DNA of 64,000 nucleotides, taken from Gammaproteobacteria bacterium. Its GTDB lineage: Bacteria; Pseudomonadota; Gammaproteobacteria; Pseudomonadales; Pseudohongiellaceae. A model generated the notes under the pieces. It saw nothing but the letters and a program-made list of their open reading frames with translations. It did no database searches and had not been told where the DNA came from. Below, piece by piece: positions 1-64,000 of this stretch (position 1 is the first letter of the stretch; every line of letters begins with the position of its first letter). A program made the position numbers and the translations under genes. The stretch is from positions 106 to 64,105 of the forward strand of contig JABIPQ010000024.1 of NCBI GenBank assembly GCA_018698975.1. Direction: 5' to 3'.

Positions 1-10
1 AAGTAATTAG

Positions 11-379
11 ATGAATGACAAGGTAAAAAATACAGAACACAAACTGGATTCACTAAAGTGGATCATCGTAGCAATTCTTGTTGCTGCAGGTGTTTACGGC
101 AATAGCTATTTTGCTGCTGAATCCATGCTTTACCGTGTTATCAGTTTACTGGTTCTGGCTTGTGTTGCAGGCTGGATTGCCACTCAAACCAGCAAGGGAA
201 GTGCTTTTGTTACTCTTTGCATGGAAGCCAGAAGTGAAATTCGCAAAGTTGTTTGGCCGACTCGAGCTGAAACCACACAGACCACTTTGATTGTTGTCGT
301 TGTGGTAATTATTGTAGCAATCCTTTTATGGGGGCTGGACTCCTTGTTGAGTTGGCTTATCGCCATGATTATCGGATAA
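11..379 (+). CDS. secE: Preprotein translocase subunit SecE
   Basis: 122-aa ORF with hydrophobic TM segments ([28 protein letters not shown]). It sits directly upstream of nusG, as in the conserved secE-nusG-rplKAJL-rpoBC cluster. Confidence 0.85.
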
Positions 380-459
380 GAATATTTGCTACACAGGCGG
401 TTAAAATTTTGGGACAGGGTGCAAACGAGTTGGCGGAAGAAATAAAAGAAGGCGCAGGT

Positions 460-1008
460 ATGTCGGCAGCAGAGAATGAAAAACGCTGGTATGTGGTACA
501 TGCTTATTCTGGTTATGAGCGCAAGGTGAAACTGGCGCTTGAAGAAAGAATAGCTTTGTCACAGCTGCAAGATTATTTCGGTGAGATCATGGTGCCCATC
601 GAAGAAGTGCTTGAAATGCGTGGCGGACAAAAAAGGAAAAGCGAAAGAAAGTTTTTCCCGGGTTATGTCCTGTTGCAAATGGTACTTAATGACGATACAT
701 GGCACTTGGTCAAAGACACGCCAAGGGTGATGGGCTTTATTGGCGGTACTGCTCAAAAACCGGCGCCAATTACCCAGCGTGAAGTTGATGAGATTTTGAA
801 TCGCCTTGAAGAGACTGTCGATAAGCCCTCTCATAAGACTATATATGAACCTGGTGAATTGGTGCGTGTTACTGATGGGCCTTTCAATGATTTCACTGGG
901 ACAGTAGAAGAAGTGAATTACGAAAAAAGCCGTGTCAGAGTTGCTGTATCTATTTTTGGACGCTCAACACCGGTTGAACTTGAGTTCTCTCAGGTAGAAA
1001 AAGGTTAA
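460..1008 (+). CDS. nusG: Transcription termination/antitermination factor NusG
   Basis: ORF 328..1008 contains the conserved NusG N-terminus [13 protein letters not shown] just after the ATG at 460. A KOW-like region ([21 protein letters not shown]) is also present. Confidence 0.95.
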
Positions 1009-1177
1009 TTAGTCGCAAGTCACAAGTCCCAAGTTACAGGGGCGACTTCGACAAACAAGGTGGACACTCTGACTAATCGGGTTGTCTGAAACAAAAAAGT
1101 CGCTGGCTTCATGATGAATTCAGCGCCAGGGGAGCAGGGCCGCATGGCTCTGCGTTTGAACCCAAAGGAGTTATAGC

Positions 1178-1612
1178 ATGGCTAAGAAAGTACTGGCATA
1201 TATCAAGCTGCAGGTTGCTGCAGGTAAAGCCAATCCAAGTCCTCCTGTTGGTCCAGCATTGGGTCAGCACGGTGTAAACATCATGGAATTCTGTAAAGCA
1301 TTCAACGCAGAAACTCAAAGCGTTGAGCCAGGTCTGCCAATACCGGTTGTAATTACGGTATATGCGGATCGCAGTTTTACCTTTATCACCAAAACTCCTC
1401 CTGCTTCAGTTTTGCTGCAAAAAGCTGCCGGACTGAAGAAAGGCAGTGGCCGCCCTAATACTGAAAAAGTGGGCAAGCTTAATCGTGCCCAGTTGGAAGA
1501 AGTTGCTCTGCAAAAGATGCCTGATCTTACAGCTGCTGATATGGATGCTGCGGTTCGGACTCTCGCAGGCAGTGCTCGTAGTGCCGGCATTGAAACAGAG
1601 GGAGTCGTGTAA
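1178..1612 (+). CDS. rplK: 50S ribosomal protein L11
   Basis: Translation [43 protein letters not shown] is the canonical L11 N-terminal domain. Confidence 0.97.
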
Positions 1613-2307
1613 TGGCTAAATTGACTAAACGCGCAAAATTAATTGCGGAAAAAATTGAAGTGGGCAAAGCCTACGGAATCAATGAAGCTATATCTCTGAT
1701 TAATGAGCTCTCTACAGTGAAGTTCAAAGAATCAATTGATGTCAGCATAAACCTTGGCGTTGACCCCAGAAAATCTGATCAGGCCGTACGTGGAGCGACT
1801 ACCTTGCCACACGGTACTGGTAAAGATGTTCGTGTTGCTGTTTTTGCTCAAGGTGAAAATGCCGAGAAAGCGAAAAATGCCGGTGCGGATATAGTGGGTT
1901 TTGAAGACCTTGCAGAAAGCATTAAAGGCGGAAATCTGGATTTTGATGTAGTTATTGCTACTCCGGATGCGATGCGGGTTGTCGGTCAGCTGGGTACGGT
2001 TCTTGGTCCGAAAGGCCTGATGCCAAATCCAAAAGTTGGCACTGTCACGCCAGATGTTGAGACTGCAGTATCTAACGCTAAAGCCGGACAGGTTCGTTAT
2101 CGAACAGATAAAAACGGCATTATTCATGGTGGTATTGGAAAAGTAGGTTTCGAAATTGATGCGCTTAAGGGCAACCTTGAGGCATTACTGGTTGACCTGA
2201 AAAAAGCCAAGCCAGCATCCGCCAAAGGAAACTATGTCCAGAAAGTGGTGCTCTCTTCCACTATGGGCCCAGGTGTCCTGGTAGACCAGTCGTCTCTGGA
2301 ATTTTAA
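1612..2307 (+). CDS. rplA: 50S ribosomal protein L1
   Basis: 231-aa ORF beginning MAKLTKRAK..., with start overlapping the rplK stop (TAATG). L1-like sequence and operon position. Confidence 0.96.
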
Positions 2308-2399
2308 ATAATATTAGTTGTCCTGTGATGTGTTCTGCATGTCACAAGGCATTGTTCCCTCTTTTAAAACAGTATTGAGGGAACATTACAAGACTTTGG

Positions 2400-2717
2400 G
2401 GTGTTGGAGATTTAAATAATCTGCAGCGCTATCAAAGACCGTAGGAGCCAACTACCTGACGTATGGTTGGTGCTGCAGAACAGCAGTACTCGCTATACAA
2501 AAGGCTATAGGCTTAATGTCCTACGCAGATGGTGTAACCCGTCCGGTTGAAATGTTTAGCCGGATCATTCACCAGATTGAAAGTCTCCAGGTTATCGGAG
2601 ACTGGTGCTGGTTTAGATAGTACTTGTTTACAAGTGCTTAGCCAGCGTAAGCAATAACTATGAACTTAAAAGCCTGCAGGTTTTTGCAGTGGTTCATAAC
2701 TTAGGAGTAACTATTAA
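2400..2717 (+). promoter_or_regulatory. Structured rplJ 5' leader (probable L10/L12 autoregulatory leader)
   Basis: 410-nt non-coding gap before rplJ. Nested helices are readable: tctgcagc(2420s)/gctgcaga(2470s) enclosing gccaac/gttggt, gtctcc/ggagac, and agtacttg/caagtgct. E. coli has a long L10-binding leader at the same position. Boundaries are approximate. Confidence 0.5.
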
Positions 2718-3248
2718 GTGGCTATAAGACTGGAAGATAAGCAACAAATTGTTGCTGAAGTCAATGAAGCTGCTAAAGGTGCTTTGTCTGCAGTACTTGC
2801 CGATTATCACGGTACCGCTGTAGAGGAAATGACAGCACTTCGTCGTATTGCACGTGAAAACAATGTTTATCTGAGAGTTGTCAGGAATACCTTGTTAAAA
2901 CGTGCAGTTGAAGGGACTGATTATGAATGTCTCAACGAAGCGCTTGTCGGCCCGACAATTTTGGCTTTTTCTCAGGATCATCCCGGCGCAGCAGCTCGCG
3001 TATTAAAGGATTTTGCTAAGGAAAACGAAGGGTTTGAAGTAAAAGCACTCGCAATAAGTGGAAACCTGCTGCCTGCCTCGCAGATCGATATTCTGGCTAA
3101 ATTGCCAACATACGATCAGGCGATCGCCACTCTTATGAGTGTCATGCTGGCACCGGTGACCAAACTGGTTCAGACGTGCAACGAAGTACCGACCAAAGCT
3201 ACAAGGGCAGTTGCGGCAGTGCGCGATCAGAAACAGGAAGCAGCTTAA
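2718..3248 (+). CDS. rplJ: 50S ribosomal protein L10
   Basis: GTG-start [36 protein letters not shown]10-like, followed by rplL. Confidence 0.95.
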
Positions 3249-3317
3249 TCTGGTTGGTAATATTTTTTCCAACCAGAGTTACTAACGATTAAAATTTATT
3301 AATAGGAGATAAGCGTA

Positions 3318-3698
3318 ATGGCTCTATCTAAAGATGAAATCCTTGATGGTATTGCTGAATTATCAGTAATGGATGTTGTTGAACTGGTTTCAGCAATGGA
3401 AGAAAAATTTGGTGTTTCTGCTGCCGCTGCCGTGGCTGTTGCTGCTGCACCTGCTGCTGGTGATGCTGGCGGTGCTGCTGCCGAGCAAGACGAATTTGAC
3501 GTTATTTTGACCGGAGCCGGTGAAAAGAAAGTTAACGTCATTAAAGCTGTTCGCAGTATCACAGGTCTGGGCCTGAAAGAAGCCAAAGATCTGGTCGATG
3601 GTGCTCCTTCACCAATTAAGGAAGGCGCAAGCAAAGACGAAGCAGAAGAGTTCAAGAAGCAGCTGGAAGAAGCCGGCGCATCTGTAGAGCTCAAGTAA
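3318..3698 (+). CDS. rplL: 50S ribosomal protein L7/L12
   Basis: 126-aa ORF with an Ala-rich hinge ([21 protein letters not shown]) and the conserved C-terminal domain [27 protein letters not shown]. Confidence 0.97.
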
Positions 3699-3725
3699 GA
3701 TTGCTCTTGTATACAAGCACTATGA

Positions 3726-3762
3726 AGGAAGGCGGCTATCCAATCTGGACAGCTGCCTTTCC
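3726..3762 (+). terminator. rplL-rpoB intercistronic hairpin (probable attenuator)
   Basis: ggaaggcggct (3726-3736) pairs with agctgcctttcc (3751-3762): about 11 bp with one bulge and one G-U, followed by gtgtttgt. E. coli has a partial terminator at the equivalent position. Confidence 0.45.
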
Positions 3763-3939
3763 GTGTTTGTAAGAATTCTCAAAATTCTCGGCGTCGTTGT
3801 TAATGTCGAGGATGAGTATTGAGAATAAAAGAATTTAGATTACCTGTTTACTGAACAGGTTAAGTGGTACAGGGGTTGTCAGATACTGTTATGGGTATTT
3901 AAGGGCAACTGGAACAAAATCACTTGTTAGGAACTGCTG

Positions 3940-6900
3940 ATGGCATATTCATATACTGAGAAAAAACGTATCCGTAAGGACTTTGGCAAGCTGCAAAGCC
4001 CGATGGATATTCCTTACCTGCTAGCTATTCAGATTGATTCATACAAACAGTTTACCCAGACTGACACCTCGGTTGAGGAACGTCTGGATCAGGGGCTTCA
4101 TGCCGCTTTTAAATCTGTTTTTCCGATTGTCAGTTATTCCGGGAAAGCTCTGCTTGAATATGTAAGCTACAGATTAGGTAAGCCAGAATTTGATGTTAGT
4201 GAATGTGTCCTGAGGGGCGCAACTTATGCAGTATCACTGCGGGTAAAAGTCCGACTGATTATTTACGAAAAAGAATCTACAGCAAAAGTCATCAAGGATA
4301 TTAAAGAGCAGGAAGTCTATATGGGTGAAATCCCCCTGATGACTGATAGCGGAACTTTTGTGATTAATGGTACAGAGCGAGTGGTGGTTTCTCAGTTACA
4401 TCGTTCACCAGGCGTATTCTTTGATCATGATCGTGGTAAAACGCATAGCTCGGGTAAATTACTGTATTCAGCAAGAATTATCCCTTACCGTGGCTCATGG
4501 CTTGATGTTGAGTTCGATCCTAAAGACATGGTTTATGTCCGAATCGACAGACGTCGTAAGCTGCCAGCCTCTATTCTCCTCAGAGCTCTGGATTACAGCA
4601 CCCAGGAAATCCTGGAGATGTTCTACGACAATAATACTTATTTCATTGATAAGGATGGCAACATCTCGGTTGAGCTTGTTCCCTCACGTTTGCGTGGTGC
4701 TGTTCTTAATTTTGATATCAAGAGCAAGCGCACAGTTATCGTTAAGTCCGGAGTCAGGATTACTGCTCGCCATATTCGCGAGCTGGAAAAAGCCAAACTG
4801 ACCAAGCTGGATGTGCCTGCTGAATTTGTCATTGGTGATGCCCTGGCAAAAGATATTTTTGATACTGAAACCGGCGAGGTCTTGTTCCCTTGTAATGCCG
4901 AGATCACTGAAGAAATTATGGAAGGTTTGGTGAGCGCTGGAGTTGGCGAGTTCCAAACTATTTACACTAATGATCTTGATTGTGGTCCGTTTATTTCAGA
5001 TACCTTACGCATCGATGCAACCACTAACCGTCTCGAAGCCTTGGTAGAAATTTACAGAATGATGCGTCCTGGTGAGCCACCGACAAAAGAGTCTGCGGAA
5101 AATCTGTTCGCCAATCTGTTTTTCTCATCAGAGCGATATGACCTGTCCGCGGTTGGTCGCATGAAATTTAACCGTCGCCTGGGTCGACCTGATTCAGAAG
5201 GTGATGGCGTACTTAGCAAAGAAGACATTGTAGACGTTATCAAAACTCTGGTCGGAATTCGTAATGGTTTCGGCACAGTTGATGATATCGATCATCTGGG
5301 TAACCGACGCATCCGAAGTGTTGGTGAAATGGCCGAGAACCAGTTCCGTGTTGGACTGGTCCGCGTAGAACGCGCTGTGAAAGAACGTCTTTCCATGGCC
5401 GACAGCGAAGGTCTGATGCCTCAGGATATGATCAATGCCAAGCCTGTAGCAGCGGCGATAAAGGAATTTTTTGGTTCCAGCCAGTTGTCACAGTTTATGG
5501 ATCAGAATAACCCTCTTTCAGAAGTGACTCACAAACGTCGTATTTCCGCGCTTGGGCCAGGTGGTCTTACTCGTGAGCGTGCCGGTTTTGAAGTGCGTGA
5601 TGTACATCCAACACATTATGGCCGTGTTTGTCCTATCGAGACTCCTGAAGGTCCAAATATTGGACTGATTAACTCTCTGGCGACTTATGCGCGTACCAAT
5701 TCCTATGGATTCCTGGAAAGCCCGGTTCGTAAAGTGGTGAATGGTGCAGTAACAGATGAAATTGATTATCTTTCCGCGATTGAGGAAAGTGGTTTTGTTA
5801 TTGCCCAGGCTTCTTCCCCTCTGAACAAGAAGGGTAAGTTTGAAGAGGAACTGGTCAGCGTTCGTCATAGAAATGAATTTACCCTGATGCCATCTGATCA
5901 GGTGGACTATATGGATGTATCGCCACAGCAGGTTGTATCTGTTGCCGCATCTTTGATTCCCTTCCTGGAGCATGATGATGCCAACCGTGCATTGATGGGG
6001 TCCAATATGCAGCGTCAGGCTGTACCGACTCTTATTTCAGAGAAGCCACTTGTGGGCACGGGAATGGAGCGCAATGTAGCTCGCGACTCTGGTGTTTGTG
6101 TGATCGCCAAACGTGGTGGTGTTATCGACAGTGTTGATGCTGCTCGAATTGTAGTACGCGTCCATGATGAAGAAACTGAAGCTGGTGAAGCAGGTGTGGA
6201 TATTTATAACCTGATCAAATACACCCGTTCAAATCAAAATACCTGTATCAGTCAGCGACCATTGGTGAGCGAGGGTGATCAAGTAAGTGTCCGGGACATC
6301 CTGGCCGATGGTCCTTCAATCGATACTGGTGAGTTAGCTTTGGGGCAGAACATGCGCATAGCTTTCATGCCCTGGAATGGCTATAACTTTGAAGACTCAA
6401 TTCTGATCTCGGAAAGAGTTGTGAAGGAAGATCGCTTCACCTCGATTCATATTCAGGAGCTGACCTGTATCGCTCGTGACACCAAATTAGGTTCTGAAGA
6501 GATTACAGCAGATATTCCCAATGTTGGTGAAAGTGCTCTGAGTCGTCTCGATGAATCCGGCATTGTTCATATCGGTGCTGAAGTAAATGCCGGCGATATC
6601 CTGGTAGGCAAGGTGACACCAAAAGGTGAAACCCAGCTGACTCCAGAAGAAAAACTTCTCCGCGCTATTTTTGGTGAAAAGGCATCTGATGTAAAAGATA
6701 CATCACTAAGGGTACCAAGCAGTGTTAAAGGTACGGTTATCGATGTTCAGGTATTTACACGTGACGGTCTTGAAAAAGATCAGCGTGCTCTGGAAATCGA
6801 AGAAGCGCAGTTATCCAAGGTACGTAAAGATATCGAAGATGAGTTTCGTATTGTTGAAGAAGCGACTTTCCAGCGTTTACGCAAGTTAATCCTGGGTAAA

Positions 6901-8022
6901 GGCGTTTCTGGTGGACCTAAGCTGAAGAAAGGTGACAAGCTCAGTGCCGAGTATCTGGACAATCTGGAACAGGAAGAGTGGTTCAAGATTCGTCTGGTAG
7001 ACGAAAGCATGAGCGAGGCTCTTGAGAAAGCAGGTGTTCAGCTCAAGGAACGTAGAATTGAACTTGATGAACGTTACGAAGACAAAAAACGCAAGCTGAC
7101 TCAGGGCGATAATCTGGCACCGGGTGTGCTGAAAATCGTTAAAGTGTATCTGGCGATCAAACGTCGTATTCAGCCTGGTGACAAGATGGCCGGACGTCAT
7201 GGTAACAAGGGTGTTATCTCGGTAATAATGCCGGTTGAAGACATGCCATATGATGAGTCTGGCAACCCTGTTGATATCGTACTGAATCCGCTGGGTGTTC
7301 CGTCCCGAATGAATGTGGGGCAGATTTTGGAAACTCATCTTGGTGCAGCATCAAAAGGCCTGGGTGCAAAAATCAATGTCATGATTCAGCAGCAACAAAA
7401 AGCAGCAGATATCCGCAAATTCCTGGATCAGATTTATAACGGTATTGGCGAATCGCGTCGTACTGAAGATTTGAAAAGTTTCAGTGATGATGAGGTGTAT
7501 GAGCTGGCAAGAAACCTTAGAGCGGGTGTGCCAATGGCAACACCGGTGTTTGATGGTGCCAGTGAAATCGAAATCAAGGAAATGCTTAAGCTGGCCGACA
7601 TGAGCGAAGATGGTCAGGTAAGTCTTTTTGATGGACGTACTGGTGATCAGTTCGACCGTAAGGTAACAGTGGGCATTATGTATATGCTTAAACTGAATCA
7701 TCTGGTCGACGACAAAATGCATGCTCGATCAACCGGCTCCTACAGCCTGGTTACCCAGCAGCCTTTGGGTGGTAAAGCCCAGTTTGGTGGCCAACGCTTT
7801 GGAGAAATGGAAGTGTGGGCACTGGAAGCATATGGTGCCGCCTATACATTGCAGGAAATGTTGACTGTGAAGTCAGACGATGTAAACGGCAGAACCAAGA
7901 TGTACAAGAATATAGTAGATGGTGATGACCGCATGGAAGCCGGTATGCCCGAATCCTTTAACGTACTTGTTAAAGAAATTCGATCTTTGGGTATCGACAT
8001 GGAGCTGGAAGTCGAGAATTGA
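3940..8022 (+). CDS. rpoB: DNA-directed RNA polymerase subunit beta
   Basis: 1360-aa [20 protein letters not shown]..., with conserved beta-subunit blocks ([31 protein letters not shown]). Confidence 0.99.
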
Positions 8023-8114
8023 TTCAGGATTTAGTGATTGGCAGGATTTTCACATTTCTGTAAATACAACTTAATCCAGAGAATTTATCAACCCTGTTAG
8101 GGTGGAGGAATAGA

Positions 8115-11100
8115 ATGAAAGACCTATTAGGTTTATTGAAGTCACAAACGCAGATTGAAGACTTTGATTCAATTCGTATCGGATTGGCATCACCACAACT
8201 GATTCGCTCCTGGTCATTCGGGGAAGTGAAGAAGCCGGAAACCATCAACTACCGTACCTTTAAGCCGGAGCGTGACGGGCTTTTCTGTGCCAAAATATTT
8301 GGCCCGGTAAAAGACTACGAGTGTCTCTGCGGCAAATACAAACGTCTAAAACACAGAGGTGTTATCTGTGAAAAATGTGGCGTTGAAGTAGCGCTGAGCA
8401 AAGTGCGTCGTGAACGTATGGGCCATATTGAACTGGCCAGTCCTGTAGCTCATATCTGGTTCCTGAAATCACTGCCTTCACGTATCGGTTTGTTGCTGGA
8501 TATGACTCTGCGTGATATCGAACGTGTTCTGTATTTTGAATCTTTTGTGGTTATTGATCCTGGTATGACTACATTGGAAAAAGGTCAGCTGCTTTCTGAC
8601 GAAATGTATTACGAAGCCCTTGAAGAATTCGGAGATGACTTTGAAGCCAAGATGGGTGCTGAAGCCGTTCAGGATCTGATGGCAGATATGGATGTGGTTG
8701 AAGAATCGACCCGTATTCGTGAAGAAATTCCGCAGACAAATTCTGAAACCAAATTGAAAAAACTCTCCAAGCGTCTGAAGTTGCTTGACGGTTTTGTAAA
8801 CTCTGGCAATAAGCCCGAATGGATGGTGCTCAATGTATTGCCTGTGCTACCACCTGATCTGCGTCCACTTGTTCCTCTGGATGGTGGCCGATTTGCCACC
8901 TCGGATCTAAACGATTTATACCGTCGGGTAATTAATCGTAACAACCGCTTGAAACGACTGCTAGACCTGAATGCGCCGGATATCATCGTACGTAATGAAA
9001 AACGTATGCTGCAGGAATCTGTAGATGCATTGCTGGATAACGGTCGTCGCGGAAGAGCGATCACCGGCTCCAACAAACGTCCGCTGAAATCACTGGCTGA
9101 CATGATTAAAGGCAAGCAGGGTCGTTTCCGTCAGAACCTGCTTGGTAAGCGTGTGGATTATTCAGGACGTTCCGTGATCGTGGTAGGTCCTACCTTGCGA
9201 CTACATCAGGCCGGTCTGCCCAAGAAAATGGCATTGGAACTGTTTAAGCCTTTCATCCTTGGCAAACTGATTCTGCGTGGCGTTGCAACAACAATTAAAG
9301 CTGCCAAGAAAATGGTAGAAAAAGAAACAGCAGAAGTCTGGGATATTCTTGCGGAAGTTATTCGTGAGCATCCGATCATGCTGAACCGTGCGCCAACTCT
9401 TCACAGATTGGGTATCCAGGCTTTTGAACCTGTGCTCATTGAAGGCAAGGCCATTCAATTGCATCCGCTGGTTTGTGCAGCATACAACGCTGACTTTGAT
9501 GGCGACCAGATGGCAGTTCACGTGCCGCTGACTCTGGAAGCGCAGCTCGAAGCCCGATCGTTGATGATGTCTACCAATAATATTCTTTCACCAGCATCTG
9601 GTGAGCCGATTATTGTGCCTTCCCAGGACGTGGTGTTGGGTCTTTATTACATGACCCGTGAGCGTGTTAATGCCAAGGGTGAAGGCATGATCTTCGCCAA
9701 TGTAGATGAAGTTGTCAAAGCATTTAATACCAAAGCAGTTCATCTTCAGTCCCGCATTAAGGTGCGTTTGTCAGAAGTGCTGTTTAGCGAAGACGGTGAA
9801 AGGCAGGAATCTACCAGTATTGTGGAATCTACAGTTGGTCGTGTAATCCTGTTTAGTATCGTGCCCGAGGGCTTGCCGTTCAGCATGGTTAACCAGAAAA
9901 TGTCCAAGAAGCAGATCTCACACATTATCAATATGTGTTATCGAAATGTTGGACTTAAAGAAACCGTTATTTTTGCTGACCAATTAATGTACATGGGCTA
10001 TCGCTACTCTACATGGTCAGGCTGTTCAATTGGTGTGAATGATTTTGTCATTCCCGATGCAAAAGCCACTTTAATTGCCGCTGCTGAATCTGAAGTCGCT
10101 GAGATTGAGTCACAGTTTGCCTCTGGTCTGGTAACGCAGGGTGAGAAATACAATAAGGTGATTGATATCTGGTCGCGTGCTAATGACCAGGTGGCCAAGT
10201 CCATGATGGATGGCTTGTCCCATGAAAGTGTAATCAATCGTGAGGGTGAGGAAGAGCAGCAGGAATCCTTTAACTCTGTTTATGTTTATTCGGATTCTGG
10301 CGCCAGGGGCTCCCCCGCGCAGATTCGTCAGCTGGCCGGAATGCGTGGCCTGATGGCGAAGCCGGATGGATCGATTATTGAAACACCGATTACCGCTAAC
10401 TTCCGTGAAGGACTGAACGTACTCCAGTACTTTATATCTACCCATGGTGCGCGTAAGGGATTGGCCGATACCGCCTTGAAAACAGCGAACTCTGGTTATT
10501 TGACGCGTCGCCTGGTTGATATCAGTCAGGATCTGGTCGTTAAAGAAGAAGATTGTGGTACTGATAACGGTTTGACGATGACACCTGTTATTGAGGGTGG
10601 CGACATTATTGCACCTCTGGGCGAACTGGTACTGGGTCGTGTTCTGGCACAGGATGCTCTGGACGGTAATGGTGCAACCATTCTTGAAGCTGGCATCCTG
10701 ATTGATGAAAAATTGGTGGAAATACTGGAAACCAATGGTGTGGACGAAGTTATTGCCCGTTCACCTATCACCTGTGATGCTGATGCCGGTATCTGTCGTA
10801 TGTGTTACGGCCGAGATCTCGCCCGAGGTCACTTGACCAATATTGGTGAGGCGGTCGGTGTAGTAGCTGCGCAGTCAATCGGTGAGCCTGGTACTCAGTT
10901 AACCATGCGTACATTTCATATTGGTGGTGCAGCTTCCCGTGCTACAGCGGCAGACAATGTTCAGGTTAAAACAGACGGTACTATCCATCTGTACAACATG
11001 AAAACTGTGCAACGAAAAGATGGTCAGCTGGTTGTGGTATCACGTTCTGGTGAGTTGATAGTTAATGACACCAACGGACGTGAAAAAGAACGTTATAAAT

Positions 11101-12359
11101 TGCCTTATGGTGCAATTATTAATGGTGCAGATCATTCTGAAGTTCAGGTTGGCAATATTGTTGCCAGCTGGGATCCGCATACGCATCCAATTGTTGTTGA
11201 AGTTGCTGGTAAGGTCCGTTTCGAAGCCATGGAAGAGGGGCTTTGTGTGAAGCGTCAGACTGACGAAATAACCGGTCTGACCAATATCACTGTTATGGAT
11301 CCTTCCGAGCGTCCTTCAGCGGGTAAAGAATTACGTCCCGCTATTACGCTGGTTGACGGAAAAGGAAAAGAGTTTAACTTGCCAGGAACGAATGTTCCTG
11401 CCCATTACTTCCTGCCTTCAAAAGCTATTGTTGGTGTGGAAAACGGTGTTGATGTGAATATTGGTGATGTAATTGCCCGTATTCCCCAGGAAGGTTCTAA
11501 AACTCGTGATATTACTGGTGGTCTGCCTCGTGTTGCTGATTTGTTTGAAGCACGTAAGCCAAAAGAGCCTGCCATTTTGGCCGAAATTTCCGGAACAGTA
11601 AGTTTTGGTAAGGAAACCAAAGGCAAGCGTCGACTGGTAATTACGCCAACAGATGGTGTGAATCCGATTGATGGCAGTGATCATTATGAAGTGCTGATTC
11701 CGAAATGGCGTCAAATGACGGTCTTCGAAGGGGAATATGTCGAGAAAGGTGAGGTTGTATCTGATGGACCACCAAATCCTCATGACATCCTGCGCCTGAA
11801 AGGAGTTGAAGCACTGGCTCGTTTCATCGTGAATGAAGTCCAGGAAGTTTATCGACTCCAGGGTGTGCGTATCAATGACAAGCATATTGAAGTTATTGTT
11901 CGCCAGATGTTACGTAAAGCTGAAATCATCCAGATGGGTGACTCTGCATTTATTAAAGGTGAGCAAGTAGAATTCATTCGAGTGCGCAAGGAAAACGCAC
12001 GCTTGAGGGATGAAGAAAAAGAAATCGTGAAATTTGAGCGGGTTTTGCTTGGTATCACTAAAGCATCTCTGGCAACAGAGTCGTTCATTTCTGCGGCATC
12101 TTTCCAGGAAACCACGCGTGTATTGACAGAGGCTGCGGTCACTGGCAAGCGTGATTACCTGCAAGGTCTCAAGGAAAACGTTGTTGTAGGACGACTGATT
12201 CCTGCTGGTACAGGGCTTTCCTATCATGCAAACAGGAAGCGCATTGCCGAGGCCCGTTTGTCTGAAGACACAGTGTCAGCCAGTGAAGTGGAAGCTGCAC
12301 TAAGTGAAGCACTTGCAGAATCAGAAAGTGCTGCAGCAGCGGAAGCGGCAGAGGATTAA
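8115..12359 (+). CDS. rpoC: DNA-directed RNA polymerase subunit beta'
   Basis: 1414-aa ORF with the zinc-binding CLCGKYK...CEKCGVEV motif and the catalytic NADFDGDQM motif. Confidence 0.99.
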
Positions 12360-12362
12360 ACC

Positions 12363-12448
12363 AGTCACAAGTCGCAAGTCACAAGTCTCAAGCAAAAGCC
12401 GTTACTTTCAGCTGGCAACTTGTAACTTGTAACTTGAGACTTGTGACT
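12363..12448. repeat. Heptamer-built inverted repeat / terminator-like hairpin after rpoC
   Basis: The left arm is the tandem 7-mers agtcaca-agtcgca-agtcaca-agtctca (12363-12390). The right arm (12421-12448) is their reverse complement. By my base-by-base comparison 24 of 28 positions pair, with a 30-nt loop and no U-tract. Confidence 0.7.
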
Positions 12449-12456
12449 AGTATGAG

Positions 12457-12485
12457 TTGACTAGGTGGGGCGTGATCATTACAAT
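12457..12485 (+). promoter_or_regulatory. sigma70-type promoter of the str operon (rpsL)
   Basis: TTGACT (12457-12462), a 17-nt spacer, then TACAAT (12480-12485), about 40 nt upstream of the rpsL ATG. Confidence 0.7.
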
Positions 12486-12527
12486 CGCGCCTCTTTTTTA
12501 AATAAACAAAGAATTTCGGAGCAATAG

Positions 12528-12899
12528 ATGGCGACTGTTAACCAACTGGTTCGCAAGCCCAGGAAAAGCAAGCTCGACAAGAGTGATGTTCCCGCGTTGC
12601 AGGGTTGCCCGCAACGTCGTGGCGTCTGTACTCGTGTCTATACTACAACACCTAAAAAGCCGAACTCGGCACTGCGTAAAGTATGTCGTGTACGACTGAC
12701 TAACGGTTACGAAGTGACTTCATATATCGGTGGCGAAGGCCATAACCTGCAGGAACATTCCGTGATCCTGATCAGGGGCGGTAGGGTTAAAGACCTGCCG
12801 GGTGTTCGTTATCACACTGTTCGTGGCTCTCTGGATACTTCCGGTGTTGCTGACAGAAAGCAGGGTCGTTCCAAGTACGGAACCAAACGACCTAAGTAA
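12528..12899 (+). CDS. rpsL: 30S ribosomal protein S12
   Basis: [15 protein letters not shown]...[19 protein letters not shown] is the canonical S12 sequence. Confidence 0.98.
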
Positions 12900-12996
12900 C
12901 TCTTTATAACGGAAGTTATAAATAATTAAATCATTACAGTAAGGCCGGATTTTGAGACAACTCATTAATGCCGGATAAGCCTGAAGAGAGATAAGT

Positions 12997-13467
12997 ATGC
13001 CAAGAAGAAGAGTTGTAGCTAAACGGGAAGTTCTTCCCGATCCCAAGTTCGGTAACAAAACCCTTGCGAAGTTTATGAACCATGTAATGGTTGATGGCAA
13101 GAAATCTGTTGCAGAAAAAATTGTCTACGGCGCTCTTGCAGTAGTCGCTGACAAATCCGGTAAAGATCCTCTGGAAGCCTTTGAGCTTGCTCTGGACAAT
13201 ATTGCTCCTCTGGTGGAAGTTAAATCCCGCCGTGTGGGTGGTGCTACCTATCAGGTGCCTGTGGAAGTACGTCCCGATCGACGTCATGCACTGGCGATGC
13301 GCTGGTTAGTAGATCATGCCCGTAGTCGTGGCGAGAAATCCATGGCTTTGCGTCTGGCTGGCGAGATTTCTGATGCAGCCGAAGGCCGTGGCAGTGCTGT
13401 CAAAAAACGTGAAGATGTCCATCGCATGGCAGAAGCCAACCGCGCTTTCTCACATTATCGTTTTTAA
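12997..13467 (+). CDS. rpsG: 30S ribosomal protein S7
   Basis: [20 protein letters not shown]... is the canonical S7 sequence. Confidence 0.98.
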
Positions 13468-13509
13468 ACCAGGTTCTATTTCCGCTCTGAGATTGTTGAG
13501 GTTTTTACT

Positions 13510-15606
13510 GTGCCCAGAAAAACTCCACTAAGCCGATATCGAAATATAGGTATTGTTGCTCATGTGGATGCAGGCAAAACCACAACAACCGAAAGAGTGC
13601 TTTTCTATACTGGTATTTCCCACAAAATAGGTGAAGTGCATGACGGTGCAGCCGTCATGGACTGGATGGAACAAGAGCAGGAGCGTGGTATTACTATCAC
13701 CTCTGCTGCCACTACCTGTTTCTGGAGTGGCATGGACCAGCAGTTTGACGAACACCGGGTTAATATCATCGATACTCCCGGACACGTTGACTTCACCATT
13801 GAAGTGGAACGTTCCCTGCGCGTATTGGACGGCGCTGTAGTGGTCTTGTGTGCAAGCTCAGGGGTACAGCCCCAGACAGAAACAGTTTGGCGCCAGGCCA
13901 ACCGCTATGAAGTGCCTCGTATTGTTTTTGTAAACAAAATGGATCGGGCAGGTGCTGACTATTTAAAAGTTGTTCAGCAAATGAAAGAGCGCCTTGGTGC
14001 TAACCCTGTTCCTATCCAGCTCGCCATTGGCGCTGAGGATGAATTCAAGGGTGTCATTGATCTGATCAAGATGAAACGCATCATCTGGAATGAAGCCGAT
14101 CAGGGTGTAACTTTTGAATATGGCGTAATTCCAGATGACATGTTGCCTGAATGTGAGAAATGGCGGTCAGAATTGATTGAAGCAGCCGCTGAAGCCAATG
14201 ATGAACTCATGAATAAATATCTGGAAGGGGAAGAGTTAACTGAAGCTGAGATCAAACATGGCCTCAGGGTAAGAACGCTGGCAAATGAAATCGTGCTGAC
14301 CCTTTGTGGCTCTGCCTTTAAAAACAAAGGCGTTCAGGCAATGCTGGATTCAGTTATAGAATTCATGCCTGCACCGATCGAAGTTAAAGCTATTGAAGGT
14401 ATTTTGGAGGATGGTGTCACTCTGGAGGCCCGTGAGGCTGATGATAGCGCGCCATTTGCTGCTCTGGCTTTTAAAATTGCTACCGACCCTTTTGTGGGCA
14501 CACTGACTTTTTTCCGTGTGTACTCAGGCACCCTGAAATCTGGCGATTCGGTTTATAACCCGCTAAAAGCCAAAAAAGAACGTGTTGGCCGGATGGTGCA
14601 AATGCATGCCAACTCCCGTGAAGAAATTAAAGAAGTACTTGCTGGCGATATTGCCGCAGCAATCGGACTGAAAGATGTTACCACCGGTGAAACACTGTGT
14701 AGCCTCGATAATGTCATTACCCTGGAGAAAATGGATTTCCCGGAACCTGTTATTTCTGTTGCTGTAGAGCCAAGAACACAGGTAGATCAGGAAAAAATGG
14801 GTATTGCGCTCGGCAAACTGGCCCAGGAAGATCCTTCATTCCGGGTGGAAACAGATGAAGAGTCAGGCCAAACCATTATTTCGGGTATGGGTGAGCTTCA
14901 TTTGGATGTGTTGGTTGACCGTATGCGGCGGGAATTTGGTGTTGAAGCTAATATTGGTAAGCCTCAGGTTGCGTATCGTGAAACGATCCGAAAAATTGTC
15001 GAAATAGAAGGAAAGCATGTAAAGCAATCAGGTGGTCGTGGGCAATATGGTCATGTCTGGTTGCGCCTTGAGCCATTACCCGCTGACTCAGAATACGAAT
15101 TTGTTAATGAAATTGTCGGTGGTGCAGTGCCCCGGGAATATATTCCGGCGGTCGACAAAGGTGTTCAGGAACAGATGCAAAATGGCTGCCTGGCTGGATA
15201 CCCACTGCTGGCTATGAAAGTGACTTTATATGATGGTTCCTTCCATGATGTGGATTCCAGTGAAATGGCATTTAAGATTGCAGGCTCCATGGCATTAAAA
15301 AAAGGCGCTTTAGAGGCCAATGCGGCTTTGCTGGAGCCGGTAATGCAGGTGGAGGTTGTTACACCTGAAGAATACATGGGCGATGTGATGGGTGATTTGA
15401 ACCGTCGCCGCGGCATTGTTCAGGGTATGGAAGACAGCTCTTCCGGGAAAGTAATTAATGCCGAAGTACCCTTAGCAGAGATGTTTGGTTACTCAACAGA
15501 CCTGCGATCTGCTACTCAGGGGCGGGCAACCTATACCATGGAGTTTACCAAGTACGCAGAAGTGCCTTCAGCTGTTGCCAGCTCGATTATCGAAAAAGGC
15601 GCTTAA
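13510..15606 (+). CDS. fusA: Elongation factor G
   Basis: GTG-start 698-aa [38 protein letters not shown] with GTPase G1-G4 motifs ([21 protein letters not shown]). Confidence 0.98.
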
Positions 15607-15725
15607 AATATTGAATAATAAGCATATTATCATTATTCGAGTGTCTGTATTCGAGAAGAATTCCGGATAAAAAAGAAGAGAGTAAAGAAAGCTCTCATTA
15701 TTTCTTAATTTAACGGCTAAACTCC

Positions 15726-15754
15726 TTGACTCTACGGGGTCTCGCACGTAATAT
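15726..15754 (+). promoter_or_regulatory. sigma70-type promoter of the S10 operon
   Basis: TTGACT (15726-15731), a 17-nt spacer, then TAATAT (15749-15754), about 95 nt upstream of the rpsJ ATG. Confidence 0.65.
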
Positions 15755-15847
15755 TTGCGCTCTTTTTTCGAGGTGAAATCAAAATTTGGTTTCACCTCTT
15801 TTAAATGTTCTTTAACAACTTTATTGATGTCGGGAGATGTTGGTCAT

Positions 15848-16183
15848 ATGCAGAACCAGCGAATCAGAATTAGGCTAAAAGCCTTTGATCACCGCTTGAT
15901 TGACCAGTCTACACAGGAACTGGTGAATACCGCTAAACGTACTGGTGCTTATGTCAGAGGTCCGATTCCTCTGCCTACCAGGAAGGAGCGATTTACGATT
16001 CTTGTCTCTCCACATGTCAATAAAGATGCGCGCGACCAGTATGAAATTCGTACTCACAAGCGCTTGCTCGACATTGTTGAGCCGACTGAGAAATTTGTTG
16101 AAGCATTGATGCAGTTGAACCTTGCTGCCGGTGTTGAAGTACAAATCAGTCTAGGTAAGAGCGAACCAAAAAGCGGTAAGTAG
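15848..16183 (+). CDS. rpsJ: 30S ribosomal protein S10
   Basis: The internal ATG at 15848 of ORF 15755..16183 gives [21 protein letters not shown], the canonical S10 start. The protein carries an 8-aa tail (KSEPKSGK) after the usual ...QISLG end. Confidence 0.95.
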
Positions 16184-16379
16184 CGCTTTTTATTAAAGGC
16201 TTGAAGAATAAAGCCTTAAAGAATTTTTTAGGTGGTAAGTGTCTGTAGCCAAAACTACTGGCACTCTAAATACATAAACTTTGCCAGGTTCCTTACAGGG
16301 CCCAGGCAGTACACATAACATGGTGTAATGCGAAAGCAGCCATAGTGGGTTAAAGCCCCTTACACGATGAGGTAAGATA

Positions 16380-17042
16380 ATGTCGATTGGCTTAGTCGGT
16401 CGAAAAAGCGGTATGACCCGCATTTTCACCGAATCCGGGTCCTCTATACCCGTTACAGTGGTAGAAGTTCTGCCGAACAGGGTTACTCAGGTGAAAACCG
16501 TCGAAACAGACGGTTACAGCGCTGTGCAAGTAACTACTGGGTCTGTAAAAGGCTCCCATGTCTCCAAATCCGAAGCAGGTCAGTATTCCAAGGCGGGCAT
16601 TGATGCCGGTCGCGGTTTCTGGGAGTTTCGTGATGAGCAAGCAGCCTTCGCTGAAAAGGATGTGGCACCTGGCTTTGAGTTCACAGTAGATACATTTGCT
16701 GAAGGGCAAATTGTAGATGTTACTGGTACTTCAAAAGGTAAGGGATTCCAGGGTGTAATCAAGCGCCACAATTTCACCATGCAAGATGCTACTCACGGTA
16801 ACTCATTGTCACATCGCGCCCCTGGTTCGATCGGACAATGCCAAACACCGGGTCGTGTCTGGAAAGGCAAAAAAATGGCCGGCCAGATGGGTAACGTGAA
16901 GGTCACTACCCAGGGTCTGGAAGTAGTAAGAGTCGATACTGATAATAATTTGATTCTCATTAAGGGCTCTGTTCCTGGAGCTACGGGGTCAGATGTCATT
17001 ATCTCGCCAACTGTTAAAACCAAAACGTCTTCTGAGGGGTAA
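16380..17042 (+). CDS. rplC: 50S ribosomal protein L3
   Basis: [20 protein letters not shown]... is L3-like. S10 operon order. Confidence 0.97.
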
Positions 17043-17045
17043 GCA

Positions 17046-17663
17046 ATGGATTTGAATGTTGCACTGCCTGGTAAGAAGGCAGCAAAAAAAGTTTCCGTAT
17101 CTGACGATAGCTTTGCCAAAGAATTTAACGAAAGCCTGGTTCACCAGGTCGTAGTTACCTATCTTGCCGGAGCGCGTCAGGGCACTGTAAAGCAGAAAAC
17201 CCGATCTGAAGTTAGTGGTGGTGGTAAGAAACCATGGCGTCAGAAGGGAACTGGGCGTGCTCGTGCAGGTACTACAAGAGGGCCAATCTGGCGCTCTGGT
17301 GGCGTAACCTTCGCAGCTCGACCACAGGATCACTCCAAAAAAATTAACAAGAAAATGTATCGTGGAGCATTACGTTGCATCTTTTCTGAACTGGTTCGTC
17401 AGGACCGCCTTCTCGTTGTAGATGATTTCAAAGTCGATTCCCATAAAACAAAAGGGCTTATCGATAAATTGACTGAATATGACTTGCAGAATGTACTGAT
17501 TGTTAGCGATGAGGTTGATGAAAACCTTTATCTTGCTTCCCGCAATCTTCACAAGGTTGATGTTCTGGATGCTGCAGGTGTTGATCCCGTTAGCTTGATT
17601 GGTTTTGAGAAGGTAATGATTACATTACCTGCGCTCAAGAAAGTAGAGGGGATGCTGGCATGA
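17046..17663 (+). CDS. rplD: 50S ribosomal protein L4
   Basis: 205-aa ORF with [19 protein letters not shown], the L4 signature. Confidence 0.96.
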
Positions 17664-17959
17664 ATCAGGAAAGAATGTTGACCATAGTATTGGGCCCTCA
17701 TGTTTCTGAGAAGAGCTCTATCATTTCTGAAATGAATAATCAGGTTACTTTCAAAGTGGCCAGAGATGCTACCAAGCCTGAAATCAAGAAAGCAATTGAA
17801 GGCCTGTTTAATGTTGAAGTGAAAGAAGTTCAGGTCTTGAATGTGAAAGGTAAAAGAAAGCGCACGGCTAAAGGCAAAATGCGGACTCGTGTGAGCTGGA
17901 AAAAAGCATATATCCGTCTTGAGCAGGGTCATGAAATTGACTTTGCAGAGATGGGTTAA
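17660..17959 (+). CDS. rplW: 50S ribosomal protein L23
   Basis: 99-aa ORF overlapping the rplD stop by 4 nt. L23-like sequence ([26 protein letters not shown]). Confidence 0.95.
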
Positions 17960-17974
17960 AGGAGAGCGTAGAAA

Positions 17975-18805
17975 ATGGCAGTTATAAAATCAAAACCTAC
18001 CTCCCCTGGACGTCGTTTCGTCGTTAAAGTGGTTAATCCTGATCTTCACAAGGGCGCACCTTATGCTCCTCTTGTTGAAGCTCAGCATAAAAATGGCGGG
18101 CGTAATAATGCTGGACGTATCACGCGCAGACATTGTGGTGGTGGTCATAAGCAGAAATACCGAATTATTGATTTCAAACGTAACAAGGACAATATCCCGG
18201 CAACTATAGAAAGGCTGGAATATGATCCAAATCGCAGTGCAAACATTGCATTGTTGAAGTATGCGGATGGTGAACGACGCTACATAATTGCCCCGGGCAA
18301 AGTAAGTGCGGGTGACGAAATTATTTCTGGTGAAACTACGCCAATGAAGCCTGGCAATTGCTTACCTATACGTAATATACCAATGGGTAGCACCTTGCAT
18401 TGCATTGAAATGAAACCTGGCAAAGGTGCGCAAATTGCACGCAGTGCTGGTACTTCAGCTCAGTTGGTGGCCAGAGACGGTCAATATGCCACTTTGCGTC
18501 TGCGCTCAGGTGAAATGCGTAAAGTATTATCTGACTGCCGTGCAGTACTGGGAGAGGTATCTAACAGTGAGCATAACCTGCGTTCTCTGGGTAAAGCAGG
18601 TGCTAAACGCTGGCGTGGTGTCAGGCCAACAGTTCGTGGTGTTGCCATGAACCCGGTAGACCATCCACATGGTGGTGGTGAAGGCCGTACTTCCGGTGGC
18701 AGACATCCTGTTTCACCCTGGGGTACACCGACTAAAGGTTACAAGACTCGTACGAATAAACGAACGGATAAACTTATTGTTCGCCGTCGTCGTGCTAGCA
18801 GATAA
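17975..18805 (+). CDS. rplB: 50S ribosomal protein L2
   Basis: [17 protein letters not shown]...[13 protein letters not shown] is the canonical L2 sequence. Confidence 0.98.
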
Positions 18806-18825
18806 AGAATTAGAGGAAAACTAAA

Positions 18826-19098
18826 GTGCCAAGATCATTAAAGAAAGGACCATTTATTGACCTTCACCTGCTGAAGAAAGTGCAGGTTGCTGCGGACAGT
18901 AATGACAGAAGGCCGATCAAAACCTGGTCCAGGCGATCCATGATCTCTCCGGACATGTTGGGTCTGACAATTGCCGTACACAATGGCCGTCTACATGTAC
19001 CTGTGCTGATTTCGGAAGATATGGTCGGGCACAAGCTTGGAGAATTTGTTGTCACAAGAACCTATCGTGGACACGTTGCAGATAAAAAAGCACGTTAA
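18826..19098 (+). CDS. rpsS: 30S ribosomal protein S19
   Basis: [19 protein letters not shown]... is the canonical S19 sequence. Confidence 0.98.
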
Positions 19099-19144
19099 TC
19101 CCGCAGATTCTAATGGTAAAGAGTGACAGTACACAGAGGTAAGA

Positions 19145-19483
19145 ATGATGGAAGTTTCAGCAAAATTAAGTACAGCCAAATTATCGGCCCAGAAAGCCAG
19201 GCTTGTTGCTGATCAGATTCGTGGTAAAGGTGTAGAAGAAGCGCTAGAGCTTCTTACTTATAGCCCAAAGAAAGCGGCTGACCTGATCAAGAAAGTTTTG
19301 AATTCAGCAATTGCCAATGCCGAGCACAATGAAGGTGTTGATATTGATGAGCTGAGAGTGTCCAGTATTTATGTGGATGAGGGAATGACGTTAAAACGTA
19401 TTCGTCCTCGCGCAAAGGGTAGAGCCGATCGTATTTTGAAACGCTCTTGTCACATTACAGTAAAAGTCGCCGATAGCGAATAA
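19145..19483 (+). CDS. rplV: 50S ribosomal protein L22
   Basis: [28 protein letters not shown] is L22-like. The start could be the second ATG at 19148. Confidence 0.95.
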
Positions 19484-19570
19484 AGATACAGAAGCTTCGA
19501 CCATGCTGGTGAAGGTAATCCTTTCGATTACTTCGCAGGCTAAAAGCTTAGGTTAATAAAGAGAGGATAT

Positions 19571-20239
19571 ATGGGTCAGAAAGTACACCCGACAGGCATA
19601 AGACTGGGTATTGTTAAAAAGCATACTTCCGTCTGGTATGCAGGCGGCAGAGACTACGCCAGGTATTTACTCGAGGATATGGAAGTACGCGACCTGGTGA
19701 AAAAGAAGCTGGCAGCAGCATCTGTTTCCAGAGTTGAGATTGAGCGTCCCGCTCAAACTGCCCGGGTTACTGTTTTCACTGCGAGACCAGGAATTGTTAT
19801 TGGCAAGAAGGGCGAAGATGTTGAAAAGCTTCGTACAGAATTAAGCAAAAAAATGGGTGTGCCTGTGCACATCAACATCGAAGAGATTCGTAAGCCGGAT
19901 CTGGACGCCCAGTTAGTTGCTGACAGTGTTGCGCAGCAGCTTGAGCGCCGAGTAATGTTCCGTCGAGCAATGAAGCGTGTTATGCAAAATGCCATGCGTC
20001 AAGGCGCTGAAGGTATAAAAGTACAGGTCAGTGGTCGTCTTGGTGGTGCAGAAATTGCCCGCTCAGAACGTTATCACGAAGGTCGCGTACCTTTGCATAC
20101 ACTCAGAGCAGATATTGACTATGCCACCAGTGAGTCATTAACCACTTACGGTATTATTGGTGTGAAGGTATGGATCTTTAAAGGTGAAGTTTTCGACACT
20201 GAAGAAGTTCCTGAAACTGAACCAAAAAAGAATTCTTAA
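19571..20239 (+). CDS. rpsC: 30S ribosomal protein S3
   Basis: [24 protein letters not shown] is the canonical S3 sequence. Confidence 0.98.
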
Positions 20240-20252
20240 GAGGTAGTTAAGG

Positions 20253-20666
20253 ATGTTACAACCGAAGCGAACCAAATTTCGCAAGCAAATGAAAGGCCGT
20301 AATCGTGGTCTGGCCCATCGTGGCAGCAGTATCAGTTTCGGCGAATATGGTTTGAAGGCTGTCAGCCGTGGTCGTTTGACAGCTCGTCAGATTGAATCTG
20401 CCCGTCGTGCACTAACGCGTCATGTAAAACGTGGTGGGAAAATCTGGATTCGCGTTTTTCCTGACAAGCCAATTACCCAGAAACCTCTTGAGGTAAGACA
20501 GGGTAAAGGTAAGGGTAATGTTGAATACTGGGTAGCCCAGATTCAGCCTGGCAAGGTGTTGTTTGAAATTGAAGGTGTGAGTGAAGAAATTGCAGCAGAA
20601 GCATTTGCTCTGGCTTCATCGAAACTTCCTTTCGCAACAAAATTTGCTAAAAGGGTAGTAATGTAA
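20253..20666 (+). CDS. rplP: 50S ribosomal protein L16
   Basis: [21 protein letters not shown] is the canonical L16 sequence. Confidence 0.98.
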
Positions 20667-20863
20667 TGGCTAAATACATAACAAGCGAGTTGAGAGAAAA
20701 GTCAGTTGTAGAACTTAATGAAGTTCTCGTTGAGCTTTTACGTGACCAATTTAATTACCGCATGCAGAAATCTACTGGCCAGCTAGGTCAGACGCATATG
20801 GTGACTGCAGTACGCAAAGATATTGCCAGGGTAAAAACCCTGATTAATGAAAAACGGTCTTGA
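20666..20863 (+). CDS. rpmC: 50S ribosomal protein L29
   Basis: 65-aa ORF with start overlapping the rplP stop (TAATG). L29-like sequence ([27 protein letters not shown]). Confidence 0.93.
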
Positions 20864-20909
20864 AAGAAGTATTGATCAGGCCCATTAAAGAGAACAGGTT
20901 TTAGAAAAA

Positions 20910-21227
20910 ATGACAGAAGCCGTTGAAAAAGATTTGAAAAATACCGCGACAGAAGAGTCTGCCGCAGGTGCTGAGAAGAGTGCGCGTACTGCTACTGGCA
21001 GGGTTTTCAGCAACAAGATGGACAAGTCCATTACTGTGCTGGTTGAAAGGCGTGTAAAGCACCCTGTGTATAGTAAATATTTGACTAAATCTTCCAGGCT
21101 TCATGCCCATGATGAGGCTAATGAATGTCAAACTGGTGATTCTGTCACTATTAAAGAAGTTCGCCCAATATCCAAAACCAAGACCTGGGCGCTGGTTTCA
21201 ATTGATGAAAAAGCCACCATCGTTTAA
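20910..21227 (+). CDS. rpsQ: 30S ribosomal protein S17 (with N-terminal extension)
   Basis: The S17 core is [28 protein letters not shown]...RPISKTKTW. No ATG/GTG/TTG lies nearer to the core, so about 22 extra acidic residues precede it. Confidence 0.92.
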
Positions 21228-21240
21228 AGATATTTGCAAA

Positions 21241-21276
21241 GAGTTTAGAAAAGAGTTTAGAAAAGAGTTTAGAAAA
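21241..21276. repeat. 3 x 12-nt perfect tandem repeat (gagtttagaaaa)
   Basis: Read directly: gagtttagaaaa at 21241, 21253 and 21265, in the rpsQ-rplN spacer. Confidence 0.95.
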
Positions 21277-21384
21277 GATTAAAAGATACTGGCGTAACAA
21301 AAATTACGTCAGGAAATAAAAAATATTAGTTTAAAGATAAAGAGTTGTTAAATACCCAAGGGTTTTTAACATCGGAGAAGTTAG

Positions 21385-21753
21385 ATGATTCAAGTTCAGT
21401 CCTATATGGATGTGGCAGATAACAGCGGTGCCAGAAAAGTGATGTGCATCAAGGTTCTTGGTGGATCTCATCGTCGTTACGCCAGAATTGGTGATGTAAT
21501 CAAGGTTACAGTTAAAGAAGCCATTCCAAGAGGCAAGGTCAAAAAAGGCCAGGTACTGAGTGCACTCGTTGTCCGAACCAAGAGTGGTGTACGACGTGCG
21601 GACGGATCCTTGATCAAGTTTGATGATAATGCAGCAATCCTGTTAAACGCTCAGGATGCTCCTATTGGAACTCGTGTTTTCGGACCGGTTACCAGGGAAC
21701 TGCGAAATGAGAAATTCATGAAAATTATTTCTCTGGCGCCGGAAGTATTGTAG
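21385..21753 (+). CDS. rplN: 50S ribosomal protein L14
   Basis: [28 protein letters not shown] is the canonical L14 sequence. Confidence 0.98.
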
Positions 21754-21835
21754 GAGCGGTTTTAACCGCGAATTTTTCGGGACTAAAGTCCCTCCTACAG
21801 ATGGTTAACCAGAAGTTGAAATTGAGAAAAGTACA

Positions 21836-22150
21836 ATGCAGAAATTGAAACGTGATGATGAAGTGATTGTGATTGCCGGTAAAGACAAGGGCAAGCGCGG
21901 AAAGATCACCCGCGTGCTGGATAATGGTCGGCTGATTGTCTCTGGCATCAACATGGTGAAGCGCCATACCAAACCTAATCCAAATCTTGGCAAACAGGGC
22001 GGTATTGTCGAGAAAGAAGCCGCCATTCAGATTTCCAATGTTGCTATATTCAACTCGAAAGCGGATAAGGCTGATCGTGTAGGAATTAGTGTTAATGACA
22101 GTGGCGAAAAAGTCAGAGTTTATAAATCTGACAATTCGTCTATTGATTAG
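21836..22150 (+). CDS. rplX: 50S ribosomal protein L24
   Basis: [24 protein letters not shown] is an L24 KOW motif. Confidence 0.96.
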
Positions 22151-22198
22151 AATTAGTAGATAGACAAACGATAAACAAAGACAGGTTATATAAAGATC

Positions 22199-22759
22199 AT
22201 GGCTCGTTTAAGAGATTTTTACAAAAATGAAGTGATGAAAGAGCTGAATAATCAGTTCTCTTATCAGAATCCAATGGAAATACCCAAAATTACCAAAGTG
22301 GTAATTAATATGGGTAGCGGTGAATTCGGCGACAAAAAGGTTCTGGAAAATGCCTTGGGTGACATGACCAAGATAAGTGGCCAGAAACCTGTTGTGAATC
22401 TTGCCCGTAAATCTGTTGCTGGTTTCAAGGTTCGTGAAGGTTGGCCCGTCGGTTGTAAAGTAACTTTACGGGGCGAGCGTATGTATGAATTTCTGGATCG
22501 ACTTGTATCTGTGGCAATTCCGCGAATTCGTGACTTCAGGGGACTAAGCGCCAAATCATTTGATGGTCGCGGAAATTATGCAATGGGTGTTACAGAGCAG
22601 ATTATTTTCCCTGAGATTGAATACGACAAGATCGACACACTCCGTGGTATGGATATTACGATTACTACCACGGCAAAAAATGATGCTGAAGGTCGAGCTT
22701 TGTTGCGAGCAATGAATTTCCCATTAAAAGGTGAGGTAGCTCCTGCAGCTAGCGCCTGA
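22199..22759 (+). CDS. rplE: 50S ribosomal protein L5
   Basis: [39 protein letters not shown] is L5-like. Confidence 0.97.
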
Positions 22760-22823
22760 TAGTGTTTTGATAATTATTATAGATAGAAGATCTAAGTTTA
22801 AAGAAGGCAAGAGAAAATAAGTT

Positions 22824-23129
22824 ATGGCTAAAACTTCAATGATTGAAAGAGAACACAAGCGCACCAAATTGGTTGCCAAGTACGCTGAAAAACGTACTGC
22901 GCTTAAAGCTGTACTGAAAAGTCAGACAGCCTCTGACGAAGAGAAATGGGATGCCCAGGTAAAATTGCAGAAGCTTCCCAGGGATGCGAGTCCTACTCGT
23001 CAGCGTAATCGTTGTAAAGTTACAGGCCGACCACATGGTGTATATCGTAAATTTGGATTGTGCCGAAATAAATTACGTGAACATGCCATGAAAGGTGATG
23101 TTCCCGGTCTGACCAAAGCCAGCTGGTAA
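22824..23129 (+). CDS. rpsN: 30S ribosomal protein S14
   Basis: 101-aa [16 protein letters not shown]...[21 protein letters not shown]...KASW is the long-form S14. Confidence 0.96.
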
Positions 23130-23190
23130 AAACCAATAGCTGGAAAGTGATTTTCACCGGTCAGCATGATAGAGATAGAGGAATAGATTA

Positions 23191-23586
23191 ATGAGTATGT
23201 CAGACCCCATTGCAGATTTACTGACACGTATAAGGAATGCCCAGATGGCTGGTCTTCCTGATGTGTCCTGCCCGTCTTCAAAAATCAAACAGGCTATCCT
23301 GGATGTGCTGAAGCAGGAAGGATATATCAATGGGTATTCAGTCAATGATGACCTGGTGAAGCCACAAATTAATATTGACCTTAAATATTTTAATGGCAAA
23401 CCTGTTATAGAGTCCTTGCATCGTGGCAGTCGTCCTGGTTTGCGTTTATACACCGGTAAAGACGATATTCCAGAAGTTCAGGCTGGCCTGGGTATTAGTG
23501 TTATTTCCACTAATAAAGGGTTGATGACTGATAAAGCTGCCAAGAATGCCGGTATCGGCGGTGAGATTCTCTGTACAGTTTTTTAA
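23191..23586 (+). CDS. rpsH: 30S ribosomal protein S8
   Basis: [18 protein letters not shown] is the canonical S8 start. Confidence 0.97.
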
Positions 23587-23649
23587 TCAGTAGCAATACA
23601 AGAAACTATTTAGTAAATACAAGTTATAACAGTTTAAAAGAGCAGGATT

Positions 23650-24183
23650 ATGTCAAGAATAGCAAACAGTCCAGTCGATCTGCCTAAGGGCGTCGAGGTG
23701 AATATAGCCAACGGCCTTGTTTCAATAAAAGGAAGCAATGGTTCCCTTGACCTGCAATTGCATGATCTGGTGGATATCGTCAATGAAGATAATCAGCTGA
23801 AGTTGTCTGCAAAGAAAACAAGCAAAGAAGCTGTAGCCATGACTGGAACTTTCCGTTCCCTGGTTAACAACATGGTAGTGGGTGTCAGTGATGGTTTCGA
23901 AAAGAAACTGGAGCTAATCGGAGTTGGTTACAGAGCTAAAGCAGAAGGTAAAAAAATCAACCTGACTGTTGGCTATTCACACCCAATTGATTATCCATTG
24001 CCCGAAGGTATTACTGCAGACACTCCTACTCAGACAGAGATCGTGATCAAGGGTGCTGACAAACAAAAAGTAGGTCAGGTTGCTGCAGAAATCAGAAAGT
24101 TCAGACCACCCGAGCCTTATAAGGGTAAAGGTATTCGCTACTCTGACGAACGTGTATTCAGAAAAGAAGCGAAGAAGAAGTAA
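23650..24183 (+). CDS. rplF: 50S ribosomal protein L6
   Basis: [19 protein letters not shown]... is L6-like. Confidence 0.96.
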
Positions 24184-24228
24184 TAGTTAAAAATTAGTTT
24201 AAAGACATTAGGAAGAAGAGATAAAACT

Positions 24229-24564
24229 ATGAACGAGAAGAAAACATCTCGTCTGAGACGCGCCAAAAGATCACGGGCAAAAATCAGCGAATTGCGGGTA
24301 AACCGCCTTTGCATATACAGAAGTCCCCGCCATATCTATGCGCAGGTGATTTCTCCTGATCATCAGGTGCTGGCAACCGCTACTTCACTGGGCGAAAAGA
24401 AAACTGGCAATGTTGAGTCTGCTGTTCAGGTAGGCAAAGAGATTGCAGAGAAAGCCAAAGCAGCAGGTGTCACTACAGTCGCTTTTGATCGTAGTGGGTA
24501 TCAGTACCACGGTCGTGTTAAAGCTCTTGCAGATGCTGCACGTGAAAATGGATTGGAATTCTAG
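24229..24564 (+). CDS. rplR: 50S ribosomal protein L18
   Basis: 111-aa ORF with [16 protein letters not shown]...[26 protein letters not shown], the L18 signature. Confidence 0.96.
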
Positions 24565-24581
24565 GTAAACGGTTTAGACAA

Positions 24582-25091
24582 ATGGCATATAAAAAAGAAC
24601 AGAACAAAAACGAAGAAGGCATGCAGGAAAAGCTGATTCAGGTAAACCGTGTAGCCAAAGTGGTTAAAGGTGGCCGAATTTTTGGTTTTACTGCGCTCAC
24701 TGCCGTTGGTGATGGGAATGGCAAAGTTGGCTTTGGACGCGGAAAAGCGCGTGAAGTGCCTCTGGCAATCCAGAAAGCTATGGAAGCTGCTCGTCGCAAT
24801 ATGATTAGCGTCAAACTTGACGGTGATACTTTGCAATACCCAATTAAAGCCAGGCACGGCGCTTCCAAGATCTATATGCAGCCTGCCTCTGAAGGTACCG
24901 GTGTTATTGCCGGTGGCGCAATGCGTGCGATTCTGGAGCTAGCCGGTGTACATAATGTACTGGCGAAATGTTATGGCTCAACTAACCCTGTCAATGTGGT
25001 TAGAGCAACGTTTAAAGGATTGCAGACAATGCGTGCTCCTGAAGAAATTGCAGCAAAACGTGGCAAAACTGTTGAAGAGATTATTGGATAA
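24582..25091 (+). CDS. rpsE: 30S ribosomal protein S5
   Basis: [43 protein letters not shown] is the canonical S5 sequence. Confidence 0.97.
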
Positions 25092-25166
25092 ATTGTCGGA
25101 TTAGTAAGAAATCCTGATAAATAAAAATTTAAAGATTCAAGTAACTGAAAGATAGAGTAAGAAATC

Positions 25167-25349
25167 ATGGCAGCAAATAAAGTTAAAGTTACTCTTTTGA
25201 AAAGCCCTATCGGAGCTTTGAAAGCGCATAAAGCCTGTCTCACTGGACTTGGCCTGAGGCGTATTCGTCATTCAGTGGAAGTGGAAGATACACCAGCTGT
25301 ACGTGGCATGATCAATAAAGTGATCCATATGATTAAAGTGGAAGACTGA
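25167..25349 (+). CDS. rpmD: 50S ribosomal protein L30
   Basis: 60-aa [31 protein letters not shown] is L30-like. Confidence 0.94.
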
Positions 25350-25443
25350 ACTGAAATAGCTTTAATTATAGATAAATAATTACTTATTACAGAAATGAAA
25401 ACTATTTATTACAGAAATAAAAACTATGACAACTGATACTACT

Positions 25444-25935
25444 ATGCAATTGAATACATTGGCTCCAGTTCCTGGCTCTATCCAGGAAAAGAAACGTGTC
25501 GGCCGAGGTATAGGTAGCGGACATGGTAAAACCGCGGGACGTGGTCACAAAGGCCAAAAATCTCGTTCGGGTGGCGGTGTGCGTCCAGGTTTTGAAGGCG
25601 GTCAGATGCCTTTGCAAAAACGTGTTCCAAAATTTGGTTTTTATTCTCGAATTGGTAGCGTCACTGAAGAAGTTCGTACATCTGAGCTTAATAAAGTTGA
25701 AGGTGGTGTTATCAATATTGAGACTTTGGAAAAAGCCAATATCATCAAACGTAATACCAAGCGTGTGAAAATTATGCTTTCCGGTGATGTGACTACTGCT
25801 GTGACTGTAGAGGGCTTAAGTGTAACCAAAGGTGCAAGATCTGCGATTGAAGCAGCAGGTGGCAAGGTTATAGACGCTATTGAGAAGCCTAAAGGCAAAA
25901 AAGTTAAACAAGTAAAAAAAGAAGCAAGCGCTTAA
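25444..25935 (+). CDS. rplO: 50S ribosomal protein L15
   Basis: [12 protein letters not shown]...[25 protein letters not shown] aligns with the E. coli L15 start MRLNTLSP. The first ATG of the ORF is at 25426, an alternative start. There is a Lys-rich C-terminal extension. Confidence 0.93.
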
Positions 25936-25992
25936 ACTGCATTAGCTTAACGAATTTCACGAATTAAAGAGTAATCGGGATAGATATTTAAC

Positions 25993-27303
25993 ATGGCGAC
26001 TCCAGGAATGAGACCAGGAAAAGCAGACGGGTTGGCTGAATTAAAAGCCAGACTTGCTTTTGTGCTGTTCGCAATTTTGGTATACCGCATAGGTACGCAT
26101 ATCCCTGTTCCTGGTATTAATCCTGATCAGCTGCAAGCACTGTTTAATCAGAATCAGGGTACATTCCTGGGCTTGTTTAATATGTTTTCTGGTGGTGCCA
26201 TTGAGCGTATGAGTATTTTTGCTCTGGGTATTATGCCTTATATTACTGCGTCTATTATTATGCAGTTATTAACTGCTACCACTCCGCAGTTAGAACAATT
26301 AAAGAAAGAAGGTGAATCTGGTCGTCGTAAAATCAGTCAGTACACTCGTTATGGTGCACTGCTTTTTGCTTCTGTTCAGGCTGTTGCTATCACCACGGGT
26401 TTATTATCCCAGTTAGCTTTTAATGCAAATTTCAGCTTTTATTTCACAGCATTTGTTTCACTGGTTACCGGTGCCATGTTTCTTATGTGGCTGGGCGAAC
26501 AAATCACTGAAAGGGGCGTTGGTAATGGTATTTCATTACTGATCTTCGCTGGTATCGTGGCGGGCTTGCCCGCAGCAATCGGACAATCACTGGAACAGGC
26601 AGCTGAAGGTCAGATTCAACCGATAGCACTATTTATCGTTGCCGTAATTGCAGCAGTGGTGATTGCTTGTGTAGTTTTTGTAGAAAGAGCACAACGCAGA
26701 ATTACTGTAAATTATGCGCCACGTCAGCAAGGCCGCAAGATGTATCAGGGACAATCCAGCCATTTACCTTTGAAGGTGAACATGGCGGGTGTAATTCCGG
26801 CAATTTTTGCCAGCAGCTTTTTGTTATTTCCTGCATCTCTGGGTCAATGGTTTGGTCAGAATGAAGGTATGCAATGGATGGCAGATCTGGCACTGATACT
26901 CGGACCTGGCCAACCACTATATATACTTGTATTTGCTACATTAATTGTCGCTTTTTGCTTTTTCTATACTTCGCTGGTTTTTAACCCGAAAGAGATTGCA
27001 GACAATTTGAGAAAATCCGGTGCTTTTATCCCGGGTATCCGACCAGGTGAGCAGACTGCTACTTATGTGGACAGCGTGATGACCCGACTCACTATGTTTG
27101 GTGCGGTTTACATTACGATGATTTGTTTATTACCCCAGTTCCTGCAGGTAGCGGCCAATGTGCCTTTCCAGTTGGGCGGGACTTCACTACTTATTGTAGT
27201 GGTTGTATGTATGGATTTTATGTCACAGATTCAGTCTCATCTGATGTCTCATCAGTATGAATCCCTGATGAAGAAGTCCAACATTGGGTCATTCAAGCGA
27301 TAG
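25993..27303 (+). CDS. secY: Preprotein translocase subunit SecY
   Basis: 436-aa polytopic membrane ORF with SecY blocks ([33 protein letters not shown]). spc operon position. Confidence 0.98.
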
Positions 27304-27340
27304 TTAATAGATATTGCTTTAAGAGGTTTGGAGAAGATTC

Positions 27341-27454
27341 ATGAAAGTCAGAGCATCAGTAAAAAAAGTATGTCGTAACTGCAAAGTTATTAAACGCGGC
27401 GGTGTTGTAAGAGTGATTTGCAAGGAACCACGCCATAAACAGCGACAGGGTTAA
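27341..27454 (+). CDS. rpmJ: 50S ribosomal protein L36
   Basis: Not in the ORF track because it is under 60 aa. I translated it by hand as [37 protein letters not shown]. An SD (aagagg) lies upstream, and it sits in the canonical position after secY. Confidence 0.93.
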
Positions 27455-27537
27455 ATTAACCTTTCGTCTGTTGGCTTGATTTTTAGCAGGCCAGACGATA
27501 AGCTAGCGCGCTTTTTTACTGGCACCTGCAGGCTGAA

Positions 27538-27567
27538 TTGAACAAGAACGAACAACGACTGAATAAT
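27538..27567 (+). promoter_or_regulatory. Candidate alpha-operon promoter
   Basis: TTGAAC (27538-27543), an 18-nt spacer, then AATAAT (27562-27567), within the 214-nt rpmJ-rpsM spacer. A small cgttgc/gcaacg hairpin lies downstream in the leader. The match is weak. Confidence 0.3.
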
Positions 27568-27668
27568 GAAGAAATAATATAGATAAGTAGTTGATATTTA
27601 AAGATATTTAATAAGCAGATAACGTTGCAAAGCAACGCTGTTAACAAAAGAAACATTGGAGTTAGCAT

Positions 27669-28025
27669 ATGGCCCGTATTGCCGGAGTCAACATACCAGA
27701 TAACAAACATATCGTGATTTCACTGCGTTATGTATTCGGTATTGGTCCTACAAAAGCACAAGCACTGTGTGATATGACTGGTATTACACCGAACACTAAA
27801 GTAAGCGATCTTAGTGAAGAGCAGCTTGACTCTATACGAAATGAAATCACCAAAATGACTGTTGAAGGTGATTTGCGTCGTGAAATCTCCATGAACATCA
27901 AACGTTTGATGGATCTGGGCTCCTATCGTGGTATTCGACATCGTCGTAGTCTGCCGGTTAATGGTCAGCGAACTAAAACGAATGCCAGAACTCGTAAAGG
28001 GCCACGTAAACCAATTCGTAGATAA
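27669..28025 (+). CDS. rpsM: 30S ribosomal protein S13
   Basis: [26 protein letters not shown] is the canonical S13 sequence. Confidence 0.98.
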
Positions 28026-28111
28026 GCATTAACAATGACTGTTTTTGAAATAGTTTTAAAAACAGTACGAAAAGAACAGAAAGAAAATAGTTAATACAGG
28101 AAGAACAGTAA

Positions 28112-28501
28112 ATGGCTAAACCCGGAGCAACTCGCAAGAAAGCAAGAGTAGCCGTCAATGATGGTGTGGCACACATCCATGCGTCATTTAATAACACGAT
28201 TATTACTATTACTGATCGTCAGGGTAATGCACTGACCTGGGCAACTTCTGGCGGTTCCGGATTCCGTGGCTCAAGAAAGAGCACCCCGTTTGCTGCACAG
28301 GTTGCAGCAGAGCGTGCTGGTAAAGCTGCTGTTGAAGCCTACAGTCTCAAAAATGTAGATGTCAGGGTGAATGGTCCAGGACCTGGACGTGAATCCGCAG
28401 TCAGAGCACTGAATTCATGTGGCCTGAAAATTAGCAATATTACTGATGTTACTCCAATTCCACATAATGGATGTCGACCACCTAAACGTCGTCGTGTGTA
28501 A
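28112..28501 (+). CDS. rpsK: 30S ribosomal protein S11
   Basis: [31 protein letters not shown] is the canonical S11 sequence. Confidence 0.98.
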
Positions 28502-28570
28502 CTGCTGGATAAAATTTAAAATAGTTAAAAGACTAAAGTTAAAAGATAAGAGAAAACTGGAAAATAGAGT

Positions 28571-29191
28571 ATGGCACGATACATAGGACCAAAATGTAAA
28601 TTATCCAGAAGGGAAGGTACTGATCTTTTCCTGAAGAGTGGCGTACGTGCACTGGATGATAAATGTAATCTTGAAGCTGTACCTGGACAACATGGCAACC
28701 GCCGTTCACGTCTGTCCGATTATGGTGTGCAGCTGCGTGAAAAGCAGAAAGTACGCCGCATGTATGGCGTGCTTGAAAAGCAGTTCCGTAATTACTATAA
28801 GGAAGCAGCTCGTTTGAAAGGTGCTACCGGTGAAAACCTGCTGCAGCTTCTTGAATCAAGATTAGACAATGTTGTTTATCGAATTGGTTTTGGTGCCACT
28901 CGTGCAGAGGCCAGACAGCTGGTTTCCCATAAGGCAATCCAGGTTAATGGACAAACTGTCAATATTGCTTCTTACCAGGTTTCTGATGGCGATGTCATCA
29001 CAGTTCGTGAAAAAGCCAAAAACCAGATGCGCATCAAATCAGCTCTAGATCAGGCTGCTAGTCGACTGCAAATAGAGTGGATTGATGTGAACATCGACAA
29101 GTTAGAAGGTGTTTTCAAAAACAAGCCGGAGCGCAGTGAACTGTCTTCCGAAATCAATGAAAGCTTGATCGTTGAGCTTTACTCGAAATAA
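28571..29191 (+). CDS. rpsD: 30S ribosomal protein S4
   Basis: [24 protein letters not shown] is the canonical S4 sequence. Confidence 0.98.
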
Positions 29192-29224
29192 CGTTCAGTC
29201 ATTACCAGGTCTGAGAGGAATTCC

Positions 29225-30223
29225 ATGCAAATTTCGTTAGCTGACTTTCTGACACCTCAAGTTATTCAGGTTGAAGAATTTGATAAGTGTCATTCAAAAG
29301 TAGTACTGGAGCCATTGGAAAGGGGCTTCGGCCATACACTGGGCAATGCCTTGCGCAGGATTTTATTATCCTCCATGCCTGGTTGTGCCGTAGAAGAAGT
29401 TGAAATTGATGGTGTAGTCCATGAATACAGCACAATAGAAGGTGTTCAGGAAGATGTCATTGAAATCATCCTGAACCTTAAAGGACTGGCTGTGATTCTC
29501 GAAGGTAAAGATGAAGTTGTTCTTAATCTGAACAAAAGTGGTAAAGGTCCGGTTACTGCCGGTGACATCACTTTGGAACAGGATGTTGAAATTATAAATC
29601 CTGAGCACCTTATCTGTAACCTGAATGAAAATGGTGCTATCAACATGCACATCAAAATTGGTGTTGGTCGTGGTTATGCACCTGTTGATACAAGAATTGA
29701 TGCAGATGAGGAAACTCGTGCTGTTGGCAAACTGATGCTGGATGCGTCCTACACGCCGGTTAATTCCGTTACTTATTCTGTAGAGAATGCACGTGTAGAA
29801 CAGCGTACTGACCTGGATAAACTGGTTCTTGAGCTGGAAACTAACGGCACAATTGATCCAGAAGAAGCTATTCGTCAGGCGGCTTCCATCATGCAGCATC
29901 AACTGAGTGTTTTTGTTGATCTCAAAAACGATGCGATTAAAGAGCCAGAGCAACAGGAAGATAAGATTGATCCTATCCTGCTGCGTCCGGTTGATGATCT
30001 GGAACTTACCGTTCGATCAGCTAACTGCCTGAAAGCAGAAAATATTTATTACATTGGTGATTTGATTCAGCGCACAGAAGTAGAATTGCTGAAAACCCCT
30101 AACCTGGGTAAAAAATCACTGACAGAAATTAAAGACGTATTGGCTTCTAAAGGATTATCCCTTGGTCTGCGTCTTGAAAATTGGCCGCCGTCCTCCCTTA
30201 AGGGTAGTGAACGCGCTGCTTAA
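29225..30223 (+). CDS. rpoA: DNA-directed RNA polymerase subunit alpha
   Basis: 332-aa ORF with [26 protein letters not shown] and the C-terminal domain [22 protein letters not shown]. Confidence 0.98.
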
Positions 30224-30253
30224 TTTAGAAAGAACTAAACAGGAATATTTGTA

Positions 30254-30649
30254 ATGCGTCATCGACATAGTGGGCGTCAGCTCAACAGGAACAGTAGTCA
30301 TCGAAAAGCGATGTTTCGCAATATGACTTCATCCCTGGTTGAACACGAAATCATTAAAACAACTTTGGCTAAAGCCAAGGAACTGCGTGGCTATGCTGAG
30401 CCGCTGATTACTTTAGCCAAGCAGGACAGTGTTGCTAACCGCAGACTGGCTTTTTCCCGCTTGCGTGACAAGGAATCTGTTGGCAAGTTGTTCACAGAAA
30501 TTGGCCCGCGTTATGTTGAACGCCCTGGTGGTTACCTGCGCATTATCAAATGTGGCTTACGTACTGGTGACAAAGCACCAATGGCCTATGTTGAACTCGT
30601 TGACCGTCCTGAAGAAGACTTTGACTATGATGGTGTCGAAGAATCCTGA
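30254..30649 (+). CDS. rplQ: 50S ribosomal protein L17
   Basis: [24 protein letters not shown] is the canonical L17 sequence. Confidence 0.98.
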
Positions 30650-30676
30650 CAGGTAACTGAGAGTTAAGCAGTTGCA

Positions 30677-30705
30677 GAAAAAAGCCGTCTTTTCGGCTTT
30701 TTTTA
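30677..30705 (+). terminator. Rho-independent terminator of the alpha operon
   Basis: aaaaaagccg-tctttt-cggcttttttt: a GC core stem flanked by an A-run and a T-run, 28 nt after the rplQ stop. Confidence 0.75.
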
Positions 30706-30754
30706 TTTCCGAAAATTGAAAATTATACTAACGTGAATATAGCGAGATAGAACC

Positions 30755-31930
30755 ATGAGCAAATCCTTTCATCCGCCGCTTCGAACCTTGATGGGTCCCG
30801 GACCTTCTGATGTAAATCCCCGCGTTACTGCTGCTATGGGTGCACCAACCATTGGTCATCTTGATCCAGCATTTGTGGGCCTTATGGATGATATTAAAAG
30901 CTTGCTTCAGTATGCCTTTCAGACGAAAAATAAATTAACTATTCCTGTTTCAGCGCCTGGTTCAGCTGGCATGGAAACCTGCTTTTATAACCTTCTTGAA
31001 CCAGGTGATAAAGCAGTAGTGTGCCAGAACGGAGTGTTTGGCGGGCGTATGAAAGAAAATGTAGAGCGTTGTGGAGCACATCCGGTAATGGTGCAAGATG
31101 ATTGGGGTGCCCCTGTTGATCTCAATAAAGTTGAAGATGCACTAAAAGCGAATCCCGATGCCAAAGTACTGGCCTTCGTCCATGCTGAGACTTCAACAGG
31201 TGCTCGCAGTGATGCAAAAGAATTAACCGCATTGGCACATAAATATGATTGTTTATCATTGGTAGACAGCGTTACGGGCCTTGCTGGTATAGAACTCGAT
31301 GTTGATGGTTGGGGTATTGATGCTATTTATTCCGGCACCCAGAAATGTCTTTCCTGCCCTCCTGGTATTTCACCGGTAAGTTTCGGTGACAGAGCAGTAG
31401 AAGTGATCAGTAACCGTAAAACAAAAGTACAAAGCTGGTTCCTGGATATGAACCTGGTGATGGGATATTGGGGTGAAGGCGCTCGTGCCTATCATCATAC
31501 TGCCCCGGTAAATAGCATGTACGGTTTACACGAATCCCTGGTGATGCTGGAAGAAGAAGGCCTTGAAAATAGCTGGGCACGTCATGCCTATCATCACAAG
31601 GCACTTGCCGCTGGTGTGGAAGCAATGGGTCTTAGTTTTGTTGTTGCTCCTGAGTACCGTTTGCCACAACTTAATTCTGTGACCATACCGGAAGGTGTTG
31701 AAGAAGCGAATGTTCGTGCAGCACTGCTTAATGACTACAATCTGGAAATCGGTGCCGGTCTTGGCGCACTTGCAGGTAAAGTATGGCGTGTAGGTTTGAT
31801 GGGGCAAAGCAGCTGTAAAACCAATGTCTTATTTTTCCTTGGTGCTCTTGATGCGGTTTTGACCGATATGGGTGCTGGAATCAATAGTGGTAAGGCTGTC
31901 GCTGCAGCACAGGCTGTTTATAAAAACTAG
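30755..31930 (+). CDS. Class-V (AGXT/serine-pyruvate type) PLP-dependent aminotransferase
   Basis: 391-aa ORF. The N-terminus LMGPGPSDVNPRV and the PLP-lysine context YSGTQKCLSCPPG are typical of alanine-glyoxylate/serine-pyruvate aminotransferases. Substrate not assignable. Confidence 0.8.
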   Translation: MSKSFHPPLRTLMGPGPSDVNPRVTAAMGAPTIGHLDPAFVGLMDDIKSLLQYAFQTKNKLTIPVSAPGSAGMETCFYNLLEPGDKAVVCQNGVFGGRMKENVERCGAHPVMVQDDWGAPVDLNKVEDALKANPDAKVLAFVHAETSTGARSDAKELTALAHKYDCLSLVDSVTGLAGIELDVDGWGIDAIYSGTQKCLSCPPGISPVSFGDRAVEVISNRKTKVQSWFLDMNLVMGYWGEGARAYHHTAPVNSMYGLHESLVMLEEEGLENSWARHAYHHKALAAGVEAMGLSFVVAPEYRLPQLNSVTIPEGVEEANVRAALLNDYNLEIGAGLGALAGKVWRVGLMGQSSCKTNVLFFLGALDAVLTDMGAGINSGKAVAAAQAVYKN

Positions 31931-31968
31931 TCGCAAGTTACAAGTCACAAGCATATGCTTGTGACTTG
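31929..31968. repeat. AGTYNCA heptamers plus perfect 28-nt palindrome (terminator-like)
   Basis: The units agtcgca-agttaca-agtcaca start on the stop codon. caagtcacaagcat|atgcttgtgacttg (31941-31968) is a perfect palindrome. Confidence 0.8.
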
Positions 31969-32049
31969 CTTGACACATCACTGTCACCCGAGTGACACTT
32001 GTTCCCCTTTATAAAAAATTATTTCAAAAACTGACCAGGGGGATGGATC

Positions 32050-33195
32050 ATGTTTGCAGGTAAAACAATCAGGCTGTTGTCAGCAGTTCTTTTATTTTCT
32101 TTCACCACTTCACTTTTTGCACAAAGCTCAGACGAAATTCTTGCGCCCTTCAAAGTGGGAACATTCTCTATCAATGGATCTGCTGAACTAGGTTTGGTAT
32201 TTCGTGATGCCTTGATCGTAGAGCTTGATGCAGCTAATGCCAGTCTGGAAAACGCAGGCATGGTGCCTGAAATACCAATGCCTGATGACATGATCGATTT
32301 AATCGAACGTTATGAATATGGACTGAAACGCCGGTTATATGAAATCGCAAATTACCTGGTACTCAATGACCTGCTTGATATCGACAGGCCGGCATGGATC
32401 CATGTGCTGGATACCATCGATACCTTGCCGCCTATTATGTACCCGGGCAAGATCATGAATGCCGCGGTGAATTTCTATACCCATGTTAATGAAACAGGCA
32501 CCCCCGAAGAAATTGCTGCGTCCAGACGTGAGCGTCGTGAAAATCGTGGTGCGCCTTATCTGTTTTTGAAACCGACGCGTGGCGCTGTGATAGGTGATGG
32601 AGATTCAGTAGTAATTCCCTACGGGCGCACACAGACAGATTGGGAAGTTGAGCTTGGCACCGTGATCGGTAAAGCCGCGAAATATGTCAGTGCTGAGGAA
32701 GCACAGGACTATATTTTTGGTTATATGGTGACCATGGATATAAGTGACCGGGGTGGACGACCACCTGGGGGCTTTCAGGGAGTGGACTGGTTTGTCGGCA
32801 AAGGCCACGATACATTTGCCCCAATGGGACCCTGGATTGTGCCAAAAGAGTTTTATGGCGACCCCATGGAAAAATTGCGTCAGACCTTGAGCATCGGTGA
32901 TGAGCAGATGCAGGAAGCCACTGCAGGTGACATGATTCATTCCCTGTATGAGCTGATTGAATATGCTTCCTCCCTGATTACGCTCTACCCGGGCGATGTA
33001 CTCAACAATGGTACTTCTGGTGGTGTAGGTATGGGGACTTCAGTACGTGGAGAGCAACGTTTTTTGCAGGATGGCGAAGTGATCGAAGCCAGTATTGATG
33101 GTATTGGTTCACTAAGAGTGAATGTAGTCGCAGAAGAAGCCAGACCCCGGGGAACTGGTGCACAATTACCACCGGTAAACAGTTACCGTGATTAG
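32050..33195 (+). CDS. Fumarylacetoacetate hydrolase (FAH) family protein with N-terminal signal peptide
   Basis: The C-terminal ~220 aa resemble the FAH/HpcE fold (GDGDSVVIPYG...WEVELGTVIGK...GYMVTMDISDR...GKGHDTFAPMGPWIV...PGDVLNNGTSGGVG). The N-terminus MFAGKTIRLLSAVLLFSFTTSLFAQS looks like a Sec signal. Confidence 0.75.
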   Translation: MFAGKTIRLLSAVLLFSFTTSLFAQSSDEILAPFKVGTFSINGSAELGLVFRDALIVELDAANASLENAGMVPEIPMPDDMIDLIERYEYGLKRRLYEIANYLVLNDLLDIDRPAWIHVLDTIDTLPPIMYPGKIMNAAVNFYTHVNETGTPEEIAASRRERRENRGAPYLFLKPTRGAVIGDGDSVVIPYGRTQTDWEVELGTVIGKAAKYVSAEEAQDYIFGYMVTMDISDRGGRPPGGFQGVDWFVGKGHDTFAPMGPWIVPKEFYGDPMEKLRQTLSIGDEQMQEATAGDMIHSLYELIEYASSLITLYPGDVLNNGTSGGVGMGTSVRGEQRFLQDGEVIEASIDGIGSLRVNVVAEEARPRGTGAQLPPVNSYRD

Positions 33196-33199
33196 GTAA

Positions 33200-34831
33200 T
33201 TAATTATCAACAATGAAAGGGCCGTCCACACATAAACGGCGGCCATCAGGAGTATTACAGGCACCACAGATACCTACGCCACACTTGGTCATATAATCAA
33301 TAGCATTGAATATCTGATCAGGTCGGCAAAATTCTTTTTGCACAGCAATGGCCGCATGGACCATTGGTTCAGGTCCGCAGTTGTAAAACACCAGGCCATC
33401 CCGCTCTTCCTGACTCATCTCTGCCAGACGACTGCGTAATAATTCAGTGACTACGCCATGGAAGCCTTCACTACCATCATCGGTGGCAATGTGTGTTGGG
33501 CAAATGGCTTTGCATTCGTCGACGAAATACAAACGTTCCTTACTACGTGCACCGATGAAAAATTCTGCTTTGTTATTTCCATGAGCGGAAAAATCTCTGG
33601 CAATCTGATACACAGCCGCAAGACCTGTTCCGCCACTGACTGCCATTATTGTTGAGTCTTTGGGTGGAGAAGCTGCAATACCATGAGGACCGCGAACATA
33701 AGCTTCGGTACCTGGTTCCAGACTCATCAAGGCTTCGGTGAACTGACCAAGGTTGATCACAACCAGAGAGAAGGGATCATCGGTGAGTGCCGAAAAAGGT
33801 TTTTCTCCCAGACCGGGTATCCAAAGAAAAATAAATTCGCCTGCTTGCACTGATACTTTGGAATCAAAGGTAAGAATACAGATGTCATCACATATGCGTT
33901 TGTTTTCCACCAGGGTGACCGGTGAAAATTCCATGTCGATATCGTAACGTACCAGGCTTTCCGCTTTTTCAGAGCCTTGTTCAAGATCATTGCACAGGGT
34001 ATTAAAATAATCAGCAATCTCATCAGTAGTCATACCAATCAAGGCGGAACCAACACCAAATATTGTGGCCCCTGCATGCTGGAATGAACGGATATCCTCT
34101 GCGCTGGACAATCCGCCACAGGCAATTATCGGCACATCAAGATGGCTGACCTGGCTCACACATTTCAATGCGATTGGCAGAACCCCCTTACCGGACATTC
34201 CGCCTTCACCGTTGCTCAAAACGGCATGACCATGGCGGGTATGCTGACCGGGACCGACGGTATTAATGGCACACAGAGCGTCAGCACCGCCAGCTACCGC
34301 TGCCTCAGCGATTTCTGCGAAGTTTGGTACATTCGGGGTTAGTTTGGGAATGACCGGCACATCGACGGCTGCTTTCACCGCAGCGGTGATTTCCTTGACC
34401 AATTCCGGATCCTGCCCCATGGCCATGCCATACCCTTTGGCGTGTGGACATGAGAGGTTCAGCTCCAGACCATCGCCAAACGGCGCCAGTATTTTCGCTA
34501 CTTCCACATATTCTTCAACGCTGCCGCCGAAAATTGAAATCAACAGGAAACGGTCGTCTGGAATCTTGAGTTCACCCAGCAATTCTGCTGACTTGAGCGC
34601 GCCAGGATTAGTAAGACCCACAGCATTAACGAAACATCCGGGGGCATACTGGCTAAGGATAGGTTCGCGATAGCCAAGTCTTGGTTCCAGACAAATGCTT
34701 TTGGTGGTCAGTACTCCTACCTCTGGCATCTGGTCAAAAAAGCGCTGGATGATAGGGGCAGCACAGGTCACGATGCCGGAAGGGACGGTAAATGGACCCG
34801 ATAAAGTTTTACCCAGGAATTCAGTTTTCAA
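33200..34831 (-). CDS. Fusion protein: DPD/DHOD(class 1)-type FMN TIM-barrel domain + PyrK-type FAD/[2Fe-2S] electron-transfer domain
   Basis: The N-terminal half has LELNLSCPHAKGYGMAMGQDPELV...IPKLTPNV...GGMSGKGVLP...ACGGLSSAEDI, the dihydropyrimidine/dihydroorotate dehydrogenase catalytic-Cys context. The C-terminal half has EKPFS and GGTGLAAV motifs and the cluster motif CGVGICGACN...C, as in PyrK. Confidence 0.8.
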   Translation of the reverse strand: MKTEFLGKTLSGPFTVPSGIVTCAAPIIQRFFDQMPEVGVLTTKSICLEPRLGYREPILSQYAPGCFVNAVGLTNPGALKSAELLGELKIPDDRFLLISIFGGSVEEYVEVAKILAPFGDGLELNLSCPHAKGYGMAMGQDPELVKEITAAVKAAVDVPVIPKLTPNVPNFAEIAEAAVAGGADALCAINTVGPGQHTRHGHAVLSNGEGGMSGKGVLPIALKCVSQVSHLDVPIIACGGLSSAEDIRSFQHAGATIFGVGSALIGMTTDEIADYFNTLCNDLEQGSEKAESLVRYDIDMEFSPVTLVENKRICDDICILTFDSKVSVQAGEFIFLWIPGLGEKPFSALTDDPFSLVVINLGQFTEALMSLEPGTEAYVRGPHGIAASPPKDSTIMAVSGGTGLAAVYQIARDFSAHGNNKAEFFIGARSKERLYFVDECKAICPTHIATDDGSEGFHGVVTELLRSRLAEMSQEERDGLVFYNCGPEPMVHAAIAVQKEFCRPDQIFNAIDYMTKCGVGICGACNTPDGRRLCVDGPFIVDN

Positions 34832-35076
34832 AATTTGGTTTTCTTATTTTGCTTGGTTTGCACAGACATATTGAAATTCTATTTTTGATATCTTTTACAG
34901 ATATGCATTTTAGCTTTCATAGCCGTGTATTTCGAGTACAGGATGCAATTGTTTTACCCTTTCTGGAATATCTTTTGACTGTTTCGACAAGTGTAAACAC
35001 GGAATGAATGATGATAGGCTTATTTTGCCTGAGAGCTATGGTTTTTTTAAAAAATTAGAACAGTTAAGGGAAAAGC

Positions 35077-36741
35077 ATGAGATATCCACCAGGTGTCAGT
35101 CAATCAGATTTTGACAGGGCAGTAAGGCAATTTGAGTCATCGATCGGAGCAGAGTGGGTGTTCACAGATGAAGCTGATGTTGACCTTTACCGTGATGCCT
35201 ATTCGCCATTGTGGGGTGAGGAAGAAGAGAAGATTCCATCCATTGCCCTGGCACCGCAATCTGCTGAAGAAGTGCAGTCCCTGATGGCTATTTGTAACGA
35301 ATTTCAAATTCCTGTTTACCCGGTATCAACAGGTAAAAACCTCGGCTATGGAGGTTCTGCTCCCGTACTCACCGGTAGTGTGGTACTGGATCTGAAACGC
35401 ATGAACCGGATTATTGAGGTGAATGAAGAAAACGCCTTTGCGCTTGTAGAGCCTGGCGTTTCCTATTTTGATTTATACAATTATATTCAGGAAAAGGGAC
35501 TCGATCTGTGGATAGACTGCCCGGATCCCGGCTGGGGTAGTCTGATTGGTAATTCACTGGACCATGGCGTGGGCTACACCGTTAATCCTTACCGTGATCA
35601 TTTCGAAGCCCATTGCGGTATGGAAGTGGTGCTGGCGGATGGCGATATTGTGCGCACTGGCATGGGTGCCTTACCCAATGCTGAAACCTGGCAGCAATAT
35701 CGCTGGGGCTATGGTCCCTGGATGGATGGTCTGTTTGCCCAGTCAAATTTTGGTGTCGTCACCAAGATGGGTTTTTGGTTAAGCCCGGCACCGGAAGCTT
35801 TTTGTTCTGGCTCCGTCCAGGTCATGAGATATAACGATGTGCATGAACTGGTGAGAATAACTGCAAAAATGATGTACAGCGGGATACTCAACTCCAATGC
35901 CGGTGTGCAGTCTCCGATGCAGTTTGCCATAGGGCAGAATCCGGAAATGCAGGAGCGCTATGAAAGGGCTAACGAGGAAGATATCCGGATTCTTGATGAG
36001 TTTGCCCGCAGCAACAATACCCCGTTCTGGAGTTCCCAGTTCAAATTTTATGGGCCACGGGAAATTGTCGACAGCTCCTGGGAATATGTGAAGAGACAAT
36101 TTGCCGACATTGATGGTGTACGTTACCAGGATCAGGAATCCCTCAATTTCCCGATGTCTTATGAAGAATTAATGCAGACAGCGGATGAAAATCACCTGGG
36201 TGTCCCTTCCATGTCGGTTTTCCAACTGGGTAATCGCTCCAATTTTAATCCCGCTGGCACCAACGGCCATCTGGGCTTCTCGCCGGTGGTACCCATGACC
36301 GGAGAGGCGGTACTGGAATCCAATAAAGTTCTGGTTCGGGTACTGAGAGAGATGGGTGGCAATACGGTATTCAATGTTCCCCCGTATTCCTACCATCAAC
36401 GCACATTCACCATTCTGGTAGGATTTACTGTCACCCGCGATGCTGATACCAATCGTAAAACCCGGGAAATTTTCCGTGAACTGGTCAAGGTCGCTGCAGA
36501 ACATGGCTGGGGCGAATATCGCACCCATACTGCCTTCATGGATGACTGTGCAGCGGCATATTCATTTAATGACAATGCGCTGTTGAGATTACAACAAACT
36601 CTCAAGGACGCCATTGATCCCAGGGGAATTATTTCTGCCGGACGCTATGGCATCTGGCCGAAGCATATTCGGGATACAGAAGGAAAAGGCGTTGCTACCA
36701 TCAAGGTGAGCAAAGAAAAGGAAGGAGACAGCAATGTCTAG
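35077..36741 (+). CDS. VAO/PCMH-family FAD-linked oxidoreductase (4-cresol dehydrogenase flavoprotein subunit-like)
   Basis: 554-aa ORF with an FAD-binding PCMH-type N-terminal domain (IPVYPVSTGKNLGYGGSAP...VVLDLKRMNRIIEVNEENAFALVEPGVSY). Its size and the overlapping cytochrome c gene match PchF-PchC flavocytochromes. Confidence 0.75.
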   Translation: MRYPPGVSQSDFDRAVRQFESSIGAEWVFTDEADVDLYRDAYSPLWGEEEEKIPSIALAPQSAEEVQSLMAICNEFQIPVYPVSTGKNLGYGGSAPVLTGSVVLDLKRMNRIIEVNEENAFALVEPGVSYFDLYNYIQEKGLDLWIDCPDPGWGSLIGNSLDHGVGYTVNPYRDHFEAHCGMEVVLADGDIVRTGMGALPNAETWQQYRWGYGPWMDGLFAQSNFGVVTKMGFWLSPAPEAFCSGSVQVMRYNDVHELVRITAKMMYSGILNSNAGVQSPMQFAIGQNPEMQERYERANEEDIRILDEFARSNNTPFWSSQFKFYGPREIVDSSWEYVKRQFADIDGVRYQDQESLNFPMSYEELMQTADENHLGVPSMSVFQLGNRSNFNPAGTNGHLGFSPVVPMTGEAVLESNKVLVRVLREMGGNTVFNVPPYSYHQRTFTILVGFTVTRDADTNRKTREIFRELVKVAAEHGWGEYRTHTAFMDDCAAAYSFNDNALLRLQQTLKDAIDPRGIISAGRYGIWPKHIRDTEGKGVATIKVSKEKEGDSNV

Positions 36742-37066
36742 GTCGTTTCTATTTCTGGTCTTGGCCCTGGTAAGTTGCGAACTATTTGCCCAGGTGGGTG
36801 ATCGTGCCCATGGCAAGGAAGTTTACGAACACTGGTGTTCATCCTGTCATGCTCCCGGAGCACGCAAGCATCCGGGTACATCAGCACTGGAATTTATCTA
36901 CAAGGGAGAAAAATCCGGAGTACTGGAAGAGCGACTCGACCTGACCCCGGAACTTGTCGCCTTGTTTGTTCGTAATGGTGTAAAAATTATGCCGCCTTTT
37001 CGCAAGACTGAAATCAGTGACAAGGATCTTTTAGATTTAGGGGCTTATCTTTCTCCACAAAGGTAA
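36734..37066 (+). CDS. Class-I c-type cytochrome (PchC-like subunit), secreted
   Basis: 110-aa ORF with signal peptide MSRSFLFLVLALVSCELFAQV, a single CSSCH heme-binding motif and a distal Met region (KIMPPF). It overlaps the flavoprotein gene by 8 nt. Confidence 0.8.
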   Translation: MSRSFLFLVLALVSCELFAQVGDRAHGKEVYEHWCSSCHAPGARKHPGTSALEFIYKGEKSGVLEERLDLTPELVALFVRNGVKIMPPFRKTEISDKDLLDLGAYLSPQR

Positions 37067-37172
37067 TTCTGCAGGTGCAGCCAGAGCCTCTCCTGAAAAT
37101 AATTAAGAGGAGTTTTTCATCAGCGCTTTATTTTGGAAATCCTGCGCAGTATTTATTTACTGCATCATTCTC

Positions 37173-38642
37173 TTGCTCATCGGTTACTTTGCTTCCCGGC
37201 GCATGCACGACATTCGTGACTACTATGCCGGCGGCAAGAAACTGGGCTTTATCAATGTAGCCTTTTCGGCCCGTGCCACGGGTGAGTCCGCCTGGCTTTT
37301 ACTCGGCCTGACCGGTACCGGTTTTGCTATTGGTTTGCAGGGACTCTGGATCGTGCTGGGCGAATTACTGGGTGTGGGGATTGCCTGGTTCTGGATGGCG
37401 AAACCCTTCAAACGGCTTACCGATCAGTATGACAGTGTCACTATCCCTGATTATCTTGAATCCCGCTTTCGTGATAAGGGACATGGGCTGCGCTTGATTG
37501 CTGCCGGTGCTCTGCTTGTCTTTGTGCCTATCTATGCCGGTTCTCAGGTGTTCGCCACCGGTAAAGCGTTCAATGCCTTTCTTGATATGAACCACTATTT
37601 GGGTGCCACCATCGGTTTCCTTGTTGTGCTTTTATATATCACCAAGGGCGGATTTATCGCCGTGGTATGGTCGGATGTATTCCAGGGACTGCTAATGGTC
37701 ACCGGACTGGTTGTGCTGCCCGTGATTGGTCTGCTGGAAATTGGCGGCACCAGTAATATTCTGGATACTCTGGGATCGGGGTTTTCCAGTCATTTAAGCT
37801 TAACAGCAGGGCAGGGCTGGACAACACTGGCGATATTTCAGACGCTTGGTTTTGCTGCCATTGGTATTGGTTTTCTGGGGTCGCCTCAGGTCTTTGTACG
37901 TTTTATTTCTATTCGTGATGAAGATCAAATCAACAAAGGGGCCGTTGTTGCATTAACCTGGACTCTTCTGGCAGATACCGGTGCGGTAATGATTGGGCTA
38001 GTAGGGCGAGGACTATTTACGGACGCTGATCTTGGTTTTGATCAGGATAATATTCTCCCCTATATGTCCCAGGCTCTGCTGCTGCCATTTTTTGCCGGGG
38101 TCTATATCGCCATGGTGCTCTCGGCCATCATGTCCACTATAGATTCCCTGTTGGTCGTTGCCTCCAGTTCCGCAGTTCGCGATTACTGGCAAAAGACTCG
38201 TCATCCGGAAATAAAAGATGCTGCTTTGGTAAAACTGAGTCAGCAAGTAACGCTGATTCTCGCGCTTATTTCTTTTGCTATCGGCATGGGCATCCTGCTT
38301 TACGATATTGAAAACGGGGTGTTCTGGATTATTATCTTTGGCTGGTCCGGAATTGCTGCCACATTCTGCCCGGTGGTGATACTTAGTTTGTGCTGGTCAA
38401 AACTCACAGCGCTTGGGGCCAAGTGCGCTATGGTGGCCGGGTTTCTTTCAACTATCCTGTTCAAGTTTGCGGTGCCGTCTCTGTTATTGGCACTGGGATG
38501 GCAAAATGGGGTGACTTATCTTGGTGCTCTTGACGTGCTTTTGCCAGCATTTCTGGTATCTGCATTAGTCGCTGTACTAGTGAGTGTTGCAGACAATAAA
38601 GGCCAGGCTTTGTTGCAAGGTATCCATGAAGAAGTGGCATGA
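37173..38642 (+). CDS. Sodium:solute symporter (SSF) family transporter; N-terminus probably extends to about 37119
   Basis: Polytopic 489-aa ORF (TTG start in the track) with SSF-like motifs (YYAGGKKLG, GESAWLLLGLTG). In-frame upstream codons encode the missing first TM helix (see finding). Confidence 0.85.
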   Translation: MLIGYFASRRMHDIRDYYAGGKKLGFINVAFSARATGESAWLLLGLTGTGFAIGLQGLWIVLGELLGVGIAWFWMAKPFKRLTDQYDSVTIPDYLESRFRDKGHGLRLIAAGALLVFVPIYAGSQVFATGKAFNAFLDMNHYLGATIGFLVVLLYITKGGFIAVVWSDVFQGLLMVTGLVVLPVIGLLEIGGTSNILDTLGSGFSSHLSLTAGQGWTTLAIFQTLGFAAIGIGFLGSPQVFVRFISIRDEDQINKGAVVALTWTLLADTGAVMIGLVGRGLFTDADLGFDQDNILPYMSQALLLPFFAGVYIAMVLSAIMSTIDSLLVVASSSAVRDYWQKTRHPEIKDAALVKLSQQVTLILALISFAIGMGILLYDIENGVFWIIIFGWSGIAATFCPVVILSLCWSKLTALGAKCAMVAGFLSTILFKFAVPSLLLALGWQNGVTYLGALDVLLPAFLVSALVAVLVSVADNKGQALLQGIHEEVA

Positions 38643-38818
38643 CTGATAATACTAAATAACGAGCAACGCTTGTCCTCTCTGCTTCTATCCGCGCTTGCCA
38701 TGATTCAGTTCTACTCTGTCTCTCTCTACCCCGCTTTCATTGATGTGACTTATTTTATGTACACAATCAACAACACAAAAACCTCCATCAGCTGCCGATT
38801 TTAGTGTTTAGAGAAGGA

Positions 38819-39409
38819 TCAGCCCGCCTTTATTTTGGGAGTGTTTATTCGTTCAACGAGGATATTGTAGAGAGTGACAAAGGTCGGTATCTCGTCACTG
38901 GGCAAGGGAATGTCGAGCTTCTTGGCGAAATCGCTGGCGGAAAGCAATCCACGAATGACTCGGTTGGATTTATCAAACACCAGGCAATGATGCAGGTTTG
39001 TCATCTGCAAAGAAGTGAGTACATCACAAATGGTGGACTCAGCCAATTCATCATAATTAAAGGCTTTTAAGGCTGATCTTGGTGTCATGATTTGTGCGGC
39101 GCTTATATCCTCCAGTTCAAAACCTGCATCGACATATTTTTGTAAGTTGTCCTGACCCAGGTCGGTCAGGGTAATAATTCCCAGAAAACGCTCTTCTTTG
39201 TCGATAACAAATTTTAGCCTGACATGGGCTCTCTTCATCATGGCTTCTGTTTCAACAGCGCTGGTTGTCGACTCTACAACATAGGGATGGTTGTAGTTAA
39301 AATCAGTCAGTATTTCCTGGGCGGGAGAATTTAAGGTACAGCCACGATATTTGTCGGGCCTTTCCAGCTGTTCAAAATCATTAACGTTGTAGAGTTTTAA
39401 TACGCGCAT
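38819..39409 (-). CDS. CBS-domain pair protein
   Basis: 196-aa ORF with two CBS-like repeats (VVESTTSAVETEAMMKRAHVRLKFVIDKEERFLGIITLTDL and DVLTSLQMTNLHHCLVFDKSNRVIRGLLSASDF). Confidence 0.65.
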   Translation of the reverse strand: MRVLKLYNVNDFEQLERPDKYRGCTLNSPAQEILTDFNYNHPYVVESTTSAVETEAMMKRAHVRLKFVIDKEERFLGIITLTDLGQDNLQKYVDAGFELEDISAAQIMTPRSALKAFNYDELAESTICDVLTSLQMTNLHHCLVFDKSNRVIRGLLSASDFAKKLDIPLPSDEIPTFVTLYNILVERINTPKIKAG

Positions 39410-39640
39410 TTTAATTCTGTCTTGATCAATAAATACAAATTTTTCTTTCTAGTGCCTGAGTGTAATTCTAAGGCAATCTGATTATTAAAAAGTTCATAAA
39501 CTAAGGAAAAAAAGAAAGGCAAAAGAGTCAAAAAATGGCAGAAGAAAAGCAGAAATTGGATATCTCGTTTGTGGGTAATAATTTTTCTATGATGCTGCTT
39601 GCAGACATTTTTTGGGAGTATTCAGAGCTCGTCAAGGATT

Positions 39641-40732
39641 TTAGGGGGCCAATTTAGCCTTCACTTTCTCAAACACCTGATCCGGTGAAATTTCCTGTAG
39701 ACAACGATGTTGATGCAGGCAATGGCCCTTGTTACAGGCAGGATCACAGGTGAAATTTCCGCATACCACTTCGCTGTTTTTTTCCAGTGGGCCCCAGATG
39801 TCTTTGTTAGTTGGCCCCCATAAGACAATACCTTTTACACCAATCGCAGATCCCAGATGAAATGGACCACTATCGTTACCCACCATGAGGTCACACTGCT
39901 GTAAAAATTGCGCGAGTTCAGTCAATGAGAGTTTATTGCATAGATCAACAGGGCGTGCGTTGAGCTTATAATTATCAAGTTTTTGCACAATTTCACTATT
40001 AGCGGCTTGGTCAGCGCCACCTGCTCCCAATAAGACAGCTTGCAATCCTTCAGCGATAATTTTTTCGATCAAGGCCGCCATATGAGACAGCGGCCACTTT
40101 TTGTATTCCTTGGTAGCGCCTGCATGCAAGGCAATGGTGGGTCGATCGGGTTGCCATCCTGCCTGCTGCAATTTTTCTTGCAAGGGCGCAGATAAGTCAT
40201 CCAATGTCAGTTTGATATAAGCTTTTTCAGGCTCTGGCATGTTCAATGCCGCGAATACGTCATAGTAACTGTGCCAGCGGTGGGCTACTTCCAATGGCCG
40301 GTTTTCAAAGCGCAGAGGTAGGACGTGGTCATAATTTTTTTTGTGGCGTATTGAACTACAGCCGAGTTTAAAATCTGCGGCAGAAAAACGGGTCAGGTGA
40401 TTGGTGGCGGAATCTTCTTCAATATTAAAGGCTAGGTTAGCCTTGAAGGAGCGAATCTGTTTTAGACATTGCCAGTACAAGGCTATTTTTTTCAGAAAAT
40501 TTGCCTGGCCTATTTTTTTACGGGGAAAATAAATAAGACAGTCGTTTGGAAAACTGTTTTCACAAAGTGTGCGAAAACTTTCATCAATAACAATTTTCAA
40601 TTCAATATGCTGACTCTGGCAATATTCTGCATAGGCTTGCATCAGGCCACCGGCTAGCAAAAAATTGCCCAGGTATTTTGTTGGATTCACCAACAGCACA
40701 CGAGTCGGACTTGGTGGAAGAGGTTTATTCAC
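39641..40732 (-). CDS. Glycosyltransferase family 9 (heptosyltransferase-like)
   Basis: 363-aa ORF with the N-terminus RVLLVNPTKYLGNFLL and C-terminal LMVGNDSGPFHLGSAIGVKGIVLWGPT, typical of ADP-heptose:LPS heptosyltransferases. It overlaps the upstream HAD gene by 8 nt. Confidence 0.8.
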   Translation of the reverse strand: MNKPLPPSPTRVLLVNPTKYLGNFLLAGGLMQAYAEYCQSQHIELKIVIDESFRTLCENSFPNDCLIYFPRKKIGQANFLKKIALYWQCLKQIRSFKANLAFNIEEDSATNHLTRFSAADFKLGCSSIRHKKNYDHVLPLRFENRPLEVAHRWHSYYDVFAALNMPEPEKAYIKLTLDDLSAPLQEKLQQAGWQPDRPTIALHAGATKEYKKWPLSHMAALIEKIIAEGLQAVLLGAGGADQAANSEIVQKLDNYKLNARPVDLCNKLSLTELAQFLQQCDLMVGNDSGPFHLGSAIGVKGIVLWGPTNKDIWGPLEKNSEVVCGNFTCDPACNKGHCLHQHRCLQEISPDQVFEKVKAKLAP

Positions 40733-41573
40733 CGTCCTGGTAAAGTGCCATCAACGCACCGACATTGGCTACAGATATTTCCGGCCAGGTGGATTCGTCT
40801 CGTTCATCAAAGGCATTGGGACCGCCTGTGCCGGTATGCACATAAATAGAAAGTGCCCCATTGTCCTTTGCCATAGGCACTTCCAGGTCTGCGTCATCAC
40901 CCACTACTGCAAGTTCATTCACGGCAAGGCCCAGATGTCTTGCGGCAGCTTCAATGGCATAGCGAGACGGTTTGCCAAGTACTACTGCGTCTTTTCCGGT
41001 TAACGGTTTTAATGCCGCGGCCAGAGCGCAGGAAGTGCCAATACCAGGACCATTAGCCGTGGCAAAGAAAGGGACATCGGAGGCGGTATACAACCCGGCG
41101 CCATCGCGCACAGCAATCCAGGCATTTTCAATATCCTTGAAGCCAAACTCCCGATACCAGCCGATATAGACGGCATCTACAGGACCGGGATTGTCGATAC
41201 TGGAAAGCACAACTTCCAGTCCCAGATCTGCCAGGGGCTCCCATACGCCAGGACAGCCGAGCACCATAATGCGTTTATAACCTTGCTTCACCAGATAGTC
41301 AGCCGCAACACTGCTGGGGGTCATCATGGTATTGTTATCCATTGGAATACCAGCATCACTGAGCACTTTCACATAGTCTTTCGGCGAACGTGCGGTGCCG
41401 TTGGTCATCACCACATAGGGTATGCCTTTATCCTTCAGCAGGTTTATAAAGTCAGCTGCACCAGGCAAGGTATTCATATTATTGTTTTTCTTGTCGCCCA
41501 GGATGAGGGTGCCATCCATATCGAAAACAAATCCTTTTGTGTGTCTGAGTTTTTCAGTAATTTGCTGTGTCAT
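40725..41573 (-). CDS. HAD-superfamily hydrolase, subfamily IIA (NagD-like phosphatase)
   Basis: HAD motif I is FVFDMDGTLILGD. Also VVMTNGTARS and a distal VVGDDADLEV motif. 282 aa. Confidence 0.8.
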   Translation of the reverse strand: MTQQITEKLRHTKGFVFDMDGTLILGDKKNNNMNTLPGAADFINLLKDKGIPYVVMTNGTARSPKDYVKVLSDAGIPMDNNTMMTPSSVAADYLVKQGYKRIMVLGCPGVWEPLADLGLEVVLSSIDNPGPVDAVYIGWYREFGFKDIENAWIAVRDGAGLYTASDVPFFATANGPGIGTSCALAAALKPLTGKDAVVLGKPSRYAIEAAARHLGLAVNELAVVGDDADLEVPMAKDNGALSIYVHTGTGGPNAFDERDESTWPEISVANVGALMALYQDGE

Positions 41574-41808
41574 TGACAGGTGCTAACTCCAATAAAAAAT
41601 GTTGTTGCGTACTATACTTTGTTCCCTCTGGTATTTCATTATTCAATGATAACGGGGCTTACATACTTATCAGAGTGTTGCAAAGGCCTGAACCCACGTA
41701 ATATTATTTCTGTCTAAAGCAGTAATACACTGTAGAATACGCGCCCCGGCGAAAATTGAGCAGGATATTCCCGGCAGGATCCAAAAGCAGAAAAGCAGGA
41801 AGTGTTAA

Positions 41809-43143
41809 GTGGACTTATCAGGTAGTTTGGTAGCGATTGTTATTTTGTTAACAGCCAACGGCTTTTTCGTTGCGGCAGAGTTCGCTCTGGTTAAAGCCAG
41901 AGGGTTTCGTATTGAAACAATGGCAAATAATGGCAGTGCTGCGGCCAAGTTAACATTGAGAATTCAGGCCAATCTGGAATCCTATCTTGCTGCTTGTCAG
42001 CTGGGTATAACCATGGCCTCGCTGGGTCTTGGCTGGGTCGGTGAACCGGCCGTAGCTGCCTTACTTGAACCTGCTTTTCACTGGATGGGCGTGCCGGATG
42101 CTGCCCTGCATACGACGGCTTTCATCGTAGGCTTTTTGATTTTCTCCTCATTGCATATTGTCGTGGGTGAACAGGTTCCAAAAACGTTTGCCATACGAAA
42201 ATCAGAGTTGGTGTCGGTATGGATCTCCTATCCATTGCATCTGACCTATTTAATGGTCTATCCACTTAACTGGGTGTTGAACTGGTCTTCTGGCTCCTTA
42301 CTCTCTCTGTTTGGTGTGGAAGAGGCAACCCATGCTGAAGTGTTCAGCAGTGATGAATTCAAGGGCATGGTGGCAACCTCAAAAGAACACGGTGCTTTGG
42401 AAAATGATAAAGCCGATATGCTGCATAACCTGTTTGAATTTGATCAGCGTTTTATTGGCCGGGTAATGATCCCCAGAAATTCTGTGGATGTTATTGACAT
42501 TAGTGATGAGCCAGCCGAAAACCTGAGGAAAATAAGAGAAACCAGTCATTCCCGCTTCCCGGTTCTGGATAGTTCGAATAATGATGAAATTGTAGGTTTG
42601 CTTCTGGCGAATGATGTTTATTCTGCTCTGCTGGATGGAGAGCAGGAGCCCTGGAACGATCTGGTACGTTTTTGTCGCCCTCCGCTGGTCGTACCTGAGT
42701 CACAAAGGGTGTCGACATTGTTCGAGGATATGCGATCCCTGCGTGCGCACATGGCTTTTGTGGTGGATGAATACGGTGAATTCATGGGCATCATCACTCT
42801 GGAAGATTTGATCGAGGAAATTGTCGGGGAAATCGAAGATGAAACCGATAGCCCTGAGTCCGCTGTACCTATCATTGAACTTGCAGAAGGAAAATGGGAA
42901 GCAAATGGTCTGGTTTCCCTGAGCGATGTTGAACGTATTATAGGTATAAAAATACCTAACGAGCTGGAAGCTAACAGTTTGTCAGGTTTGTTAATGAATC
43001 AACTTGAACGTATGCCGGAACCAGAGGATTCAATCGCCATTGGTGGTTACACCATTACCGTCGTGGATATCGAAGATTTGCGAGTTGGACAGGTAATCAT
43101 CGAGAAACACCCCGATGAACAGGTAGTTCTTGATACTGAATAG
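41809..43143 (+). CDS. CNNM/DUF21-CBS-CorC_HlyC family (TlyC/hemolysin-like) membrane protein
   Basis: GTG start. N-terminal TM domain with NGFFVAAEFALVKAR, a central CBS pair and a C-terminal CorC/HlyC-like transporter-associated region. Confidence 0.85.
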   Translation: MDLSGSLVAIVILLTANGFFVAAEFALVKARGFRIETMANNGSAAAKLTLRIQANLESYLAACQLGITMASLGLGWVGEPAVAALLEPAFHWMGVPDAALHTTAFIVGFLIFSSLHIVVGEQVPKTFAIRKSELVSVWISYPLHLTYLMVYPLNWVLNWSSGSLLSLFGVEEATHAEVFSSDEFKGMVATSKEHGALENDKADMLHNLFEFDQRFIGRVMIPRNSVDVIDISDEPAENLRKIRETSHSRFPVLDSSNNDEIVGLLLANDVYSALLDGEQEPWNDLVRFCRPPLVVPESQRVSTLFEDMRSLRAHMAFVVDEYGEFMGIITLEDLIEEIVGEIEDETDSPESAVPIIELAEGKWEANGLVSLSDVERIIGIKIPNELEANSLSGLLMNQLERMPEPEDSIAIGGYTITVVDIEDLRVGQVIIEKHPDEQVVLDTE

Positions 43144-43401
43144 TATTTCACATCTGAATCTCTTCTCTTTACAAAAAGTGTCACTGAACGCTGAAAGTTC
43201 AGCAGGAATAGGCTTTTAAGCTCAAAGTGAGTAGTTTTCCCAGAGCTATTCCTGCAGATCATCCCCAACTCCTGAGTAAACCCTTGCCAGCAATTGGCAA
43301 GCACCTCTATGGTCAGAAATTCTGAATTGTGTAAAATCATACCTGTTTTGATTTTTTTGATAGTGAAACAATGGCCTGGTCTGCAGGTCGAGGGAGAGGA
43401 A

Positions 43402-44661
43402 ATGAAATACTCTATTAGCTCGCGTTTTGTCAGCACTTATTTCAGTACTGATATTAGTACTATGTTTAACACAGCATTCAAAAGTATGTTGTTGGTGCTT
43501 ATTGTCCAGCAAGGCGTACTGGCAGCTGAAAATGCTCCGCAGCGGGCGGATGGTTTGCACATTGATCCTGTAGGCGCTGGTCCGTTTTATTACGATACTG
43601 CAGCTGGTATGGATATTCGGGTCAGGGTGCTTGCCAGAGGTCTGGATCACCCATGGAGTATTACCTGGTTACCTGATGGCAGCGCCCTGGTGACAGAAAA
43701 AAATTCAGGGACAATTCGCCGCATGGTCAACGACGTGATGCTTGATGACCCCGTTCCGGGCGCGCCGACTGGCGCCGTGGTAAGTCGCTACAAGGGATTG
43801 CTGGATATCACCACCCATCCTGATTTTACCAATCAGCCCTATATCTATATGAGCTATAACAAAGTCATGCCGGGAGATACTGAGGCAATTGCTGTGGCGC
43901 GCGGACGCTGGGATGGCAATGCTATTCAGAACACACAGGATATTTTTGTTGGCGAAGTAGGTACCACCAATGGGGTGCGTTTACTGTTTGGACCCGATGA
44001 CATGTTATATGTCGGTGTCTATGTCACCACGGACAACTCAGACAGTTTTGAAACAATGAGTCAGAAAGGCAAGATTCTGAGACTGACACCGGAAGGAAAT
44101 ATTCCCGCAGATAACCCTTTTGTCGGTCGCGAAGGTTTCCTGCCGGAAATATATAGTTATGGTCACCGCACTCCCACCGGCATTACCCTGAATCAGGAAA
44201 CGGGTGAAATCTGGAATGCGGAGATGGGTCCAAATGGAGGAGATGAAGTCAATCTTGTGCAACGTGGCGGCAACTATGGCTGGCCACTGGTAAGTTTTGG
44301 CATCTCTTATGGTGGCGGCTGGCACAGCAGTAATTTTCAGATGGAAGGCGCGCAGAATCCCATGGCGTTCTGGATGCCTGGTATTTCAGTGACCGGGCTG
44401 GCCTTTTATACGGGAGATGATTTTCCCGCCTGGCAAGGGGATCTTTTTGTTGGCGGTATGCAGGTTGGTCAGATTCCCGGGACTGGTCTACTACAAAGAA
44501 TCAAGTTCAATGACAACATGGAGGAAATCAACAGAGAAGCCTTGTTAGGCGATCTCAGGCAGCGAATTCGGGATGTGAAGCAAGGTCCTGATGGCAGGCT
44601 GTATTTACTCACTGATGAAGATGATGGCTTGCTGCTCAGGATTGAGCCAGTGGGCAACTAG
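43402..44661 (+). CDS. PQQ-dependent soluble sugar (glucose/sorbosone) dehydrogenase family beta-propeller
   Basis: Motifs GHRTPTGITLNQETGEIWNAEMGPNGGDEVNLVQRGGNYGWP and DVKQGPDGRLYLLTD. The ATG at 43402 has an SD (gagggagagga). The alternative ATG at 43462 gives a signal-like MFNTAFKSMLLVLIVQQGVLAAE. The track ORF starts at 43294. Confidence 0.8.
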   Translation: MKYSISSRFVSTYFSTDISTMFNTAFKSMLLVLIVQQGVLAAENAPQRADGLHIDPVGAGPFYYDTAAGMDIRVRVLARGLDHPWSITWLPDGSALVTEKNSGTIRRMVNDVMLDDPVPGAPTGAVVSRYKGLLDITTHPDFTNQPYIYMSYNKVMPGDTEAIAVARGRWDGNAIQNTQDIFVGEVGTTNGVRLLFGPDDMLYVGVYVTTDNSDSFETMSQKGKILRLTPEGNIPADNPFVGREGFLPEIYSYGHRTPTGITLNQETGEIWNAEMGPNGGDEVNLVQRGGNYGWPLVSFGISYGGGWHSSNFQMEGAQNPMAFWMPGISVTGLAFYTGDDFPAWQGDLFVGGMQVGQIPGTGLLQRIKFNDNMEEINREALLGDLRQRIRDVKQGPDGRLYLLTDEDDGLLLRIEPVGN

Positions 44662-44693
44662 GTCTGCTTGTTTATCTGTTATTCAAACTACTT

Positions 44694-44756
44694 TAAGAAT
44701 ACAGAATACAGAATGCAGAATACAGAATGCAGAATGCAGAATACAGAATTCAGGAT
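44694..44756. repeat. Tandem heptamer array (RCAGAAT x about 8-9)
   Basis: Read directly: taagaat-acagaat-acagaat-gcagaat-acagaat-gcagaat-gcagaat-acagaat-tcaggat. The last unit contains the stop codon (44750-44752) of the carboxyltransferase gene. Confidence 0.95.
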
Positions 44757-46222
44757 TTACGACTCTGACGCAGGGTGAGGGAAAAATCGGGCTGCTTTAC
44801 CTCAAAATATGAGGTCTGCTTTTTTTCCTTCATCCTTTTTAACAATTTCAGTATTGGTGCAATTTCAGGGTTGTAGTGCAACTGGTGCGGCGCACGCGTG
44901 CGCATGGCATCGACCTGATCTTCGGGCATCACCGCACGCAGCAAAAACTCCTCATCAGACATGCTTTTTGAAAAACGCTTGCGCCTTTCCTTCAAGGTCA
45001 TGGTGATGGGTTCTTTTTCAATTTCCTTGGTGCGCGGCAATGACATGATTTTGTCCAATACCTCTGGATCAACAGGGGCAGTAGGTCGACCAAAGCGTCC
45101 CAGAACATAGCGAATAGCCTGATCGGGAATCTGTTCGTAACGCTCCTCTCCCATGACATTGAACATCGCCTGAGTAGTCACAATTTGCGGGAAGGGGGTA
45201 ACCATGATGGGAGAGCCTAATTCGGCGCGTACGCGTTCAACTTCTGCCATCACTTCATCAAATTTATGTTCAAGATTAAGTTCGCTCAACTGGCGTCTTG
45301 TGGTGGTGAGGACACCGCCGGCCACCTGGTGGCGCAGGTAGGACGCATCGTAAGCCTGAGGCTGTCCTGACGGTAAACCTTCTGCTTTGGCGAGTGCGAA
45401 ATAATAATCTTCCATAGCCTTGAGGGCTTGCTCATTAACATCAGCCTCATAACCATGGGTTTTCAGATTAGCGATGGTTTGTGATGCACAGGGCAGGGAA
45501 GAACCATGCGCCAGGGGGCCAACCGCCACATGCAAGGCATCAATACCAAGCTCGGCAGCTACTATGTAATTGAACTGTGATAAGCCAATGGTGCAATGGG
45601 AATGCAATTCCAGTGGCAGTTTGCCAATTTCCTTCTTCACTGCGGGAATCAGCGTGCGCGCTCTTTCCGGGGTAAGCAGTCCTGAAGGATCTTTAATATA
45701 GAGTAGATCAAAATCACCGGAAGCCGCAATTTGCCTGGCACAATTTGCATAAAAAGCATCGTCATGGACATCACTCAGGGTGAAGGTCAGTGCCGCCATA
45801 TTTTCTGCATCACCTTCTTCTTTCACAATGCGGGCTACCTGCATCAGCGCATCCATGTCGTGCATGGGGTCAAGCAGTACAAATCGGCCGATGCCATTTT
45901 TCATCAGAGTGCGGTAGGCCAGGCGCATGAAATCATGGTCAGCAGTCTCCCAGGAGATGAAGCGAAAGCCTGTAGAAATAAATTGCAAAGGCACTGTTGG
46001 TAGTGCCTGATGCATCAGACGAATGCGTTCCCAGGGATCATCCTGGTGATAACGCACACCCACTGCCATGTGAGTACTGGAAGTAAAATCGATGGCACGA
46101 AAGCCAACCCGTTCCATGAGAGGCGCCACCTGCATAATCTGCTTGGTGCCCATGCCGGTCATGCCCCACAAACTCTGGTTGCCATCGCGGATACTGACAT
46201 CGACCAGTTTTAATTCAGCCAT
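44750..46222 (-). CDS. Biotin-dependent carboxyltransferase subunit, 5S/pyruvate carboxylase-oxaloacetate decarboxylase alpha type (no biotinyl domain)
   Basis: The N-terminus KLVDVSIRDGNQSLWG (HMGL-like DRE-TIM), LYIKDPSGLLTP (the carbamyl-Lys context of PC/OadA) and LELHSHCTIGLS (HxH metal ligands). At 490 aa it ends without an E-[AV]-M-K-M biotinyl module. Confidence 0.85.
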   Translation of the reverse strand: MAELKLVDVSIRDGNQSLWGMTGMGTKQIMQVAPLMERVGFRAIDFTSSTHMAVGVRYHQDDPWERIRLMHQALPTVPLQFISTGFRFISWETADHDFMRLAYRTLMKNGIGRFVLLDPMHDMDALMQVARIVKEEGDAENMAALTFTLSDVHDDAFYANCARQIAASGDFDLLYIKDPSGLLTPERARTLIPAVKKEIGKLPLELHSHCTIGLSQFNYIVAAELGIDALHVAVGPLAHGSSLPCASQTIANLKTHGYEADVNEQALKAMEDYYFALAKAEGLPSGQPQAYDASYLRHQVAGGVLTTTRRQLSELNLEHKFDEVMAEVERVRAELGSPIMVTPFPQIVTTQAMFNVMGEERYEQIPDQAIRYVLGRFGRPTAPVDPEVLDKIMSLPRTKEIEKEPITMTLKERRKRFSKSMSDEEFLLRAVMPEDQVDAMRTRAPHQLHYNPEIAPILKLLKRMKEKKQTSYFEVKQPDFSLTLRQSRKS

Positions 46223-47594
46223 TGGTAGTCTTCTCCAGCGATACAGTTTCCAGCAACTTGTTCAAAAACAGGCTATCTACAGCGCCTTGGGTGAATTCTT
46301 CAGAGGCCATAATAGCCCGATGTAGAATTATATTATTTTCAATGCCGTCAATCTGACAGTGCTCAAGCGCCTTTTTTAGTAAGCTCATTGCTGTGGCTCT
46401 ATCTTCTCCCCAGACAATTAATTTTCCTAACAAAGAGTCATAGTAGGGAGGTACGACACTGCCGGTTTCAATATGACTGTCTATTCTGATGCCGGGGCCT
46501 GCAGGAAACTGAGCAGCGCTCACAGTACCTGGACTGGGTTGAAAATTATTCATGCAGTCTTCGGCATTGAGACGACATTCAATAGCATGTCCGTTAAAAC
46601 AGACCTCTTCCTGACTCATTCCCAGAGGCCTGCCTTCAGCAATACGAATTTGCTGTGCAATCAGATCGAGTCCGGTAATTTCTTCGGTTACGGGATGTTC
46701 CACCTGGATGCGGGCATTCATTTCCAGAAAATAAAAGCTCGCTCTTTGGGTATCAACAAGAAATTCTACAGTGCCGGCACCGCGATAGCGCAGGTGTTTT
46801 GCGAATGCGACAGCAGCATTTTCCATATGCTCTCTCAGTGCCGGGTCCAGATCAGGCGCCGGGGCTTCCTCGACCAGCTTTTGATAACGGCGCTGAATGG
46901 AGCAGTCGCGTGTGCCCAAATGTATGATGTTGTCTCCATCACCAAGTACCTGAACTTCTACATGCCTTCCACGTTCTACAAAGCATTCCAGATACAGGCG
47001 CTCATCGTTAAAGGCATTTTCAGCTTCCGCTCGTGCCAGGGTCATGGATGCAGCGAGGGTGCTTTCGTCATGAACTACCTGCATACCACGACCGCCACCG
47101 CCACCAACGGCTTTAATCAATACCGGATAGCCGATTTCTGCAGCCAGTTTTTCGGCTTCTCCTGCATCGGCCACGGCTCCGCCTGGTACCAGTGGCAGGG
47201 CAGCAGCAAGCGCATTTTCCCGGGCTTTGAGTTTGTCTCCGATAGCATCTAATTGCTCAATAGTAGGACCGATAAAAATGATGCCGGCTTTTTCACTGGC
47301 TTTTGCCAGAGCGGCATTCTCGGATAAAAAACCATAACCGGGATGGATGGCATCGGCTTTTACTTGCACAGCTGCTTTTATGACAGCCTCAACATTCAGG
47401 TAACTTTGTAATGACGGCGGTGGGCCAATATTGATGACCTGGTCAGCCAGTCTGGCAGGGAGGGAATCCAGGTCAGCCTGGGAGGAAGCAAGTACGCTTT
47501 CTATGCCAAGTTTCTGACAAGTACGAATTATGCGGGCGGCAATTTCACCCCGGTTGGCAATCAACAGGCGGTTTATATTTTTAACAGGATTCAT
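46215..47594 (-). CDS. Biotin carboxylase (ATP-grasp) subunit
   Basis: INRLLIANRGEIAARIIRTC, the glycine loop KAVGGGGGRGMQVV, and EMNARIQVEHPVTE. 459 aa. It overlaps the downstream carboxyltransferase start by 8 nt. Confidence 0.93.
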   Translation of the reverse strand: MNPVKNINRLLIANRGEIAARIIRTCQKLGIESVLASSQADLDSLPARLADQVINIGPPPSLQSYLNVEAVIKAAVQVKADAIHPGYGFLSENAALAKASEKAGIIFIGPTIEQLDAIGDKLKARENALAAALPLVPGGAVADAGEAEKLAAEIGYPVLIKAVGGGGGRGMQVVHDESTLAASMTLARAEAENAFNDERLYLECFVERGRHVEVQVLGDGDNIIHLGTRDCSIQRRYQKLVEEAPAPDLDPALREHMENAAVAFAKHLRYRGAGTVEFLVDTQRASFYFLEMNARIQVEHPVTEEITGLDLIAQQIRIAEGRPLGMSQEEVCFNGHAIECRLNAEDCMNNFQPSPGTVSAAQFPAGPGIRIDSHIETGSVVPPYYDSLLGKLIVWGEDRATAMSLLKKALEHCQIDGIENNIILHRAIMASEEFTQGAVDSLFLNKLLETVSLEKTTNG

Positions 47595-48061
47595 TCAGAT
47601 GGTCTCACCCGCATCAGCAGCTGACCTTTTTCTACAAACTGCGCATCCACCGCGTGAAATTCCATGACTTCACCGCTGACGCCGGCAGGGATTGAATTCA
47701 TCAGTTTCATTACTTCGATAATAGCAATCACGGTATTGGGTTTGACAGATGAGTTCACAGTAACAAAAGGTTCTGCACCGGGTTTCGGGGAGCTGTAAAA
47801 AGTTCCTACCATAGGCGCGCGCACATCGAGCAAGCCTTCCTCAGTGGCAACAGGCTCACTTTGTTCCTCACTGGCTGCTAACGAAGCAAGCCTTGTCTCT
47901 TGTCTCTTGCCTCTTGTCTCTGTCTCCTGAACCCAGCCACTCTTGTCAGCGCTACGCACAAGGCAGAGGGTAAAGCGATCCGTTTCAAGAGTGAGTTCGT
48001 CGTATTCGGTATCATCTAATAAAAGCAGGATTTCCTGAACATCTTCATGGCTTAAACTCAT
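47591..48061 (-). CDS. Biotin carboxyl carrier protein (BCCP)
   Basis: 156-aa ORF with a C-terminal biotinyl domain and the biotinylation motif IIEVMKLMNSI. There are 4-nt ATGA overlaps with both neighbours. Confidence 0.88.
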   Translation of the reverse strand: MSLSHEDVQEILLLLDDTEYDELTLETDRFTLCLVRSADKSGWVQETETRGKRQETRLASLAASEEQSEPVATEEGLLDVRAPMVGTFYSSPKPGAEPFVTVNSSVKPNTVIAIIEVMKLMNSIPAGVSGEVMEFHAVDAQFVEKGQLLMRVRPSE

Positions 48062-49116
48062 TTCTTCTGACCTCCCATCACATTAAAAATGTGATCAAAA
48101 GCCCGGGCGGCAGGTTTGGCAACCGGGGCCTTGTCTTTCAGGGCCCATACGGTTTCGGGACGGCTTTGCAGTAGCAGAACACCCTCGCCCTGAAGATCCT
48201 TTTCGTGAGGTAAGGCCCATTCGATATCCTGTGGGCAGCCATAATGTTTCTCCACGCGTCTGGCGATACTAACCAGTTCCTTTAATTCTTCGTTGCTAAG
48301 ACAAGTGATTTTTTGTCGCTCTTCACTTACAGGCATTTCAATGATGCCACCGTTTTCATCAGGGAGATGTTCAATGGCCTTGTTGGCAATATTCTTATTA
48401 CTGATTTCACTGGTGATTTTATTAACAACAAACTTATCTGGTGTCACTTCGCCACTGACGATACTGGAACCCAGACCCCAGCTAGCCTCTATGGTGATTA
48501 CAGATTTGTCACCGCTTGTCGGACTGCGGGTAAACATGACACCGGAGCAGCGGGAATTGACCATGATCTGCACCACTACGGCCATTGCCAGTTGGTCTTC
48601 AGGCAGGCCCAGGCGCAGTCGATAGGCAACGGATTCAGGATTATAGAGACTGGCCCAGCACTTCCTGACTGAATCCAGTAATTGCGCGTCTCCTTTTTGC
48701 CACAGGTAAGTGTCCTGTAATCCGGCAAAACTGGCTTCTTCACTATCTTCGCTGGTGGCACTTGAACGCACTGCAACTGGCGTATCTGCACCAATGGTCT
48801 GGTAAGCGTCGCTAAGATGCTGGATCAGTTCCGGGGGCAGGGGGGCCTGTTCTACCAGCTTCCTTATGTTTGCGGTTACCTGGTCAATTACCTTGTGGTC
48901 TTCAGGATCCAGGTTTGCTATTTGTTGGCGAATCCCATGTTGTGCGTCAAGCAAGTCCAGGAAATCAATGAATGCGTCAGTAGTGACCACAAAGCCATCA
49001 GGAACCTGAATGCCAGCGTTGCATAATTCACCCAGACTACCTCCTTTTCCGCCTACGCGGGGCCGGTCGGTAAGGGAAATGTCTTTGAACCAAAGTATAT
49101 GTTTTTCGGAATTCAT
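48058..49116 (-). CDS. PEP synthase/PPDK N-terminal ATP-grasp (nucleotide-binding) domain protein, phenylphosphate synthase beta-like
   Basis: LWFKDISLTDRPRVGGKGGSLGELCNAGIQVPDGFVVTTDAF and VAVRSSATSEDSEEASFAGLQDTYL match the PPDK_N domain. The protein stops at 352 aa, with no His-swivel or PEP-binding domain. Confidence 0.85.
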   Translation of the reverse strand: MNSEKHILWFKDISLTDRPRVGGKGGSLGELCNAGIQVPDGFVVTTDAFIDFLDLLDAQHGIRQQIANLDPEDHKVIDQVTANIRKLVEQAPLPPELIQHLSDAYQTIGADTPVAVRSSATSEDSEEASFAGLQDTYLWQKGDAQLLDSVRKCWASLYNPESVAYRLRLGLPEDQLAMAVVVQIMVNSRCSGVMFTRSPTSGDKSVITIEASWGLGSSIVSGEVTPDKFVVNKITSEISNKNIANKAIEHLPDENGGIIEMPVSEERQKITCLSNEELKELVSIARRVEKHYGCPQDIEWALPHEKDLQGEGVLLLQSRPETVWALKDKAPVAKPAARAFDHIFNVMGGQKK

Positions 49117-49148
49117 GTGTTCTTCAAATGTAGAGGAGTGTTTTAGAT

Positions 49149-49234
49149 GGATAAAGGATAAAGGAAAAAGGGATTAATCTTTCAGGATATAAGTAAACCG
49201 CACTCCTTTATCCTTTTTCCTTTATCTTTTATCC
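49149..49234. repeat. Intercistronic heptamer-built hairpin (GGATAAA-type units)
   Basis: 49149-49171 (ggataaa-ggataaa-ggaaaaa-gg) pairs with 49212-49234 at 22 of 23 positions by my alignment, with a 40-nt loop. It lies 2 nt from the stop codon of the 604-aa gene. Confidence 0.8.
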
Positions 49235-49236
49235 GG

Positions 49237-51051
49237 TTATTCAAGAATCGTAACAACCCCACTATCCCCATCAACCCGTATGCGCTGACCATTCTTAATG
49301 CGCTTGGTGGCTTCGCCGGTGCCTACTACAGCGGGCATGCCGTATTCGCGGGCGACAATAGCCATATGGGACATGGTGCCGCCAATATCCGACACTGCTG
49401 CTGCGATTTTGCTGAACAGCGGGCTCCAGCTTGGATGAGTAATTGGGCAGACAAGAATCTCCCCTTCATTTATTTCCCCGAAATCAGTGATGCCGCGTAG
49501 TACTCTTGCCACACCTTCCACGCAGCCTGCTGAGGCAGCGTAGCCGCGAATTTCATTCTCATTTTCAACTGATGGTGCAGCCCAGCTGTGCAGGGTTTCG
49601 GTAGTAATACCCCAAAGCATTTGCAGGGCTGGATCTTCTATATTATCTGGCATAGGGCCTATAGCTGGCGGTGCCTGCCATTCCTTGAGTACCTCAAGCA
49701 TACGTCTGCGTTCGGCAATAATCGGCGGCCAGTAACCCTGGTTCACCGGTCTGGAGCCAGCAGCCCAGCTATTCATCAGATTTCCCAGAGTAAGATTTAC
49801 TTCCGTATGGTGCATTTGGAAAATGTCATCGCTTTTTTCAATGATGCCATGCATCTCAAGCAGGTCGCCAAATTCACGAATTTTGTTGAAGAAACTGGTG
49901 GTCAGCCAATGCTCACAGTAAAACTTGTGGTCTTCTACATAAGGAAAAACAAGATGGCTAACGGCCAGCATCTGATCAAAAGCTCCCTTTTCTTCATCAG
50001 TGTTTAGCAGGTCCCGATATTCACTGATTATTCTCTCACGTTCGGCACGTAATTCTTCAGTTGGCCGTTCCAGGCTGACCCCTTTCTTGACCAGTTCAAT
50101 ATAGTGAGGCAGGGCAGAGAGTGGAACTGCCAGGTCATCATTCCAGCTGCGTTCAAAATGATAAAAGCCGTCACCGATGCTGATGTTAAACCAGGGATCT
50201 CTGGATTCTGCGAGCGCGTCGAGCCACTGTTTGCCGGCATCGCCTTTGGCTTCAACAGCAGGAAGGATGACATCCGGGTTACCGTCTGAAGTGAAAACAT
50301 CCTCGATGCCCAGCTTTACTGCGAGTTTTGCCAGCTTCTTCAGTTCGTCATCGGGGCGGAACATCAGTACATCAATACCCGCCACCATGCGCGCCACAGT
50401 CTGGTCGGTGATTTCCGGAAAAGCCTGCTTGCAGAACTGGAAGAACACTACATAGGCACCATAACCCAGCATCAGCATTTCGAAATGGTGCTGCCACATG
50501 ATGGAATATTTTTCCAGAACCTCATTGTAGGTTTCACGCAGATAATGATTCTGGGCAATGCCTTTGGCTTCCTTGACTACAGCTTCGTCTTCAAATTCAG
50601 GCAGCTCCGGTATTTTAATGGCATTCATTTCCTTGATGAGCTGGCCCATACGCTTTTCCCACTGGACATAGATCTCATCCCAGTTTTCATAATAGTGGCC
50701 GGCCCGTTCCTGGAAAATAGCAAGGCGCTGTTGGATTTCCTCCGGATCAGTCGCGGTATTGGCTGTGATATAAATTCGGCCGTTGATGCAGCGGTAATCA
50801 ATCCCCTTGCCTGTGGGAAAAGCAAAGACCCGGTTCACATAGGCGCCCATGGCATGATAGGCAGACTCTGCAGTGATCATGTCAAAAGCTGACATTGGCT
50901 CGGAAAAATGCATGGAATTATAGAACCAGAAGCGCTCGTCATCTTCAGGCTGCACCTTCGTATAATAAGGATACATTTCGCCCCAGTTCTCGGCGCCAGG
51001 GACATGTCCGATATCAGTCGGTAAGGGAAATGGGTTTTTCCTGTCGCTCAT
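49237..51051 (-). CDS. PEP-utilizing-enzyme mobile (phosphohistidine swivel) domain protein with large unassigned N-terminal domain, phenylphosphate synthase alpha-like
   Basis: The C-terminal ~90 aa, GEILVCPITHPSWSPLFSKIAAAVSDIGGTMSHMAIVAREYGMPAVVGTGEATKRIKNGQRIRVDG, form the swivel domain with its catalytic His (TMSH). The N-terminal ~500 aa show no PEP/pyruvate TIM-barrel motifs that I recognise. Confidence 0.8.
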   Translation of the reverse strand: MSDRKNPFPLPTDIGHVPGAENWGEMYPYYTKVQPEDDERFWFYNSMHFSEPMSAFDMITAESAYHAMGAYVNRVFAFPTGKGIDYRCINGRIYITANTATDPEEIQQRLAIFQERAGHYYENWDEIYVQWEKRMGQLIKEMNAIKIPELPEFEDEAVVKEAKGIAQNHYLRETYNEVLEKYSIMWQHHFEMLMLGYGAYVVFFQFCKQAFPEITDQTVARMVAGIDVLMFRPDDELKKLAKLAVKLGIEDVFTSDGNPDVILPAVEAKGDAGKQWLDALAESRDPWFNISIGDGFYHFERSWNDDLAVPLSALPHYIELVKKGVSLERPTEELRAERERIISEYRDLLNTDEEKGAFDQMLAVSHLVFPYVEDHKFYCEHWLTTSFFNKIREFGDLLEMHGIIEKSDDIFQMHHTEVNLTLGNLMNSWAAGSRPVNQGYWPPIIAERRRMLEVLKEWQAPPAIGPMPDNIEDPALQMLWGITTETLHSWAAPSVENENEIRGYAASAGCVEGVARVLRGITDFGEINEGEILVCPITHPSWSPLFSKIAAAVSDIGGTMSHMAIVAREYGMPAVVGTGEATKRIKNGQRIRVDGDSGVVTILE

Positions 51052-51254
51052 TGCTAAAACTCCGAAATCAGGAATAGTCGTCGACTATTTTTATTAACTT
51101 TTGATTTAGTGGGAACTGTATTTATCCGGCAAGTGTATTCTCCGGGACACAATCATCGCCTTTCTGGTAAAAAAATGGAAGTCTCGATGGGAGAAAATAG
51201 AGTAGGTTAAAATAGGCCTTATAGAGCCAACCCGGGAATCAGCTTAATTCAGCG

Positions 51255-51701
51255 TTACCCTGTTTTCGAACCGTCATCAATGGGGAGATCGCCGGCATCA
51301 GAAGAGCCCGATTTATTGCTATTTCTGTAAACATCAAGAATATGATCAAAGGCTTCTTTCAGGGTGATCTCCCTGAAATCTGAAAATTCCCCGGCATCCA
51401 TAAAAACACCATGTTCTTCGCATACTTCATACCGGATATGAGCTTGTTTGGTGTCATTAACGGATTCCATAGGTTTCATGCAACGCGGGCAATGAATATT
51501 GGTGATTTCGTTATAAATCTTGCCGATGTTTTCATCGCCATCATCAAGCGTAACCGAGGTCCATTCATATTTCAGTTTATCAGCTTCACCCAGATCAAAC
51601 CAGAGGCCTGCACAGCGTTCACATTTATCAATGGCGACTTCGCCGGATTGAGTGAGCACTTTGTGTTCCTGCATTACAGAATGGCATTTCGGACAGAGCA
51701 C
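51255..51701 (-). CDS. Tandem zinc-ribbon (TFIIB-type zf) domain protein
   Basis: There are two modules: CPKCHSVM...CERCAGLWFD and CPRCMKPM...CEEHGVFMD. 148 aa. Confidence 0.6.
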   Translation of the reverse strand: MLCPKCHSVMQEHKVLTQSGEVAIDKCERCAGLWFDLGEADKLKYEWTSVTLDDGDENIGKIYNEITNIHCPRCMKPMESVNDTKQAHIRYEVCEEHGVFMDAGEFSDFREITLKEAFDHILDVYRNSNKSGSSDAGDLPIDDGSKTG

Positions 51702-51771
51702 GTCTTCATTCCTCTTATGATTTCAGTGTCAGAAGTTTATAGCGGGACAAGCAAGATTGCTAATTACAATT

Positions 51772-52944
51772 TCAGGGCTGGTGGGAATAAAGATAATCCC
51801 TGGTAAGAGGCACCACACCATGTTTTTTAGCCAACTGACATTGGAAAACCACAAGGTTGGCAAACTCAAAACTTATATCGCATATTGCCAGATAAAATGT
51901 CCACATACGGAAAAAGGCCTCATCTTTTGTCGCAAGAATTTCTTCCCGGTGCGCGGTGAATCTTGTAAGCCACGCCCGCAAGGTCCAGGCGTAATGCATG
52001 CGCCAGATTTCAAGGTCGGTCAGCATCAGTCTGCTTTTTTCGATACCAATGCTTGTTTCAGAAAGAGAAGGAATTCTGCCGTCAGGGAAAATATACCGAT
52101 CTATCCAGGGGTTGGTTTCCAGGGGGACAGTTTTGTTGCCAATTGTATGGATTAAGGCAACGCCATCATCAGTGAGCATGTCATGGACATGACCAAAGTA
52201 ATTGGGTAAATCGCGAATACCAACATGCTCCAGCATGCCAACACTGACAATGCGCTCATAGTGTTCGTGATGCTCACGATAGTCAGCCAGTTTAAAAGTG
52301 GCAAGGTCGTCTAAATTACGTTTCTTGGCTTCGTCTTGAGCAACACGTAGCTGTTCGTTTGAAAGAGTAATGCCGGTGACCTGTACGCCATGATGTTTTG
52401 CCAGATGAAAAGCCAGGCTACCCCAGCCACAGCCAATATCCAGAACTTTCATTCCCGGTTTGAGTAATAATTTGCGTGCGATCAAAGAAGCCTTATTTTG
52501 CTGGGCCTGTTCCAGTGTGTCATTTTCATTTTTGAAATAGGCGCAGGAATAGTACATTCCCTGATCGAGAAACATGAGAAAAACAGATTCTTCGGTATCG
52601 TAGTGATGAGCTATGTTGCGATAATTTCTGGTGACCTTGTTATATTGCTGGTACATCCTTATCAAAGGGGAATACCACTTTTTGACGCCTTTTGGGGAAA
52701 AGTTAGTGCGTAGCAGACCCAATAACGCTCTCAGGTCCTGATCACCGGTATCCCAGCCACCTTCCATATAGGTCTGGCCCAGTTCAAATTCCCAGTCGCG
52801 CGCAATACGTTTGATGGCTTGTTCATCCCTGATATACCAGTGAGCTTCCTGCCCGCTCTTGCCAAAATGATGGCTGCTACCATCGGGTAAATATAAATGC
52901 AGAATGCCTTCCTGGATGTTATTTTTCAGAAGTTTTAGATACAT
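51772..52944 (-). CDS. cfa: Cyclopropane-fatty-acyl-phospholipid synthase family SAM-dependent methyltransferase
   Basis: SAM motif VLDIGCGWGSLAFHLAKHHG, plus SCAYF and the C-terminal YLAICDISFE, typical of the CFA synthase/mycolic acid methyltransferase family. Confidence 0.8.
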   Translation of the reverse strand: MYLKLLKNNIQEGILHLYLPDGSSHHFGKSGQEAHWYIRDEQAIKRIARDWEFELGQTYMEGGWDTGDQDLRALLGLLRTNFSPKGVKKWYSPLIRMYQQYNKVTRNYRNIAHHYDTEESVFLMFLDQGMYYSCAYFKNENDTLEQAQQNKASLIARKLLLKPGMKVLDIGCGWGSLAFHLAKHHGVQVTGITLSNEQLRVAQDEAKKRNLDDLATFKLADYREHHEHYERIVSVGMLEHVGIRDLPNYFGHVHDMLTDDGVALIHTIGNKTVPLETNPWIDRYIFPDGRIPSLSETSIGIEKSRLMLTDLEIWRMHYAWTLRAWLTRFTAHREEILATKDEAFFRMWTFYLAICDISFEFANLVVFQCQLAKKHGVVPLTRDYLYSHQP

Positions 52945-52963
52945 CTATAGTTCCCCTTTATGC

Positions 52964-53419
52964 TTATTCAGCACTCTCCTTATTGGCCGGAATAATTGAA
53001 CTGAAGAATGCTGGTTTAGCACAAAATAAACCTGCCAGGGCGAAAAAAGCCTGGATGATATGGTTCATTTCAGCCCTCAGACTGGGAGCAGCTAACTCTT
53101 CCACGAAAGGCATGCCTGCCCAATAGGGCAGATAATATCCGCTCAAGAGGACAAGGCATATCCACCAGGTAAGGGGTTGTCTGACTTTGTCACTGGCGAA
53201 AAACAAATACAGCACAATCAGAATTGTAGCGATATCACCAAATGCTTCACGTAACGCGTGATACCAGGAATGAGCCTGGCCGCCGCCGAAATTACTTTGC
53301 ACCAGATAGGCAGGATCACCAATATGATTAAAAGTTGCCAACAGGCTTGTCAAACCATAGAGAAATCCAAAGACTAAAAGAGCTCTGGCAATATTTAATT
53401 GATTTATCATGAGTTTCAC
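52964..53419 (-). CDS. Hypothetical integral membrane protein (about 4 TM)
   Basis: 151-aa ORF with four hydrophobic segments, 20 nt upstream of and co-oriented with the cfa-like gene. I recognise no family. Confidence 0.5.
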   Translation of the reverse strand: MKLMINQLNIARALLVFGFLYGLTSLLATFNHIGDPAYLVQSNFGGGQAHSWYHALREAFGDIATILIVLYLFFASDKVRQPLTWWICLVLLSGYYLPYWAGMPFVEELAAPSLRAEMNHIIQAFFALAGLFCAKPAFFSSIIPANKESAE

Positions 53420-53604
53420 CTTTGTGTGGCTTAATCAGGTGTTCCCAAGATAATGCGATGGGATTTGTTATACTTTTTTCGCTCTGGCCATAATCTTTTT
53501 AAAGATTATCAGAAGCCTGTGATTATTTAAAATGTCCCTGTTAATTTTTGTTAAAAAGAAGAGCTGATATATTGTCACCCATCTTTACTAATGGCATTAC
53601 TTAT

Positions 53605-54495
53605 ATGGAAAAACTGATTAAACAACCTCTTTTGCATTTTCTGCTTGCAGGTGCGCTGATTTTTGTTGTCTACCAGTTTTCCGACCAGCCTGTTAGCCAG
53701 ACAAATATTTCCGATAATGTCATCGAAGTTGACAGAACTGCACTGCTAAACTTTATGCAATACCGGGCGCAGGCATTTCAACCCGAACTCTTTAGTGAAC
53801 AACTCAATGCCATGGGTGAGACCGAGCTGGAAACCCTGGTGGACGAATATGTCAGGGAGGAAGCGCTTTACCGGGAAGCACTGGTGATGGGGATGGATCA
53901 GGGTGATTATATTATTCGGCAACGAATGGTCCAGAAAGTTGAGTTTCTTCTGGAAAATATCGTGAATCAGGCACTTGATCCTGAGGACGAGGAAGTTCTT
54001 GAATTCTATTCCGCCAGGATGAGCGATTATCAGGTGGATACCGTCTATACCTTTACTCATATTTTTTTCGATGGAGGAGAGCGGGGTTGGGAAAGCGCTG
54101 AGCAGGATGCTAATAATCTCAGGCGTAGCCCTGTTATTGAAGAAATATCTTTTAATGATTCCTCGCAATACGGTGATCGTTATCCTTTTCTGCAAAACTA
54201 TGTAGGGCGAACCCGTGATTTTGTGGTGAACAATTTCACCGACGAGTTTGTCAATCAGCTTGATATTCTGTCTCCTTCAGATCAAATCTGGTACGGCCCG
54301 CTAGAGTCTCGCTACGGATTCCATCTGGTGATGTTGCGCACACGCAGCGAAGCTTCTATTCCAGAACTGGACAGCATCAGGGGCAGAGTCATAGATGACT
54401 GGCGTTATGAAAAAGTGCTGGAAACCAGAAAAGAAGCAGAGGATCAGGTTGTCGATGCCTATGAAGTCAGATTGAATTTGCAGGCCGGGCAGTAG
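53605..54495 (+). CDS. Membrane-anchored PpiC/parvulin-type peptidyl-prolyl isomerase-like protein
   Basis: The ATG at 53605 gives MEKLIKQPLLHFLLAGALIFVVY (an N-terminal anchor). The C-terminal region (GPLESRYGFHLVML) resembles parvulin-type PPIase domains. The track ORF starts at a TTG at 53548. Confidence 0.6.
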   Translation: MEKLIKQPLLHFLLAGALIFVVYQFSDQPVSQTNISDNVIEVDRTALLNFMQYRAQAFQPELFSEQLNAMGETELETLVDEYVREEALYREALVMGMDQGDYIIRQRMVQKVEFLLENIVNQALDPEDEEVLEFYSARMSDYQVDTVYTFTHIFFDGGERGWESAEQDANNLRRSPVIEEISFNDSSQYGDRYPFLQNYVGRTRDFVVNNFTDEFVNQLDILSPSDQIWYGPLESRYGFHLVMLRTRSEASIPELDSIRGRVIDDWRYEKVLETRKEAEDQVVDAYEVRLNLQAGQ

Positions 54496-54497
54496 TT

Positions 54498-55511
54498 ATG
54501 TTGAGGCCGTCTTGTCTGCTTTTTATACTGGCGCTATTGACTCTATTGTCGCAATTTTCACTGGCTCATGATGCGCGCCCAGTGGTTGTTACTATTACAG
54601 AACAACTACCCGGAGCTTTCCAGTTTGTAGTGCGAGTGCCTGAAACGGTTGAAAAAAATAATCAGCCTGAGATAGTCTGGCCGCAGGAATGCACCATACA
54701 AAATTCAGTATCTGGAATTGGCTCCAGTACTGGCTCTATCCGCTGTACCAGCAGTCTAAAAGGACAGTCACTTTCTTTGCAATATCCTTTTTACAACCCT
54801 TCGCTGGCAACGTTTTATCGATTGACCAATTTTGAGGGAGAGTCGATGACATCCATGTTGTCACCGACACAATCACAATGGCTTGTGCCGCAGGAGCCTT
54901 CGCGCAGTAATGTCGCTATCGAATACCTGACCCTGGGCATGGAACATATTATTGGTGGTCTTGATCATTTGTTATTTGTGCTGGGCCTGCTGGTGATTGC
55001 GCGCACCCTAAAACGAATTTTGTGGACAGTGACCGGTTTTACGCTTTCACATTCAATTACTTTATCCTTGTCTGCATTGAGTTTTGTCACTATTCCCATT
55101 GTCCCGGTTGAAGCGGTAATTGCTTTGTCTGTTGTCTTTCTCGCCTTTGAAATAAGCCGTAAAAATCATCACAGCCTTACCTACAGATATCCCGTGATCG
55201 TGTCGTTTGGATTTGGATTGCTCCATGGCCTGGGTTTTGCCAGCGCCCTGGGAGAAATTGGGCTGGTACAAAATGAAATTCTGCTGTCACTGCTATTTTT
55301 TAATCTGGGCGTGGAGTTTGGGCAGCTCGCTTTTATTCTCGCCGTGGTGGCAGCGTATTGGTGTCTTTGCCAAATCCTGCTTAAAGGGATTTTGAACAAT
55401 GCCAACATGGAAAGTGTCTGGTCTTCACGGCGACTGGATTTGCCAGCCGCTTACCTGATTGGTGTGCCAGCGTCATACTGGTTAATTGATCGGGTAGTGC
55501 AATTTTTGTAA
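54498..55511 (+). CDS. HupE/UreJ-family membrane protein with N-terminal periplasmic domain
   Basis: Signal peptide MLRPSCLLFILALLTLLSQFSLA. The C-terminal TM region has HIIGGLDHLLFVLGLL, GFTLSHSITLSL, GLLHGLGFASAL and FNLGVEFGQL, typical of HupE/UreJ_2. Confidence 0.7.
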   Translation: MLRPSCLLFILALLTLLSQFSLAHDARPVVVTITEQLPGAFQFVVRVPETVEKNNQPEIVWPQECTIQNSVSGIGSSTGSIRCTSSLKGQSLSLQYPFYNPSLATFYRLTNFEGESMTSMLSPTQSQWLVPQEPSRSNVAIEYLTLGMEHIIGGLDHLLFVLGLLVIARTLKRILWTVTGFTLSHSITLSLSALSFVTIPIVPVEAVIALSVVFLAFEISRKNHHSLTYRYPVIVSFGFGLLHGLGFASALGEIGLVQNEILLSLLFFNLGVEFGQLAFILAVVAAYWCLCQILLKGILNNANMESVWSSRRLDLPAAYLIGVPASYWLIDRVVQFL

Positions 55512-55750
55512 GCAGGGCCACACTCCACCTGAAGAATAACTTTCCCTGTGGCTGTAGCTGCGATTGCCAAAAAGTGAAAATGGTTTAAAACATGTTTTGT
55601 TGGTGACTATTTTCGTTTCATTCATGCCGGATTTGCAAATTTCAGTCTTCAAGACTGTTCTCACAAGTCGCTTTCTTCTATTATTGTGCCCTTACCTTAC
55701 CAGTTTATCGATATTCCCTGCTGACGCAGTGGAGTGCCAAGGAATTCAAT

Positions 55751-56584
55751 ATCAAATCGTTTAAAAATAAAACTGCGTTTATAACAGGCGGTGGTTCCGG
55801 TGTCGGCCTGGGCATGGCCGGGGCTTTGGCAGAAAAAGGGATGAATCTGGCTCTTGCTGATATTGATGAGGCTAAACTGGAAGCGGCTAAAAAGATTCTG
55901 GCACAGTATGGTGTTCGGGTTGAAAGTTATACTCTGGATGTCACTGACAAAGAGGCAGTTTGTGAGGTGGTAAAACGCGTTGAAGAGACCTTTGGGACTA
56001 TCAATGTGGTTTGCGCCAATGCCGGCGTCAGCGGAAAAATGGGGCCTATTCAGGAGGCTGACGTTGCGGACTGGGATTGGGTAATTGATGTCAATTTAAA
56101 AGGGGTGGCCTATGTCGTACAGACCTGTCTGCCTTACCTGCTGAAAAATCCACAAGATGCTCATATTGTCATTACCAGTTCCATAAGTGGATTACGGGTT
56201 TACCAGCCCAGTCGCGGACAGGCTATGTATAACACGACCAAGTTTGGCCTGGTCGGATTAGGTGAAGCACTGCAAGTGGATTTGGCGCCTCATGGTGTCG
56301 GTGTTTCGATACTTTGCCCCAGTATTGTCAATACAGAAATTTCGCATTCAGGCTTATCCCGGCCGGAAAAATACGGGGGGGCTTTTGAAACCAATGCCAA
56401 TCATGAATTGGCAAACGCGGCATCTTCAGGCACTGATCCCCTGCAATTTGGTCGCTGGGTAGTAAAAGCGATAGAGCAAAACCTGCTCCATGTGATCACT
56501 CATCCCAATGATCAGGCTCTGGTTGAAGAGCGTCACGAAAAAATAATAAATTCTTTTAAAAACAGTAGGTTAATAACAGGGTAG
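55751..56584 (+). CDS. Short-chain dehydrogenase/reductase (classical SDR); start inferred at in-frame ATC
   Basis: The track ORF (55814) begins after the Rossmann motif. In-frame upstream codons read IKSFKNKTAFITGGGSGVGLGM, which is TGxxxGxG. Also NAG, the catalytic YNTTK, and a PSIVNT segment. Confidence 0.8.
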   Translation: MKSFKNKTAFITGGGSGVGLGMAGALAEKGMNLALADIDEAKLEAAKKILAQYGVRVESYTLDVTDKEAVCEVVKRVEETFGTINVVCANAGVSGKMGPIQEADVADWDWVIDVNLKGVAYVVQTCLPYLLKNPQDAHIVITSSISGLRVYQPSRGQAMYNTTKFGLVGLGEALQVDLAPHGVGVSILCPSIVNTEISHSGLSRPEKYGGAFETNANHELANAASSGTDPLQFGRWVVKAIEQNLLHVITHPNDQALVEERHEKIINSFKNSRLITG

Positions 56585-56759
56585 AGGCAGTTTTTTCTCC
56601 CTTTCCCTCCCTTTTTCTGCATTGTTTCAGGCAATTTCCCCGCCTGGAGTATTTTGAGAAATTTTCACATAGCCAAATCTGTGAGCTAGATCAAATCATG
56701 TCTCTGGAATACCTTCTACAGTGCCTATCATTAAATCTAATTGAAAGAAGAGGAAAGGG

Positions 56760-58037
56760 ATGATGTTGAATAATAAATTAGCTGGCCTTGTGCTTGGTAT
56801 TTTACTTTTTAGCCCGCTTGCCGTTATGGCAAAAGGTGCGGAATTTAAATTCGAAAGCTTTGTTATTGGAGTTTCCGGAGTAGACGAATTAGCGACGGTA
56901 GTGGTATCGCTGCATGGGGTAGATCTGCCTCTGATCGTTAACGGGGATACTGAAATCCGTTCTGGCGGTGATGAAATAGATATTGAAGATCTTTCCATTG
57001 ATGACTTTGTGAAGGTGGATGCTTTTTTTTCTGCAGAGGGAATTGTCGCTGAAGAGATATCAGTACTTGATGAGCGCGGTGAGCAATTCCGTTTGAGCGG
57101 TCGTTTAACGGGAAATACCGAGCTTGATGGCAATACTTTTCTGGAATTGCTTGGTCTTGAAGTAAGGGTTGATGATTCTGCCAACATTACACGCAGGAAT
57201 GTTGGTTCAGGTAATTCGGTACCGGCATCAGAGCTTGTTGCAGGGGACGAAGTGAATGTCCGCGGTTTATTTGAAAATGATGAATTGCTGGCCACCCACA
57301 TTCATGTGGGCAGCAGAGAGCAGGGCGGTATTGAGCTGGAAGGAGAAGTCTCTGATCTGACTGATGGCAGTTTCAAATTAAATTTATCCAGTGGCGGCAA
57401 ACTTGTTGTTGTCTTCGATGAAAATACCGAGATTAGTGGTGAACTTGCTGATGGCATACTAGTGGAGCTGGAAGGTCGCTTTGCTGAGAACCTGAGCATC
57501 CTGGCGTTTGAATTGGTGGTCGATGAAGATGGCGACGGCGATGCCGATGATGATAATCGACGCAAGGGCCGTGGTCGTGGAAATGGAAATGGAAATGGTA
57601 ACGGTAACGGTAACGGTAACGGTAACAGTGATGATAACAGTGATAATGATGCTGATAGTGATGATGGAGAGTCGTTAGTCGTTAGCCGTGAAGCCAAACT
57701 GAAAGCTGATGGTACTGATGTTAGTGGTAAAGCTGAGGTCAAATATCAGGAAGAAGGCAGCGAGCTTGAGCAGGAAGTGGAAGTGGAAATTGAAGATGCT
57801 TTAGCTGACACTGACTATTCAATTCTGGTTTTCTTTGTCGGCAGTGATACCGGTATTGATTTCGGCACTTTGACTACAGATGAATTTGGTTCAGCAAAAG
57901 CCGAGTTTAAAACGGATGCTGATGATGACGATGAACAGGACCTGACAGCGCTACTCGCTGAGGGTAGTGATGTGAGAGATATTAGCGTCATACAAATTTT
58001 GCTGGACGGTGACCTTGTTGTCGAAGGTGAGTTGTAA
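56760..58037 (+). CDS. Secreted, highly acidic repeat protein with (Gly-Asn)8 tract
   Basis: Signal peptide MMLNNKLAGLVLGILLFSPLAVMA. Several internally similar beta-rich modules (…GDEV.V.G…/…VELEGRF…), resembling DUF5666-type repeats, a GN repeat and D/E-rich tails. Confidence 0.7.
   Translation: MMLNNKLAGLVLGILLFSPLAVMAKGAEFKFESFVIGVSGVDELATVVVSLHGVDLPLIVNGDTEIRSGGDEIDIEDLSIDDFVKVDAFFSAEGIVAEEISVLDERGEQFRLSGRLTGNTELDGNTFLELLGLEVRVDDSANITRRNVGSGNSVPASELVAGDEVNVRGLFENDELLATHIHVGSREQGGIELEGEVSDLTDGSFKLNLSSGGKLVVVFDENTEISGELADGILVELEGRFAENLSILAFELVVDEDGDGDADDDNRRKGRGRGNGNGNGNGNGNGNGNSDDNSDNDADSDDGESLVVSREAKLKADGTDVSGKAEVKYQEEGSELEQEVEVEIEDALADTDYSILVFFVGSDTGIDFGTLTTDEFGSAKAEFKTDADDDDEQDLTALLAEGSDVRDISVIQILLDGDLVVEGEL
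57579..57626 (+). repeat. Hexanucleotide microsatellite (ggaaat)3(ggtaac)5 encoding (GN)8
   Basis: Read directly. It is in frame within the acidic protein gene. Confidence 0.95.
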
Positions 58038-58075
58038 GAGGTAAATATTTTTGTAAGGAAAAGCACATCTTTAAT

Positions 58076-58112
58076 GGCGCTCAAAGTCTTAAAAACCCTT
58101 GAGCGCCTTTTT
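58076..58112 (+). terminator. Rho-independent terminator after the acidic protein gene
   Basis: ggcgctcaa (58076-58084) pairs with ttgagcgcc (58099-58107), a perfect 9 bp, followed by ttttt. It overlaps the last codons of the convergent epimerase gene. Confidence 0.7.
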
Positions 58113-59039
58113 GATCAAAGACATAATATTTTCATCTTTTCTAAAACCAGCTGCTTCGGCTTTTGGGCAGTGAATGGGTGGATAGCTACCAAAATTTTCT
58201 TCTATCCAGGGGTCTGCTTGATAGGTGATTAAAGACTGCACATTGTGCTCAGGGAATTGATCATCAATTTGATTAACCAGTGCTTCTATTGATACGTGCA
58301 TGGCGGGCAATGTCCAGGTATGGCATTTTCCATTGCTGTCCGCATTTGAAATAGTCTCTGCATTTATTAGATTTTCGACCACACAGTTGACAGACATCAG
58401 CCAGGACTTTGCATCAGGAGAGACCGGGCAGGTAAATGTTTGTCCACTACTTAAACATCTGATCAGGTCACTGAAAAAAATAGACACTGCACCATTGGGT
58501 TCCGGAGGGCGGGCTACGATGCCTGGAAGTCGAAGCGAGCAACCCTTTATCCAACCACGCCTGACAAAATCTGCTACCAGTGTTTCACCAATCACTTTCT
58601 GTGAGCCATAGGTCAGGTTAGGCGTGGGCAAGGTGTCATCATTGACCTCTGCAGTTGCTGGTTTGCCATAGACTGCTATAGAACTGGCAAAGATCAATGT
58701 AGGTAAATTGCCTTGATCCTTTAATTTCTCCAGCAGAGCCATGGTGCCCTGAATATTAACGTTCACGCCAAGAGAATAATTGGATTGTGCCAGTCCGCTG
58801 GGAACGCTGGCCAGATGAAAAACGCAGTCTGCTGGATATTTTTCCAGTGCACTTGTGAGGATCTCGGGGTCGGCAAAACTACCGGAAATTTTTTTAATTA
58901 GTGGATGGTCCTCCACCAGTTCCAGTGACAGGTCCAGTGCTGTAATGCGGCTGATTCCCCTTGAGTCTGCTTCATCAATAAGTTTTTTTATCAGGTGCCT
59001 GCCAATAAAACCATTGGCGCCTGTTATAAGGATATGCAT
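58089..59039 (-). CDS. NAD-dependent epimerase/dehydratase (extended SDR)
   Basis: MHILITGANGFIGRHL Rossmann motif, a YGSQK catalytic context, 316 aa. It lies 18 nt downstream of ppdK on the same strand. Confidence 0.8.
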   Translation of the reverse strand: MHILITGANGFIGRHLIKKLIDEADSRGISRITALDLSLELVEDHPLIKKISGSFADPEILTSALEKYPADCVFHLASVPSGLAQSNYSLGVNVNIQGTMALLEKLKDQGNLPTLIFASSIAVYGKPATAEVNDDTLPTPNLTYGSQKVIGETLVADFVRRGWIKGCSLRLPGIVARPPEPNGAVSIFFSDLIRCLSSGQTFTCPVSPDAKSWLMSVNCVVENLINAETISNADSNGKCHTWTLPAMHVSIEALVNQIDDQFPEHNVQSLITYQADPWIEENFGSYPPIHCPKAEAAGFRKDENIMSLIKKALKGF

Positions 59040-59057
59040 TTACGATTTCTCAATATC

Positions 59058-61649
59058 TTATTCAACATTGGCTTGTGCTGCGGCGATACGGGCAATAGGA
59101 ATTCTGAATGGGCTGCAAGAGACATAATCCAGTCCAATTTCATGACAATATTTTACCGAACGGGGGTCGCCTCCGTGCTCACCGCAGATTCCGTATTTGA
59201 TGCCTTTCTTCTTACGACGTGAATCCTTGATCGCCATTTTCATTAGTTTGCCAATTGCCCGTTGATCCAGTGAAACAAAAGGATCCATTTCGATTAGTTT
59301 GTTGGTCAGGTAAGCCGGAATGAATTTCCCGGCATCATCTCTGGAAAAACCATAAGTCATCTGGGTGAGATCATTGGTGCCAAAACTCATGAACTCCACA
59401 TCCTTGGCCAGTCGGTCAGCACCAAGGCAGGCTCTGGGTGTTTCCATCATGGTGCCAATCTTGTAGCGAATGGACAGGCTTTTTTCTTTCATGACAGCCT
59501 GAATGCCGCGGTCAATAATTTCACTGACCAGCCGAATCTCTCTTACATTCACTACCAATGGGATCATGATTTCCGGTAGTGGTTGGTAGCCTTCTTCAGT
59601 GGCAACCACAGCGGCACTGATTATGGCGCGTACCTGCATTTCGGTAATCTCGGGATGGACAACAGATAAGCGGCAGCCGCGCAGCCCGAGCATGGGATTC
59701 ACTTCGGTCAAATCCTTGACCGCGTTTCTGATTAACTCCACCGGTTTTTTGATGTGTCCACTGAGAGTGGCGATGTCCTCTTCTGTATGAGGAAGGAATT
59801 CATGCAAGGGAGGATCGAGAAGACGAATGGTCACTGGTTTGCCATCCATAATACGAAACAGTGCCAGGAAGTCGTCATGCTGGAATTTTTCCAGAACTGT
59901 CAGGTATTCTTCTCGCTCTTCTTTTGTTTCGGAGAGAATCATGCCGCGCATGATGTCGATGCGATCTGATGCAAAAAACATATGTTCTGTTCTGCACAGG
60001 CCGATTCCTTCTGCACCCAGTTCGAGAGCTTTGGCGGCATCTTCCGGAGTGTCGGCATTGGCGCGCACCTGTAGCTTGCGATACTTGTCAGCCCATGACA
60101 GCAGCATCTGAAAATCATCACTGGAACTGGCGACTATTTTCGGAATATCACCCAGCATTACTTCACCCGCTAATCCGTCCAGGGTGATGATGTCGCCGCG
60201 CTTGATTACCTTGCCTGACTTAGTAGTTGCAGTTCCTGCGGCATAATCAATATTGAGATTATTGCAGCCGGTGATGGCGCAAACACCCATGCCCCTGGCA
60301 ACAACAGCGGCATGTGAAGTCATGCCTCCTAATTCAGTCAAAATACCTTTAGCGACTTTCATGCCATGAATGTCTTCCGGGGTCGTTTCACGTCTTACCA
60401 GAATGACTTGTTTTCCAGTGGCGGCGACTTCCACAGCCTCATCAGCGGAAAAGACCACAGCGCCGGTTGCTCCACCCGGGCTGGCCGGCAATCCTGATGC
60501 GACAATGTCTGTCTTCGCATCGGGATCAACCATGGGGTGAAGAAAAGCTTCGACATGTTCTGGAGAGACCCGCAGCAGGGCTTCCTTTTCAGTAATCATT
60601 CCTTCTTTTACCATTTCCACGGCAATTTTGATGGAAGCCCGCCCGGTACGCTTGCCACTGCGAGTTTGCAGAATGAAAAAACGGCCTTCCTGAATGGTAA
60701 ATTCAATATCCTGCATATCCCGGTAATGTTTTTCCAGCAGAGCCTGTGTATCAAAAAGTTGCTGGTAAATGTCCGGCATTTTTTCTTGCAGAGCAGTAAT
60801 GGGTTCTGGGGTACGAATGCCGGCTACCACATCTTCCCCGGCGGCATTAAATAAAACTTCACCGAAAAACTCCTTTTCACCGGTAGAAGGATGACGGGTA
60901 AAGGCTACACCTGAACCGGAATCATCACTGAAATTTCCAAATACCATGGCCTGGACGGCCACTGCAGTGCCAGTGGATTCTGGAATATTATTCATTTCCC
61001 GATACACGATTGCCCGTGGTGTATGCCAGGAAAGAAAAACCGCTTCAATGGATAAAAATAATTGCCTAAATGGATCCTGTGGCAAGTCCACCAGGGTTTT
61101 GAATATTTTTATAACTTGTTGCCAGTCGTCAGCAAGCATTTCAATATCCAGAATCTTGCCATTAGCTTGCTTGTATTCATTGATGACTGTTTCAAATTTA
61201 TCCCCATCGACTCCCATCACAACATTGGCAAACATCTGAATGAAGCGGCGGTAGGAATCATAGGCAAAACGTGGATTGCCGGTTTTTTTGGCAAGACCTT
61301 CTACAATTTCGTCATTCATTCCCAGGTTAAGTACTGTGTCCATCATGCCTGGCATGGATACTGGCGCACCAGAGCGAACAGATAAAAGTAAGGGATTTTC
61401 GGGGTCGCCAAAGCGGGCTCCCATTTTGTTTTCTACCAGGTCCAGGGCAACCCGGTAATCCTGTTCGAGACTATTGGGTAGCTTGTTACCATTCTCAAAG
61501 AATTCACGGCATGTGGCAGTGGTAATGATGAAGCCAAAGGGAACAGGAAGACCAAGATTGGTCATTTCACACAGGTTGGCACCTTTGCCTCCCAGTAAAT
61601 CCCGTTCATCTTTGTGTCCTTCGTTAAAAAGGTATACGCGCTTGGCCAT
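59058..61649 (-). CDS. ppdK: Pyruvate, phosphate dikinase
   Basis: 863-aa ORF MAKRVYLFNEGHKDERDLLGGKGANLCEMTNLGLPVPFGFIITT, with the catalytic His in GGMTSHAAVVARGMG and a C-terminal PEP/pyruvate TIM barrel (GLCRTEHMF, FFSFGTNDLTQ-like FMSFGTNDLTQ). Confidence 0.95.
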   Translation of the reverse strand: MAKRVYLFNEGHKDERDLLGGKGANLCEMTNLGLPVPFGFIITTATCREFFENGNKLPNSLEQDYRVALDLVENKMGARFGDPENPLLLSVRSGAPVSMPGMMDTVLNLGMNDEIVEGLAKKTGNPRFAYDSYRRFIQMFANVVMGVDGDKFETVINEYKQANGKILDIEMLADDWQQVIKIFKTLVDLPQDPFRQLFLSIEAVFLSWHTPRAIVYREMNNIPESTGTAVAVQAMVFGNFSDDSGSGVAFTRHPSTGEKEFFGEVLFNAAGEDVVAGIRTPEPITALQEKMPDIYQQLFDTQALLEKHYRDMQDIEFTIQEGRFFILQTRSGKRTGRASIKIAVEMVKEGMITEKEALLRVSPEHVEAFLHPMVDPDAKTDIVASGLPASPGGATGAVVFSADEAVEVAATGKQVILVRRETTPEDIHGMKVAKGILTELGGMTSHAAVVARGMGVCAITGCNNLNIDYAAGTATTKSGKVIKRGDIITLDGLAGEVMLGDIPKIVASSSDDFQMLLSWADKYRKLQVRANADTPEDAAKALELGAEGIGLCRTEHMFFASDRIDIMRGMILSETKEEREEYLTVLEKFQHDDFLALFRIMDGKPVTIRLLDPPLHEFLPHTEEDIATLSGHIKKPVELIRNAVKDLTEVNPMLGLRGCRLSVVHPEITEMQVRAIISAAVVATEEGYQPLPEIMIPLVVNVREIRLVSEIIDRGIQAVMKEKSLSIRYKIGTMMETPRACLGADRLAKDVEFMSFGTNDLTQMTYGFSRDDAGKFIPAYLTNKLIEMDPFVSLDQRAIGKLMKMAIKDSRRKKKGIKYGICGEHGGDPRSVKYCHEIGLDYVSCSPFRIPIARIAAAQANVE

Positions 61650-61737
61650 GGATATTTCTCAAAGAGGTATTTTTATTATTGTACGAATTAACGGGTCATT
61701 AACCCATGTCGTCATGGTTATAATTTAATTAATGAAT

Positions 61738-62742
61738 TCAGGGATTGATGACAGTTCTGAAACCAATATGAGAAGTACCCAGTCCTTTGCTTTGTGATTG
61801 CCTTGCTTCAGGCCGATAACGCATGCAGTAGTTAGGCGCACAAAGATAGGAACCGCCCTTGATAACTGCAACGGGCTCACCGGGCTGGTAGGGGTCATAG
61901 CCTTGCGGATATTTCTCCTTGTCGGCAAAGCCATGGCTTGAAAACCAGGGGGTTTCAGTCCATTCCCAGACATTACCGATAAGATCATACAGTCCCAGAT
62001 TGTTTGCACTATAGCAACCTACCGGGGCGGTCCCGGTAAAACCATCCTGAGCATCATGCTGAAAAGGAAACAAACCTTGCCAGGTGTTGGATTGAAAGGT
62101 CCCGGCTGAATCCCTGCGTAAACTGCTCTGGGCGGCATATTCAAACTGTGTTTCTGTGGGCAGGGAATGTCCTTTCCAGGCTGCGTATGCCTGGGCATCT
62201 TCATAGGCGATATGGACAACGGGGTGTTGCTGCCTGCTTTCAAGATTTGACCCTGGACCTTCCGGTTGCTGCCAGTTGGCACCGTTCATGAAAAGCCACC
62301 AGCCAGCAAAAGGATTTACTGGTTCATCGCTGACATGGGGGGCGAAAACTGCAGAACCGGGAATGAATTCGCCGGTGGATGAATTTTCAATTCCTCGTTC
62401 TGCCAGCGTGATATAACCAGTGGCGTCAACAAATTCGGCAAACTCGTTATTGGTAACTTCATGCTGTGCCATCCAGAAGTCATTTACAGATGTTGCAAAT
62501 GCCGGGCCCTCTTCAAAATAGGTTCCTTCGGCGCCCATGGTGAACTCGCCGCCGGTCACCAGAATCATGCCAGGATACGGAGAAGCAAGAGTCGGAATCT
62601 CGTTACACTGCATGGCCAGGACATTAATATTAATTCCGGGTACTGATGTTTTTGATGCCAGCCAGGCCAGGACTATTACAATAGCAAGGCCGGAACCAGC
62701 GCCAAAAATTAATATTTTTTTACTGTTGGTAAATGACGTCAT
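61738..62742 (-). CDS. Formylglycine-generating enzyme (SUMF1/FGE family), membrane-anchored or secreted
   Basis: FGE-sulfatase domain motifs (HPVVHIAYEDAQAYAAWKG, GNVWEWTE, GGSYLC, R-rich C-terminus). An N-terminal hydrophobic segment. It is adjacent to a sulfatase gene. Confidence 0.85.
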   Translation of the reverse strand: MTSFTNSKKILIFGAGSGLAIVIVLAWLASKTSVPGININVLAMQCNEIPTLASPYPGMILVTGGEFTMGAEGTYFEEGPAFATSVNDFWMAQHEVTNNEFAEFVDATGYITLAERGIENSSTGEFIPGSAVFAPHVSDEPVNPFAGWWLFMNGANWQQPEGPGSNLESRQQHPVVHIAYEDAQAYAAWKGHSLPTETQFEYAAQSSLRRDSAGTFQSNTWQGLFPFQHDAQDGFTGTAPVGCYSANNLGLYDLIGNVWEWTETPWFSSHGFADKEKYPQGYDPYQPGEPVAVIKGGSYLCAPNYCMRYRPEARQSQSKGLGTSHIGFRTVINP

Positions 62743-64000
62743 TATCTTCTACATACTGGTCCCAGAGTTTGACCATTTCTTCGAGCTTTTGCGGCAATTC
62801 ATTAGCAAGGTCACTGCGTTCGAGATTATTCTCGGACAGATCAAAAAGCATTGGGCCTTCATAATCCTGATCCCAGACAACTTTCCAGTCTCCCTGTCTG
62901 ATAGCTCTGACATCATAACCATGGATTTCCCAGCCAATCACTTCACTTTCATCATGCACTTCACTGGCTTCTCCCTCAAGGATAGGAAGCAGTGATTTGC
63001 TGGTAATGGGTAATATTTCCTGGTCACGATACAAGGTGCCAGGATGTTGTGTTCCTGCAAGGGCAAGAAAAGTGGGCATTAAATCCATGACTGTGCCCAG
63101 ACCATCGCTGCGCGTTCCGCCATCGATGAGTCCGCGATAATGCGCAAAAGCAGGGACATGATAACCGCCTTCAAAACTGGTGAATTTGTGATCTCGGGAA
63201 GGAGATGAGCTAACGGTCGCCCATTCGGGGCCAACCATGATCCAGGAGTTTCCCGCGCCAATATTTTCCAGACTGTGGTCATAGGCTGTGCCCACATGCT
63301 GCTGATAGGTTTCAGAGAGATCTCTGCGTCCGGGTTCTGCGCCGTTATCTGACATGAACATGATGAAAGTGTTATCAAATTCATCGATCTCTTTCAGATA
63401 GTCGATAACTTCCCCTACATAAATATCCAGATCACTGACCATGCCGGCATAGACCTGCATACGTTGTGCAGAGAATTGTTTTTCTTCTTCGCTGAGCTCA
63501 TCCCAGCGCGTGGCAAAAATCTCAAGATCATCAGGCTCCATATTTTCATCAACCAGTCCGAGCTCTTTCTGGCGCTCAAACCTGCTCAAATACAAGGCTT
63601 CATAGCCATCGTCGTACCAACCATCAAAACGGGCAATGGATTCTTTGGGGGCCTGAATGGGGAAATGAGGGGCGGTATAGGCCAGCCATGCAAAAAATGG
63701 TTTGCCATCGTCGCGGTCAGATTCAATGTACTCGATCATGCGATTGCTATAAAAGCGCGTGGAATAAAAATCTTCTCCCACATTGACCAGTTCATCGCCG
63801 TCTCGGTAGTCAGCGTTGACAGGTCCGGTCCAGGACCAGGGGCCCAGATGAGCAGCTCCATCAAGAGATATAAATGAACGCTTGAAGCCTCTGGCTCGGG
63901 GGCCATTATAAACATCTCGACCCAAATGCCATTTGCCTGTCATGTAAGTGTTATAGCCAGCATCAGTCATAAGGTCTGCAAGGCTTGCCACACGAAAATT
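62720..64000 (-). CDS. Arylsulfatase-family sulfatase (5' end outside the window)
   Basis: GYNTYMTGKWHLG, FFAWLAYTAPHFPIQAP and FIMFMSDNGAEP are sulfatase-family blocks. The N-terminal CxPxR region must lie beyond position 64000. The 3' end overlaps the FGE start by 23 nt. Confidence 0.85.
   Translation of the reverse strand, partial: NFRVASLADLMTDAGYNTYMTGKWHLGRDVYNGPRARGFKRSFISLDGAAHLGPWSWTGPVNADYRDGDELVNVGEDFYSTRFYSNRMIEYIESDRDDGKPFFAWLAYTAPHFPIQAPKESIARFDGWYDDGYEALYLSRFERQKELGLVDENMEPDDLEIFATRWDELSEEEKQFSAQRMQVYAGMVSDLDIYVGEVIDYLKEIDEFDNTFIMFMSDNGAEPGRRDLSETYQQHVGTAYDHSLENIGAGNSWIMVGPEWATVSSSPSRDHKFTSFEGGYHVPAFAHYRGLIDGGTRSDGLGTVMDLMPTFLALAGTQHPGTLYRDQEILPITSKSLLPILEGEASEVHDESEVIGWEIHGYDVRAIRQGDWKVVWDQDYEGPMLFDLSENNLERSDLANELPQKLEEMVKLWDQYVEDNDVIYQQ

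Follow-up and report, generated by a model that had tools for sequence, protein, structure and literature searches.

Which pathway is encoded by a locus in which genes for a split dikinase adjoin those for a three-component biotin carboxylase, and is that pathway new? The locus lies in a stretch of 64 kb that was analyzed as a whole and is referred to here as the window. It had been described in an initial annotation as five minus-strand genes forming a candidate new system. All five are ORFs placed exactly as that annotation had them, and the coordinates confirm its overlaps of 4, 4, and 8 nt among the last four genes, the gene for the biotin carboxyl carrier protein (BCCP) overlapping each neighbor by 4 nt. 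A Pfam search matched its domain assignments for the five proteins, and a motif scan of these proteins recovered every motif it had listed. Its gene count was incomplete, as a sixth component, a HAD phosphatase, was overlooked. The system is also not new, because the gene order is that of acvABCDEF and hpeHICBAD, which were characterized in 2022; the window holds a further copy of this known system, in a marine gammaproteobacterium. With a probability of roughly 0.85, the locus is an Acv/Hpe-type module for 4-hydroxyphenyl methyl ketone catabolism. Candidate substrates are the lignin-type phenolic ketones 4-hydroxyacetophenone, acetovanillone, and acetosyringone, as well as closely related compounds.

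Table 1. Components of the locus and their positions in the window
Feature	Size	Position	Strand	Basis
AcvA/HpeH-like dikinase subunit	604 aa, 68.8 kDa	49237..51051	-	ORF and homology
Intergenic spacer between both kinase genes	120 nt	49117..49236	-	long hairpin
AcvB/HpeI-like ATP-grasp (PPDK_N) dikinase subunit	352 aa, 38.7 kDa	48058..49116	-	PF01326
Biotin carboxyl carrier protein, AcvC/HpeC-like	156 aa, 17.2 kDa	47591..48061	-	PF00364, TIGR00531
Biotin carboxylase, AcvD/HpeB-like	459 aa, 49.5 kDa	46215..47594	-	PF00289, PF02786, PF02785
5S/PycB-type carboxyltransferase, AcvE/HpeA-like	490 aa, 55.4 kDa	44750..46222	-	PF02436, PF00682
NagD-type HAD-IIA phosphatase, AcvF/HpeD-like	282 aa, 30.0 kDa	40725..41573	-	PF13344, PF13242, TIGR01460

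The sole Pfam domain in the 604-aa protein was PF00391 (residues 527-598), and NCBIfam PRK08296.1-5 was matched over the full length with 803 bits. This C-terminal swivel domain is of the phosphohistidine type, with the pattern S-x-x-G-G-x-x-x-H in SDIGGTMSH. The swivel motif GGTMSHMAIVAREYGMP was located at residue 557 by the motif scan, and His562 is the predicted catalytic histidine. The initial annotation had asked whether the N terminus contains a PEP/pyruvate TIM barrel, and none was found by Pfam, AF2, or Foldseek. The PEP/pyruvate-binding domain PF02896 was absent from both kinase proteins in the Pfam search, an AF2 model of modest quality (pLDDT 63) was all-alpha over residues ~100-490, and the only full-length Foldseek matches of this model were rifampin phosphotransferase (RPH) structures (5FBT and 5HV1, E~3e-12). 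The substrate domain is thus modeled as alpha-helical and RPH-like, without a PEP TIM barrel; the N-terminal domain of HpeH is RPH-like as published. RPH has the same ATP-grasp, helical substrate-binding, and swivel His modules as the window pair but differs in being one polypeptide with a fused ATP-grasp domain, in its low identity to the window proteins (~17-18%), and in having an antibiotic as substrate and no carboxylase partner. PF01326 spans the 352-aa protein (E=4e-105), the top PDB match of which, 9GOJ (E=6e-86), outranked all PEP synthases. This entry is the crystal structure of HpeI (PMC12167813), and the 46% identity over 337 aa is a direct comparison with a characterized protein.

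The BCCP matched TIGR00531 (100 bits) and carries the biotinyl-Lys motif EVMKLMN at residue 116, and the biotin carboxylase matched NF006367 (609 bits) and has GGGGGRGM at residue 164. In the carboxyltransferase, RDGNQS, KDPSG, and HSH lie at residues 12, 177, and 207, the metal ligands D13, K177, H207, and H209 are retained, and no biotinyl domain was found by Pfam. The protein scored under the curated cut-off of every PycB/OadA/5S NCBIfam model (306 bits for PRK09282, against a cut-off of 402 bits). In the alignment, ISTGFR stands where pyruvate-type enzymes have LLRGQN, the Arg of which we take to be the residue that binds the pyruvate carboxylate in pyruvate carboxylase structures. This replacement, a W insertion, KDP, and T.RRQL make up a signature that was common to 26 of 26 kinase-linked carboxyltransferases, including that of the Hpe-type locus L008, and was missing from PycB, OadA, and 5S. 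On these residues, the 490-aa protein is assigned to the kinase-linked subfamily. It has the fold and metal ligands (Asp, carbamylated Lys, and His-x-His) of PycB, OadA, and 5S, and its partner biotin carboxylase is a standard one, as in PycA/PycB; the 490-aa protein differs from those carboxyltransferases in the missing fused biotinyl domain, the replaced LLRGQN, and the extra conserved Trp and Arg-Arg. Public source annotations carry the names "pyruvate, water dikinase," "oxaloacetate decarboxylase alpha subunit," and "2-oxoglutarate carboxylase."

The HAD phosphatase gene is located 3.2 kb downstream of the core genes, beyond inserted genes of which two are on the opposite strand, and is grouped with a heptosyltransferase gene in another transcription unit. 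Its product is 66% identical to that of the in-operon sixth gene of the related locus L003, a higher value than the 54% between the in-operon HADs of L001 and L003, and the displaced arrangement was also found in L005-L007. These comparisons identify it as the predicted ortholog of the system's sixth gene, displaced from the operon.

Synteny of the Pps-like and carboxylase genes in other genomes, another check proposed at the outset, was present across several phyla. Among the matches listed, the kinase-carboxylase order recurs in >20 species and spans Alpha-, Beta-, and Gammaproteobacteria, Actinomycetota, and Acidobacteriota, and the full six-gene operon occurs in relatives at 69-75% identity. 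In a neighbor-joining tree of 49 PpsA-like proteins among the matches listed (200 bootstraps), the window protein fell within a 24-member clade (bootstrap 193/200), with identities of 49-90% inside the clade and 28-46% outside. Every clade locus with enough downstream sequence, among these matches, has BCCP(-BC)-CT-HAD genes (BC, biotin carboxylase; CT, carboxyltransferase). L001 joins the window, L003, L005, and L007 in a subclade (200/200), of which it is the earliest branch (69% identical). The neighbors of the L001 operon, namely LigAB, Amidohydro_2, and a GCV_T demethylase-like gene, are typical of a lignin-monomer context.

The acvABCDEF operon was described in Sphingobium sp. (lignivorans) SYK-6, where a phosphorylation-carboxylation pathway was demonstrated genetically (Higuchi et al. 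2022, bioRxiv 10.1101/2022.04.28.489975). By the published description, its order is PpsA-like, PpsB-like, BCCP, BC, 5S-type CT, and NagD-like HAD; all six protein types are shared with the window, the first five in identical order. SYK-6 itself was likened by description, and L088 served as the literature-anchored acv reference. The CT of L088 is identical to a protein of Altererythrobacter atlanticus, which has a conserved acv operon (Higuchi et al., bioRxiv 10.1101/2022.04.28.489975), and the genes of L088 follow the acvABCDEF order, with an AraC regulator and with LigAB close by. Over full lengths, the window proteins were 54, 53, 45, 59, 52, and 39% identical to those of L088 (A to F). 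The window's PpsA-like protein shares one carboxylase-linked clade with sphingomonad loci, and the CT and swivel signatures (SDIGG[ST]MSH.AIVAREYG) are held in common. Unlike acv, the window has a displaced phosphatase gene, a structured spacer between the acvA-like and acvB-like genes, and a small Zn-ribbon protein gene in the upstream place of AcvR (AraC-type), and its marine gammaproteobacterial host carries the operon without lignin-catabolic neighbors.

In Rhodococcus rhodochrous GD02, ketone phosphorylation followed by carboxylation was proven biochemically for HpeHI, HpeCBA, and HpeD, encoded by hpeHICBAD (Dexter et al. 2022 PNAS, PMC9618137; Dexter et al. 2025 JBC, PMC12167813). The HpeHI kinase yields AMP and Pi, HpeCBA takes phosphorylated aryl ketones only and spends one ATP (to ADP), and the HpeD phosphatase favors the carboxylated product (PMC9618137, PMC12167813). 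Components, order, and subunit masses match those of the window by published description, HpeI by sequence. Hpe is nevertheless the more distant branch: the window is 41-48% identical to L008, HpeH-type kinases fall outside the Acv-like clade in the tree, the residue preceding the catalytic His is Cys in HpeH and Ser in the window, and hpeEF (CoA ligase and hydrolase), which extend the hpe operon, are not in the window. The initial view that Pps-type kinases partner with UbiD-type and not biotin enzymes has been outdated since 2022, and its link of XccABC to 4-hydroxyacetophenone in Aromatoleum aromaticum EbN1 was correct (PMC9618137). XccABC, likened by description, is a biotin-dependent 4-hydroxyacetophenone carboxylase of three components, encoded near a PchCF-like hydroxylase and clustered with Pps-type kinase genes that are hpeHI homologs (PMC9618137, discussion); the p-ethylphenol/4-hydroxyacetophenone pathway there runs anaerobically. 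The PchFC-like pair that had been noticed nearby lies at 35077-37066, 7.7 kb off. The top PDB match of the PchF-like protein was p-cresol methylhydroxylase (E=1e-177), and a cytochrome c gene is next to it; this linkage was not conserved in any other operon copy examined.

By homology with HpeHI and AcvAB, the 352-aa subunit would give ATP to His562 of the 604-aa subunit. The pyrophosphorylated His562 would shed the gamma-phosphate and use the beta-phosphate to phosphorylate the phenolic OH of a substrate bound in the RPH-like domain, the net products from ATP being AMP, Pi, and an aryl phosphate. As for HpeCBA, the biotin carboxylase would load a CO2 group on the BCCP biotin (ATP to ADP), and the CT would transfer the carboxyl to the acetyl methyl of the phosphorylated ketone, giving 4-phospho-aryl-beta-ketopropionate, which the phosphatase would dephosphorylate as HpeD does. 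The beta-keto acid would then be converted to 4-hydroxybenzoate, vanillate, or syringate and acetyl-CoA by genes elsewhere in the genome; the 64-kb window has no CoA ligase, thiolase, or hydrolase for a downstream pathway and no VceAB-like genes, vanillate demethylase, or ring-cleavage dioxygenase. This lack counts against the module reading, as do the housekeeping surroundings, in which no AraC-type regulator is encoded, and the separate transcription unit of the phosphatase gene. Phenolic-OH phosphorylation preceding biotin-dependent carboxylation of a methyl ketone had been suggested in the initial annotation, and by analogy with Hpe and Acv, for which it is proven, this part would stand. 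Its alternative of enol phosphorylation, modeled on acetone carboxylase, is unsupported because the characterized enzymes phosphorylate the phenolic hydroxyl.

Pps-type kinases for phenol, cresol, and hydroxyphenylethanones are 40-46% identical to each other, and therefore sequence does not fix the exact substrate; identity of the window to characterized or literature-anchored members is only 39-59%. Identical machinery and chemistry might serve, in a marine Pseudohongiellaceae-type clade, a physiological substrate other than the lignin monomers studied. It could be a different 4-hydroxyphenyl ketone or a phenolic of algal or tyrosine origin, which the cells would scavenge at low concentrations. 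We consider this unlikely, although the well-supported subclade, identities of only ~50% to the reference operons, and the view that kinase specificity determines pathway specificity speak for it, as does the sub-micromolar Km of HpeHI, which fits scavenging. The surroundings speak for it as well, since the operons of the window, L003, L005, and L007 are flanked by housekeeping rather than aromatic-catabolism genes. L001 is the exception, and its lignin-monomer context at the earliest branch argues against another substrate, as do CT signature residues equal to those of Acv-like and Hpe-type enzymes and neighboring genes that point to no alternative.

An ordinary PEP-pyruvate-oxaloacetate node, with a permuted or split PEP synthase and a three-subunit pyruvate or 2-oxoglutarate carboxylase, would account for the matches of PPDK_N and swivel to PEP synthase models, for those of the CT to PycB/OadA/5S models and structures, and for the source annotations. 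It is nevertheless highly improbable and effectively refuted by the absence of PF02896, the helical, RPH-like N-terminal 500 residues, the CT motif and scores, and the complete PPDK (PPDK_N, swivel, and PEP-utilizers_C) already present at 59058-61649, where the initial annotation had placed it; the restriction of the HpeCBA homolog to phosphorylated aryl ketones also speaks against it. We give almost no credence to a kinase for phenol (phenylphosphate synthase) or for 4-cresol (CreHI-type) adjoining an unrelated biotin carboxylase by chance. The two-subunit architecture is identical to that of PpsA/PpsB, PpsA and CreH likewise have Ser before the catalytic His, and PpsAB(C) of Thauera aromatica and Geobacter metallireducens is a homologous dikinase with an identical His-swivel ping-pong mechanism. 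However, PpsAB(C) belongs to another kinase clade (<=46% identity to the window), and its UbiD-type partner carboxylates the ring, whereas the window's biotin-enzyme partner would target the side-chain methyl. The recurring gene order, the overlaps of the last four genes, the placement of the kinase in the carboxylase-linked clade and not in those without a carboxylase, and the absence of UbiD-type carboxylase and cre-type P450 genes from the 64-kb window all argue against chance and leave the Acv/Hpe-type module as the preferred reading.

The spacer between the kinase genes folds as a hairpin with a 22-bp stem (-30.9 kcal/mol, z=-4.2), which is not a classical terminator because it has no T-tract. 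Its arms are inverted arrays of the heptamer GGATAAA (TRF). This pattern was found nowhere else in the 64-kb window, and the inverted arrays were not present in L003; they were present, with a differing loop, in L005 and L007 (84-90% relatives).

ORF and Pfam searches placed the five minus-strand genes of the operon exactly where the initial annotation had drawn them and bore out all of the domains assigned to them. Each motif that it quoted occurs at one position, and the coordinates agree with gene overlaps of 4, 4, and 8 nt. The mechanism it had read from the sequence was right, judged by homology with the characterized Acv and Hpe enzymes. Its claim of a new system did not hold, since a split Pps-type kinase combined with a three-component biotin carboxylase was published in 2022, and its view that Pps-type enzymes partner with UbiD-type carboxylases only has been superseded by the Acv/Hpe studies. 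From sequence comparison, the operon is predicted to be a further member of the known Acv/Hpe hydroxyphenylethanone system, in a marine gammaproteobacterium and with its phosphatase gene displaced.

Positions of the operon and of other features in the window and at related loci
Feature	Position	Strand	Description
Five-gene operon	44750-51051	minus	604-aa PpsA-like protein, 352-aa ATP-grasp protein, BCCP, biotin carboxylase (BC), 490-aa carboxyltransferase (CT)
Spacer between the two kinase genes	49117-49236 (L005:11816-12011, L007:11816-12049)		120 nt; inverted GGATAAA heptamer arrays, 22-bp stem, z=-4.2
CTTGTCT tandem repeat	47892-47926		7 nt, 5 copies; within BCCP coding sequence
ATTCTG[TC] tandem repeat (gene strand)	44696-44753		7 nt, 8.3 copies, 90% matches; begins at CT stop codon
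Small protein gene	51255-51701 (L005:9406-9846, L007:9385-9804)	minus	N-terminal TFIIB-type zinc ribbon; directly upstream of operon, same strand
NagD-type HAD-IIA phosphatase gene	40725-41573	minus	3.2 kb downstream of operon, other transcription unit
Three co-directional genes	35077-38642	plus	PCMH/vanillyl-alcohol-oxidase-family flavoprotein (35077-36741), cytochrome c (8-nt overlap), sodium:solute symporter
543-aa ORF	33200-34831	minus	class-1 dihydroorotate dehydrogenase domain (2-265) fused to PyrK-like FAD/NAD electron-transfer domain (305-540)
Large and small ORFs	1-30600	plus	1360, 1414, 698, 436, and 332 aa, and many small
Complete PPDK	59058-61649		carries PF02896
Sulfatase and formylglycine-generating-enzyme (FGE-sulfatase) genes	61738-63991	minus	adjoining
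TPP-dependent enzymes	L001:3216-5141, L007:20500-21815, L054:1604-3169		adjoin Acv-like operons of different lineages
GMC-family oxidoreductases	L001:17154-18704, L003:18355-19983		adjoin Acv-like operons

The acvABCDEF operon of Sphingobium sp. SYK-6 codes in turn for a PpsA-like protein, a PpsB-like protein, BCCP, BC, a PycB-like CT, and a NagD-like HAD phosphatase. Growth on acetovanillone and on acetosyringone requires every one of the six genes, and AcvAB is the enzyme that phosphorylates these compounds (Higuchi et al. 2022, bioRxiv 10.1101/2022.04.28.489975). The hpeHICBAD genes of Rhodococcus rhodochrous GD02 are homologous and syntenic: HpeHI adds a phosphate to 4-hydroxyacetophenone and to acetovanillone, carboxylation by HpeCBA is limited to phosphorylated ketones and converts one ATP to ADP per turnover, and HpeD removes the phosphate from the carboxylated product, while the xcc carboxylase genes of EbN1 cluster with hpeHI homologs (PMC9618137). 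The structure of HpeI (PDB 9GOJ) appeared in 2025, together with modeling of HpeH as a rifampin phosphotransferase (RPH)-like substrate domain plus a swivel domain (PMC12167813). A second 2025 study examined 17,510 representative genomes and found AcvAB/HpeHI homologs together with the carboxylase and phosphatase genes in 25 of them.

The 604-aa protein was assessed by the features published for the PpsA/HpeH-type subunit (PMC12167813). It has one Pfam match, the PF00391 swivel (PEP-utilizing mobile) domain at residues 527-598, its swivel motif SDIGGTMSH fits the published T/S-x-x-G-G-x-x-x-H with Met at -2, and it matches NCBIfam PRK08296 over its full length. Because pLDDT was just 63, which is moderate, and the alignment was shallow, its AlphaFold (AF2) model was used for fold class and the RPH match only, without residue-level inference. 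Residues ~100-490 were nearly all helical in this model, and the only full-length Foldseek matches were RPH structures (E~3e-12, ~620 aligned columns, 17-18% identity). The combination of an RPH-like substrate domain and a swivel domain is the same as that published for HpeH. The ATP-grasp subunit is encoded separately and immediately downstream, as for the PpsB/HpeI type. This stand-alone PPDK_N protein (PF01326) had HpeI (9GOJ) as its top PDB match, above all PEP synthases (E=6e-86; 46% identity over 337 residues).

BCCP, a complete BC, and a 5S-type CT follow directly after the kinase genes as three separate, co-oriented components, in the order of acvCDE and hpeCBA. The masses of window subunits A to F are 68.8, 38.7, 17.2, 49.5, 55.4, and 30.0 kDa, close to the published 71.2 (tagged), 40.6, 17.4, 49.3, 57.4, and 30.2 kDa of their Hpe counterparts. 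By Pfam, the CT is PYC_OADA/HMGL-like and carries no biotinyl domain, and it scored under all curated PycB, OadA, and 5S cut-offs of NCBIfam. Alignment with PycB (5KS8), OadA (2NX9), and 5S (1S3H) showed that the metal ligands are kept (Asp13, Lys177 in KDPSG, and His207/His209). Where pyruvate-type CTs have LLRGQN, the window CT has ISTGFR; after RD..QS it has NQSLWGMTG for HQSL(x)-ATR, the carbamyl-Lys motif is KDP for KDM, and after the GG loop TTTRRQL stands for [ST]N..[NS]QL. In pyruvate carboxylase structures, pyruvate is bound through its carboxylate by the LLRGQN arginine. A signature derived in the present analysis, not taken from the literature (RDGNQSLW, STGFRF, KDPSG, and T.RRQL), was common to 26 of 26 kinase-linked CTs examined, the Hpe-type CT of the Microbacterium locus L008 included, and was present in none of the three pyruvate-type references (PycB, OadA, and 5S). 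By sequence, the window CT thus belongs to the kinase-linked subfamily, and it is predicted to be no pyruvate enzyme. The arginines newly conserved in the signature, R84 in GFRF and R307/R308 in TTRRQL, are candidate aryl-phosphate binders; such binding would explain the strict need of HpeCBA for a phosphorylated substrate. Written as LLRGQN to [ST]TG[FLM]RF, an inserted Trp, KDP, and T.RR[QH]L, the signature could mark the family simply.

In acv and hpe, the phosphatase is the sixth gene of the operon, whereas in the window the NagD-type gene lies in another transcription unit. By exact-protein look-up, both the 75% relative (L003) and the 69% relative (L001) have a six-gene operon with the HAD-IIA gene last. 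The HAD-IIA protein of the window is 66% identical to that of L003, which exceeds the 54% between the in-operon proteins of these two relatives, and it is therefore predicted to be the displaced acvF/hpeD ortholog; functional coupling to the operon is plausible. In the 84-90% relatives, the CT and HAD genes have between them a SnoaL-like gene and a CNNM gene on the opposite strand, and in L005-L007 the HAD gene is displaced as in the window.

Seeded with HpeI and the window protein, a scan across GTDB gave at least 80 loci, and the loci listed were searched with the six window proteins. Among them, BCCP(-BC)-CT-HAD followed in the same order, wherever the contig was long enough, each PpsA-like protein at least 49% identical to that of the window, and the carboxylase-bearing loci belonged to Alpha-, Beta-, and Gammaproteobacteria, Actinomycetota, Thermoleophilia, and Acidobacteriota. 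The initial annotation had allowed that kinase and carboxylase genes might not be syntenic elsewhere; their order recurs in loci of several phyla. At 46% identity or less, the carboxylase was missing at the listed loci, with the sole exception of L008, which is 66% identical to HpeI and was taken as Hpe-type. An NJ tree of 49 PpsA-like proteins, which contains no AcvA, HpeH, PpsA, or CreH reference sequences, recovered a carboxylase-linked clade that included the window (193 of 200 bootstraps) and the window's marine subclade (200 of 200), and L008 branched apart. Among the loci listed, identity to the window protein was 49-90% inside the carboxylase-linked clade versus 28-46% outside.

Locus L088 was used as the Acv reference because its CT is identical to a protein of Altererythrobacter atlanticus, which Higuchi et al. 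name for a conserved acvABCDEF operon (bioRxiv 10.1101/2022.04.28.489975). In L088 the acvABCDEF order is kept, an AraC regulator is present, and LigAB is near. Identities between the window and L088 were 54, 53, 45, 59, 52, and 39% for A to F. For A to E, L088 and L008 were 44, 42, 49, 48, and 44% identical, and the window and L008 44, 41, 45, 48, and 43%. Because of these values, the window operon is placed on the Acv-like side, its apparent distance to Hpe being equal to that of the Acv reference operon. One of the 75% and 69% relatives has its operon flanked by genes for LigA/LigB, GCV_T (demethylase-like), Amidohydro_2, and MFS transporters. The TPP-dependent and GMC-family enzymes that adjoin Acv-like operons may carry out accessory steps (e.g., side-chain alcohol oxidation or C-C cleavage) in related phenolic pathways. 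Six Acv-like operons (L018, L021, L023, L035, L058, and L061) have no BC gene, and the CT gene comes directly after the BCCP gene; BC function is presumably supplied in trans, e.g., by AccC.

Other identities for these genes were weighed and rejected. A PEP synthase or PPDK identity failed because the PF02896 PEP/pyruvate-binding TIM barrel, which is present in the complete PPDK correctly reported in the initial annotation, was absent from both kinase subunits by Pfam, and no TIM-barrel fold was among the Foldseek matches of the 604-aa model. The N-terminus of the 604-aa protein, where a PEP/pyruvate-binding region had been thought possible, is helical and RPH-like. An identity as two-subunit pyruvate carboxylase (PycA/PycB), OadA, or 5S was rejected on the sub-threshold CT scores, the replaced LLRGQN, and the missing fused biotinyl domain; the reading of the whole operon as a split PEP synthase plus pyruvate carboxylase was likewise rejected. 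A phenylphosphate synthase/carboxylase would act on phenol; the kinase falls outside the clades without biotin carboxylases and no UbiD-family gene was found among the annotated neighbors of the operon in the window, which argues against this identity. Also rejected was the reading that a kinase for phenol or cresol lies beside a biotin carboxylase by chance.

As an Acv/Hpe-type system, the operon would act as follows. The beta-phosphate of ATP would pass, by way of the ATP-grasp subunit and the swivel His562, to the phenolic OH with release of AMP and Pi; BC, BCCP, and CT would add a carboxyl group to the acetyl methyl carbon of the phosphorylated ketone with conversion of ATP to ADP; and the HAD protein would take the phosphate off the beta-keto acid. 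Higuchi et al. proposed dephosphorylation before carboxylation (bioRxiv 10.1101/2022.04.28.489975), and Dexter et al., working with purified enzymes, showed that carboxylation comes first (PMC9618137); we adopted the latter order. Phosphorylation, carboxylation, and the growth requirement on hydroxyphenylethanones are established for HpeHI/HpeCBA/HpeD and AcvABCDEF only and would extend to the window by homology. The assignment is based on which genes are present and in what order, on subfamily signatures and clade membership, and on synteny across phyla; a hydroxyphenylethanone is the predicted substrate. Pps-type kinases of differing substrates are 40-46% identical to each other (PMC12167813; bioRxiv 10.1101/2022.04.28.489975), so that the substrate cannot be read from ~54% identity to an Acv-like kinase. 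Little is new for the mechanism, since the chemistry was solved in 2022-2025.

The heptamer arrays between the two kinase genes are also found in that spacer in the 84-90% relatives, with a different loop. They are absent from the 75% relative, in which the spacer is 15 nt, and the inverted pattern occurs nowhere else within the 64-kb window. The hairpin is no classical terminator because a T-tract is missing; the spacer may serve as an array for protein binding or as an element in mRNA processing or stability. Between 40 and 52 kb, scans for promoters and terminators gave no more sites than shuffled sequence, and the only Rfam matches on the operon region (sub-threshold miRNA-hairpin matches on the intergenic stem-loop) were considered spurious. 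The CTTGTCT repeat encodes part of a low-complexity linker preceding the biotinyl domain; a 7-nt period inside a reading frame is unusual, and the linker could be prone to frameshifts or length changes. The repeat after the CT gene was not found in L005 or L007. Sphingomonads have the AraC-type AcvR upstream of acv, whereas the window has the zinc-ribbon protein gene in that place, as do the 84-90% relatives. Neither downstream pathway genes nor an AraC-type regulator were found in the window.

A Pfam census of 147 flanking ORFs at 20 Acv-like loci revealed no strongly enriched family and no dominant partner, only scattered aromatic-pathway families and several alcohol dehydrogenases; flanking ORFs were picked naively in high-GC loci, and the signal was probably diluted. 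Because no partner family dominates, the six genes behave as a self-contained cassette. The PchF/PchC-like pair noted previously is present 7.7 kb from the operon. Its flavoprotein had p-cresol methylhydroxylase (9H40) as the top PDB match (E=1e-177), and the three genes look like those for a flavocytochrome 4-alkylphenol hydroxylase and a transporter dedicated to it. As in EbN1, the pair could supply the pathway from 4-alkylphenols; it could also make the alcohol precursors of hydroxyphenylethanones. No other operon copy examined had a PchF/PchC homolog within 10 kb, and the pair is therefore not counted in the system.

By ORF sizes only, the plus-strand genes at one end of the window suggest the rpoBC, str, S10, spc, and alpha ribosomal-protein region, which would put a catabolic operon near the most conserved core of the chromosome. 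The housekeeping context is common to the 84-90% relatives. We consider it unlikely that in the marine Pseudohongiellaceae-type subclade (the window, L003, L005, and L007) the Acv-type cassette has turned core-chromosomal, as a high-affinity scavenger of a marine phenolic ketone beyond the lignin monomers studied. This idea draws on the few kb that separate the operon from the presumed ribosomal-protein/rpoBC region, the lack of a dedicated regulator or downstream genes nearby, the uncoupled phosphatase, and the conserved heptamer spacer. If true, phospho-activated biotin carboxylation would be a routine oceanic route for the turnover of phenolic dissolved organic matter.

Public protein data from genomes and metagenomes are rich in close homologs, and the cassette is conserved in at least five bacterial classes; a pathway for lignin monomers (hydroxyphenylethanones) first reported as rare is now extended to marine Gammaproteobacteria. 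Public annotation of the Acv-like proteins is misleading: AcvA-like proteins are named "pyruvate, water dikinase," "PEP-utilizing enzyme," or, in NCBIfam, "hypothetical protein PRK08296," and the CT "oxaloacetate decarboxylase alpha subunit," "2-oxoglutarate carboxylase," or even "biotin carboxyl carrier protein." The remaining value of the operon lies in the wide environmental distribution, the annotation errors exposed, a practical CT signature, and candidate phosphate-binding arginines.

Two further features of the window lie outside the operon. The 543-aa ORF joins dihydroorotate dehydrogenase and PyrK-like parts that are normally two separate subunits. The sulfatase and FGE genes are kept as a pair in L005-L007, which fits a marine polysaccharide-degrading lifestyle.
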